The notes under the pieces are model-generated. The model saw nothing but the letters and a program-made list of their open reading frames with translations. It was not told the DNA's origin and did no database searches. Source: Eledone cirrhosa (Eukaryota). From it: DNA of 64,000 nucleotides. Positions within the stretch are counted from its first letter, which is position 1, and each line of letters begins with the position of its first letter. Both the position numbers and the translations under genes were made by a program. The DNA lies in NCBI GenBank assembly GCA_964016885.1, contig OZ024740.1, positions 36,146,001 to 36,210,000 of the forward strand, read 5' to 3'. Shown piece by piece: positions 1-64,000 of this stretch.

Positions 1-614
<614 letters not shown>

Positions 615-752
615 GCCTGCCCGCCCAGCCAGTGGGATGGTGTTATCTTATGCCTAAAACAGCACGACGTGCTGTGGCCAACGGCGCCGATTGGCGCGCG
701 ACAGACTGGTCGGTCAAGGTGATCAAGGTGATATATATATATATGTATATAT

Positions 753-834
753 ATAACCCTATCAGCTGGTATATATATAACCCTATCAGCTGGTATATAC
801 AACCTTATCAGCTGGTATATATAGCCATATCAGC

Positions 835-835
<1 letters not shown>
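753..835 (+). repeat. 22-24 bp minisatellite ATAACCCTATCAGCTGGTATAT (~4 units), left arm of an inverted pair
   Basis: Tandem units are visible, and the reverse-complement array lies at 2555-2722. Confidence 0.9.
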
Positions 836-871
<36 letters not shown>

Positions 872-877
872 TATCAG

Positions 878-917
<40 letters not shown>

Positions 918-1641
918 TAAAACCTGTCTATAGAATCAATCAGATATTAAAATATATACTATTTCTTCTTCTAGTCAGCATAATTAACCATATACATAAT
1001 CAAATCCAGCAAGCTTTAAGAGTAAATTTTCTAACGGGGAAATCTCCGACAAACAATTGATCGCAGCTAGTTCGCGTTAACTCCGTTCCATTATTTATCA
1101 AACACTTCGGCAGCATGCAGAATCCGATCAAATATATCGTCAACCGCACGTAATTAGTAGTAAAATTAAACTTAGAAGAAATACGCACATACCGTAATTA
1201 TATCTCTACCATGGTTTCTTCCTTGTTTAGGACATCCAAATAATATGGACTTGCCCAGAGTCAGGTTATCATCAGGAGATAAACTCAGAAATAGACATTT
1301 AATTTCTCAGACCGACCCCGCCAAATTTAGATTCAAAAATGGCTAAGATCGCTATGTAGCTGTGTACCAGCCAGAGAGAAAGAGTGTGATTGGTCGCTTA
1401 CGGCGGGTAGGCATGCTGCTAGAAAGCGCAGCCATATATCGCCAAATTTAATCTCAACCGATAGGGAGATTATTAAATATAGAGGTTATCACATACATAA
1501 AATTAAATTAAATTAAATCAAGGATACATATATGTGTTGCAACTGTTCACTTTTAAGCTCAATGAAGAATTAATAAGTTAAAATCAATAAATCAGAGCAT
1601 TATATCATAATAACCTCTCTCTATATATATGATATAACCTC

Positions 1642-2026
<385 letters not shown>

Positions 2027-2130
2027 GAAATACGTCCCTTCACGCACAAGGCGCCAAGGTACGCATGTATTGTCCAACCAAGTGCCAGTGTGGTTCAATG
2101 GCGGGTTAATAAATTAACGAGCCAGAACAA

Positions 2131-2226
2131 ATATAAACAAGGTTTAGTAAATAATGAAAAAGTTTCAAAATAAATTTTAAAAATTATTTTGAAACTTTTT
2201 CATTATTTACTAAACCTTGTTTATAT
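2131..2226. repeat. Perfect 43-bp inverted repeat (hairpin) with 10-nt spacer
   Basis: ATATAAACAAGGTTTAGTAAATAATGAAAAAGTTTCAAAATAA at 2131-2173 and its exact reverse complement at 2184-2226. Confidence 0.95.
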
Positions 2227-2249
2227 GTATATATATATATATGTATATA

Positions 2250-2330
<81 letters not shown>

Positions 2331-2343
2331 GTATATATATATG

Positions 2344-2380
<37 letters not shown>

Positions 2381-2393
2381 GTATATATATATG

Positions 2394-2478
<85 letters not shown>

Positions 2479-2515
2479 GTATATATATATGTATATATAT
2501 ATATATATGTATATA

Positions 2516-2554
<39 letters not shown>
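2227..2554. repeat. (TA)n microsatellite with TG interruptions
   Basis: Read directly. Confidence 0.97.
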
Positions 2555-2559
<5 letters not shown>

Positions 2560-2722
2560 AGCTGATATGGTTATATATACCAGCTGATAGGGTTATATAT
2601 ACCCGCTGATAGGGTTATATATACCAGCTGATAGGGTTTTATATATACCAGCTGATAGTGTTATATATACCAGCTGATAGGGTATTATATACCAGCTGAT
2701 AAGGTTATATATACCAGCTGAT
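2555..2722 (-). repeat. 22-bp minisatellite ATACCAGCTGATAGGGTTATAT (~8 units), right arm of the inverted pair
   Basis: Reverse complement of the 753-835 units. Confidence 0.92.
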
Positions 2723-3018
2723 AGAGAAGCATTCCTTGGCCTTAACCATGAGCTATTTATCTGTCTATTTGTAGGTAGGCCTTCGTTGCAGGATTTTATC
2801 TAGTTGTTCCCTCTCAGAAATATCAGTACAACACCATGGAAAGTACAATCAGGTACACATCAAGATCCTGAGCTATTCTTAAATTCTAATCCTAGTCCGA
2901 ACATTTACAAACGGAATAACCTCTGCTAAAGACACTCAAATCAAAGCAGACAGAGTGCTAGACATACCTTGTTGCAAACCTGGGTTTATTATGTACCAGT
3001 AATTCGGTGGTTTATTGT

Positions 3019-3216
3019 GGTTCAGTAATAATTGTTTCTACTTTTGGCACAAGGCCAGCAATTACCCAGTACATTACTGGTACTTTATTTTATCGACCCC
3101 GTAAGGATGAAAGGCAAAGTTAACCTCGGCGGGATTTGAACTCAGATCGCAAGGGGATGTAACTATGCTGAAAAGAATGTCTAACCCTCTACCGATACTG
3201 CCGGTTCAGTAATAAT
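3019..3216 (-). mobile_element. tRNA-derived SINE with 14-bp target-site duplication
   Basis: B-box-like GAGTTCAAATCCC, central GCCTTTCATCCTTACGGGGTCGATAAAATAAAGTACCAG and an ATT-type tail on the minus strand. TSD GGTTCAGTAATAAT at 3019-3032 and 3203-3216. Paralogues at 3478-3670 and 61346-61478. Confidence 0.9.
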
Positions 3217-3477
3217 GAAGTTTATTGTGGTACCAGTAATACAGAGGTTTGTTTTGACTTAGCTGGACGTTTGGGATTCGAATGAAGGGTCTTTGAACGG
3301 AGGTAGGTACAGATTGGAAGTAAGGCTGAAGTTTATCAGACTAGAGGGTGGTTGATAGGAATAGGATGGGGTATTTTAAGGCAATATTTATAAAATCTAA
3401 CGCATCCCCCTAATATATTCAACAGCATTTAATGAATCATTTATTATAACAGTACAATGCATTATTATCCAAGTGAA

Positions 3478-3670
3478 AGGCGGTGAATTGGCAGTATCGG
3501 TAGAGGGTCGGACGCCATGCTTTCCAGCATAGTTACATCCTTTTTCGGTCTGAGTTCAAATCCCGTCGAGGTTAACTTTGCCCTTCATCCTTACGGGGTC
3601 GATAAAATAAAGTACCAGTAATGCACTGAGTAATTGCTGGCCTTGTACCAAAAGTAGAAACAATTATTAT
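3478..3670 (+). mobile_element. tRNA-derived SINE (same family)
   Basis: Head GGCGGTGAATTGGCAGTATCGG, B-box-like GAGTTCAAATCCC, end AGAAACAATTATTAT. Imperfect TSD ATTATTAT(C/G)CAAGT(T)GAAAG at 3461-3479 and 3663-3682. Confidence 0.9.
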
Positions 3671-3949
3671 GCAAGTTGAAAGTAATTATTTTCTACACAA
3701 TTGTTCTCATAAGCAATTAAAATAACCAGTAACTTATTTACAAATTTATTTTGAATCAATGAATGTGAATAGAACTGATTACTGCAAAAATAAAACAAAC
3801 AAACAAACAAAAAACAAAAACCAAAAAAATGAAAACCAAAAAAAAAATCGGGAAATGTGATGCATTTAATGGAAACGTCATGAAATCTATACATTCTAAC
3901 GGCAATACTGAACCTGATAACGAAGTTTAAACTCTTAATTGTTTATGGT

Positions 3950-4560
3950 CTATTTTGCTAAAGCCTTGTTAAAACGTTCAATTGAAATTCTCCCGAAACA
4001 TGTTTTACTTTTCCAAACATGTTGCTCAAAAGATACTCTTCTATGGTTGCATAAATGTAGCTGCAGTAGGGTACTCATATCCATGATAACTGAAGATATT
4101 GTTGAAGACTTTATGCCTGGTAAGCAATTAAGACCTAGAAATTTTGCATTGGTTACCAAGCGTTGGTCAACCCAACGAATACACAACATAAATTGTCCCT
4201 TGCTAGATGCACTGGAAATAATTAAAAACTAGTTTGGGCTTACTTAATCTAATAAATATCTGAGAAGTCAACCAATATACAACATAACTAACTTTCTATA
4301 TCGAGCTTCAGATATTTATTTGCACCAGCTTTGTTAAGCCACCTCAAAAGATTGCCATCATTTTTCTCTTAGAAATGCTATTAGATTATACAAACTATAT
4401 AAGTCTTCTACATTTCTTTACAGGACTGTTCTTTGTGAGCAAAGGATGAACAAGATTCAATAATTTTGTGTATTTTATTGTAATTTCATGCAACAATTCA
4501 CTAACTCTATAACAATTCGGATCACCATATCCACTTGTTTTGGTAAAATTAAAGTTCATT
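3950..4560 (-). pseudogene. Degraded hAT-superfamily (ZMYM1-like) transposase fragment
   Basis: Minus-strand translation ASSKGQFMLCIRWVDQRLVTNAKFLGLNCLPGIKSSTISSVIMDM resembles the hAT/ZMYM1 pattern SNKEQL..CIRWVD...EDFLGL..LP...I..VIKD. Upstream CSQRTVL*RNVED resembles ARQGLALRGH. Many stops. Confidence 0.6.
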
Positions 4561-4759
4561 GATTGATATAGTTGAGTTTCAGAGGCAAACCTGACTCAGT
4601 TTTAATTTCTATTAAAAATAACACTTAATAGTTATTGCTCAGTTAAAGAGTAGAAAACGACACAATTAGAGATGCTTTGCGTGGATAAAATTAATTTCTC
4701 TATAAATTAACCAGAAGGTCATATTAATTATGGAGATACTTCGTTTCAACACGTCGCAT

Positions 4760-5176
4760 AGCAAACGATGTAGTATAATGAAGATATATATTAGTTTAAC
4801 ACTTAATATAGTAGGAAAAAGTCTTAACCTTTCGGATGATAGTCCTTCATCAGAAGATAGAATAAGAAATAAAAGAGGAAATAGAAAGATACAGAAGAGT
4901 GAGAAGAAGAAACGGAAAATAATTGTGGGGAGAAAAAGCACATATATATCAATGCTCACTCACACAAATTATATCTCTTATACTCACTAGAGTAGGAGAT
5001 ACAAAAGGACGAGTTCAAAAGAATAATGGTGGTGGTGGTGCCGGGTTCAAATGAAAAGGGGACTACAAAGAGATGGTTAAAATCTAAACAGACGTTGTTT
5101 TATAAGGATATATTTTATATCCATGGTGGATAGGATTTATGAAGCTGTAGGAAGGAAGGAGGGAAAAAGATGAGAA
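4760..5176 (-). mobile_element. Penelope-like element remnant: decayed GIY-YIG C-terminus plus pseudo-LTR
   Basis: Minus strand reads KQRLFRF*PSLCSPLFI* (~5049-5102), resembling the PLE terminus EQRLIF..G.L.P.GLN..F.FI*. It is followed by a pyrimidine-rich tract and a hammerhead core. Recognised by eye. Confidence 0.6.
4822..4857 (-). ncRNA. Minimal type I hammerhead ribozyme motif (PLE-type), probably mutated
   Basis: 5'-TCTT CTGATGA A GGA ctatca TCC GAAA GGTT AAGA-3'. It has the CUGAUGA and GAAA cores, stem II GGA/TCC and stem I TCTT/AAGA. The usual GAAACGTT palindrome reads GAAAGGTT here. Confidence 0.7.
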
Positions 5177-8100
5177 AGTTAAGGCCTTGGATAATATTAT
5201 TGATAGGTGAGGACGAGATAGAGGTAAGCAGTGACAGTTAAGGTCTTGGTTAATATTGTTGATAGGTGAGGACGAGATAGAGGTAAGCAGTGACAGTTAA
5301 GGTCTTGGTTAAAATTATTGATAGGTGAGGACGAGATAGAGGCAAGCAGTGACAGTAAAGGCCTTGGATAATATTGTTGATAGGTGAGGACGAGATAGAG
5401 GTAAGCAGTGACAGTTAAGGTCTTGGTTAATATTGTTGATAGGTGAGGACGAGATAGAGGTAAGCAGTGACAGTTAAGGTCTTGGTTAATATTGTTGATA
5501 GGTGAGGACGAGATAGGGGTAAGCAGTGACAGTTAAGGTCTTGGTTAAAATTATTGATAGGTGAGGACGAGATAGAGGTAAGCAGTGACAGTTAAGGTCT
5601 TGGTTAAAATTATTGATAGGTGAGGACGAGATAGAGGCAAGCAGTGACAGTTAAGGTCTTGGTTAATATTGTTGATAGGTGAGGACGAGATAGGGGTAAG
5701 CAGTGACAGTTAAGGTCTTGGTTAAAATTATTGATAGGTGAGGACGAGATAGAGGCTAGCAGTGACAGTTAAGGTCTTGGTTAATATTATTGATAGGTGA
5801 GGACGAGATAGAGGCAAGCAGTGACAGTTAAGGTCTTGGTTAAAATTATTGATAGGTGAGGACGAGATAGAGGCAAGCAGTGACAGTTAAGGTCTTGGTT
5901 AAAATTATTGATAGGTGAGGACGAGATAGAGGCAAGCAGTGACAGTTAAGGTCTTGGTTAATATTATTGATAGGTGAGGACGAGATAGAGGCAAGCAGTG
6001 ACAGTTAAGGTCTTGGTTAATATTGTTGATAGGTGAGGACGAGATAGAGGTAAGCAGTGACAGTTAAGGTCTTGTTTAAAATTATTGATAGGTGAGGACG
6101 AGATAGAGGCAAGCAGTGACAGTTAAGGTCTTGGTTAATATTATTGATAGGTGAGGACGAGATAGAGGCAAGCAGTGACAGTTAAGGTCTTGGTTAATAT
6201 TATTGATAGGTGAGGACGAGATAGAAGCAAGAAGTGACAGTTAAGGTCTTGGTTAATATTGTTGATAGGTGAGGATGAGATAGAGGCAAGCAGTGACAGT
6301 TAAGGTCTTCGTTAATATTGTTGATAGGTGAGGACGAGATAGAGGTAAGCAGTGACAGTTAAGGTCTTGGATAATATTATTGATAGGTGAGGACAAGATA
6401 GAGGCAAGCAGTGACAGTTAAGGTCTTGGTTAATATTATTGATAAGTGAGGACGAGCTAGAGGCAAGCAGTGACAGTTAAGGTCTTGGTTAATATTGGTC
6501 TTGGTTAATATTATTGATAGGTGGGGACGAGATAAAGGCAAGCAATGACAGTTAAGGTCTTCGTTAATATTATTGATATGTGAGGACGAGATAGAGGCAA
6601 GCAGTGACAGTTAAGATCTTGGTATTATTATTGATAGGTGAGGACGAGATAGAGGTAAGCAGTGACAGTTAAGGTCTTGGTTAATATTATTGATAGGTGA
6701 GGACGAGATAGAGGCAAGCAGTGACAGTTAATGTCTTGGTTAATATTGTTGATAGGTGAGGACGAGCTAGAGGCAAGCAGTGACAGTTAAGGTCTTGGTT
6801 AATATTATTGATAGGTGAGGACGAGATAGAGGCAAGCAGTGACAGTTAAGGTCTTGGTTAATATTATTGATAGGTGAAGACGAGATAGAGGCAAGCAGTG
6901 ACAGTTAAGGTCTTGGTTAATATTGTTGATAGGTGAGGACGAGATAGAGGCAAGCAGTGACAGTTAAGTTCTTGGATAATATTATTGATAGGTGAGAACG
7001 AGATAGAGGCAAGCAGTGACAGTTAAGGTCTTGGTTAATATTGTTGATAGGTGAGGACGAGATAGAGGCAAGCAGTGATAGTTAAGGTCTTGGTTAATAT
7101 TGTTGATAGGTGAGGACGAGATAGAGGCAAGCAGTGACAGTTAACGTCTTGGTTAATATTATTGATAAGTGAGGACGAGCTAGAGGCAAGCAGTGACAGT
7201 TAAGGTCTTGATTAATATTATTGATAGGTGAGGACGAGACAGAGGCAAGCAGTGACAGTTAAGGTCTTGGTTAATATTATTGATAATTGAGGACGTGATA
7301 GAGGCAAGCAGTGACAGTTAAGGTGTTGGTTAATATTGTTGATAGGTGAGGACGAGATAGAGGCAAGCAGTGACAGTTAAGGTGTTGGTTAATATTGTTG
7401 ATAGGTGGGGACGAGATAGAGGGAAGCAGTGACAGTTAAGGTCTTGGTATTATTGTTGATAGGTGAGGACGAGATAGAAGCAAGCAGTGACAGTTAAGGT
7501 CTTGGTTAATATTGTTGATAGGTGAGGACGAGATAGAGGCAAGCAGTGACAGTTAAGGTCTTGGTATTATTGTTGATAGGTGAGGACGAGATAGAAGCAA
7601 GCAGTGACAGTTAAGGTCTTGGTTAATATTATTGATATGTGAGGACGAGATAGAGGCAAGCAGTGACAGTTAAGGTCTTGGTTAATATTATTGATAGGTG
7701 AGGACGCGATAGAGGCAAGCAGTGACAGTTAAGGTCTTGGTATTATTATTGATAGGTGAGGACGAGATAGAAGCAAGCAGTGACAGTTAAGGTCTTGGTT
7801 AATATTATTGATAGGCGAGGACGAGATAGAGGCAAGCAGTGACAGTTAAGGTCTTGGTTAATATTATTGATAGGTGAGGACGAGATAGAAGCAAGCAGTG
7901 ACAGTTAAGGTCTTGGTTAATATTATTGATAGGTGAGGAGGAGATAGAGGCAAGCAGTGACAGTAAACCTCTTGGTTAATATTGTTGATAGGTGAGGAAG
8001 AGATAGAGGTAAGCAGTGACAGTTAAGGTCTTGGTTAATATTGTTGATAGGTGAGGACGAGATAGACGCAAGCAGTGACAGCTAAGTTCTTGGTTAATAT

Positions 8101-11100
8101 TGTTGATAGTTGGGGACGAGATAGAGGCCAGCAGTGACAGTTAAGGTCTTGGTTAATATTATTGATAGGTGAGGACGAGATAGAGGCAAGCAGTGACAGT
8201 TAAGGTCTTGGTTAATATTATTGATAGGTGAGGACGAGATAGAGGCAAGCAGTGACAGTTAAGGTCTTGGTTAATATTGTTGATAGGTGGGGACGAGATA
8301 GAGGCAAGCAGTGACAGTTAAGGTCTTGGTTAATATTATTGATAAGTGAGGACGAGCTAGAGGCAAGCAGTGACAGTTAAGGTCTTGGTTAATATTATAG
8401 ATAAGTGAGGACGACATAGAGGCCAGCAGTGACAGTTAAGGTCTTGGTTAATATTATTGATAGGTGGAGACTAAATAGAGGCAAGCAGTGACAGTTAAGG
8501 TCTTGGTTAATATTATTGATAAGTGAGGACGAGCTAGAGGCAAGCAGTGACAGTTAAGGTCTTGGTTAATATTATTGATAGGTGAGGACGACATAGAGGC
8601 AAGCAGTGACAGTTAAGGTCTTGTATAATATTGGTCTTGGTTAATATTGTTGATAGGTGGGGACGAGATAGAGGCAAGCAGTGACAGTTAAGGTCTTGGT
8701 TAATATTGTTGATAGGTGAGGACGAGATAGAGGGAAGCAGTGACAGTTAAGGTCTTGGTTAATATTATTGATAGGTGAGGAGGAGATAGAGGCAAGCAGT
8801 GACAGTTAACCTCTTCGTTAATATTGTTGATAGGTGAGGAAGAGATAGAGGTAAGCAGTGACAGTTAAGGTCTTGGTTAATATTGTTGATAGGTGGGGAC
8901 GAGATAGAGGCAAGCAGTGACAGTTAAGGTCTTGGTATTATTGGTGATAGGTGAGGACGAGATAGAGGCAAGCAGTGACAGTTAAGGTCTTGGTTAATAT
9001 TATTGATAAGTGAGGACGAGCTAGAGGCAAGCAGTGACAGTTAAGGTCTTGGTTAATATTATAGATAAGTGAGGACGACATAGAGGCCAGCAGTGACAGT
9101 TAAGGTCTTGGTTAATATTATTGATAGGTGGAGACTAAATAGAGGCAAGCAGTGACAGTTAAGGTCTTGGTTAATATTATTGATAAGTGAGGACGAGCTA
9201 GAGGCAAGCAGTGACAGTTAAGGTCTTGGTTAATATTATTGATAGGTGAGGACGACATAGAGGCAAGCAGTGACAGTTAAGGTCTTGTATAATATTGGTC
9301 TTGGTTAATATTGTTGATAGGTGGGGACGAGATAGAGGCAAGCAGTGACAGTTAAGGTCTTGGTTAATATTGTTGATAGGTGAGGACGAGATAGAGGGAA
9401 GCAGTGACAGTTAAGGTCTTGGTTAATATTATTGATAGGTGAGGAGGAGATAGAGGCAAGCAGTGACAGTTAACCTCTTCGTTAATATTGTTGATAGGTG
9501 AGGAAGAGATAGAGGTAAGCAGTGACAGTTAAGGTCTTGGTTAATATTGTTGATAGGTGGGGACGAGATAGAGGCAAGCAGTGACAGTTAAGGTCTTGGT
9601 ATTATTGGTGATAGGTGAGGACGAGATAGAGGCAAGCAGTGACAGTTAAGGTCTTGGTTAATATTATTGATAGGTGAGGACGAGATAGAGGCAAGCAGTG
9701 ATAGTTAAGGTCTTGGTTAATATTATTGATAGGTGAGGACGAGATAGAATCAAGCAGTGACAGTTAAGGTCTTGGTTAATATTATTGATAGGCGAGGACG
9801 AGATAGAGGCAAGCAGTGACAGTTAAGGTCTTGGTTAATATTATTGATAGGTGAGGACGAGATAGAAGCAAGCAGTGACAGTTAAGGTCTTGGTTAATAT
9901 TATTGATAGGTGAGGAGGAGATAGAGGCAAGCAGTGACAGTTAACCTCTTGATTAATATTGTTGATAGGTGAGGAAGAGATAGAGGTAAGCAGTGACAGT
10001 TAAGGTCTTGGTTAATATTGTTGATAGGTGAGGACGAGATAGAGGCAAGCAGTGACAGTTAAGGTCTTGGTTAATATTGTTGATAGGTGAGGACGAGATA
10101 GAGGCAAGCAGTGACAGTTAAGGTCTTGGTTAATATTGCTGATAGGTGACGACGAGATAGAGGCAAGCAGTGACAGTTAAGGTCTTCATTAATATTGTTG
10201 ATAGGTGAGGACGAGATAGAAGCAAGCAGTGACAGTTAAGGTCTTGGTTAATATTGTTGATATGTGAGGACGAGATAGAGGCAAGCAGTGACAGTTAAGG
10301 TCTTGGTTAATATTGTTGATAGGTGAGGACGAGATAGAGGTAAGCAGTGACAGTTAAGGTCTTGGTATTATTATTGATAGGTGAGGACGAGATAGAAGCA
10401 AGCAGTGATAGTTAAGGTCTTGGTTAATATTGTTGATAGGTGAGGACGAGATAGAGGCAAGCAGTGACAGTTAAGGTCTTGGTTAATATTGTTGATAGGT
10501 TGGGACGAGATAGAGGCAAGCAGTGACAGTTAAGGTCTTGGTTAATATTATTGATAAGTGAGGACGAGCTAGAGGCAAGCAGTGACAGTTAAGGTCTTGG
10601 TTAATATTATTGATAGGTGGGGACGAGATAGAGGCAAGCAGTGACAGTTAAGGTCTTGGTTAATATTAATGATAGGTGAGGACGAGATAGAGGCAAGCAT
10701 TGACAGTTAAGGTCTTGGTTAATATTATTGATAGGTGGGGACGAGATAGAGGCAATCAGTGACAGTTAAGGGCTTGGTTAATATTATTGATAGGTGAGGA
10801 CGAGATAGAGGCAAGCAGTGACAGTTAAGGTCTTGGTATTATTATTGATAGGTGAGGACAAGATAGAGGCAAGCAGTGACAGTTAAGGTCTTGGTTAATA
10901 TTGTTGATAGGTGAGGTCGAGATAGAGGCAAGCAGTGATAGTTAGGTCTTGGTTAATATTGTTGATAGGTGGGGACGAGATAGAGGCAAGCAGTGACAGT
11001 TAAGGTCTTGGTTAATATTATTGATAAGTGAGGACGAGCTAGAGGCAAGCAGTGACAGTTAACCTCTTGATTAATATTGTTGATAGGTGAGGACGAGATA

Positions 11101-14100
11101 GAGGCAAGCAGTGACAGTTAAGGTCTTGGTTAATATTGTTGATAGGTGAGGACGAGATAGAGGCAAGCAGTGACAGTTAAGGTCTTGGTTAATATTGTTG
11201 ATAGGTGAGGACGAGATAGAGGCAAGCAGTGACAGTTAAGGTCTTGGTTAATATTATTGATAAGTGAGGACGAGCTAGAGGCAAGCAGTGACAGTTAAGG
11301 TCTTGATTAATATTATTGATAGGTGAGGACGAGACAGAGGCAAGCAGTGACAGTTAAGGTCTTGGTTAATATTATTGATAATTGAGGACGTGATAGAGGC
11401 AAGCAGTGACAGTTAAGGTGTTGGTTAATATTGTTGATAGGTGAGGACGAGATAGAGGCAAGCAGTGACAGTTAAGGTGTTGGTTAATATTGTTGATAGG
11501 TGGGGACGAGATAGAGGGAAGCAGTGACAGTTAAGGTCTTGGTATTATTGTTGATAGGTGAGGACGAGATAGAAGCAAGCAGTGACAGTTAAGGTCTTGG
11601 TTAATATTGTTGATAGGTGAGGACGAGATAGAGGCAAGCAGTGACAGTTAAGGTCTTGGTATTATTGTTGATAGGTGAGGACGAGATAGAAGCAAGCAGT
11701 GACAGTTAAGGTCTTGGTTAATATTATTGATAGGTGAGGACGAGATAGAGGCAAGCAGTGACAGTTAAGGTCTTGGTTAATATTATTGATAGGTGAGGAC
11801 GCGATAGAGGCAAGCAGTGACAGTTAAGGTCTTGGTATTATTATTGATAGGTGAGGACGAGATAGAAGCAAGCAGTGACAGTTAAGGTCTTGGTTAATAT
11901 TATTGATAGGCGAGGACGAGATAGAGGCAAGCAGTGACAGTTAAGGTCTTGGTTAATATTATTGATAGGTGAGGACGAGATAGAAGCAAGCAGTGACAGT
12001 TAAGGTCTTGGTTAATATTATTGATAGGTGAGGAGGAGATAGAGGCAAGCAGTGACAGTAAACCTCTTGGTTAATATTGTTGATAGGTGAGGAAGAGATA
12101 GAGGTAAGCAGTGACAGTTAAGGTCTTGGTTAATATTGTTGATAGGTGAGGACGAGATAGACGCAAGCAGTGACAGCTAAGTTCTTGGTTAATATTGTTG
12201 ATAGTTGGGGACGAGATAGAGGCCAGCAGTGACAGTTAAGGTCTTGGTTAATATTATTGATAGGTGAGGACGAGATAGAGGCAAGCAGTGACAGTTAAGG
12301 TCTTGGTTAATATTATTGATAGGTGAGGACGAGATAGAGGCAAGCAATGACAGTTAAGGTCTTGGTTAATATTGTTGATAGGTGGGGACGAGATAGAGGC
12401 AAGCAGTGACAGTTAAGGTCTTGGTTAATATTATTGATAAGTGAGGACGAGCTAGAGGCAAGCAGTGACAGTTAAGGTCTTGGTTAATATTATAGATAAG
12501 TGAGGACGACATAGAGGCCAGCAGTGACAGTTAAGGTCTTGGTTAATATTATTGATAGGTGGAGACTAAATAGAGGCAAGCAGTGACAGTTAAGGTCTTG
12601 GTTAATATTATTGATAAGTGAGGACGAGCTAGAGGCAAGCAGTGATAGTTAAGGTCTTGGTTAATATTATTGATAGGTGAGGACGACATAGAGGCAAGCA
12701 GTGACAGTTAAGGTCTTGTATAATATTGGTCTTGGTTAATATTGTTGATAGGTGGGGACGAGATAGAGGCAAGCAGTGACAGTTAAGGTCTTGGTTAATA
12801 TTGTTGATAGGTGAGGACGAGATAGAGGGAAGCAGTGACAGTTAAGGTCTTGGTTAATATTATTGATAGGTGAGGAGGAGATAGAGGCAAGCAGTGACAG
12901 TTAACCTCTTGGTTAATATTGTTGATAGGTGAGGAAGAGATAGAGGTAAGCAGTGACAGTTAAGGTCTTGGTTAATATTGTTGATAGGGGGGGACGAGAT
13001 AGAGGCAAGCAGTGACAGTTAAGGTCTTGGTATTATTGGTGATAGGTGAGGACGAGATAGAGGCAAGCAGTGACAGTTAAGGTCTTGGTTAATATTATTG
13101 ATAGGTGAGGACGAGATAGAGGCAAGCAGTGATAGTTAAGGTCTTGGTTAATATTATTGATAGGTGAGGACGAGATAGAATCAAGCAGTGACAGTTAAGG
13201 TCTTGGTTAATATTATTGATAGGCGAGGACGAGATAGAGGCAAGCAGTGACAGTTAAGGTCTTGGTTAATATTATTGATAGGTGAGGACGAGATAGAAGC
13301 AAGCAGTGACAGTTAAGGTCTTGGTTAATATTATTGATAGGTGAGGAGGAGATAGAGGCAAGCAGTGACAGTTAACCTCTTGATTAATATTGTTGATAGG
13401 TGAGGAAGAGATAGAGGTAAGCAGTGACAGTTAAGGTCTTGGTTAATATTATTGATAGGTCAGGACGAGATAGAAGCAAGCAGTGACAGTTAAGGTCTTG
13501 GTTAATATTATTGATAGGTGAGGAGGAGATAGAGGCAAGCAGTGACAGTTAACCTCTTGATTAATATTGTTGATAGGTGAGGACGAGATAGAGGCAAGCA
13601 GTGACAGTTAAGGTCTTGGTTAATATTGTTGATAGGTGAGGACGAGATAGAATCAAGCAGTGACAGTTAAGGTCTTGGTTAATATTATTGATAGGCGAGG
13701 ACGAGATAGAGGCAAGCAGTGACAGTTAAGGTCTTGGTTAATATTATTGATAGGTGAGGACGAGATAGAAGCAAGCAGTGACAGTTAAGGTCTTGGTTAA
13801 TATTATTGATAGGTGAGGAGGAGATAGAGGCAAGCAGTGACAGTTAACCTCTTGATTAATATTGTTGATAGGTGAGGAAGAGATAGAGGTAAGCAGTGAC
13901 AGTTAAGGTCTTGGTTAATATTGTTGATAGGTGAGGACGAGATAGAGGCAAGCAGTGACAGTTAAGGTCTTGGTTAATATTGTTGATAGGTGAGGACGAG
14001 ATAGAGGCAAGCAGTGACAGTTAAGGTCTTGGTTAATATTGCTGATAGGTGACGACGAGATAGAGGCAAGCAGTGACAGTTAAGGTCTTCATTAATATTG

Positions 14101-17100
14101 TTGATAGGTGAGGACGAGATAGAAGCAAGCAGTGACAGTTAAGGTCTTGGTTAATATTGTTGATATGTGAGGACGAGATAGAGGCAAGCAGTGACAGTTA
14201 AGGTCTTGGTTAATATTGTTGATAGGTGAGGACGAGATAGAGGTAAGCAGTGACAGTTAAGGTCTTGGTATTATTATTGATAGGTGAGGACGAGATAGAA
14301 GCAAGCAGTGATAGTTAAGGTCTTGGTTAATATTGTTGATAGGTGAGGACGAGATAGAGGCAAGCAGTGACAGTTAAGGTCTTGGTTAATATTGTTGATA
14401 GGTTGGGACGAGATAGAGGCAAGCAGTGACAGTTAAGGTCTTGGTTAATATTATTGATAAGTGAGGACGAGCTAGAGGCAAGCAGTGACAGTTAAGGTCT
14501 TGGTTAATATTATTGATAGGTGGGGACGAGATAGAGGCAAGCAGTGACAGTTAAGGTCTTGGTTAATATTAATGATAGGTGAGGACGAGATAGAGGCAAG
14601 CATTGACAGTTAAGGTCTTGGTTAATATTATTGATAGGTGGGGACGAGATAGAGGCAATCAGTGACAGTTAAGGGCTTGGTTAATATTATTGATAGGTGA
14701 GGACGAGATAGAGGCAAGCAGTGACAGTTAAGGTCTTGGTATTATTATTGATAGGTGAGGACAAGATAGAGGCAAGCAGTGACAGTTAAGGTCTTGGTTA
14801 ATATTGTTGATAGGTGAGGTCGAGATAGAGGCAAGCAGTGATAGTTAGGTCTTGGTTAATATTGTTGATAGGTGGGGACGAGATAGAGGCAAGCAGTGAC
14901 AGTTAAGGTCTTGGTTAATATTATTGATAAGTGAGGACGAGCTAGAGGCAAGCAGTGACAGTTAACCTCTTGATTAATATTGTTGATAGGTGAGGACGAG
15001 ATAGAGGCAAGCAGTGACAGTTAAGGTCTTGGTTAATATTGTTGATAGGTGAGGACGAGATAGAGGCAAGCAGTGACAGTTAAGGTCTTGGTTAATATTG
15101 TTGATAGGTGAGGACGAGATAGAGGCAAGCAGTGACAGTTAAGGTCTTGGTTAATATTATTGATAAGTGAGGACGAGCTAGAGGCAAGCAGTGACAGTTA
15201 AGGTCTTGATTAATATTATTGATAGGTGAGGACGAGACAGAGGCAAGCAGTGACAGTTAAGGTCTTGGTTAATATTATTGATAATTGAGGACGTGATAGA
15301 GGCAAGCAGTGACAGTTAAGGTGTTGGTTAATATTGTTGATAGGTGAGGACGAGATAGAGGCAAGCAGTGACAGTTAAGGTGTTGGTTAATATTGTTGAT
15401 AGGTGGGGACGAGATAGAGGGAAGCAGTGACAGTTAAGGTCTTGGTATTATTGTTGATAGGTGAGGACGAGATAGAAGCAAGCAGTGACAGTTAAGGTCT
15501 TGGTTAATATTGTTGATAGGTGAGGACGAGATAGAGGCAAGCAGTGACAGTTAAGGTCTTGGTATTATTGTTGATAGGTGAGGACGAGATAGAAGCAAGC
15601 AGTGACAGTTAAGGTCTTGGTTAATATTATTGATAGGTGAGGACGAGATAGAGGCAAGCAGTGACAGTTAAGGTCTTGGTTAATATTATTGATAGGTGAG
15701 GACGCGATAGAGGCAAGCAGTGACAGTTAAGGTCTTGGTATTATTATTGATAGGTGAGGACGAGATAGAAGCAAGCAGTGACAGTTAAGGTCTTGGTTAA
15801 TATTATTGATAGGCGAGGACGAGATAGAGGCAAGCAGTGACAGTTAAGGTCTTGGTTAATATTATTGATAGGTGAGGACGAGATAGAAGCAAGCAGTGAC
15901 AGTTAAGGTCTTGGTTAATATTATTGATAGGTGAGGAGGAGATAGAGGCAAGCAGTGACAGTAAACCTCTTGGTTAATATTGTTGATAGGTGAGGAAGAG
16001 ATAGAGGTAAGCAGTGACAGTTAAGGTCTTGGTTAATATTGTTGATAGGTGAGGACGAGATAGACGCAAGCAGTGACAGCTAAGTTCTTGGTTAATATTG
16101 TTGATAGTTGGGGACGAGATAGAGGCCAGCAGTGACAGTTAAGGTCTTGGTTAATATTATTGATAGGTGAGGACGAGATAGAGGCAAGCAGTGACAGTTA
16201 AGGTCTTGGTTAATATTATTGATAGGTGAGGACGAGATAGAGGCAAGCAATGACAGTTAAGGTCTTGGTTAATATTGTTGATAGGTGGGGACGAGATAGA
16301 GGCAAGCAGTGACAGTTAAGGTCTTGGTTAATATTATTGATAAGTGAGGACGAGCTAGAGGCAAGCAGTGACAGTTAAGGTCTTGGTTAATATTATAGAT
16401 AAGTGAGGACGACATAGAGGCCAGCAGTGACAGTTAAGGTCTTGGTTAATATTATTGATAGGTGGAGACTAAATAGAGGCAAGCAGTGACAGTTAAGGTC
16501 TTGGTTAATATTATTGATAAGTGAGGACGAGCTAGAGGCAAGCAGTGATAGTTAAGGTCTTGGTTAATATTATTGATAGGTGAGGACGACATAGAGGCAA
16601 GCAGTGACAGTTAAGGTCTTGTATAATATTGGTCTTGGTTAATATTGTTGATAGGTGGGGACGAGATAGAGGCAAGCAGTGACAGTTAAGGTCTTGGTTA
16701 ATATTGTTGATAGGTGAGGACGAGATAGAGGGAAGCAGTGACAGTTAAGGTCTTGGTTAATATTATTGATAGGTGAGGAGGAGATAGAGGCAAGCAGTGA
16801 CAGTTAACCTCTTGGTTAATATTGTTGATAGGTGAGGAAGAGATAGAGGTAAGCAGTGACAGTTAAGGTCTTGGTTAATATTGTTGATAGGGGGGGACGA
16901 GATAGAGGCAAGCAGTGACAGTTAAGGTCTTGGTATTATTGGTGATAGGTGAGGACGAGATAGAGGCAAGCAGTGACAGTTAAGGTCTTGGTTAATATTA
17001 TTGATAGGTGAGGACGAGATAGAGGCAAGCAGTGATAGTTAAGGTCTTGGTTAATATTATTGATAGGTGAGGACGAGATAGAATCAAGCAGTGACAGTTA

Positions 17101-20100
17101 AGGTCTTGGTTAATATTATTGATAGGCGAGGACGAGATAGAGGCAAGCAGTGACAGTTAAGGTCTTGGTTAATATTATTGATAGGTGAGGACGAGATAGA
17201 AGCAAGCAGTGACAGTTAAGGTCTTGGTTAATATTATTGATAGGTGAGGAGGAGATAGAGGCAAGCAGTGACAGTTAACCTCTTGATTAATATTGTTGAT
17301 AGGTGAGGAAGAGATAGAGGTAAGCAGTGACAGTTAAGGTCTTGGTTAATATTATTGATAGGTCAGGACGAGATAGAAGCAAGCAGTGACAGTTAAGGTC
17401 TTGGTTAATATTATTGATAGGTGAGGAGGAGATAGAGGCAAGCAGTGACAGTTAACCTCTTGATTAATATTGTTGATAGGTGAGGACGAGATAGAGGCAA
17501 GCAGTGACAGTTAAGGTCTTGGTTAATATTGTTGATAGGTGAGGACGAGATAGAGGCAAGCAGTGACAGTTAAGGTCTTGGTTAATATTGTTGATAGGTG
17601 AGGACGAGATAGAGGCAAGCAGTGACAGTTAAGGTCTTGGTTAATATTGCTGATAGGTGACGACGAGATAGAGGCAAGCAGTGACAGTTAAGGTCTTCAT
17701 TAATATTGTTGATAGGTGAGGACGAGATAGAAGCAAGCAGTGACAGTTAAGGTCTTGGTTAATATTGTTGATATGTGAGGACGAGATAGAGGCAAGCAGT
17801 GACAGTTAAGGTCTTGGTTAATATTGTTGATAGGTGAGGACGAGATAGAGGTAAGCAGTGACAGTTAAGGTCTTGGTATTATTATTGATAGGTGAGGACG
17901 AGATAGAAGCAAGCAGTGATAGTTAAGGTCTTGGTTAATATTGTTGATAGGTGAGGACGAGATAGAGGCAAGCAGTGACAGTTAAGGTCTTGGTTAATAT
18001 TGTTGATAGGTTGGGACGAGATAGAGGCAAGCAGTGACAGTTAAGGTCTTGGTTAATATTATTGATAAGTGAGGACGAGCTAGAGGCAAGCAGTGACAGT
18101 TAAGGTCTTGGTTAATATTATTGATAGGTGGGGACGAGATAGAGGCAAGCAGTGACAGTTAAGGTCTTGGTTAATATTAATGATAGGTGAGGACGAGATA
18201 GAGGCAAGCATTGACAGTTAAGGTCTTGGTTAATATTATTGATAGGTGGGGACGAGATAGAGGCAATCAGTGACAGTTAAGGGCTTGGTTAATATTATTG
18301 ATAGGTGAGGACGAGATAGAGGCAAGCAGTGACAGTTAAGGTCTTGGTATTATTATTGATAGGTGAGGACAAGATAGAGGCAAGCAGTGACAGTTAAGGT
18401 CTTGGTTAATATTGTTGATAGGTGAGGTCGAGATAGAGGCAAGCAGTGATAGTTAAGGTCTTGGTTAATATTGTTGATAGGTGGGGACGAGATAGAGGCA
18501 AGCAGTGACAGTTAAGGTCTTGGTTAATATTATTGATAAGTGAGGACGAGCTAGAGGCAAGCAGTGACAGTTAACCTCTTGATTAATATTGTTGATAGGT
18601 GAGGACGAGATAGAGGCAAGCAGTGACAGTTAAGGTCTTGGTTAATATTGTTGATAGGTGAGGACGAGATAGAGGCAAGCAGTGACAGTTAAGGTCTTGG
18701 TTAATATTGTTGATAGGTGAGGACGAGATAGAGGCAAGCAGTGACAGTTAAGGTCTTGGTTAATATTGCTGATAGGTGACGACGAGATAGAGGCAAGCAG
18801 TGACAGTTAAGGTCTTCATTAATATTGTTGATAGGTGAGGACGAGATAGAAGCAAGCAGTGACAGTTAAGGTCTTGGTTAATATTGTTGATATGTGAGGA
18901 CGAGATAGAGGCAAGCAGTGACAGTTAAGGTCTTGGTTAATATTGTTGATAGGTGAGGACGAGATAGAGGTAAGCAGTGACAGTTAAGGTCTTGGTTAAT
19001 ATTGTTGATAGGTGAGGACGAGATTGGGGTAAGCAGTGACAGTTAAGGTCTTGGTTAAAATTATTGATAGGTGAGGACGAGATAGAGGTAAGCAGTGACA
19101 GTTAAGGTCTTGGTTAAAATTATTGATAGGTGAGGACGAGATAGAGGCAAGCAGTGACAGTTAAGGTCTTGGTTAATATTGTTGATAGGTGAGGACGAGA
19201 TAGGGGTAAGCAGTGACAGTTAAGGTCTTGGTTAAAATTATTGATAGGTGAGGACGAGATAGAGGCTAGCAGTGACAGTTAAGGTCTTGGTTAATATTAT
19301 TGATAGGTGAGGACGAGATAGAGGCAAGCAGTGACAGTTAAGGTCTTGGTTAAAATTATTGATAGGTGAGGACGAGATAGAGGCAAGCAGTGACAGTTAA
19401 GGTCTTGGTTAAAATTATTGATAGGTGAGGACGAGATAGAGGCAAGCAGTGACAGTTAAGGTCTTGGTTAATATTATTGATAGGTGAGGACGAGATAGAG
19501 GCAAGCAGTGACAGTTAAGGTCTTGGTTAATATTGTTGATAGGTGAGGACGAGATAGAGGTAAGCAGTGACAGTTAAGGTCTTGTTTAAAATTATTGATA
19601 GGTGAGGACGAGATAGAGGCAAGCAGTGACAGTTAAGGTCTTGGTTAATATTATTGATAGGTGAGGACGAGATAGAGGCAAGCAGTGACAGTTAAGGTCT
19701 TGGTTAATATTATTGATAGGTGAGGACGAGATAGAAGCAAGAAGTGACAGTTAAGGTCTTGGTTAATATTGTTGATAGGTGAGGATGAGATAGAGGCAAG
19801 CAGTGACAGTTAAGGTCTTCGTTAATATTGTTGATAGGTGAGGACGAGATAGAGGTAAGCAGTGACAGTTAAGGTCTTGGATAATATTATTGATAGGTGA
19901 GGACAAGATAGAGGCAAGCAGTGACAGTTAAGGTCTTGGTTAATATTATTGATAAGTGAGGACGAGCTAGAGGCAAGCAGTGACAGTTAAGGTCTTGGTT
20001 AATATTGGTCTTGGTTAATATTATTGATAGGTGGGGACGAGATAGAGGCAAGCAATGACAGTTAAGGTCTTCGTTAATATTATTGATATGTGAGGACGAG

Positions 20101-23100
20101 ATAGAGGCAAGCAGTGACAGTTAAGATCTTGGTATTATTATTGATAGGTGAGGACGAGATAGAGGTAAGCAGTGACAGTTAAGGTCTTGGTTAATATTAT
20201 TGATAGGTGAGGACGAGATAGAGGCAAGCAGTGACAGTTAATGTCTTGGTTAATATTGTTGATAGGTGAGGACGAGCTAGAGGCAAGCAGTGACAGTTAA
20301 GGTCTTGGTTAATATTATTGATAGGTGAGGACGAGATAGAGGCAAGCAGTGACAGTTAAGGTCTTGGTTAATATTATTGATAGGTGAAGACGAGATAGAG
20401 GCAAGCAGTGACAGTTAAGGTCTTGGTTAATATTGTTGATAGGTGAGGACGAGATAGAGGCAAGCAGTGACAGTTAAGTTCTTGGATAATATTATTGATA
20501 GGTGAGAACGAGATAGAGGCAAGCAGTGACAGTTAAGGTCTTGGTTAATATTGTTGATAGGTGAGGACGAGATAGAGGCAAGCAGTGATAGTTAAGGTCT
20601 TGGTTAATATTGTTGATAGGTGAGGACGAGATAGAGGCAAGCAGTGACAGTTAACGTCTTGGTTAATATTATTGATAAGTGAGGACGAGCTAGAGGCAAG
20701 CAGTGACAGTTAAGGTCTTGATTAATATTATTGATAGGTGAGGACGAGACAGAGGCAAGCAGTGACAGTTAAGGTCTTGGTTAATATTATTGATAATTGA
20801 GGACGTGATAGAGGCAAGCAGTGACAGTTAAGGTGTTGGTTAATATTGTTGATAGGTGAGGACGAGATAGAGGCAAGCAGTGACAGTTAAGGTGTTGGTT
20901 AATATTGTTGATAGGTGGGGACGAGATAGAGGGAAGCAGTGACAGTTAAGGTCTTGGTATTATTGTTGATAGGTGAGGACGAGATAGAAGCAAGCAGTGA
21001 CAGTTAAGGTCTTGGTTAATATTGTTGATAGGTGAGGACGAGATAGAGGCAAGCAGTGACAGTTAAGGTCTTGGTATTATTGTTGATAGGTGAGGACGAG
21101 ATAGAAGCAAGCAGTGACAGTTAAGGTCTTGGTTAATATTATTGATAGGTGAGGACGAGATAGAGGCAAGCAGTGACAGTTAAGGTCTTGGTTAATATTA
21201 TTGATAGGTGAGGACGCGATAGAGGCAAGCAGTGACAGTTAAGGTCTTGGTATTATTATTGATAGGTGAGGACGAGATAGAAGCAAGCAGTGACAGTTAA
21301 GGTCTTGGTTAATATTATTGATAGGCGAGGACGAGATAGAGGCAAGCAGTGACAGTTAAGGTCTTGGTTAATATTATTGATAGGTGAGGACGAGATAGAA
21401 GCAAGCAGTGACAGTTAAGGTCTTGGTTAATATTATTGATAGGTGAGGAGGAGATAGAGGCAAGCAGTGACAGTAAACCTCTTGGTTAATATTGTTGATA
21501 GGTGAGGAAGAGATAGAGGTAAGCAGTGACAGTTAAGGTCTTGGTTAATATTGTTGATAGGTGAGGACGAGATAGACGCAAGCAGTGACAGCTAAGTTCT
21601 TGGTTAATATTGTTGATAGTTGGGGACGAGATAGAGGCCAGCAGTGACAGTTAAGGTTTTGGTTAATATTATTGATAGGTGAGGACGAGATAGAGGCAAG
21701 CAGTGACAGTTAAGGTCTTGGTTAATATTATTGATAGGTGAGGACGAGATAGAGGCAAGCAGTGACAGTTAAGGTCTTGGTTAATATTGTTGATAGGTGG
21801 GGACGAGATAGAGGCAAGCAGTGACAGTTAAGGTCTTGGTTAATATTATTGATAAGTGAGGACGAGCTAGAGGCAAGCAGTGACAGTTAAGGTCTTGGTT
21901 AATATTATAGATAAGTGAGGACGACATAGAGGCCAGCAGTGACAGTTAAGGTCTTGGTTAATATTATAGATAAGTGAGGACGACATAGAGGCAAGCAGTG
22001 ACAGTTAAGGTCTTGTATAATATTGGTCTTGGTTAATATTGTTGATAGGTGGGGACGAGATAGAGGCAAGCAGTGACAGTTAAGGTCTTGGTTAATATTG
22101 TTGATAGGTGAGGACGAGATAGAGGGAAGCAGTGACAGTTAAGGTCTTGGTTAATATTATTGATAGGTGAGGAGGAGATAGAGGCAAGCAGTGACAGTTA
22201 ACCTCTTGGTTAATATTGTTGATAGGTGAGGAAGAGATAGAGGTAAGCAGTGACAGTTAAGGTCTTGGTTAATATTGTTGATAGGTGGGGACGAGATAGA
22301 GGCAAGCAGTGACAGTTAAGGTCTTGGTATTATTGGTGATAGGTGAGGACGAGATAGAGGCAAGCAGTGACAGTTAAGGTCTTGGTTAATATTATTGATA
22401 GGTGAGGACGAGATAGAGGCAAGCAGTGATAGTTAAGGTCTTGGTTAATATTATTGATAGGTGAGGACGAGATAGAATCAAGCAGTGACAGTTAAGGTCT
22501 TGGTTAATATTATTGATAGGCGAGGACGAGATAGAGGCAAGCAGTGACAGTTAAGGTCTTGGTTAATATTATTGATAGGTGAGGACGAGATAGAAGCAAG
22601 CAGTGACAGTTAAGGTCTTGGTTAATATTATTGATAGGTGAGGAGGAGATAGAGGCAAGCAGTGACAGTTAACCTCTTGATTAATATTGTTGATAGGTGA
22701 GGAAGAGATAGAGGTAAGCAGTGACAGTTAAGGTCTTGGTTAATATTATTGATAGGTCAGGACGAGATAGAAGCAAGCAGTGACAGTTAAGGTCTTGGTT
22801 AATATTATTGATAGGTGAGGAGGAGATAGAGGCAAGCAGTGACAGTTAACCTCTTGATTAATATTGTTGATAGGTGAGGACGAGATAGAGGCAAGCAGTG
22901 ACAGTTAAGGTCTTGGTTAATATTGTTGATAGGTGAGGACGAGATAGAGGCAAGCAGTGACAGTTAAGGTCTTGGTTAATATTGTTGATAGGTGAGGACG
23001 AGATAGAGGCAAGCAGTGACAGTTAAGGTCTTGGTTAATATTGCTGATAGGTGACGACGAGATAGAGGCAAGCAGTGACAGTTAAGGTCTTCATTAATAT

Positions 23101-26100
23101 TGTTGATAGGTGAGGACGAGATAGAAGCAAGCAGTGACAGTTAAGGTCTTGGTTAATATTGTTGATAGGTGAGGACGAGATAGAGGTAAGCAGTGACAGT
23201 TAAGGTCTTGGTATTATTATTGATAGGTGAGGACGAGATAGAAGCAAGCAGTGATAGTTAAGGTCTTGGTTAATATTGTTGATAGGTGAGGACGAGATAG
23301 AGGCAAGCAGTGACAGTTAAGGTCTTGGTTAATATTGTTGATAGGTTGGGACGAGATAGAGGCAAGCAGTGACAGTTAAGGTCTTGGTTAATATTATTGA
23401 TAAGTGAGGACGAGCTAGAGGCAAGCAGTGACAGTTAAGGTCTTGGTTAATATTATTGATAGGTGGGGACGAGATAGAGGCAAGCAGTGACAGTTAAGGT
23501 CTTGGTTAATATTAATGATAGGTGAGGACGAGATAGAGGCAAGCATTGACAGTTAAGGTCTTGGTTAATATTATTGATAGGTGGGGACGAGATAGAGGCA
23601 ATCAGTGACAGTTAAGGGCTTTGTTAATATTATTGATAGGTGAGGACGAGATAGAGGCAAGCAGTGACAGTTAAGGTCTTGGTATTATTATTGATAGGTG
23701 AGGACAAGATAGAGGCAAGCAGTGACAGTTAAGGTCTTGGTTAATATTGTTGATAGGTGAGGTCGAGATAGAGGCAAGCAGTGATAGTTAGGTCTTGGTT
23801 AATATTGTTGATAGGTGGGGACGAGATAGAGGCAAGCAGTGACAGTTAAGGTCTTGGTTAATATTATTGATAAGTGAGGACGAGCTAGAGGCAAGCAGTG
23901 ACAGTTAACCTCTTGATTAATATTGTTGATAGGTGAGGACGAGATAGAGGCAAGCAGTGACAGTTAAGGTCTTGGTTAATATTGTTGATAGGTGAGGACG
24001 AGATAGAGGCAAGCAGTGACAGTTAAGGTCTTGGTTAATATTGTTGATAGGTGAGGACGAGATAGAGGCAAGCAGTGACAGTTAAGGTCTTGGTTAATAT
24101 TATTGATAAGTGAGGACGAGCTAGAGGCAAGCAGTGACAGTTAAGGTCTTGATTAATATTATTGATAGGTGAGGACGAGACAGAGGCAAGCAGTGACAGT
24201 TAAGGTCTTGGTTAATATTATTGATAATTGAGGACGTGATAGAGGCAAGCAGTGACAGTTAAGGTGTTGGTTAATATTGTTGATAGGTGAGGACGAGATA
24301 GAGGCAAGCAGTGACAGTTAAGGTGTTGGTTAATATTGTTGATAGGTGGGGACGAGATAGAGGGAAGCAGTGACAGTTAAGGTCTTGGTATTATTGTTGA
24401 TAGGTGAGGACGAGATAGAAGCAAGCAGTGACAGTTAAGGTCTTGGTTAATATTGTTGATAGGTGAGGACGAGATAGAGGCAAGCAGTGACAGTTAAGGT
24501 CTTGGTATTATTGTTGATAGGTGAGGACGAGATAGAAGCAAGCAGTGACAGTTAAGGTCTTGGTTAATATTATTGATAGGTGAGGACGAGATAGAGGCAA
24601 GCAGTGACAGTTAAGGTCTTGGTTAATATTATTGATAGGTGAGGACGCGATAGAGGCAAGCAGTGACAGTTAAGGTCTTGGTATTATTATTGATAGGTGA
24701 GGACGAGATAGAAGCAAGCAGTGACAGTTAAGGTCTTGGTTAATATTATTGATAGGCGAGGACGAGATAGAGGCAAGCAGTGACAGTTAAGGTCTTGGTT
24801 AATATTATTGATAGGTGAGGACGAGATAGAAGCAAGCAGTGACAGTTAAGGTCTTGGTTAATATTATTGATAGGTGAGGAGGAGATAGAGGCAAGCAGTG
24901 ACAGTAAACCTCTTGGTTAATATTGTTGATAGGTGAGGAAGAGATAGAGGTAAGCAGTGACAGTTAAGGTCTTGGTTAATATTGTTGATAGGTGAGGACG
25001 AGATAGACGCAAGCAGTGACAGCTAAGTTCTTGGTTAATATTGTTGATAGTTGGGGACGAGATAGAGGCCAGCAGTGACAGTTAAGGTCTTGGTTAATAT
25101 TATTGATAGGTGAGGACGAGATAGAGGCAAGCAGTGACAGTTAAGGTCTTGGTTAATATTATTGATAGGTGAGGACGAGATAGAGGCAAGCAGTGACAGT
25201 TAAGGTCTTGGTTAATATTGTTGATAGGTGGGGACGAGATAGAGGCAAGCAGTGACAGTTAAGGTCTTGGTTAATATTATTGATAAGTGAGGACGAGCTA
25301 GAGGCAAGCAGTGACAGTTAAGGTCTTGGTTAATATTATAGATAAGTGAGGACGACATAGAGGCCAGCAGTGACAGTTAAGGTCTTGGTTAATATTATTG
25401 ATAGGTGGAGACTAAATAGAGGCAAGCAGTGACAGTTAAGGTCTTGGTTAATATTATTGATAAGTGAGGACGAGCTAGAGGCAAGCAGTGATAGTTAAGG
25501 TCTTGGTTAATATTATTGATAGGTGAGGACGACATAGAGGCAAGCAGTGACAGTTAAGGTCTTGTATAATATTGGTCTTGGTTAATATTGTTGATAGGTG
25601 GGGACGAGATAGAGGCAAGCAGTGACAGTTAAGGTCTTGGTTAATATTGTTGATAGGTGAGGACGAGATAGAGGGAAGCAGTGACAGTTAAGGTCTTGGT
25701 TAATATTATTGATAGGTGAGGAGGAGATAGAGGCAAGCAGTGACAGTTAACCTCTTGGTTAATATTGTTGATAGGTGAGGAAGAGATAGAGGTAAGCAGT
25801 GACAGTTAAGGTCTTGGTTAATATTGTTGATAGGTGGGGACGAGATAGAGGCAATCAGTGACAGTTAAGGTCTTGGTATTATTGGTGATAGGTGAGGACG
25901 AGATAGAGGCAAGCAGTGACAGTTAAGGTCTTGGTTAATATTATTGATAGGTGAGGACGAGATAGAGGCAAGCAGTGATAGTTAAGGTCTTGGTTAATAT
26001 TATTGATAGGTGAGGACGAGATAGAATCAAGCAGTGACAGTTAAGGTCTTGGTTAATATTATTGATAGGCGAGGACGAGATAGAGGCAAGCAGTGACAGT

Positions 26101-29100
26101 TAAGGTCTTGGTTAATATTATTGATAGGTGAGGACGAGATAGAAGCAAGCAGTGACAGTTAAGGTCTTGGTTAATATTATTGATAGGTGAGGAGGAGATA
26201 GAGGCAAGCAGTGACAGTTAACCTCTTGATTAATATTGTTGATAGGTGAGGAAGAGATAGAGGTAAGCAGTGACAGTTAAGGTCTTGGTTAATATTATTG
26301 ATAGGTCAGGACGAGATAGAAGCAAGCCGTGACAGTTAAGGTCTTGGTTAATATTATTGATAGGTGAGGAGGAGATAGAGGCAAGCAGTGACAGTTAACC
26401 TCTTGATTAATATTGTTGATAGGTGAGGACGAGATAGAGGCAAGCAGTGACAGTTAAGGTCTTGGTTAATATTGTTGATAGGTGAGGACGAGATAGAGGC
26501 AAGCAGTGACAGTTAAGGTCTTGGTTAATATTGTTGATAGGTGAGGACGAGATAGAGGCAAGCAGTGACAGTTAAGGTCTTGGTTAATATTGCTGATAGG
26601 TGACGACGAGATAGAGGCAAGCAGTGACAGTTAAGGTCTTCATTAATATTGTTGATAGGTGAGGACGAGATAGAAGCAAGCAGTGACAGTTAAGGTCTTG
26701 GTTAATATTGTTGATATGTGAGGACGAGATAGAGGCAAGCAGTGACAGTTAAGGTCTTGGTTAATATTGTTGATAGGTGAGGACGAGATAGAGGTAAGCA
26801 GTGACAGTTAAGGTCTTGGTATTATTATTGATAGGTGAGGACGAGATAGAAGCAAGCAGTGATAGTTAAGGTCTTGGTTAATATTGTTGATAGGTGAGGA
26901 CGAGATAGAGGCAAGCAGTGACAGTTAAGGTCTTGGTTAATATTGTTGATAGGTTGGGACGAGATAGAGGCAAGCAGTGACAGTTAAGGTCTTGGTTAAT
27001 ATTATTGATAAGTGAGGACGAGCTAGAGGCAAGCAGTGACAGTTAAGGTCTTGGTTAATATTATTGATAGGTGGGGACGAGATAGAGGCAAGCAGTGACA
27101 GTTAAGGTCTTGGTTAATATTAATGATAGGTGAGGACGAGATAGAGGCAAGCATTGACAGTTAAGGTCTTGGTTAATATTATTGATAGGTGGGGACGAGA
27201 TAGAGGCAATCAGTGACAGTTAAGGGCTTGGTTAATATTATTGATAGGTGAGGACGAGATAGAGGCAAGCAGTGACAGTTAAGGTCTTGGTATTATTATT
27301 GATAGGTGAGGACAAGATAGAGGCAAGCAGTGACAGTTAAGGTCTTGGTTAATATTGTTGATAGGTGAGGTCGAGATAGAGGCAAGCAGTGATAGTTAAG
27401 GTCTTGGTTAATATTGTTGATAGGTGGGGACGAGATAGAGGCAAGCAGTGACAGTTAAGGTCTTGGTTAATATTATTGATAAGTGAGGACGAGCTAGAGG
27501 CAAGCAGTGACAGTTAACCTCTTGATTAATATTGTTGATAGGTGAGGACGAGATAGAGGCAAGCAGTGACAGTTAAGGTCTTGGTTAATATTGTTGATAG
27601 GTGAGGACGAGATAGAGGCAAGCAGTGACAGTTAAGGTCTTGGTTAATATTGTTGATAGGTGAGGACGAGATAGAGGCAAGCAGTGACAGTTAAGGTCTT
27701 GGTTAATATTGCTGATAGGTGACGACGAGATAGAGGCAAGCAGTGACAGTTAAGGTCTTCATTAATATTGTTGATAGGTGAGGACGAGATAGAAGCAAGC
27801 AGTGACAGTTAAGGTCTTGGTTAATATTGTTGATATGTGAGGACGAGATAGAGGCAAGCAGTGACAGTTAAGGTCTTGGTTAATATTGTTGATAGGTGAG
27901 GACGAGATAGAGGTAAGCAGTGACAGTTAAGGTCTTGGTATTATTATTGATAGGTGAGGACGAGATAGAAGCAAGCAGTGATAGTTAAGGTCTTGGTTAA
28001 TATTGTTGATAGGTGAGGACGAGATAGAGGCAAGCAGTGACAGTTAAGGTCTTGGTTAATATTGTTGATAGGTTGGGACGAGATAGAGGCAAGCAGTGAC
28101 AGTTAAGGTCTTGGTTAATATTATTGATAAGTGAGGACGAGCTAGAGGCAAGCAGTGACAGTTAAGGTCTTGGTTAATATTATTGATAGGTGGGGACGAG
28201 ATAGAGGCAAGCAGTGACAGTTAAGGTCTTGGTTAATATTAATGATAGGTGAGGACGAGATAGAGGCAAGCATTGACAGTTAAGGTCTTGGTTAATATTA
28301 TTGATAGGTGGGGACGAGATAGAGGCAATCAGTGACAGTTAAGGGCTTGGTTAATATTATTGATAGGTGAGGACGAGATAGAGGCAAGCAGTGACAGTTA
28401 AGGTCTTGGTATTATTATTGATAGGTGAGGACAAGATAGAGGCAAGCAGTGACAGTTAAGGTCTTGGTTAATATTGTTGATAGGTGAGGTCGAGATAGAG
28501 GCAAGCAGTGATAGTTAAGGTCTTGGTTAATATTGTTGATAGGTGGGGACGAGATAGAGGCAAGCAGTGACAGTTAAGGTCTTGGTTAATATTATTGATA
28601 AGTGAGGACGAGCTAGAGGCAAGCAGTGACAGTTAAGGTCTTGGTAAATATTATTGATAAGTGAGGACGACATAGAGGCCAGCAGTGACAGTTAAGGTCT
28701 TGGTTAATATTATTGATAGGTGGGGACGAGATAGAGGCAAGCAGTGACAGTTAAGGTCTTGGTTAATATTGTTGATAGGTGAGGACGAGATAGAGGGAAG
28801 CAGTGACAGTTAAGGTCTTGGTTAATATTGTTGATAGGTGAGGACGAGATAGAGGGAAGCAGTGACAGTTAAGGTCATGGTTAAGATTATTGATAGGTGA
28901 GGACGAGATAGAGGCAAGCAGTGACAGTTAAGGTCTTGGTTAATATTGTTGATAGGTGGGGACGAGATAGAGGCAAGGAGTGACAGTTAAGGTCTTGGTT
29001 AATATTATTGATAAGTGAGGACGAGCTAGAGGCAAGCAGTGACAGTTAAGGTCTTGGTTAATATTGTTGATAGGTGGAGACTAAATAGAGGCAAGCAGTG

Positions 29101-31616
29101 ACAGTTAAGGTCTTGGTTAATATTATTGATAAGTGAGGACGAGCTAGAGGCAAGCAGTGACAGTTAAGGTCTTGGTTAATATTATTGATAGGTGAGGACG
29201 ACATAGAGGAAAGCAGTGACAGTTAAGGTCTTGTATAATATTGGTCTTGGTTAATATTGTTGATAGGTGGGGACGAGATAGAGGCAAGCAGTGACAGTTA
29301 AGGTCTTGGTTAATATTGTTGATAGGTGAGGACGAGATAGAGGGAAGCAGTGACAGTTAAGGTCTTGGTTAATATTATTGATAGGTGAGGAGGAGATAGA
29401 GGCAAGCAGTGACAGTTAACCTCTTGCTTAATATTGTTGATAGGTGAGGAAGAGATAGAGGTAAGCAGTGACAGTTAAGGTCTTGGTTAATATTGTTGAT
29501 AGGTGGGGACGAGATAGAGGCAAGCAGTGACAGTTAAGGTCTTGGTATTATTGTTGATAGGTGAGGACGAGATAGAGGCAAGCAGTGACAGTTAAGGTCT
29601 TGGTTAATATTATTGATAGGTGAGGACGAGATAGAGGCAAGCAGTGACAGTTAAGGTCTTGGTTAATATTATTGATAGGTGAGGACGAGATAGAATCAAG
29701 CAGTGACAGTTAAGGTCTTGGTTAATATTATTGATAGGCGAGGACGAGATAGAGGCAAGCAGTGACAGTTAAGGTCTTGGTTAATATTATTGATAGGTGA
29801 GGACGAGATAGAAGCAAGCAGTGACAGTTAAGGTCTTGGTTAATATTATTGATAGGTGAGGAGGAGATAGAGGCAAGCAGTGACAGTTAACCTCTTGATT
29901 AATATTGTTGATAGGTGAGGAAGAGATAGAGGTAAGCAGTGACAGTTAAGGTCTTGGTTAATATTATTGATAGGTCAGGACGAGATAGAAGCAAGCAGTG
30001 ACAGTTAAGGTCTTGGTTAATATTATTGATAGGTGAGGAGGAGATAGAGGCAAGCAGTGACAGTTAACCTCTTGATTAATATTGTTGATAGGTGAGGACG
30101 AGATAGAGGCAAGCAGTGACAGTTAAGGTCTTGGTTAATATTGTTGATAGGTGAGGACGAGATAGAGGCAAGCAGTGACAGTTAAGGTCTTGGTTAATAT
30201 TGTTGATAGGTGAGGACGAGATAGAGGCAAGCAGTGACAGTTAAGGTCTTGGTTAATATTGTTGATAGGTGAGGACTAGATAGAGGCCATCACTGACAGT
30301 TAAGGTCTTGGTTAATATTGTTGATAGGTGAGGACGAGATAGAGGCAAGCAGTGACAGTTAAGGTCTTGGTTAATATTGCTGATAGGTGACGACGAGATA
30401 GAGGCAAGCAGTGACAGTTAAGGTCTTCATTAATATTGTTGATAGGTGAGGACGAGATAGAAGCAAGCAGTGACAGTTAAGGTCTTGGTTAATATTGTTG
30501 ATATGTGAGGACGAGATAGAGGCAAGCAGTGACAGTTAAGGTCTTGGTTAATATTGTTGATAGGTGAGGACGAGATAGAGGTAAGCAGTGACAGTTAAGG
30601 TCTTGGTATTATTATTGATAGGTGAGGACGAGATAGAAGCAAGCAGTGATAGTTAAGGTCTTGGTTAATATTGTTGATAGGTGAGGACGAGATAGAGGCA
30701 AGCAGTGACAGTTAAGGTCTTGGTTAATATTGTTGATAGGTTGGGACGAGATAGAGGCAAGCAGTGACAGTTAAGGTCTTGGTTAATATTATTGATAAGT
30801 GAGGACGAGCTAGAGGCAAGCAGTGACAGTTAAGGTCTTGGTTAATATTATTGATAGGTGGGGACGAGATAGAGGCAAGCAGTGACAGTTAAGGTCTTGG
30901 TTCATATTAATGATAGGTGAGGACGAGATAGAGGCAAGCATTGACAGTTAAGGTCTTGGTTAATATTATTGATAGGTGGGGACGAGATAGAGGCAATCAG
31001 TGACAGTTAAGGGCTTGGTTAATATTATTGATAGGTGAGGACGAGATAGAGGCAAGCAGTGACAGTTAAGGTCTTGGTATTATTATTGATAGGTGAGGAC
31101 AAGATAGAGGCAAGCAGTGACAGTTAAGGTCTTGGTTAATATTGTTGATAGGTGAGGTCGAGATAGAGGCAAGCAGTGATAGTTAAGGTCTTGGTTAATA
31201 TTGTTGATAGGTGGGGACGAGATAGAGGCAAGCAGTGACAGTTAAGGTCTTGGTTAATATTATTGATAAGTGAGGACGAGCTAGAGGCAAGCAGTGACAG
31301 TTAAGGTCTTGGTTAATATTATTGATAAGTGAGGACGACATAGAGGCCAGCAGTGACAGTTAAGGTCTTGGTTAATATTATTGATAGGTGGGGACGAGAT
31401 AGAGGGAAGCAGTGACAGTTAAGGTCTTGGTTAATATTGTTGATAGGTGAGGACGAGATAGAGGGAAGCAGTGACAGTTAAGGTCATGGTTAAGATTATT
31501 GATAGGTGAGGACGAGATAGAGGCAAGCAGTGACAGTTAAGGTCTTGGTTAATATTGTTGATAGGTGGGGACGAGATAGAGGCAAGGAGTGACAGTTAAC
31601 GTCTCGGTTAATATTG
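5177..31616 (+). repeat. 59-bp satellite, left domain (~450 monomers) with higher-order duplications
   Basis: Consensus GATAGGTGAGGACGAGATAGAGGCAAGCAGTGACAGTTAAGGTCTTGGTTAATATT(G/A)TT. Diagnostic variants recur at fixed offsets of 664, 1119, 3903, 8943 and 13510 bp. Confidence 0.98.
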
Positions 31617-31855
31617 ATTTCTTTATTAGCCACAAGGGCGCAACAAGAAAGGGGACAATACAAAGACATGCCGGGGATTTTACATACAGTCGTGTAAAAA
31701 ATGTAAAAACAAACAAACAATTTTAACAATCGAAATCCCCAATAGGGGGGAGGCGCTACAAATGGGTTGTTTAATACCCCGTCGATAGAACAACCCTCAA
31801 CTCAAGGAGCGTGTTGTGCAAGTGCTCCTTTCTTCCTTTTGCTCTCTTCCTCAAC

Positions 31856-34800
31856 CTACAGGCTTATAAACAGAGAAGGCCCAATCACTCGGGCCATTTT
31901 CGCTTCATTCACCCACCTTTCAGTAAATTTACTGGGGTGCAGTGCCTCTCTCTCCACCCTGATTCTCCTTCTAAAGTGATACTTAAAGAATGGAATCAAT
32001 TGTTGTCCGGAGAGAAAGGCATCTGTCCTCAGTCCTCTCAACCTCGTCCACCATATAACTTCTTTCACCATAGCCACCGTACAGAGGAAAACCGCCTCTC
32101 TTTCGTTTTTGAAAGAGTCTGGCGGTTTGATCCTTACTATGGATTCGGCAGTCAACTGTATTTGTCCCATACGCGACAGCAGTTGTTCTGCATAGTTCCA
32201 CAGGTCGCTTACGCCCGGGCAGTGTACAATTGCGTGCAGAACTGTTTCAATGTCCTGCGCACATCTTGGACACGTCCTCTTGGAAGGATCCCTGCCAGGG
32301 CGTCCGTGCCTGTAGATCTTGTCACGAACCGGTAGAGCTCCTCGGTAGCACTGCCAGGCCAGGGACCTCTGGAAGTTGTCCATAGGTCCCGCGCGGAAAG
32401 TCCTACCAAACATACTGGTGAGCTCATCGTCTTCGACGCCCAGAGTCTCTCCGAGCACGTCGTCGCCCTTGTAACGTACAATCCCTCTATAGAATGTCGA
32501 AGTGGAGTATCTACTGATTGCTGCGCCCGCTTGCCAGAGGACTGTGAGCGCCTGAGCGCATTCAATGTGCCAGGCGCCCATCGTTTTCGGTCTTTTCTTC
32601 ACCCAGGACTGCAGCTCCGTTAGCGAGACGAGCTGTGGGAAAGCCTGTCTCACAAACGGTGCCCACACCGGTTGGGGGTCGGTGAGGAATACCTGGAGAT
32701 GCCGCAGCCTCAGCGCATGTTTGCGCATCATCAGCCACGGCATTCCCAGCCCTCCGTTGGAAGGGTGCTGACAGCAGACGGATCTCCTCACCAGCGGAGC
32801 CTGCTTCTTCCACAGAAACTGGAAGAGCATGCGTTCCATCTTGGCGAGGTGTTCACGGGGACAAGGCACGACAGTCAAGCGGTAGTAGATGACGGACGCT
32901 ATGAAAGTGTTCGCCACCTCCGCTCGACCTTTCAAGGACAGTTTGCACTCTGCCCACTTCTGAGTGAGTGCAAACACCTTGGCCGTGACCTCGTTCCAGT
33001 TTTTCTCCACCTGGAGGTCTGGACCGAACCAGACCCCGAGCAATTTCACCGGTCCGTCCGTCCAGCGTCCAACGACGCTGTCGGATGTCATCGGTTTGCC
33101 TCTCCACGTACCGAGTTGCAAACCGACAGACTTGTCTGGGTTTAGTTTTGCTCCCGTCAGCGTTTCGTATTCTTTCAGTATGTTGCCGATCACCCCGATT
33201 TCCGAGGTGCTCGACACCATTACTGTCACGTCGTCGGCATAAGCCGACGCCGCTTTGCGCAGTCCCGGTTCTAGGGGGATGCCCTGCAACAGCTCCAATT
33301 TCCGCAGTAGTGGCTCTAGAGTCAATACATACAGAATGGAGGAGAGAGGGCATCCCTGTCGAATGGAACGCGTGATTGCGAACGGCTCCGATAGGTAGCC
33401 GTTCACCTTGGCCCTCGAGCAGATGCTGGTGTGCATCGCCTCGATCCATCCTCTGAACACGGGACCGAAACCGGCCGCCTTGAGAACCGCTTCCAAGTAT
33501 CGATGGTCGACACTATCGAATGCCTTAGACTGATCCAAGTTGATCAGAGCCCCACCGAAGCCGGGTTTACTACCCACCCTCTCTATGATGTATCGCATGA
33601 GGTGGAGGTTGTCGTGTATGGACCTGGTCGGGATTGCACACGTTTGCGCTTTCCCTACCAGGTTCTCGACGACAAGCGCCAACCTCGTCGCTAGCACCTT
33701 GGCCAAAATCTTTAACTCTGTGTTGAGCAGAGTTATGGGCCTGAAGTTGTTAATTTCGTCCCCCTTGTTCTCGTCTTTCCTGATCAGCGTTACTACGCCC
33801 TTGCCTGCAGAACTGGGAATTCTCCCGTTCTGCTGCCAATTGCAGTAGACGGCTTCGAGGACGCCAGAGAACAAGTCCGGCATGCCTATGTAAAATTCGT
33901 AGGGTAGACCATCTAGACCGGGTGACTTGCGTTTCCCGCAGCGGCCCAGAGCGTCCCGTATCTCAGTGTCCGTGATCGGTCTTTCGCAGAACTCGGCGTC
34001 CGTGTTCGAGAGACGCGGCAGGCCGTCGAGGTATGAACTAAAGTCCATTGCCCCGTTCGGCTCACCGTCGTTCTGCTCAAACAGTCGCGCAAAGTGCCGC
34101 TGAAAGGCCGCGCACATTTGCTTGGGGTCAAGTAGCACGCGTCCGTTTTGGTCTTTCAAAGACCGAATCGTGGACTTGTTGCCACTTTTTGCCTCCGCCA
34201 CTCGGGCCCAGCTGACAGCTTTCGCTCCTTCGTTTCCTAGAGCACGTGTTTTGCTTCTGACCACGCAGCCTTCGTGTTTCGCATCGAAGAACAGGTCCAG
34301 TGCCGTTCTCGACGCTAAAACTCTAGCCGCGTTGCCACTTCTAAGTGCCTCCTCTACCTTGGCTACTAGTTCTCTTTCTATTCTGTTTTTCTCTAAGGCT
34401 AACTCTCTGCTATACCCTATCGATTCTATTCTAATTGCTTTCTTGAGAGAGTACCACCATCTATTGTTGACGATGGCTCCCGTTAACTGTTGCTTGACTA
34501 GTTTACTTATCCGTTCACTGTAAGCTTTACGTGTCGGCAACGACACATTCAGCTTCCAGTATCCGGGACCCTGTCTATGTATTCTATCACGGTTGACTAA
34601 GCAGACGACTAACTTGTGATCTGAATAGGCAACCATGTGCATTCGTGGACAGCTTAACATATCCTTGTCCCTTTCTCTAATGAAGAACATATCTAAATAC
34701 GATCTAGATGTCCCACTGCGGTTTACCCACGTCCACTGTGGTGCAGTCGGGAAATCCAGTCGATACCTATCGGCCAGTTGGAATTGGCCGATTAAAGTTT

Positions 34801-35302
34801 TGAGGCTGTTGCACCCCGCTCTACTGGGACATGCTCCCACATAGTCCCATCGTGCATCTAGGATACCATTCCAGTCCCCCACTAAAAGTAAGGAGCGAGA
34901 CGTTCCCAGAAAAGACTCTAGACGCTTAAAGAAGTCTGGCCGTGATTGCGATTGCCCGGTCGGGGCATAAACGGCCACCAGTCTGAAGGCTCCACCTCCG
35001 ATACTGTTCACGTCTAGGACTACCAGTCTACCCTCCGGGTCCAAGTGTACTTGCTGTACTCCGACGTCCAGGTTCTTCCGAAACATAACAGCCACTCCAC
35101 CTCCACCTCCTGGCTGACAGAGAGATGCGTAGATCTCAAAGTCGTCGAAGATGGGGGTTAGTTGCTGCCTGTTGTGGATTCTGGACTCGGTGATGGCTAT
35201 CACATCCATACTGTGTGACCTAAGGTCGTTTAAAAGTTGGCCCTGTTTCCAGGGCATCCCTAGGCCACGCACATTCACGGTTCCAACTCGTAAACCAGCC
35301 AT
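31856..35302 (-). CDS. Tx1 ORF2: apurinic-like endonuclease + reverse transcriptase + C-terminal zinc-binding domain (1148 aa, intact)
   Basis: APE motifs TVNVRGL, AITE, VYAP, VGDWN, SYLD, SDH. RT motifs KSPGLDG, FRPITLLN, LDQSKAFD, RQGCPLS, YADD. C-terminal CPRC...ETVLHAIVHC. Confidence 0.96.
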   Translation of the reverse strand: MAGLRVGTVNVRGLGMPWKQGQLLNDLRSHSMDVIAITESRIHNRQQLTPIFDDFEIYASLCQPGGGGGVAVMFRKNLDVGVQQVHLDPEGRLVVLDVNSIGGGAFRLVAVYAPTGQSQSRPDFFKRLESFLGTSRSLLLVGDWNGILDARWDYVGACPSRAGCNSLKTLIGQFQLADRYRLDFPTAPQWTWVNRSGTSRSYLDMFFIRERDKDMLSCPRMHMVAYSDHKLVVCLVNRDRIHRQGPGYWKLNVSLPTRKAYSERISKLVKQQLTGAIVNNRWWYSLKKAIRIESIGYSRELALEKNRIERELVAKVEEALRSGNAARVLASRTALDLFFDAKHEGCVVRSKTRALGNEGAKAVSWARVAEAKSGNKSTIRSLKDQNGRVLLDPKQMCAAFQRHFARLFEQNDGEPNGAMDFSSYLDGLPRLSNTDAEFCERPITDTEIRDALGRCGKRKSPGLDGLPYEFYIGMPDLFSGVLEAVYCNWQQNGRIPSSAGKGVVTLIRKDENKGDEINNFRPITLLNTELKILAKVLATRLALVVENLVGKAQTCAIPTRSIHDNLHLMRYIIERVGSKPGFGGALINLDQSKAFDSVDHRYLEAVLKAAGFGPVFRGWIEAMHTSICSRAKVNGYLSEPFAITRSIRQGCPLSSILYVLTLEPLLRKLELLQGIPLEPGLRKAASAYADDVTVMVSSTSEIGVIGNILKEYETLTGAKLNPDKSVGLQLGTWRGKPMTSDSVVGRWTDGPVKLLGVWFGPDLQVEKNWNEVTAKVFALTQKWAECKLSLKGRAEVANTFIASVIYYRLTVVPCPREHLAKMERMLFQFLWKKQAPLVRRSVCCQHPSNGGLGMPWLMMRKHALRLRHLQVFLTDPQPVWAPFVRQAFPQLVSLTELQSWVKKRPKTMGAWHIECAQALTVLWQAGAAISRYSTSTFYRGIVRYKGDDVLGETLGVEDDELTSMFGRTFRAGPMDNFQRSLAWQCYRGALPVRDKIYRHGRPGRDPSKRTCPRCAQDIETVLHAIVHCPGVSDLWNYAEQLLSRMGQIQLTAESIVRIKPPDSFKNEREAVFLCTVAMVKEVIWWTRLRGLRTDAFLSGQQLIPFFKYHFRRRIRVEREALHPSKFTERWVNEAKMARVIGPSLFISL

Positions 35303-35343
35303 GTTGGTGAAGAAAAGTTGGAGAAAAAGGACGAAAGGTGCAC

Positions 35344-37222
35344 TTACCTTTTCGTTTCCTGGAGATCGGGTTGTTCAATCTCCATTTGGGTGCTGGATGG
35401 GGTGTTGGGTGGGGTGGGGAAACCTTTCAACAGGACGCGGTTGATGGGTTTGTGGCAGGGGTTGCCCACGTCCTGTGAAAATTTAATTTTCAGGTCTTTA
35501 TAGGTTTCCATAGAAACCCTTATAAGTTTAAGGTGTGGAGACGATTCTGCCTTGACGAAAGTTTTGCCCTCCGTCTCCACCTTGGGGTTTTGGGAGATGA
35601 CCTCCATCAAACTCTTGTTGTTTGTGTTGATGTATGCGTATTGTTGTTTGTGTTTTTGTTGTATTGTTTTAGTTTGTTGTTCATCTGGGAGTTTTCTTTT
35701 TATGGTGGGTGCTTGTGTTTGGGGTGGTGTTGGTGCTGGTTTTGCTGATAGGGGGGTGTTTGACTGTGGTGTTGTTTGTGTTGTTGTTCGTGTCTGTGGT
35801 TGTGTGTTGGTGTTGGTGATTGGAGTTTTGGGGGTTTTGTGGTGTCTCTTTTTTTGTTTTTTTGATTTCCGCGGTTCTCCCTCTTCTTCACTTAAAGAAG
35901 GAGAAGCAGCTTCATCCGTCGATGAATAATCATCGTCAGGTGTGTGGGGTAAGGGTATGTTGTGTGGTGGTGGTGGTGTTTCGGTATGTGTGTTTGTGGT
36001 AGTGTTTGATGGAGTGGGATGGAGTGGGGATGTGTTCTTCAGGGGTGTTGTCTCTGTTTTTTCTGTTGTTGTTGGTTGAGTGTCTGTTTGTTTTGGTGTG
36101 GTTGCTCGTTTCGTCTGTCGTTGTACTTGTGGTGGTGGTGGTGGTTGTTTTGGTGTTGGTGTTGGTAATAGCGTTTTTTTTTATGATGTTGCTGTTGTGT
36201 GTTTGTGGACAAGAGGCTTTTAGGTGAGATGTGCTACCACAGCGAAAGCAGTGAAATTTTCTTCCTTCTACCGAAATGTTTATTTTATTGTTATTATCAA
36301 TAACGACTCTTTCGGGTATTTTGGAGATTCTCTCCGGTTTCATTTGCAACAGAATCTCCAAATCGGTGCCCGCCCACCTTTGTCGAATGGATTTTCGTAT
36401 CGAAAGTATTATGTCTGTTTCTGGCTCTACGAAGCCAGCCAAGATCCACCAGATGTTAATGCTTGGAGGTATGTTTTTTATTTTTATTTTTTGTGTCCTT
36501 TTCCCCATGTATGTAGGGAAAAAGGTGTATGCTTTTGACACTATTGGTGTCACAGAGTTTTTTTGGGCCAGTGTCTCGCTTTTAAACAGTACGGAAACGC
36601 TTCCGTACTGTTTTCCTCGCTGGAGAAAATCGACATTTGCTAGAATCTCCTTGAAAGAATCTTCTATATCTGACTGATTAACAAATGTCGGTTTTCTTGA
36701 CGAATTTGACACAGTCCTAAAAGTGACTGATCGGCGGTTTGTGTCTTCCTTTATTTCAAGGGGTGAGTTAATTCTAAACCCACCTCTTTCTTCGAAAGTT
36801 ACAAATTTTCTCCCTTGCTGGAGCATATCTCTTGCGTTGGAGATATCAAGATTTATAAAATCTTGTTTCTTGTTGACTGTGTCAGCAAAAGACATTTTCT
36901 TTTTTTGTGTGATGTTGTTGTTAATAATGATGTTATCGTTGTTGGAAATTTTATGTGTAGATGTATCTGTAGAGTTGTTGATGTCTTTTTCATGTGTATG
37001 TATGTCAATGGGTTTTTTTGCCGTGTTTTCCCGTGTGTTATTGTCATTTTTCTCCGCTTCGGCGGTAGAAATTGTAACATTTTCAAATGTTGATATATTT
37101 TTTTCTTTTGTGACAGTATCTATGGCAACGTCCATAGCAGCAGAAGCAGATATAACGTTAACATCTGCCTCTTTCTCTCTCTTTTCACTATTAACGTTCT
37201 CCAGCGTTCTAGTGTTGCTCAA
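35344..37222 (-). CDS. Tx1 ORF1 (gag-like, CCHC zinc knuckle), ~625 aa after correcting one frameshift
   Basis: Knuckle CFRCGSTSHLKASC. The called ORF 35936-37222 leaves frame at the A9 run (36174-36182). Removing one A gives KKTLLPTPTPKQPPPP, which stays open to the stop at 35344 and is homologous to LLPTP in copy 2. Start is TTG at 37222 or ATG at 37135. Confidence 0.85.
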
Positions 37223-37274
37223 GTTTTTTTTACTTTGTAAAATTGGATATTTTAAGAGAAACTTTTAAATAAAA

Positions 37275-37298
37275 TTTTCGCCCCTACAGGGGCGAAAA
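37275..37298. promoter_or_regulatory. Perfect GC-rich hairpin in the Tx1 5'UTR
   Basis: TTTTCGCCCC-TACA-GGGGCGAAAA. A second imperfect hairpin follows at ~37303-37341. Function unknown. Confidence 0.6.
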
Positions 37299-37450
37299 AT
37301 GGGATTACCACCCAGCTGACAATTCAGCTTGGGGGTTAATCTACAAAGTGTTGTATTTTTTTCAAACAATTAGATCGGTTTTTTGCATAGAAATTAACAA
37401 AAAACTTACCGGCGATATTCCACACGTTAGACAGAAAGAGAGATAGATAG

Positions 37451-40400
37451 CTTGGTTAATATTATAGATAGGTGAGGACGAGATAGAGGCCAGCAGTGAC
37501 ATTTAAGGTCTTGGTTAATATTATTGATAGGTGAGGACGAGATAGAGGTAAGCAGTGACAGTTAAGCTGTTGGTTAATATTATTGATAGGTGAGGACGAG
37601 ATAGAGGTAAGCAGAGACAGTTAAGGTCTTGGTTAATATTATTGATAGGTGAGGACGAGATAGAGGCAAGCAGTGACAGTTAAGGTCTTGGTTAATATTG
37701 TTGATAGGTGAGGACGAGATAGAGGCAAGCAGTGACAGTTAAGGTCTTGGTTAATATTATTGATAGGTGAGGACGAGATAGAGGCAAGCAGTGACAGTTA
37801 AGGTCTTGGTTAATATTATTGATAGGTGAGGACGAGATAGAGGTAAACAGTGACAGTGAAGGTCTTGGTTAATATTGTTGATAGGTGAGGACGAGATAGA
37901 GGCAAGCAGTGACAGTTAAGGTCTTGGTTAATATTATTGATAGGTGAGGACGAGATAGAGGCAAGCAGTGACAGTTAAGGTCTTGGTTAATATTATTGAT
38001 AGGTGAGGACGAGATAGAGGCAAGCAGTGACAGTTAAGGTCTTGGTTAATATTGTTGATAGGTGAGGACGAGATAGAGGCAACCAGTGACAGTTAAGGTC
38101 TTGGTTAATATTATTGATAGGTGAGGACGAGATAGAGGGAAGCAGTGACAGTTAACGTCTCGGTTAATATTGTTGATAGGTGAGGACGAGATAGAGGCAA
38201 GCAGTGACAGTTAATGTCTTGGTTAATATTATTGATAGGTGAGGACGAGATAGAGGGAAGCAGTGACAGTTAAGGTCTTGGTTAATATTATTGATAGGTG
38301 AGGACGAGATAGAGGCAAGCAGTGACAATTAAGGTCTTGGTTAATATTATTGATAGGTGAGGACGAGATAGAGGCAAGCAGTGACAGTGAAGGACTTGGT
38401 TAATATTATTGATAGGTGAGGACGAGATAGAGGTAAGCAGTGACAGTTAAGGTCTTGGTTAATATTATTGATAGGTGAGGTCGAGATAGAGGCAAGCAGA
38501 GGCAGTTAAGATCTTGGTTAATATTGTTGATAGGTGAGGACGAGATAGAGGCAAGCAGTGACAGTTATGGTCTTGGTTAATATTGTTGATAGGTGAGGAC
38601 GAGATAGAGGCAAGCAGTGACAGTTAAGGTCTTGGTTAATATTATTGATAGGTGAGGACGAGATAGAGGTAAGCAGTGACAGTTAAGGTCTTGGTTAATA
38701 TTATTGATAGGTGAGGACGAGATAGAGGCAAGCAGTGACAATTAAGGTCTTGGGTAATATTATTGATAGGTGAGGACGAGATAGAGGCAAGCAGTGACAG
38801 TTAAGGTCTTGGTTAATATTGTTGATAAGTGAGGACGAGATAGAGGCAAGCAGTGACAGTTAAGGTCTTGGTTAATAATATTGATAGGTGAGGACGAGAT
38901 AGAGGCAAGCAGTGACAGTTAAGGTCTTGTTTAATATTGTTGATAAGTGGGGACGAGATAGAGGCAAGCAGTGACAGTTAAGGTCTAGGTTAATATTATT
39001 GATAGCTGGGGACGAGATAGAGACAAGCAGTGACAGTTAAGGTCTTGGTTCATATTATTGATAAGTGAGGAGGAGATAGAGGCAAGCAGTGACAGTTAAG
39101 GTCTTGGTTAATATTGTTGATAGGTGAGGATGAGATAGAGGCAAGCAGTGACAGTTAAGGTCTTGGTTAATATTATTGATAGGTGGGGACGAGATAGAGG
39201 CAAGCAGTGACAGTAAAGGTCTTGGTTAATATTATTGAGAGGTGAGGACTTGATAGAGGTATGCAGTGACAGTTAAGGCCTTCGTATTATTATTGATAGG
39301 TGAGGACGAGATAGAGGCAAGCAGTGACAGTTAAGAACTTGGTTAATATTATTGATAAGTGAGGAGGAGCTAGAGGCAAGCAGTGACAGTTAAGGTATTG
39401 GTTAATATTATTAGTAGGTGAGGACGAGATAGAGGCAAGCAGTGACAGTCAAGGTCTTGGTTAATATTATTGATAGGTGGGGATGAGATAGAGGCAAGCA
39501 GTGACAGTTAAGATCTTGGTTAATATTATTGATAAGTGAGGACGAGCTAGAGGCAAGCAGTGACAGTTAAGGTCTTGGTTAATATTATTAGTAAGTGAGG
39601 ACGAGATAGACGCAAGCAGTGACAGTTAATGTCTTGGTTAATATTGTTGATAGGTGAGGACGAGCTAGAGGCAAGCAGTGACAGTTAAGGTCTTGGTTAA
39701 TATTATTGATAAGTGAGGACGAGATAGAGGCAAGCACTGACTGTTAAAGTCTTGGTCAATATTATTGATAAGTGAGGACGAGATAGAGGCAAGCACTGAC
39801 AGTTAAGGGCTTGGTTAATATTATTGATAGGTGAGGACGAGATAGAGGCAAGCAGTGATAGTTAAGGTCTTGGTTAATATTGTTGATAGGTGGGGACGAG
39901 ATAGAGGCATGCAGTGACAGTTAAGGTCTTGGTTAATAATATTGATAAGTGAGGACGAGCTAGAGGCAAGCAGTGACAGTTAAGGTCTTGGTTAATATTA
40001 TTGATAGGTGAGGACGAGATAGAGGCAAGCAGTGACAGTTAAGGTCTTGGTTAATATTATTGATAAGTGAGGACGAGCTAGAGGCAAGCAGTGACAGTTA
40101 AGGGCTTGGTTAATATTATTGATAGGTGAGGACGAGATAGAGGCAAGCAGTGACAGTTAAGGTCTTGGTTAATATTGTTGATAGGTGCGGACGAGATAGA
40201 GGCAAGCAGTGACAGTTAAGGTCTTGGTTAATATTGTTGATAGGTGAGGACGAGATAGAGGCAAGCAGTGACAGTTAAGGTCTTGGTTAATATTATTGAT
40301 AGGTGGGGACGAGATAGAGACAAGCAGTGACAGTTAAGGTATTGGTTAATATTATTGAGAGGTGAGGACGAGATAGAAGTATGCAGTGACAGTTAAGGCC

Positions 40401-43400
40401 TTGGTATTATTATTGATAGCTGAGGACGAGATAGAGGCAAGCAGTGACAGTTAAGGTCTTGGTTAATATTATTGAGAGGTGAGGACGAGATAGAGGTATG
40501 CAGTGACAGTTAAGGCCTTGGTATTATTATGGATAGGTGAGGACGAGATAGAGGCAAGCAGTGACAGTTAAGGTCTTGGTTAATATTGTTGATAGGTGAG
40601 GACGAGATAGAGGCAAGCAGTCACAGTTAAGGTCTTGATTAATATTGTTGACAAGTGGGGACGAGATAGAGTCAAGCAGTGACAGTTAAGGTCTTGGTTA
40701 ATATTATTGATAGGTGGGGACGAGATAGAGGCAAGCAGTGACAGTTAAGGTCTTGGTTAATATTATTGATAAGTGAGGACGAGATAGAGGCAAGCAGTGA
40801 CAGTTAAGTTCTTGGTTAATATTGTTGATAGGTGAGGACGAGATAGAGGCAAGCAGTGACAGTTAAGGTCTTGGTTAATATTGTTGATAGGTGAGGACGA
40901 GATAGAGGCAAGCAGTGACAGTTAAGGTCTTGGTTAATATTGTTGATAGGTGAGGACGAGATAGAGGTAAGCAGTGACAGTTAAGGTCTTGGTTAATATT
41001 ATTGATAAGTGAGGACGAGATAGAGGTAAGCAGTGACAGTTAAGGTCTTGGTTAATATTATTGATAGGTGGGGACGAGATAGAGGTAAGCAGTGACAGTT
41101 AAGGTCTTGGTTAATATTATTGATAGGTGAGGACGAGATAGAGGCAAGCAGTGACAGTTAAGGTCTTGGTTAATACTATTGATAGGTGAGGACGAGATAG
41201 AGGTAAGCAGTGACAGTTAATGTCTTGGTATTATTATTGATAGGTGAGGACGAGATAGAGGCAAGCAGTGACAGTTAAGGTCTTGGTTAATATTGTTGAT
41301 AGGTGAGGACGAGATAGAGGCAAGCAGTGACAGTTAAGGTCTTGGTTAATATTGTTGATAGGTGGGGACGAGATAGAGGCAAGCAGTGACAGTTAAGGTC
41401 TTGGTTAATATTGTTGATTGGTGGGGACGAGATAGAGGCAAGCAGTGACAGTTAAGGTCTTGGTTAATATTATTGATAAGTGAGGACGAGATAGAGGCAA
41501 GCAGTGACAGTTAAGGTCTTGGTTAATATTGTTGATATGTGAGGACGAGATAGAGGCAAGCAGTGACAGTTAAGGTCTTGGTTAATATTGTTGATAGGTG
41601 AGGACGAGATAGAGGTAAGCAGTGACAGTTAAGGTCTTGGTTAATATTGTTGATAGGTGATGACGAGTTAGAGGCAAGCATTGACAGTTAAGGTCTTGGT
41701 TAATATTGTTGATAGGTGAGGACGAGATAGAGGCAAGCAGTGACATTTAAGTTCTTGGTTAATATTATTGATAGGTGAGAACGAGATAGAGGCAAGCAGT
41801 GACAGTTAAGGTCTTGGTTAATATTATTGATAGGTGGGGACGAGATAGAGGCAAGCAGTGGCAGTTAAGGTCTTGGTTAATATTATTCATAGGTGAGAAC
41901 GAGATAGATGGAAGCACTGACAGTTAAGGTCTTGGTTAATATTATTGATAGGTGAGGACGAGCTAGAGGCAAGCAGTGACAGTTAACGTCTCGGTTAATA
42001 TTGTTGATAGGTGAGGACGAGATAGAGGTAAGCAGTGACAGTTAAGGTCTTGGTTAATATTATTGATAAGTGAGGACGAGCTAGAGGCAAGCAGTGACAG
42101 TTAAGGTCTTGGTTAATATTATTGATAGGTGAGGACGAGATAGAGGCAAGCAGTGAAAGTTAAGGTCTTGCTTAATATTGTTGATAGGTGGGGACGAGAT
42201 AGAGGCAAGCAGTGACAGTTAAGGTCTTGGTTAATATTGTTGATAGGTGAGGACGAGCTAGAGGCAAGCAGTGACAGTTAACGTCTTGGTTAATATTGTT
42301 GATAGGTGAGGACGAGATAGAGGCAAGCAGTGACAGTTAAGATCTTGGTTAATATTATTGATAGGTGAGGACGAGATAGAGGCAAGCAGTGACAGTTAAG
42401 GTCTTGGTTAATATTGTTGATAGGTGGGGACGAGATAGAGGCAAGCAGTGACAGTTAAGGTCTAGGTTAATATTATTGATAGGTGGGGACGAGATAGAGA
42501 CAAGCAGTGACAGTTAAGGTCTTGGTTCATATTATTGATAAGTGAGGACGAGATAGAGGCAAGCAGTGACAGTTAAGGTCTTGGTTAATATTGTTGATAG
42601 GTGAGGACGAGATAGAGGCAAGCAGTGACAGTTAAGGTCTTGGTTAATATTGTTGATAGGTGAGGACGAGATAGAGGCAAGCAGTGACAGTTAAGTTCTT
42701 GGTTAATATTATTCATAGGTGAGAACGAGATAGAGGGAAGCAGTGACAGTTAAGGTCTTTGTTAATTTTATTGATAGGTGAGGACGAGCTAGAGGCCAGC
42801 AGTGACAGTTAACGTCTCGGTTAATATTGTTGATAGGTGAGGACGAGATAGAGGTAAGCAGTGACAGTTAAGGTCTTGGTTAATATTGTTGATAGGTGAG
42901 GACGAGATAAGGGTAAGCAGTGACAGTTAAGGTCTTGGTTAATATTGTTGATAGGTGAGGACGAGTTAGAGGCAAGCATTGACAGTTAAGGTCTTTGTTA
43001 ATATTATTGATAGGTGGGGACGAGATAGAGGTAAGCAGTGACAGTTAAGGTCTTGGTTAATATTATTGATAGGTGAGGACCAGATAGAGGCAAGCAGTGA
43101 TAGTTAAGGTCTTGGTTAATATTGTTGATAGGTGGGGACGAGATAGAGGCAAGCAGTGACAGTTAAGGTCTTGGTTAATATTATTGATAAGTGAGGACGA
43201 GCTAGAGGCCAGCAGTGACAGTTAACGTCTCGGTTAATATTGTTGATAGGTGAGGACGAGATAGAGGTAAGCAGTGACAGTTAAGGTCTTGGTTAATATT
43301 ATTGATAGGTGAGGACGAGATAGAGGCAAGCAGTGACAGTTAAGGTCTTGGTTAATATTGTTGATAGGTGGGGACGAGATTGAGGCAAGCAGTGACAGTT

Positions 43401-43508
43401 AAGGTCTAGGTTAATATTATTGATAGGCGAGAACGAGATAGAGGTAAGCAGTGACAGTTAAGGTCTTGGTTAATATTATTGATAGGTGAGGACGAGATAG
43501 AGGCAAGC
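37451..43508 (+). repeat. 59-bp satellite, right domain (~100 monomers), less ordered
   Basis: Same consensus with a different set of variants (GTATGCAG, TTAGTA, GGTCTAGG). Confidence 0.98.
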
Positions 43509-43650
43509 GATGGGAGAGTCAATTGCCTGTTTATTTCCATTAGAATTACTACTAACAACTGACTGAATGTAACACAATAAATTCGTACATTTCCTATTTT
43601 TATGGTTTTCTACACATTCAGATTTACATTATGATACACATATTACAGAA

Positions 43651-43833
43651 CTACAGAAATACAAAGAGAATAGACTAACGACGAGAACTACTACAGACCA
43701 TTCAGAGGTATACAGACCATTACCCTCTCTCACTTACTATGGTCTCAGACTCACGATGACAACGTCAACCTTCGCAACTCTTGGTAACTTCTTTTATTGT
43801 ATTTTTATGATTCACGTGAAGCAAACCATATAT
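43651..43833 (+). mobile_element. Partial LTR-like copy (direct repeat of 45103-45285)
   Basis: ~180 bp near-identical segment CTACAGAAATAC...AAACCATATAT. Confidence 0.75.
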
Positions 43834-44166
43834 CAACAACTTTCTCTTACCAAACACTTCACCACTTGCTTCGTAATTTCCAACAACAACAACAAACAAT
43901 ACTACTAGCTTCTTAGCAAGAAAACATTCACATAAAGAAGAGAGAACTGAACTTTTTGTTAAGAACAATTATATACATTTAAAAAATTTTTTTTTTACAG
44001 GTTGTATATGAATGTCATTTTTTAATTTTTTTTTCGTTTTACTGTATTATATGCCTGTATGAATAACACGTTTTGCATCAAACACACATCATTTTCTTTG
44101 TCACACAGCAACATGTTTTTGCCTATGGTATATTCTGGATTCGGTTGGGTCTCTGCGGGATCACTT

Positions 44167-44493
44167 TTCAACTGGTACAGCAAAAGCTATTAAACACATA
44201 ATAATCAACCCACGGTTACTACTCGCTCGACTCACTCAAGCACACAACTCAAAATTGCACACAGTCATGTTATAGCATAAACATCGACTCATTGGAAGAG
44301 AATCTTACGTATGATAATACATCGAGATTCAACTGGTCGAAGTTCGGCAACAGCTATTTAACACATGATAATCAACCCACGGTTACTACTCACTCTACTC
44401 ACTGAGCACGCAACTCAAAATTGCACACACTCATGTCATAGCGTAAACCTCGACTCACCGGAAAAGCATCTTACGTATGATGATACATCGAGA
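44167..44493 (+). repeat. Tandem duplication, ~161-166 bp unit x2
   Basis: TTCAACTGGT...AATCAACCCACGGTTACTACTC...CTTACGTATGA..ATACATCGAGA starting at 44167 and 44328. Confidence 0.85.
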
Positions 44494-44790
44494 GAAATAG
44501 TCCTCTGTGTTATCATATCGTAATCCGATACCGTAACCCCAACGTACATCCATCCATACACAACAGTTCGAAATACATGATCACAACTTTGTATGTTTAC
44601 AGTTTCTTCTAAATGTTTCACACACACACACATTCATACACAGTTACACGATATATATATATTTTTCTCTCTCCAAATTTCTCTATACTCGAAGTGCAGG
44701 CGCTGTACCCACATTTTGTGTGTTTTGGGACACGCTTCTAGGAATCAGATTTCGCTACCCCTTTTATAATCGATCTGGGTAGGGAACTAA

Positions 44791-45330
44791 TGTAGCGAGA
44801 TCTGTCCACGCCTTGAACCTTGAGTGACAGCTAAAGGTCAAATTCTAGGTCACCACCCTTTTGGTGTGAACAAGATGATGCGTTGGCTATCCCCTAAAGG
44901 TAGGAGGCAGAAAGCGACAGGTATATAAAGCCTATATTTTCCCACGTTGAACAGAAAGATCGGAGCATTACGCTAGCAACTAATTATGTAAAGATTCACC
45001 GCTACCTTCAGGCCTTTGAGGTCTACAGAAATACAGAGACATCGGAGCACCACGACATACAAGCTATGCAAAGATTCACCGCTATCAACAGACCCCAGTG
45101 GTCTACAGAAATACAGAGAGAATAGACTAACGACGAGAACTACTACAGACCATTCAGAGGTATACAAACCATTACTCTCTCTCACTCACTATGGTCTCAG
45201 ACTCACGACGTCAACGTCAACCTTCGCAACTCTTGGTAACTTCTTTTATTGTACTTTTATGATTCGCGTGAAATAAACCATATATAAACTAAAATCTTTA
45301 TTCTTGTTATAATCATTTCTAATAACCACA
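44791..45330 (+). mobile_element. Probable 3' LTR of an LTR retrotransposon remnant
   Basis: Starts TGTAG and ends ACCACA. PPT-like GGGTAGGGAA at 44777-44786, TATATAAA at ~44922, AATAAA at 45271-45276, and an internal 80-bp tandem duplication. Confidence 0.6.
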
Positions 45331-45382
45331 TATAACCATCTAAAAACTTTAAAATACCCTTCGTTAAATATATATTATATAT

Positions 45383-45570
45383 ATAATTATTTCATTTACC
45401 AAAGGTTTCACGAAGACAGACAGGACTGATACAGACGTTTGACTTCGTTCGTCAGAATGAAAATTTATTTAAAATGGATTTTAAATAAATTTTCATTCTG
45501 ACAAGCGAAGTCAGACGTCTGTATCAGGCTTGTCTGTCTTCGTGAGACCTTTGGTAAGTGAAATAATTAT
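45383..45570. mobile_element. 188-bp near-perfect palindrome (fold-back, MITE-like)
   Basis: ATAATTATTTCATTTACCAAAGGTTTCACGAAGACAGACA... pairs with ...TGTCTGTCTTCGTGAGACCTTTGGTAAGTGAAATAATTAT, centred near 45476. Confidence 0.85.
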
Positions 45571-45675
45571 CTTATGTTGTTTATTACATAACTAAAAAGC
45601 TATGTAGTCTACATAGAACACTCTCTTTTCCTTTACCTTTCTTACGGAAACACTTCATATATATATATATATATA

Positions 45676-45724
<49 letters not shown>

Positions 45725-45731
45725 ATATATA

Positions 45732-45900
45732 TCATCATCTCATCATCATCATCTTCGTTTAACGTCCATTTTCCACGCTAGCATGGGTTAGACGGGAGTT
45801 GTCCTACTTGAGGCAAGGCTGGTCGGGTGTCCGTGTTTCGCTCATACAGGACTATCTGGCAGGTTTTCTACGGCTGGATACCCTTCCTAACACCAACCAC
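45732..45900 (-). mobile_element. Retroposon 3' end with (GAT)n tail, RTE-related SINE-like fragment
   Basis: (CAT)n followed by CGTTTAACGTCCATTTTCCACGCTAGCATGGGTT...CTACGGCTGGATACCCTTCCTAACACCAACC, a pattern I associate with RTE-linked repeats. Not database-verified. Confidence 0.5.
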
Positions 45901-46036
45901 ATTTACAGTGTGGAACTGGGAACTTTTTACCGTGTTACCTACACGACCACATTACAGCGTGGACTGTGTGTGTTTTTTTTGTCGTGACACCTACACGATC
46001 TCGATCTCATATATATATATTTATATATATATATAA

Positions 46037-46612
46037 ATATAGTAATGAGATACACACACAGATACATAGGTATATGTGTGCGCGGCGTCCGCCTTGACCA
46101 GATTTGCTCAATAACCAAAAGAGTTAAAATAATCAAAAGAATTATAATAGTCAAATAATCAGAGCTATTTATCAAATTATAAATGCGAGGAAATAATAGA
46201 CAAAAATATACTTATTTTTTCTTCAAAGTCAAATTGTAATGCAGCAATCCTGCACTAGAAAGTGCCCCATCGCTGTGAAGTTATTTGGTTTATCAAGAGA
46301 CCCCTTCAATTTAGTGAACTGTTTCAATTGAATAATTCTCGGGGGGGGGGGGGGGAGAAATTAACACATGATACAGCGGTCACAGAAGGAAGGTGAAGGC
46401 TGGACATTTAGCGAGTACCGTATTTGCTAGAAAAAGCAGTTAGCACCCGCCTGGTTAACTCAACCATAAGGGAGTTTGGGACAAAATAGTAATGAGATAC
46501 ATAGGTATATGTATGTGACCGCCTTGACCAGCTTTGCTCAATGACAGAAAGAGTTAAAATAATCAATTAATTTATCAAATTATAAATGCGAGGAAATAAT
46601 CGACAAAAATAT
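46037..46612 (+). repeat. Two diverged direct copies of a ~130-170 bp segment (46037-46211 and 46485-46612)
   Basis: Shared blocks ATAGTAATGAGATACA, CCGCCTTGACCAG, AGAGTTAAAATAATCAA and ATTTATCAAATTATAAATGCGAGGAAATAAT. Confidence 0.8.
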
Positions 46613-46725
46613 ACCTATACATATAGACATACACACCCACACACTCATACAGATATTAGTGTGTGTATGAGTATGTATGTGTATATGTCTGTGTGTGTGT
46701 CTGTACTGGTTATAGCTAGCTAGCT

Positions 46726-46993
46726 AGAAATAGAGAGAGAGAGGAAGAGAGGAAAAGAGAGAGTGGGTGAGTGAGAGTGAGAGGGAGAGGGAGAGGAAAT
46801 AAGAGAGTGGGTGAGTGAGAGTGAGAGAGAGAGAGAGAGAGAGAGGAAGAGAGGAAAAGAGAGAGTGGGTGAGTGAGAGTGAGAGTGAGAGAGAGAGGAA
46901 GAGAGGAAAAGAGAGAGTGGGTGAGTGAGAGTGAGAGTGAGAGAGAGAGAGAGTGGGGAGAAAAAGTGAGAGAGTGAGAAAGTGAGAGAGAGA
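46726..46993. repeat. GA-rich compound minisatellite
   Basis: Recurrent GAGAGGAAGAGAGGAAAAGAGAGAGTGGGTGAGTGAGAGT units. Confidence 0.9.
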
Positions 46994-47384
46994 GAATCGG
47001 CAGAATTTAAACAACATAACTAATAGAAACATTATCTTAGTTAAAGATAGAGATACACTCACTTTAATTATCTTGTCGCCCACTTCATTTCTATTAGAGG
47101 TTTGATTACCTCGTAATTATAACATGAAATATAAAGTACATTAAGTTATTTTATTCAAAGATCCTGCCCACGTAATTCTGTTACCAAACAACCCACGTCA
47201 TATAATATATCCATATATCTTCTTTTATAGTGATTGCTTTCATATTGAACTATGACACAGAATTTACAAATAGCATAAATTGTATTTATGTAAATACAGT
47301 TTAATAGAAAAAGAAAAAAAGAAAATTTAGATTGAGAAGAAAGAATGGAATGTAAAAAAGGAAAATATAAAGGAAAAAGAAAAA

Positions 47385-47850
47385 AATGGAAAGGGGAGTG
47401 AATGGCAAGCACTCTAGTCTCAGAGAAGAATGTGGAGGGGTGTGGGGAGGAGGTTTGGGATCTGGGCCTAGGGTGCTGCGGTAGAGAGGCTGCACCTCGC
47501 GGACAAGAACGCAAAAGTTTTCTCCTGGACAATGGCTAGCAAAACCCGCTGCAACAGCCACCCTACCCCGGACGGGCCGCCGACGTTCGGATCTTGCGGA
47601 GGAACTCCTTTCCACTGTAAAATATTTTCATCTCCGACTGGTTCGCGGTCGTGCCCTTGGAAGTGGAGACTTCTGGTGTCTTTGACCCTAGGGCTACTTC
47701 CCTATTCACCTCCATAGGCGCTGAGCTGGCCAGCCGCAGGTGTGAGCCTCGCGAGTTGGAATGTCTTTTCCAACGCATCTCCCTTACCCTCCTCCGGGGA
47801 AACGCCTTCTCCATCCTGTCCGCCGGGGTTGTGGGGAGGCCAACACGTGG
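47385..47850 (-). mobile_element. GC-rich dispersed-repeat fragment, possibly the 3' end of a LINE ORF1
   Basis: 47788-47838 recurs at ~63491-63541 (TCCTCCGGGGAAACGCC.TCTCCAT.CTGTCCGCC.GGG.TGTGGGGAG). Family assignment is weak. Confidence 0.35.
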
Positions 47851-48108
47851 GACCCCATTTGCTCACCATACGGATTAATAGGCAAAGTTATAAACTATTG
47901 TAAATAAATAATTATAGTTTTAAAAAAAAAGTAAACGGTTATAGATCATAAATATAAACGACAGTTAAATATTTTCTTCTAGAAATATATTTTATTCAAT
48001 TTCTATTTCAAGGATTGTTTTTGACGTTGCAAATGAAGTGTAAATGGTAAGGCGAGTTAAATAATTATTCGTGTTGTTGTACAGTTGAATATTTCGACAC
48101 CGCATATG

Positions 48109-48109
<1 letters not shown>

Positions 48110-48142
<33 letters not shown>
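48110..48142. repeat. (ATT)11 tract abutting the 5' end of Tx1 copy 2
   Basis: Read directly. Confidence 0.97.
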
Positions 48143-48357
48143 GGCGACCTACGTAGTAAATCGTATCATCGTGAGCTCCGCAAAGATTTGTTATTTTCAG
48201 TTGTTTAAAATTGCCATTTATGGAAATTTTTTATTGTTAACTGTATATAAGTGCACATACATTGATTTCTGAAAAGGACACTCAAAAATATTGGGGCCTT
48301 GAGCCCAAAATTTAAACTTTTTATAATTATCAAACAAAAATTTTTCTTTGAAAAATC

Positions 48358-50240
48358 ATGGCTGACTCAAAGTCACTCCTACCACACAATCTAACACCTC
48401 ACACCGACATCACCATTGTAAATATTGCTACGTTTGCCAACACTGGAAGTGTAAGCAGTAGCAATATTTCTCAGGCAGACGTTCATTTCCCGCCATTACC
48501 AATGACTGCAGGTGTTAAAGCCGCCACCACCACCACCACGACCGCGACAAACCCCACCCCCACCACCACCACAGCGACAACAGAAACAAAAGAAAAAATA
48601 AATTAACTCGTGATATCGAAATGAATTCAACCAAAATGAACTCTTCCACACCGAACACCACTGACGCCACCACCACCACAACTGAAACTAAAATTAACAA
48701 TAGCAAAAATAACGATAACAACAACAGCAACAATGAAATTAAGAAAACTACCCTGAGTTTTGCCAGAGTATCAAAAACGTGCGAAGCGATCCAGGTAACT
48801 CAGGAGGAATTAGAAGAAGCCAAAGGAATGGAAAAGAAAGATGGGTACAGGGTCAGCCTCACCCCCACCTAATAAAATGAAGCAACATCGCCTATGCACC
48901 GTGCCTTATCGGACAATTAACATAAAATCGCGCCGAGTGGAACGGGCATCCGAATCCCAAATCCAAAGAGCTTTGGGACATGTGTGGGAAAAAAAACCCA
49001 CATCAGACGTGGGCAGAAGTATGGAACCGTGGACGTGTTCTTTGAAACACCATAGGAGGCCAGAGAACACTCCATGGCCCCATTAAGAAGTGACGACTTC
49101 ACACACGTCCCAAGCTATTATAGCCAGAGACTTGTGAAGATCAGGGTGACCCACGTTCCACCGGACATCGAAATTCCCTGGCTAATGGCTGCCGTCCTCG
49201 CCGGTATCGAGGCCAACACCAAGATCCAAGCGGACCATAAAAGCATTGAAGAGATCCCAGAGGTAATAGACCTCACTGACGGCAGCCACCTCACCGTAAT
49301 TGTCGAGGGTAGAAGACCTAGGTGTGTCGTTTGTGGTGAAGGAACCCACCTAAGGGCTTTCTGCCCTCAGGCTAAAAGGTTGAGGCCACCTCTCTTACCC
49401 ACCCCAGTGACTCAACCATCAACACCACCAGCAGCAGAAATGGCAGCAACAACTGTAGCAGCAACAACAGAAGCAACTGTAACAGCAACAACCCCAGCAA
49501 CAGTAGCAAAACCAACACCACCACCACCACCCAACGCGCCAGAACTAGCACCAGCGCCTACACCATCCACCACGCCACAACCAAAACCAACGCTTGTGGG
49601 GGATTTTCCACTCCGCGGCTTATCGCAACTGGAGACAGATTGTGACGACGAGGAGTGGGAAACGGTATCAGGAAAAAAGAAAAAAAGAAACCAAAAAAGA
49701 AAAAAATTCTCTTCCTTCCCTCTCCAAAAACAAAATACAGAGGGAAACAAATAAATTATCAAACAAAAAAGTTAGGACAGATATGCCATCATCCACACCA
49801 GAATCACCAACCCCATCACCCCAAACACCAACACCATCACCATCATTAACCCCAACACCACCATCACCAACACCACAAAAGTCACCAAAAAGCGTAACAG
49901 AAACAAACCCACAACAAACGCAAACAAAACAAAACAACCAAAACGATACACACTACACAGCATTAAATTTGAACAACAACCAATTATTACACTACATGCA
50001 ACACAACACCAGCACCACAGAAAAAGACTACACAACAACCCAAAAGATCACACCACCTCCACACATACAAATCACTCGCATCACACAGAAAACGCACACG
50101 ACACTAAAACAAAAATTTCCCAAAGACATCGGAAACTTCCGACAAAACACTCTCCAGGAGGATTTATAAGGACATCCTTCTGGAGGAGGCCACAAGCGGT
50201 GAAAAGGATGGACAAACCATCCTTCCTCTACGAGAAGTAA
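48358..50240 (+). pseudogene. Tx1 copy 2 ORF1, disrupted
   Basis: Zinc knuckle CVVCGEGTHLRAFC after VEGR, plus Thr/Pro-rich tracts. Split across several frames by stops and frameshifts. Confidence 0.85.
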
Positions 50241-50279
50241 GTTAAGTGGTCTTTCCCATCTTTTCCACTCCATTTCAAC

Positions 50280-53200
50280 ATGACCTCACTCAGAATAGGC
50301 AGCATAAATGCGCGTGGCTTGGGGTCGTCATGAAAGCAGGGCCACCTGCTCAACGACCTCAGGTCACTAAACATAGATGTAGTGGCCATCAGCGAGACCA
50401 GAATCTCCGAAGCACGGACTTCGCACCGATCTTCGGCGGCTACGATGTGTACGCATCTCCCAGCCGTCCGGGATCGGGGGTGGAGTTGCTGTGCTTTTTC
50501 GGAGAGGTTTGTATCTCGCCATACGGGCCATATTCCTGGACCGAGAAGGTAAGTTGGTGGTGCTAGACGTGACCAGCGGAGACGGGCAAGCTTTCAGGCT
50601 AGTGGCCGTCTATGCCCCGAGAGGAGCAGGGCGGCCTGATTTGTTCCGGCGTCTGGAGACCTTTCTTGGAACGTCCCGCTCTTTAGTGTTAATGTGCGAC
50701 TGGAACGGGATCTTAGATGCACGCTGGGATTGTGTGGGATTAGCGGATAGGGGAGGAGGGTGCAAGAGCCTCACCAACCTGCTCAGGCGTTTTGAACTGT
50801 CTGACAGGTACCGATTGGATTTCCCGAATGTGCCAATGTGGACTTGGACAAGTCGCATAGGGTCATCCAGATCATATCTAGATAGAGTATTTTGTAGAGA
50901 AATAGATAGGTCTAGCATAGGCTGTCCACAATTCAAGATAGTCAGCTACACGGACCACGAATTCGTGATCTGTGTGCTTGACTTAGATAGGCTTCATAGA
51001 CGAGGACCCGGCTACTGGAAGCTAAACGCGTTGTTAACAGCGCGCAGGGCCTACAGAGACCGGATTAGCGAACTAGTTGAGCGGGCGTTGACGGGGGCCA
51101 TCGTCAACAACAAGTGGTGGTTTGCTCTGAAAAGAGCAATTAGAATAGAGTCCATTAGGTTTAGTAAGGCTTTAGCAATAGAGAAAAATAGAGCAGAGGA
51201 AGAATTAGTTAGAAAATTAGACGAGGCGCTTAGCAAAGGCATCGCGACCGACGTACTTGCGGCGAAATTGGCTCAGTTAGTTCGGGGGAAGCGGCGGGCC
51301 GGATCAAGGGATGGACTTTAGTGTCTACCTCGACGGACTGCGGCGGGTCTCGGTCACTGAGGCGGAGTGTTGCGAAAAGCCGATAACAGCCGCTGAAGTA
51401 CGGGAGGCAAGGACTGGCTGCACAAGGGGTAAATCGCCTGGTTTGGATGGTCTGCCCTATGAATTTTACGTACAGATGCCAGACTTGTTCGGAGGCCTCT
51501 TGGCGGACGTCTACTGCAACTGGCAACAGAACGGAAGAATTCCCAGCTCTGTGAGCCGAGGAGCTGTGGCGCTGCTGAGAAAGGATCCGAACAAGGGGGA
51601 TAACATAGATAATTTTAGGCCCATAACTCTGCTAAACAGAGAGTTCAAGATTTTGGCCAAGGGGCTAGCAAAGAGGTTGGCGCTTGTCGTTGGTGGTCTG
51701 GTGGGAGAGGCGCAGACATGCGCCATTCCCGACAGATCCATCCACTACAACCTCCACCTCATGCGATACATCGTAGAGAGGGTAGCTAGGGAACCTGGCA
51801 CGATTGGGTCCTTGATCAATTTAGATCAGTCGAAAGCTTTCGATAGGGTCGGCCATCGTTACCTAGCGGCAGCCCTGAGGGCGGCTGGCTTTGGGCCCGT
51901 CTTCAGAGGCTGGATCGCTGCCATGCACAGCGACATCTGCTCTGTGGTGAGAGTGAACGGTCACCTTTCGGAACCGTTCAACATCATGCGCTCGGTCCGC
52001 CAAGGATGTCCCCTCTCGTCCCTCTTGTACGTATTGACTCTCGAGCCATTACTGCACAAACTGGAGACGTTGAGGGGGCTCCCGCGCGAACTAGGATGCG
52101 GAAGATCCGTGTCAGCATATGCGGACGATGTCACCGTAGTGGTGTCGAACGTCAAACACATCGAGGCGATCGGCCCTACACTAAGAGAATACGAAGCGGT
52201 GACAAGAGCAATGATCAACCAGGAAAAGTCAGTGGGCCTGCAGCTCGGCACCTGGAGAGGCAGGTCCATGGCGTCCAACAGCGTTGTCGGGCGCTGGACG
52301 GACGGACCAGTTAAATTGCTCGGGGTCTGGTTCGGTCCGGATCTCCAGACGGACAAATACTGGGACGAGGTGACGAGCAGGGTGGCTTCTCTCACCCAGA
52401 AATTGGCCGAGAGGAAGCTATCCCTGAAAGGTCGAGCGGAGGTGGCTAACGCGTATATCGCGTCCGTCATCTACTACGTCCTGACCGTCGTACCTTGTCC
52501 TAAGCCCCGCCTGACTGCGCTGGAGCGTTTGCTCTTTCGCTTTTTGTGGAAGGAACGCGCTCCGATGGTCAGGCGGTCCATCTGCTGTCAACACCGCTAC
52601 GTGGAGGGCTGCGAATGCCGTGGCTGATGATGCGCAGACACGCGCTCAGGCTACGACATCTCCACCTCTTCCTCGACGGTGATCAGGTGAGGTCTCCGTT
52701 TGCTAGACGTGTCTTTCCCCAGCTCGTCTCCTTGACGGAGCTGCAGTCCTGGGTCAAGCGAAGACCGAGAGGGAGCGCTTGGAGACTGGAATGTCTTCAT
52801 GCGCTCACAGCCCTCGACCAATCGGGCAATGTGATCGGTGGAAACTCCACCTTGGCGTTCTATAGAGGATTAGTGGAGGGGAAGAGCGACGACGTACTTG
52901 GAGAAACTCTAGGCGTCGACGAAAATCAACTAGCCAATCTCTTCGGTAGAACTTTCGGGCCGGGGCCTATGGACAACTTCCAGAAATCCCTGGCCTGACA
53001 GTGCTACCGAGGAGCTTTGCCAGTTCGGGATAAACTCTACAGGCATGGAGGTGCCGTCAGCCGGGCATGTCCGAGATGAGCGCAGGGCAACGAAACCGTC
53101 CTGCACGCACTCGCCCGGTGTCCAAAAATTGCTGACTTGTGGGTTTATGTCGAACACCTGCTGTCGCGTGTAGGACGGATCCGGCTATCATCTGAGTCCA

Positions 53201-53484
53201 TCGTGAGGATTGCCCCGCCCTCTTCCTTTAGCCGGGAAGGGCAGGATTTTTTTATCTGTCTGGTGGCCATGGCGAAAGAGATAGTATGGTGGACACGTTT
53301 GAAAGGGCTGAAGACGAGCACTTACCTCTTCGGTGATGCCCTGATTGATTTTATCAAATTTCATTTGAAAAAGAAAATCAGAGTAGAGAGGGAAGTGCTC
53401 TCTTCCCAGCATTTTGTTGAAAGATGGGTGAGAGAAGCAAGAATGGCCCGAGTGAATGGGCCTACTCTGAGTATGTATCTGTAA
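50280..53484 (+). pseudogene. Tx1 copy 2 ORF2 (APE-RT), disrupted
   Basis: MTSLRIGSINARGL, VYAP, CDWN, TDH, KSPGLDG, QGCPLS, YADD. Contains premature TGAs, frameshifts and a ~70-codon deletion near 51273 relative to copy 1. Confidence 0.92.
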
Positions 53485-53726
53485 ATTAAAGGTGGAAAAC
53501 TGGGAGAGGGCACTTGTCCTGGTGGTCAGGGTCACTGTAGTCTTTTAATGGGCTTTCTCCACAAATGTCTCTCGGAAGTCTCCCCCCTATTGGGGAATCT
53601 TTCTTTGTTATTTTATTACATCCTCTGTTTTTTTACACGCAGAAATGCCCATTTGTACCGTCCTGTATTGTCCTGTACTGTCCTTAATGTCTACTTTATG
53701 TAAACCCTTCTGGTTAATAAAGAAAA

Positions 53727-53727
<1 letters not shown>

Positions 53728-53772
<45 letters not shown>
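53728..53772. repeat. (ATT)15 tract shared as 3' boundary by Tx1 copy 2 (+) and the R4/Dong element (-)
   Basis: Read directly. Both elements terminate on it. Confidence 0.95.
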
Positions 53773-56700
53773 GTTCTTTGATTCTCATTCATTGATGTTA
53801 GTTAACTGGAAAGTTTGTTGAAATGAATATCAAGCCACTACCTGCAGCTTCAGATATTCAGGACGTATCGGAGGGTTCTTGCTGTTCCCAGCAAGCATGC
53901 CTTTTGAAGCGTTCCAAAAAGCGTGGCGGGGCCAATTTTCTTTAACCATCCCTGGAAACTTTTTGAGATAGAACCTAGTGCGCCTATGACAATCGGGACC
54001 ACTTTGACTTCATGGCAGTCCAAATCCTTTTTACCTCCTACTTTAAGTCCTGGTATCGGTTAATTTTCTCCCTCTCCTTCTCTTGCACTCTCGTGTCGAA
54101 TGGGCAGGCCACATCCACAATCAGGCACGATCTTTTTTCTTTGTCCAAAACCACCAGGTCAGGTGTATTGTGTTCCAGTTTCTTGTCCGTCTGTATCCTA
54201 AAATCCCACAGCACCTTCACCTGATCGTTTTCTATCACCGACTCTGGCTTATGCTCATACCACTTCTCAGAATGTGGTAAATTGTTTACTTTGCATAGGT
54301 GCCAGTGGATCACCCTGCCCATCACATCATGTCTCCAGCCCTTATAGTGAGTCTGGGCTAGGTGTTTACGCTCGGATACAATGTGAGCCACAGTCTCCCC
54401 TCTCTCTCCACAGATCCTGCATAGTGGGCTAGCCTCATCTTTGTAAATATGGTGTTTCAACCACTTCGTTTTGAGGGCCTGCTCTTGCGCAGCCATTAAC
54501 ATTCCTTCTGCAGCCTGTTTAAGGTCTCCTCTTTTCAACCAGTTCCATGTCTGTGGATCTCTGAATTCAGTTTTCTCAAAGAAGGTACTATGAAGGGATG
54601 TTTCATGAAGGCTGCTCTTTCTCCTTGTTGTTATTTGCTCCTTGGACATCCCCTGGTCTATTGTCCTCTCCTTCAGTACAGTTCTGAGCATTGGCTCCTT
54701 ACTATCAGTCACGTATTTGTGTAGGTTGTTTTTCTCCATCTGAACACAGTCCTCTATGCTGATAAGACCTCTTCCACCTTCAGATCTCCTTAAGTAGAGT
54801 CTATCGACATCACTCCTCTTGTGGAACATGTTGTAGATATTCAATAGCTTCCTTGTCTTCCTATCCATTTCTTTTTGTTCAGCAATATTCCATCTCAGAA
54901 TTCCCGCACTGTACCTAATAATAAACACAGCTCGTGAATTTACTGCTCTTATGGCATTCCTACTGTTCAGAAGTGACTTTAATACGCTCCTTACTCTCCG
55001 AATGTATTCAGATCTTATCAATTCCTTCATTTTTTTGTTCTTGATGTCATCAGCCTCCAGAACACCCAAATACTTGTATCCTTCTTCAGTGTCAATTTCC
55101 TTTATCATCTCACCTGTTGGTACCTGGATTCCGTTGCTTCTGCTCAATTTACCCCTCTTCATCACAAGGACTCCACACTTACTAATACCAAATTGCATAC
55201 ATATATCATTGCTGAAAATACGGACAGTGTCAACAAGCACATCCAACTCCTTCTCACTCTTCCCGAAGAGCCTAAGATCGTCCATGAAGAGGAGGTGATT
55301 GATGGTAAGCTCTCCCTTTCCCAACTTGTATCCTGTTCTCACTTTTCGCAGTATAATGGTCAGGGGCATCAGGGCAAGGACAAATAACACAGGGGACAGA
55401 CTATCTCCCTGGAAGATACCTCTCTTGATCTTCACGCCTCCCAAGGATTCTCCAGCTGATGTTAACTCTGTTTTCCAGGTCTTCATACTTTTGCCCAACA
55501 ACTGTCTGATGTTATCTGCCACCTTGAAGATCTCTAGGCTTTTGGTGATCCAAGAATGAGGCACCATGTCAAATGCCTTTTTGTAGTCTATCCATCCCAT
55601 GGCAAGACCAGTGTGTCTCCTCTTGCAATTCCTCATTACCATCTTATCAATAAGTAACTGGTACTTTGTACCACGGGACCTCTTTCGGCATCCTTTCTGT
55701 TCGTCCGGTAACAAGTTGTTTGTGTGGAGGTGATGGTAGATTTCCTCAGACATAATGCTTGTCAACAGTTTCCACATTACGGACAGACATGTGATAGGTC
55801 TATAGTTGGTAACATCATTACCCTTGATTCGGTCTTTCATTACCAGAACTGTGGTACCTTTTGTCAACCACTCTGGTACCTCACCTGACATCAAGCAGTC
55901 ATTGAACATGGTTGTCAGTTTCGGGTGGAGGGATGTTATATTTTTAATCCAATACCCCTGCACACCATCTGGGCCTGGTGATTTCCAGTTGGTTAGTTTT
56001 TTGGCCTGCCCCTTAAGAGTTTCAACTGTGATACTCAAATCAGTTTGTTGGTGTGCCTGTTCACTAATCTCCTTTTGTACTGTCTCAATCCACACTGCCT
56101 GGGCATTATGTTTAACATCCTGCTCCCATATTCCTCTCCAGAATGTCTTAGTTTGTTCCGCCTCAAGGATCAAGTCGTTGCCTCTTTCTTTCCCTTCAAG
56201 CTGTCCAAACAGCATCTTCTGGTTGTTGTCAAACATGCGGTTCTGTCTATACTGACTGACTCTGCTCTCGTATTGCCTAATTTTTGCACTCTTTGCTACA
56301 ATGCGTTGCTTCAGTTCCTCTATGATAATATTTAGCTTTCTCCTCCTAGTTTTGTACTTTATTTCCAGTCTATTTTTAGTGTCTATGTTTTTTAGTGTCC
56401 CATTCAGTAGGGACTCAGCTTTCCAATGTCATTTCTCATTTCCCTGATTTGACCATTCAGTCGTTTCTTCCACCAAGGATTTGATCTTTCTTGTTTGTTG
56501 TTTCCTCTCGCTTTTATACCAAGTAATTTTCTCACCGCATTTGCTGTTGCTTTGAGGATATTGTTGCACTGGTGAAGGCTACTCGCCTCAAGGTATGGGA
56601 TGACTTTGTTTACCTTAGCTCTTGTTTCTTTTAACTTTTTCCTGTCTACAAATCTTAGGTTCATAGGTTTCCCACTATCATTGTTCAATTCATCTACCAC

Positions 56701-57365
56701 TAAGTTTAGGATATCAACCAAATCTTGTCCTAGCCCGTCAGCATTCATCTCCTCAATGGCCGTATCTTTGTTCCAGGTATTATTTATTTCAGCATTCAGA
56801 TCATTGTCTGCTTCGGATGGTTCCTCCGTTCTCTCAACCTCTTCACCTTCATTTCCTACTGGCTCGTTTGCCTGGCATACTCCACTCTCCATTTCCAACC
56901 TAATCTCTCTGCTCAGTTCCTCCAGTTCCAGCTCGCTTATCCACCCATTAGTTCTTATTACCCGAGCCTGCCCGGCCAATTTTTGTTCATCTAATTTAAA
57001 TAGACCAATCTCGTTCCAGATGTTATGCATCCGTTTCCTATAGCCTTTCTCCTTGGGGTTACTCTTCAGGTAACATTGCATAACAGTTTTATTCAATTCT
57101 TTCGTCCAGTTGGTTCTGGCCCCTTTCCTTCTTCTTCTTCCTCCGACACCAGCTTTATTTGGTTGACAGCCAGGTCCCTGCTGCTGAGCCAGGGAGCACC
57201 TGCTGGGTGAGAGTCTGTCACATGACATTCCAGTCTCCACTTCACCGTTATTCGAACTGTTTAGGTTCGACATTTAAACACTCTTATCGAGGATTGGTGA
57301 ATGTATGGTTACATAACCACCGGTGATTTCATCACTCCCGGTGATTTTTGTGTGGCACTATCACG
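53773..57365 (-). mobile_element. R4/Dong-clade non-LTR retrotransposon (RT + restriction-like endonuclease)
   Basis: Single-ORF layout, short 3'UTR running into (TAA)n on its sense strand. The 5' boundary is uncertain and may extend to 58211. Confidence 0.9.
53850..57273 (-). pseudogene. R4/Dong ORF (~1140 codons) with a few disruptions
   Basis: N-terminal WTKELNKTVMQCY...RKRMHNIW block. RT motifs NWKSPGPDG, YRPITCL, WIDYKKAFD, GIFQGDSLSP, LFMDD. C-terminal CRIC..ETVAHI, RHD, PDLVV..IVDVACP (PD-D/E RLE), VPIVIGALG. Frameshift near 56410, TAG at 54038 and frameshift near 54018. Confidence 0.92.
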
Positions 57366-58211
57366 CTGTAGACGAACATAAATAAACAACAAACAAATAG
57401 ATAAAAAAAAAAAAAAAAGAATAAGCATAAGTTTCATTGTAATGTAATGTTTGAATGTCTGACTTAGTTTTTCCCTTCCCTTCCCTTCTCTGTCTGTCTG
57501 TTTGTTTTTCTTTTCATTTTTCTTTTCTTTACGTTTTTCGTTGTTGCTGTGCTGCTTTGATTTTGATTTTTGTTTTTTTAAATATTTTAACCGGGTCATC
57601 AAATCAGTCTATTTATATCTTTTGATGCCTTCCTCTTTTAGTGGGGACACTACGATGCATGTCTTAGCAGGAGGTAGTGGGAGAGAATAGCGGCGGTAGT
57701 GATAATGAGGCAGTGGTGGTGGTGGTGGTGGTGCTGTGCTAGTAGTACTTAGTAAGAGGTAGTGGGAGAGAATAGCGGCGGTAGCGATAATGAGGCAGTG
57801 GTGGTGGTGATATGATCGTAGTACTGTAGTGATGGTGTTGAAGTTGAAGTAGAAATAGAAGTTGAGGTAACTTGACTAGAGTTTTTAGCGTGGTAGTGGT
57901 GGTGGTGTTGGTGGTGAAATTATTTTTCTGTCTGTCCACTTAGCCATTTAGCTATTTAGCTATTTAGCCATTTTGCCATTTTCCTCCTTTTCGACTATAA
58001 CATTTCTGATCCAAAATTAAATATTAAATATTGGGGCCCTATGCCGTAAAGTAATGCGTTATGGCTTGCTGAACGGGAAAACTGTAATCTTATTGTTCAT
58101 TTGTAATAAGAATTATTCTATCACAGTTGTTTTAAAGAAGTAAAAATCAAAAACTTACGGAAGCGATTCCATAACGATATATATCCACCATGTGCGTTTT
58201 CTTCCCTTCCC
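57366..58211 (-). mobile_element. Tx1-like 5' leader with low-complexity ORF1-like remnant, directly upstream of the Dong ORF
   Basis: Begins right after (AAT)n. TGGAATCGCTTCCGTAAGTTTTTG resembles TGGAATATCGCCGGTAAGTTTTTTG of copy 1, and GGGCCCCAATATTTAA resembles GAGCCCAAAATTTAAA of copy 2. Thr/Pro- and Lys-rich frames follow. Confidence 0.5.
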
Positions 58212-58238
58212 ATTATTATTATTATTATTATTATTATT
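58212..58238. repeat. (ATT)9 tract
   Basis: Read directly. Confidence 0.97.
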
Positions 58239-58877
58239 GGTGGCGTGGTGGGAAACCGTCCTGCACGCACTCGTCCAGTGTCCGAGCATTGCTGACTTGT
58301 GGGTTTATGTCGAACACCTGCTGTTGCGTGTAGGACGGATCCAGCTATCAGCTGAGTCCATCGCGAGGATTGCCCCGCCCTCTTCCTTTAGCCGGGAAGG
58401 GCAGGCAGTTTTTATCTGTCTGGTGGCCATGGCGAAAGAGATAGTATGGTGGACACGTTTAAAAGGGCTGAAGACGAGCACTTACCTCTTCGGTGATGCC
58501 CTGATTAACTTTTTCAAATTTCATTTAAAAATGAAAACAGGGGAGAAAGGGAAGTGCTCTCTTCCCAGCATTTTGTTGAAAGATGGGTGAGAGAGGCAAG
58601 AATGGCCCGAGTGAATGGGCCTACTCTGAGTATGTGTCTGTAAATTAAAGGTGGAAAACTGGGAGAGGGCACTTGCCCTGGTGGTCAGGGTCACTGTGGA
58701 TTTTTAATGGGCTTTCTCCACGAATGTCCCTCGGAAGTCTCCCCCCTATTGGGGAATTTTTTCATTGTTCTATTATTACATCCTCTGTTTCTTGTTTTTT
58801 ACACGCAGAAATGCCCATTTGTACCGCCCCATATTGTCCTGTACTGTCCTTAATGTCTACTTTATGTAGACCCTTCT
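58239..58877 (+). mobile_element. 5'-truncated Tx1 (copy 3), same family as copy 2
   Basis: 58252-58877 aligns closely with 53092-53711. It carries 13 extra nt (GGTGGCGTGGTGG) at the 5' junction and ends in (CTT)n instead of AATAAA/(ATT)n. Confidence 0.93.
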
Positions 58878-58899
58878 CTTCTTCTTCTTCTTCTTCTGT

Positions 58900-59215
58900 C
58901 ATAACAGTGACCGAATTTATTGACTTTGCTGCGACTTTTCGCGCCTGCCCGTACCGCAAGTACAAAAAAGAGGACTTATTTCCAAGCAAAGCTTTGTAAG
59001 TTCCCTTATTTGCTCGGATCGCATCTTTGACCATTTGATTGAACCAAGGAGTTTTCCTGCCACGCGGCGCCACATTGAACCGATTTCGGCCGTAGTGTTT
59101 AACAGCTAAAGCAAAAACAGCCGAGCTGAACAGTTTCCAGTCCGTTTCAACGTTAGCTTGCTCAGAGAGTTCTCTGAATTTGAATGCAATAATATTTGCA
59201 CACCTAGTCCTGACC
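58900..59215 (-). pseudogene. RTE-type LINE fragment (endonuclease-RT linker)
   Basis: NVETDWKLFSSAV...GRNR...KTPWFNQMVKDAIRANKGTYKALL...RYGQARKVAA matches the RTE linker pattern EW..F......CG....TPWWN.EVK.AI..KK..Y...RK.A. Confidence 0.7.
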
Positions 59216-59769
59216 TTAATAGTTTTGCAGTGGTGTCCGGGGAATGGCGGCAAGATGTGACTATACTGTCATCTGCCTATTTTTGGAGGGTGGTGGTGGT
59301 GGTGAGGGAGGTAGGTAATGTAAATATAAGTTAAAAATAGTGTCGATGTGGGTGGAACGGATCTGATATGTTCGAGAAGTATCAAATTATAGATATATTG
59401 TTTGGTGACCATAAAGATAGTTTGATATAAATCCTTTTATGTTGTTTTCTACGGAAGTGGTGAGTATTTTTTGACGCTATTTTGTAGTTCCCGTGGCCGC
59501 ATAGATGTCCTATTCGTTCGCTTGATAAGCTAATGATGCTAGAAATGGTAGCTTTGACGTTGATATTGGTGACAATAGTAGTGAAATTACTAATGGTAGT
59601 GTTGGAGATGTGGTTGGTACTGCTGCTTATGACATTACCGATGTAGTTACGGATTAATGAATCTATGTTAGAGGATTCAAAACTGGCATTAAGTTCTTGT
59701 TTTTGCTTATTTCCAGTCGAACAATTTTCAGCTTTTCTTGCACATGCTTTGCTTAATCCTTCTAAAATA

Positions 59770-60780
59770 TGTTAGGTTTACAGATTTACTGCTCGACTTG
59801 CAGTTGGATCAACAATTAAGCAAAATAATCAGGTCCTAGGAGGTGGGCACAATATGGTTGACGAGAGAATGCATTGGAACCGCCTGAAAGAAGGGGCACA
59901 AGACCAGTCAGATCAAAGAGGCAGAGGCCACTATAGTGGCGGTAGAAAAGGGAGAGAAATGATAGAGAACATTTGTTGGCCAGATGTTGAGTGTGACTTC
60001 ATGTCAATCAATCGAGTGACCTTTATCTGGGTGTGATTTATGATGACTGTGCGTGGACGCAGTAGCAACACTCCAGATGTGAGTGGAGAACATTATTGAA
60101 GATCTCACCCGAGTTTTGTAGAAGGTAATTTTTGTTGAAGGCTAAAGCATTTTAGGCTCTGAAGAGAAAAGTCAGTCTTTGAGATTTAGTTAAGAATTAC
60201 ATTTGCCAGGAGACATACTCAGTGGAAGTACAATTTAATACTTAAAGCTAACACGAGGGCACTAGCTATACGAATATGGTTTTATGTTATGTGTAGTACT
60301 TCTGATTTTTTTTCTATTGAAGGAGACAAGATAAATGTCATATCATCAGAAAATGTTTTCATGGAATCCACGCAGATTCAGCAGGAGGTGTATAGTTTGT
60401 AAGTAAATGATGCTTGAGTGCGAGAGAAGTGGCGGCAAATAATTCAGTGATGTATAGAAGGAAAGGTATGGGGAAAAAAACCATGCTAAATACCAGAGTT
60501 GATATAATATGTGTCAAAGTGAGCTCTTTCAACAAGTGCCTCGATAATACAGTTTTATAGAAAAACACCGATCCCATAGATTAGAGACGAACAAAGCCCA
60601 TGGGGTTGCAGTTTTTGCAGGATATTTGACAAGATATTTGTGTGTCAAACACGTTTAAAACCTTTGATGGTGTCCAGTACATCAACATTGCATTCATACA
60701 ATTTTTCGATTGCGAGAACCGAAAAGCGAGTGCCATAAGTATGTCTTCAGTATAGTTAGCTTTGAGAAACCCGCATTATT
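59770..60780 (-). pseudogene. Heavily decayed LINE reverse transcriptase (Jockey/CR1-type)
   Basis: Minus-strand remnants in the correct order: VLDTIKGFKRV*H (~60643-60681, cf. ALDISKAFDRVWH), PIPFLLYITEL (cf. PTLFLLYINDL), FSDD (60342-60353) and SHIWS. Boundaries are approximate. Confidence 0.65.
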
Positions 60781-60854
60781 TATCATATTAATAAAGGAGA
60801 CAGAGAGAGAGGGAGGGAGCGAGAGAGTGCGAGAGAGAGAAGGTTGAATGAGAG

Positions 60855-60915
60855 AGAAGAAGAAGAAGAAGAAGAAGAAGAAGAAGAAGAAGAAGAAGAA
60901 GAAGAAGAAGAAGAA
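60855..60915. repeat. (GAA)n microsatellite
   Basis: Read directly. Confidence 0.97.
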
Positions 60916-61102
60916 AAAAGAGTTAAGTAGTTAAAGTAGGTAGTTGTTAATGGCTGTACATTTGAGATATTGGAAGTGAGTACGACATAACATCAGTTGG
61001 TAGGGTTAAAAAGAAGGCCCTTCATGTGATTGGGACACAAAAAATTGGGATATATCCTTGGAAAGAGAGAAAATAGAGAGAGAAAGTGAGTGAGAGAGAG
61101 GG

Positions 61103-61109
<7 letters not shown>

Positions 61110-61181
<72 letters not shown>
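61110..61181. repeat. (GA)n microsatellite
   Basis: Read directly. Confidence 0.97.
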
Positions 61182-61182
<1 letters not shown>

Positions 61183-61183
<1 letters not shown>

Positions 61184-61295
61184 CAAATTTGTCAGAGTTG
61201 CTAGAACGTCAGATAGAATGCTTTGTGATATTCATTCCGGCTCTCTGCCCTCTTAATTCAAATCCGAGGTCAACTTTGCCTTTTATCCCTTCGAT
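61183..61295 (+). mobile_element. Older, diverged SINE fragment related to the 3478 family
   Basis: TTCAAATCCGAGGTCAACTTTGCCTTTTATCCCTTCG resembles the SINE core. Confidence 0.65.
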
Positions 61296-61345
61296 TACCA
61301 TTCAAGGACTGGGGACGATTCTTCCACTCTATCTCTTTCTCATTA

Positions 61346-61478
61346 TTGGCAGTATCGGTTTGAGTTCAAATCCCGCTGAGGTTAACTTTGCCTTTCATCC
61401 TTACGGGGTCGATAAAATAAAATACCAGTAATACACTGGGATAATTGCTGGCCTTTTGCCAAAAGTAGAAACAATTAT
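61346..61478 (+). mobile_element. SINE (3478 family) with an internal deletion in the head
   Basis: TTGGCAGTATCGGT is fused to TTGAGTTCAAATCCC, a deletion between two TCGGT microhomologies. Same core and AGAAACAATTAT end. Confidence 0.88.
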
Positions 61479-61626
61479 TTCTCTAACACACTCCCTCTCT
61501 TTCTCTGCAAGAAATCGACTGTATACAGATTTGGAGAGAGGATGAGCTACACCAGATTTTATAATGCCAAAATCTCACTGTATGTCACTATGCCTCCCCT
61601 ACGATACCAGCAGGAGTTACGGGTCC

Positions 61627-61637
61627 ACACACACACA

Positions 61638-61720
<83 letters not shown>
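61627..61720. repeat. (CA)n/(TA)n microsatellite
   Basis: Read directly. Confidence 0.95.
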
Positions 61721-61750
61721 CTTTATACATAGTATATATATTTTATATAT

Positions 61751-61819
61751 ATATTTAATATAGAAATGGCTTCTACAAGACTAGAAATCATCTGTAAAAG
61801 CCATTTCTATATTAAATAT
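61751..61819. repeat. 27-bp inverted repeat (hairpin)
   Basis: ATATTTAATATAGAAATGGCTT(C)TACA ... TGTA(A)AAGCCATTTCTATATTAAATAT. Confidence 0.85.
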
Positions 61820-61886
61820 TTATACTCTGCAATGTATTGAGTACCTTACTTACTGTGGTTACCCCCGATTGAACCCGGGATAAACT

Positions 61887-61917
<31 letters not shown>

Positions 61918-61928
61918 ATATATATATA

Positions 61929-61964
<36 letters not shown>

Positions 61965-62734
61965 GTGGAAAGCTAGAGGAGAGAGAGGGAGAGAGATTGA
62001 AGAGTTTAATTGGTTAGGGACTAGTTCTGGGGCACATTGTTTGAAAGTAATGAAAGAGATATTATGAGGCTAGGTGGGCTTGTTAGTTTGAAGCAGCCGG
62101 AGGTACCTTCACTGTTGGTGTGTATGTGTAGCCACTCGTTAGCAGTGGTGTAGTGGAAGGGGACAATTAAGGGGGTAGATTTATTATATACAGTTGAATA
62201 CAAACCGATGTGTTGGAAATTGGACATGAATAAACGATAAGTAAGAATCTTTTTCTTTCACGAGTCATCAAATTATGCTTGAATAAATAATGGGTCATTG
62301 TCAATATCAGATCGAATTAATTTGACAAAGGATTTTTATCTGATTGTTTGTTGCTGTCAATAGATGAGGATTAATTAGCTGTGCTCTGTGCTATATTTCC
62401 TAGATGTGCTAATTGAAAGAAAACCGTAGCAAAGTACGCTGTTTGGGCATTTGATACGTTATTTTCCAATGATTGGACAGACTGAGTCTTTATAAATATA
62501 TGTTTAACAATGCTTTTAAAAGCTTTTTAGGGATAGATATTGATCAATTTCACTTGAAATCGAATCCAATCGCTTACTGAATTGATGACATATCACGTAA
62601 ATATCGGCAGATTCGCCGGGTTCCGCTGACTCAATTTGTTTTCAAACAAATTTCTTTCTTTGTGTGTAAATATCAAACTTTGATTTCATTTTAGATTAGT
62701 TGTTGACAACATGACCGAGTAAAACTACTTCTGG

Positions 62735-63000
62735 GTAGATGTTAAATACACTTACTGCACAGTATCGTGTGGTATACTACTGTAGACTTACCATACTATT
62801 GTACACTTACTGCAGAGTCTCACGTCATACATTATTGTAGATGTTAGTACACTTACTGTAGAGTATCACGTGATACACTATTGTATATGTTAAATACACT
62901 TTCTGTAGAATCTATTGTAGATGTTCGAAACATCTACTGTAGAATCTGACGTGATACATTATTGTAGATGTTAAGTAAACTCACGTAGAGTCTCACATGG
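62735..63000 (+). repeat. Degenerate ~46-50 bp tandem repeat
   Basis: Recurrent ATTGTAGATGTTAAATACACTTACTGCAGAGTCTCACGTGATACA-like units. Confidence 0.75.
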
Positions 63001-63404
63001 TACCGTAAGATGAATAACCTTCATTAAGTGAGATTGTCAAAGTAATTAGTAGATAAAAAAAATCTATCTTTGGCTGTTTAAAATCTAAAAAAACAAGCAA
63101 CTACAGATAACCGAAATTTTAGGCAAGTAAAACGCTACAAATGTGAGTGTATCTTGGATTTAGAGTTTACGTTGTTGATTGATATTTTCCCATTTAATTA
63201 ATCATGTAGAACATAGAGGTTTCATAAACAAAGTAAGTTACTTCGAAGTGGTTGATTAAATGTTGTGTGGTTGATTCAATTAATTACCCAACAGATAAGA
63301 TAAAAAGAAGCGATCGATTTTCGTCAAATCGGACCAAGGAAACAATGTTTTCGCCGGTCTTTCCAGTTGCTAATACTATCTATCGATCGCAACTAAAGGT
63401 AGAA

Positions 63405-63479
63405 GGAGCAACGTGAAATAAAGTGTCTTGCTCAAGGACATAACGCATCGGCCGGTCCAGGAATCGAACTCACAACCTC
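63405..63479 (-). mobile_element. tRNA-SINE fragment with CORE-like motif
   Basis: Minus strand has B box GAGTTCGATTCC followed by TGTCCTTGAGCAAGACACTTTA. Confidence 0.7.
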
Positions 63480-64000
63480 AAATCCCTTGCCGTCCTCCGG
63501 GGAAACGCCCTCTCCATTCTGTCCGCCAGGGCTGTGGGGAGATAAGCCGATTATATTACGAATTCTGTTGAATAGTCTTAAATACGATTAAGAAGTTTCA
63601 GATTTTACAATAAGGAACCGAAGTATAAAGGGGTATCATATACAACTCAATGAAACATGCTGGATAAGTCAGGCTCTTATATTAAAGGAACAATTTCACT
63701 TTGCTTAGATTGTGAATCCAATCTTAGATAAGATATTGTACTTTTTTAATGGAGATTATCATTTGTCATTAGTTATATAAAAATCAACAAATATTTTTGT
63801 GTGCTTCTTCCATGTTGATAATGTAGATAAATCATTTGTGGGAATTGTTAAATGTTTCGAGATGATAGTTAATTCTTCTTTATCATAAATAGGTTTTTTT
63901 CTTAAAATATATTTAAGGCTTTCGGAAATGATAAGAGAAGCCTAAGTAAGCAAATATAAACAATAAACAAAAAAATGGGATAAATGCAAGATAAGACATA

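What the first reader, a model, noticed from the sequence alone, without database searches (positions are those of the whole stretch)
48110..58897. Retrotransposon train on one (ATT)n microsatellite: APE-type Tx1 and RLE-type Dong use opposite strands of the same target
Seen: (ATT)11 - Tx1 (+) - (ATT)15 - Dong (-) - (ATT)9 - truncated Tx1 (+). Five of the six element ends fall on an ATT tract, Tx1 and Dong meet tail-to-tail on the shared (ATT)15, and both Tx1 copies start with GG right after ATT. Known: Dong (R4 clade) targets (TAA)n, and some Tx1 lineages target microsatellites (e.g. Kibi and Koshi on TC and TTC repeats). Inference: an (ATT)n-specific Tx1 family has converged, with an unrelated endonuclease, on the Dong target in the opposite orientation. 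Each insertion regenerates target for both, giving a self-perpetuating landing pad.
Basis: partly seen in the sequence, partly recalled or inferred. Interest (0 to 1): 0.75.

Follow-up and report, generated by a model that had tools for sequence, protein, structure and literature searches.

The report
Opposite-strand retrotransposons sharing ATT repeats
Two unrelated kinds of jumping gene sit in the same three-letter ATT repeats across this animal genome, almost always facing opposite ways, likely because each one cuts its own strand of the repeat and leaves repeat on both sides for the next; repeat-seeking elements are known, but I found no report of this target for the first kind.

Summary
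The train is (ATT)11, an APE-type L1/Tx1-like LINE (+), (ATT)15, an RLE-type Dong-like LINE (-), (ATT)9, then a truncated LINE ending on (TCT)7. ATT lies at the 5' junction of 36 of 39 copies picked by their head, 23 of 24 full-length copies picked by their tail, and 11-13 of 21 5'-truncated copies (chance 0.13%). One copy splits a tract that is empty in 25 paralogous sites. Across shared tracts 84 of 86 LINE neighbours keep the polarity. Limits: an abundant SINE and a few LINE copies use a bare ATTAT site, so the cut signal is probably short; co-clustering is no more than a shared target explains on one of two tests; Tx1 and Dong membership could not be tested on a tree. A sister family in the same window uses (TCTA)n or AATAT sites, and that choice tracks its sub-lineage. 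This scan has already noted the ATT sharing, the SINE and the TCTA sister at many other places in this genome. New variant of a known kind.

The parts
48110..48142 (+). (ATT)11 tract, 5' flank of the first LINE
48143..53727 (+). Full-length but broken L1/Tx1-like LINE of the ATT family A: ORF1 with CCHC knuckle, ORF2 (about 50280-53484) with APE, RT and C-terminal CCHC; internal deletion near 51280; poly(A) signal 7 nt before the tract
   Evidence: ends fixed by genomic copies
53728..53772 (+). (ATT)15 tract shared tail-to-tail by the two LINEs
53773..58211 (-). Full-length Dong-like RLE LINE: ~940-nt 5' UTR, one ORF from 57273 (frameshift near 56410, stop at 54038-54040) with RT, CCHC-type knuckle and PD..D nuclease motif
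   Evidence: ends fixed
58212..58238 (+). (ATT)9 tract shared head-to-head by the Dong-like element and the truncated LINE
58239..58876 (+). 5'-truncated family-A copy; 13 unaligned letters, then 92.8% identity to 53092-53711; last ~18 nt of the family missing
58877..58897 (+). (TCT)7 tract at the sixth end
31617..37450 (-). Outside the given coordinates: sister LINE (73% nt identity in ORF2, open 1148-aa ORF2) of the TCTA/AATAT-site family, inserted in the 59-bp satellite with a 13-bp duplication (one mismatch)

Best explanation
The locus is a chain of insertions by two unrelated LINE groups that occupy (ATT)n tracts on opposite strands genome-wide, likely because the APE enzyme of the Tx1-like group nicks the (AAT)n strand and the RLE enzyme of the Dong-like group nicks the (ATT)n strand to prime reverse transcription. 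Shown: junction enrichment at both ends, polarity, one filled versus many empty paralogous sites, duplications of 11-16 bp in LINE copies whose flank is not pure repeat, and a fixed junction phase (51 of 53 full-length heads follow a complete ATT; 48 of 53 tails go on with ATTAT). Inferred: both nicks fall at T-A steps; a short signal (ATTAT) suffices for cutting, and a few RNA 3' letters read past the poly(A) signal pair with the nicked strand, which would favour long tracts for the LINE; each insertion splits the tract and duplicates part of it, so target is left on both sides and chains grow with no partnership between the two groups.
For: 5' junctions of family A: 36 of 39 non-window copies picked by head have three perfect units at the junction (the rest have interrupted tracts); 23 of 24 full-length copies picked by tail; 11-13 of 21 plain truncations (binomial p 6e-27 for 11 of 21). 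3' junctions: A 64 of 67, family C 36 of 39. Dong-like: 5' 27 of 29, 3' 28 of 29, truncated 21 of 26 strict. Empty site: L326 against 25 empty arms of 28. Polarity: 39 of 40 Tx1-like and 45 of 46 Dong-like neighbours. Visible duplications: L077, L395 (15 bp at a two-unit site, no added tail), and TCTA-family copies. Occupied tracts: median 10 + 11 units against 4 for random tracts. Known: Dong targets (TAA)n, also in molluscs (PMC7998251, PMC3812793, passages); endonuclease swap moves target in TRAS1/SART1 (PMC7265360, passages).
Against: 8-10 of 21 truncated family-A copies lack the tract at the 5' junction, so specificity is incomplete or later events hide it. Full-length heads are weak evidence alone: the sister copy in the window carries TCTA units inside its duplication, so a 5' repeat can travel with the element. 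The SINE with a similar 3' end uses bare ATTAT sites (only 4 of 30 in three or more units). Searches return the 40 best-scoring copies, not a random draw. Long occupied tracts fit preference for long tracts as well as lengthening. No enzyme or RNA data.
Confidence: 0.8

Rival explanations
1. The RNA end, not the enzyme, picks the repeat: a loosely T-A-specific endonuclease nicks many A+T-rich sites, and only those that pair with the few letters read through from the donor copy's own 3' flank are used, so target is inherited from where the parent sat.
For: In the sister family the site class follows the sub-lineage: 10 of 10 copies with one 3' UTR marker are at AATAT sites (Fisher p 0.0002) and 7 of 7 with a 5-bp deletion at TATCT sites (p 0.006), 30 copies examined. 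Over residues 126-258 one TATCT copy and two AATAT copies have the same hairpin loop and differ by private changes only. The poly(A) signal lies 7 nt before the tract. Pairing of RNA end and target is described for SART1 and R1Bm (PMC7265360, passages).
Against: Only 2 of 8 stretches fetched reached the APE domain and its N-terminal half was not compared. Thirteen copies without either marker are mixed (5 AATAT, 8 TATCT). ATT and TCTA families differ at ~40% of APE residues, including three hairpin positions, and TCTA families form one side of a supported branch (88/100), as enzyme-set targets predict. Published work makes the endonuclease the main determinant (PMC7265360, PMC4494074, passages).
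Confidence: 0.25
2. ATT tracts are made by the elements (encoded or slipped tails and a repeat carried on the 5' end) and chains arise by tandem priming or recombination, with no targeting.
For: A 5' repeat can be element-borne in the sister family; many tracts in the random sample are tails of SINEs or LINEs.
Against: Truncated copies cannot carry a 5' repeat yet 11-13 of 21 have one; L326 fills a pre-existing tract; L395 has no added tail.
Confidence: 0.04
3. Insertion is near-random at short ATTAT sites and selection or recombination leaves long LINEs only in tracts and clusters.
For: The SINE shows that bare ATTAT sites are used in this genome; L129, L147 and L395 are LINE copies at short sites.
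Against: Copies are young (96-98% identical to the window copy) and short truncated copies of a few hundred bases show the same bias; selection would not set strand polarity or junction phase.
Confidence: 0.08

Closest known systems
Microsatellite-specific Tx1-clade LINEs: Kibi (TC)n, Koshi (TTC)n, crocodilian families on (TTCC)n/(TTTC)n (PMC4494074: passages and section 15 read; its figure 3 and supplements could not be seen)
   Same: Two-ORF APE LINE inserted in one orientation into a simple repeat; sister families with different repeats.
   Different: Targets here are (ATT)n and (TCTA)n/AATAT, both with T-A steps, not pyrimidine runs; invertebrate host; kinship to Kibi/Koshi not tested.
Dong, DongAg, DongBg and ostracod Dong (R4 clade, RLE) (PMC3812793, PMC7998251: passages read)
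   Same: One ORF with RT and C-terminal RLE, no N-terminal zinc finger seen, flanked by (TAA)n on the sense strand.
   Different: Nothing essential; here it shares tracts with an APE LINE. The ordinary half of the finding.
TRAS1 and SART1 of Bombyx mori (PMC7265360: passages read)
   Same: Two LINE groups enter one repeat in opposite directions; a nick at a T-A step; short recognition site; RNA-target pairing proposed.
   Different: Both are APE elements on telomeric (TTAGG)n (R1 clade is recalled); here one enzyme is APE and the other RLE, and the target is a dispersed microsatellite.

Membership tests
Tx1 clade (L1 group) | Two ORFs, ORF1 with a zinc knuckle | tested here: met
   C-x2-C-x4-H-x4-C in ORF1 of the window copy and L130; no Pfam family for ORF1
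Tx1 clade (L1 group) | ORF2 with N-terminal APE, RT and C-terminal CCHC | tested here: met
   PF03372 and PF00078; zf-RVT weak in the sister ORF2; best solved matches of the sister APE are L1 endonuclease and its loop chimeras, E 6e-6 to 3e-5
Tx1 clade (L1 group) | RT tree places it with named Tx1, Kibi, Koshi, Keno | not testable with these tools
   Of 44 homologues only a Ciona pol-like protein (26%) and an unnamed algal product carry source names; Atlas gave no answer. The name Tx1 is recalled from the layout.
Tx1 clade (L1 group) | Target preference with target-site duplication | tested here: met
Dong / R4 clade | Single ORF with RT, CCHC knuckle and PD-(D/E)xK nuclease at the C terminus | tested here: met
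   Motifs read (last Cys is Arg in this copy, Cys in five homologues); best solved matches are R2 proteins, E 5e-27
Dong / R4 clade | Divergent N-terminal Myb/SANT domain, no N-terminal zinc fingers (PMC7998251) | tested here: inconclusive
   A conserved W-rich block at residues 56-118 in six sequences but no Myb/SANT Pfam match at E<=1; no zinc finger seen by eye
Dong / R4 clade | (TAA)n target | tested here: met
   27 of 29 heads, 28 of 29 tails, 21 of 26 truncations
Dong / R4 clade | RT tree places it with named Dong/R4 | not testable with these tools
   The 120 listed homologues bear no family names

The most novel reading that the evidence does not exclude
Target choice in this LINE radiation is heritable through RNA rather than protein: the few letters a copy reads past its own 3' end steer its daughters to the same kind of site, so a lineage can switch between ATT, TCTA and AATAT landing sites by one off-target jump, and one such lineage has settled on the Dong target from the other strand.
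Probability: 0.22. Interest if true: 0.8.

Novelty: new variant of a known kind. Interest (0 to 1): 0.52.

Why it matters
It adds (ATT)n to the targets of APE LINEs and gives a case where APE and RLE enzymes converge on one repeat from opposite strands. How APE LINEs recognise microsatellites is stated to be poorly understood (PMC3812793, passage). The genome holds young sister families about 60% identical in the endonuclease with different targets, natural copies with open APE frames, and a likely partner SINE whose duplications mark the cut site, which makes enzyme-versus-RNA targeting directly testable. About 40% of (ATT)>=4 tract sides in the random sample abut one of these elements (14 of 35 and 15 of 35), so they shape this microsatellite class and would confound ATT markers.

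Tried and rejected
Shared GG start as a signal: rejected. Idea that 57400-58211 is not part of the Dong-like element: rejected, 29 of 29 other hits continue into it. A presumed third Dong 3' end proved to be an alternative head of the Tx1-like family, preceded by ATT in 16 of 16 listed instances. Special attraction between the two groups: Dong-like element across family-A tails 20 of 67 against 6 of 35 random tracts, p 0.23; Tx1-like across Dong tails 10 of 29 against 2 of 35, p 0.004; tract length was not controlled and 4 of the 6 random cases come from one duplicated block, so undecided. Automatic duplication finding inside pure tracts was uninformative. No RNA holder listed; contigs of four runs could not be read across the tract. 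Atlas gave no result. ARAGORN found no tRNA in a locus with SINE copies, so the tRNA origin of the SINE is recalled only. The original Dong paper was not held; Kojima and Fujiwara 2004 was seen only as cited. Literature searches showed no ATT- or TCTA-targeting Tx1 family and no report of sharing with Dong; Repbase entries, subscription papers and the figure and supplements of PMC4494074 were not seen and may list such targets. PMC13282606 (part 1 of 3 read) and PMC8967140 (passages) report young L1-Tx1 and Dong-R4 in octopods without targets in what I read.

Full report
Observation. They are the only (ATT)>=4 tracts in the window. The first element has APE and RT domains, the second RT plus a C-terminal CCHC-type knuckle and PD..D motif, with R2 proteins as best solved matches. 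Five of six ends are on ATT. The sixth lacks the last ~18 nt and ends on (TCT)7; internal priming on a CTT tract or a later small deletion would both explain it. The GG at the start of the truncated copy lies in 13 unaligned letters and is not a family trait. The order of the three insertions cannot be read.

Genome. G000 is 3.0 Gb in 1796 contigs. That it is an octopod is my recall from repeat types and the wording of earlier notes, not a test. First-look candidates were 1988 for the head of family A, 1892 for the Dong-like head and 828 for the sister head; these are not copy numbers. All samples below are the best-scoring 25-40 matches per query, so they lean to young copies like the query.

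Is ATT a target or only a tail? Null: 0.13% of 170,760 sampled positions have three ATT units within 6 nt upstream. Copies picked by head: 36 of 39 have three perfect units at the junction. Because a 5' repeat can travel with a full-length element (the sister copy at 31617-37450 has TCTA units inside its duplication), I picked copies by their 3' end only. Of 29 such loci extended upstream, 24 were full-length and 23 had ATT at the head (15 automatic, 4 resolved, 4 with an alternative head; L129 had none); 2 were inversions, 2 plain truncations, 1 a head joined to a tail. Plain truncations and the extension number 21; 13 have the tract, 11 without counting letters shared with the element. Dropped: 3 inversions, L145, the window copies, and 19 loci that ran off the fetched DNA. 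A second ATT family (C) has the tract at 36 of 39 tails; only two true truncations were seen, one on ATT and one (L395) at a two-unit site with a 15-bp duplication and no added tail; one full-length copy in the random sample has ATT at both ends. A dispersed host repeat carries an internal ATT tract: 25 of 28 distinct arms are empty, 3 hold a SINE, none a LINE; L326, found from the LINE side, holds a full-length copy between the same flanks. So insertion into existing tracts is shown.

Dong-like side. (AAT)>=3 at 27 of 29 heads and 28 of 29 tails and at 21 of 26 truncations; three extended loci whose 5' ends were not resolved were dropped. A second Dong-like family, about 42% identical in protein, also ends on AAT. 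This matches the published (TAA)n target.

Polarity and clustering. Reading across the tract from 203 anchored ends, 86 neighbours were LINEs: 39 of 40 Tx1-like had ATT on their sense strand, 45 of 46 Dong-like had AAT; a few tracts may be counted from both sides. Excess pairing over random tracts was absent on one test (p 0.23) and present on the other (p 0.004), without control for tract length. Occupied tracts are long: median 10 units 5' and 11 units 3' for 53 full-length copies against 4 for 90 random tracts.

Cut site. 51 of 53 heads follow a complete ATT and 48 of 53 tails go on with ATTAT, which puts both inferred nicks at T-A steps. A SINE (30 copies with both ends in 600 kb) has a 3' end that resembles the LINE ends by eye; 26 of 30 are followed by ATTAT after one letter, only 4 of 30 by three or more units, and 24 of 30 show duplications of 8-21 bp. 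If this LINE group moves the SINE (inferred), the cut signal is short and the LINE's preference for long tracts needs a second cause, most simply pairing of read-through RNA letters, since the poly(A) signal lies 7 nt before the tract.

Sister family. The LINE at 31617-37450 is 73% identical in ORF2 DNA and about 60% in the APE domain. By eye 23 of 25 heads follow two or more TCTA units. Of 30 tails, 15 go on with TATCT and 15 with AATAT, often with clear 11-16 bp duplications; the query was the window's own AATAT-class copy, which biases this split. The class tracks 3' UTR markers (p 0.0002 and 0.006; 13 columns tested). The C-terminal half of the APE domain did not differ by class in the three copies that could be compared. 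On a tree of the last ~330 residues the TCTA families are one side of a branch (88/100); the ATT families and the root are unresolved, so the direction of the switch is unknown.

Comparison. Microsatellite-specific Tx1 families and their target changes are known, Dong on TAA is known, and opposite-direction use of one repeat is known for TRAS1/SART1. Seven searches showed no ATT-targeting APE LINE or APE/RLE sharing; Repbase and unseen figures and supplements could hold it. Clade membership by tree was not testable. Earlier notes of this scan report the same system at other places in this genome; I looked after my own tests, and none lay near this window. In the lines shown I did not see the lineage-linked AATAT/TATCT split.

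Verdict. Real and well supported as target sharing on opposite strands (0.8); a new target and combination within a known lifestyle; interest 0.52.

Noticed in passing
window 5177-31615 and 37451-43508: A 59-bp satellite of about 550 units, split by the sister LINE at an AATAT site; L164, about 0.9 Mb away on the same contig, shows the family at the same satellite position.
   Followed up: partly
window about 61340-61480; 3016-3144; 3545-3668: Copies of the abundant SINE whose 3' end resembles the LINE ends and whose insertions start at ATTAT.
   Followed up: partly
window about 47420-47862 and 63483-63541: Fragments that read like the 3' end of another RLE retrotransposon (CRE-like, recalled, not tested).
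   Followed up: no
first 40-60 nt of the Dong-like head (58211 downward), the sister head (37450 downward), L185 and L338 heads: A GTAAG(T) splice-donor-like motif recurs near the 5' end of unrelated LINE families, yet genomic copies keep the following sequence; the Dong-like 5' UTR also has an acceptor-like T-rich run near 57360-57420.
   Followed up: no
L135, L137, L139, L144: A family-A subfamily with a replaced 5' UTR and ORF1 start but the same ORF2; it also starts right after ATT.
   Followed up: partly
L342-L371: A dispersed host repeat, often in inverted pairs, with an internal (ATT)5-18 tract that serves as a ready target.
   Followed up: partly
L125, L130, L341; window 58877-58897: Compound (CTT)n/(ATT)n tracts at family-A ends.
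   Followed up: no
window 45383-45570 and 43651-43837/45103-45289: A 188-bp imperfect palindrome (91%) and a 187-bp direct repeat pair (94%).
   Followed up: no
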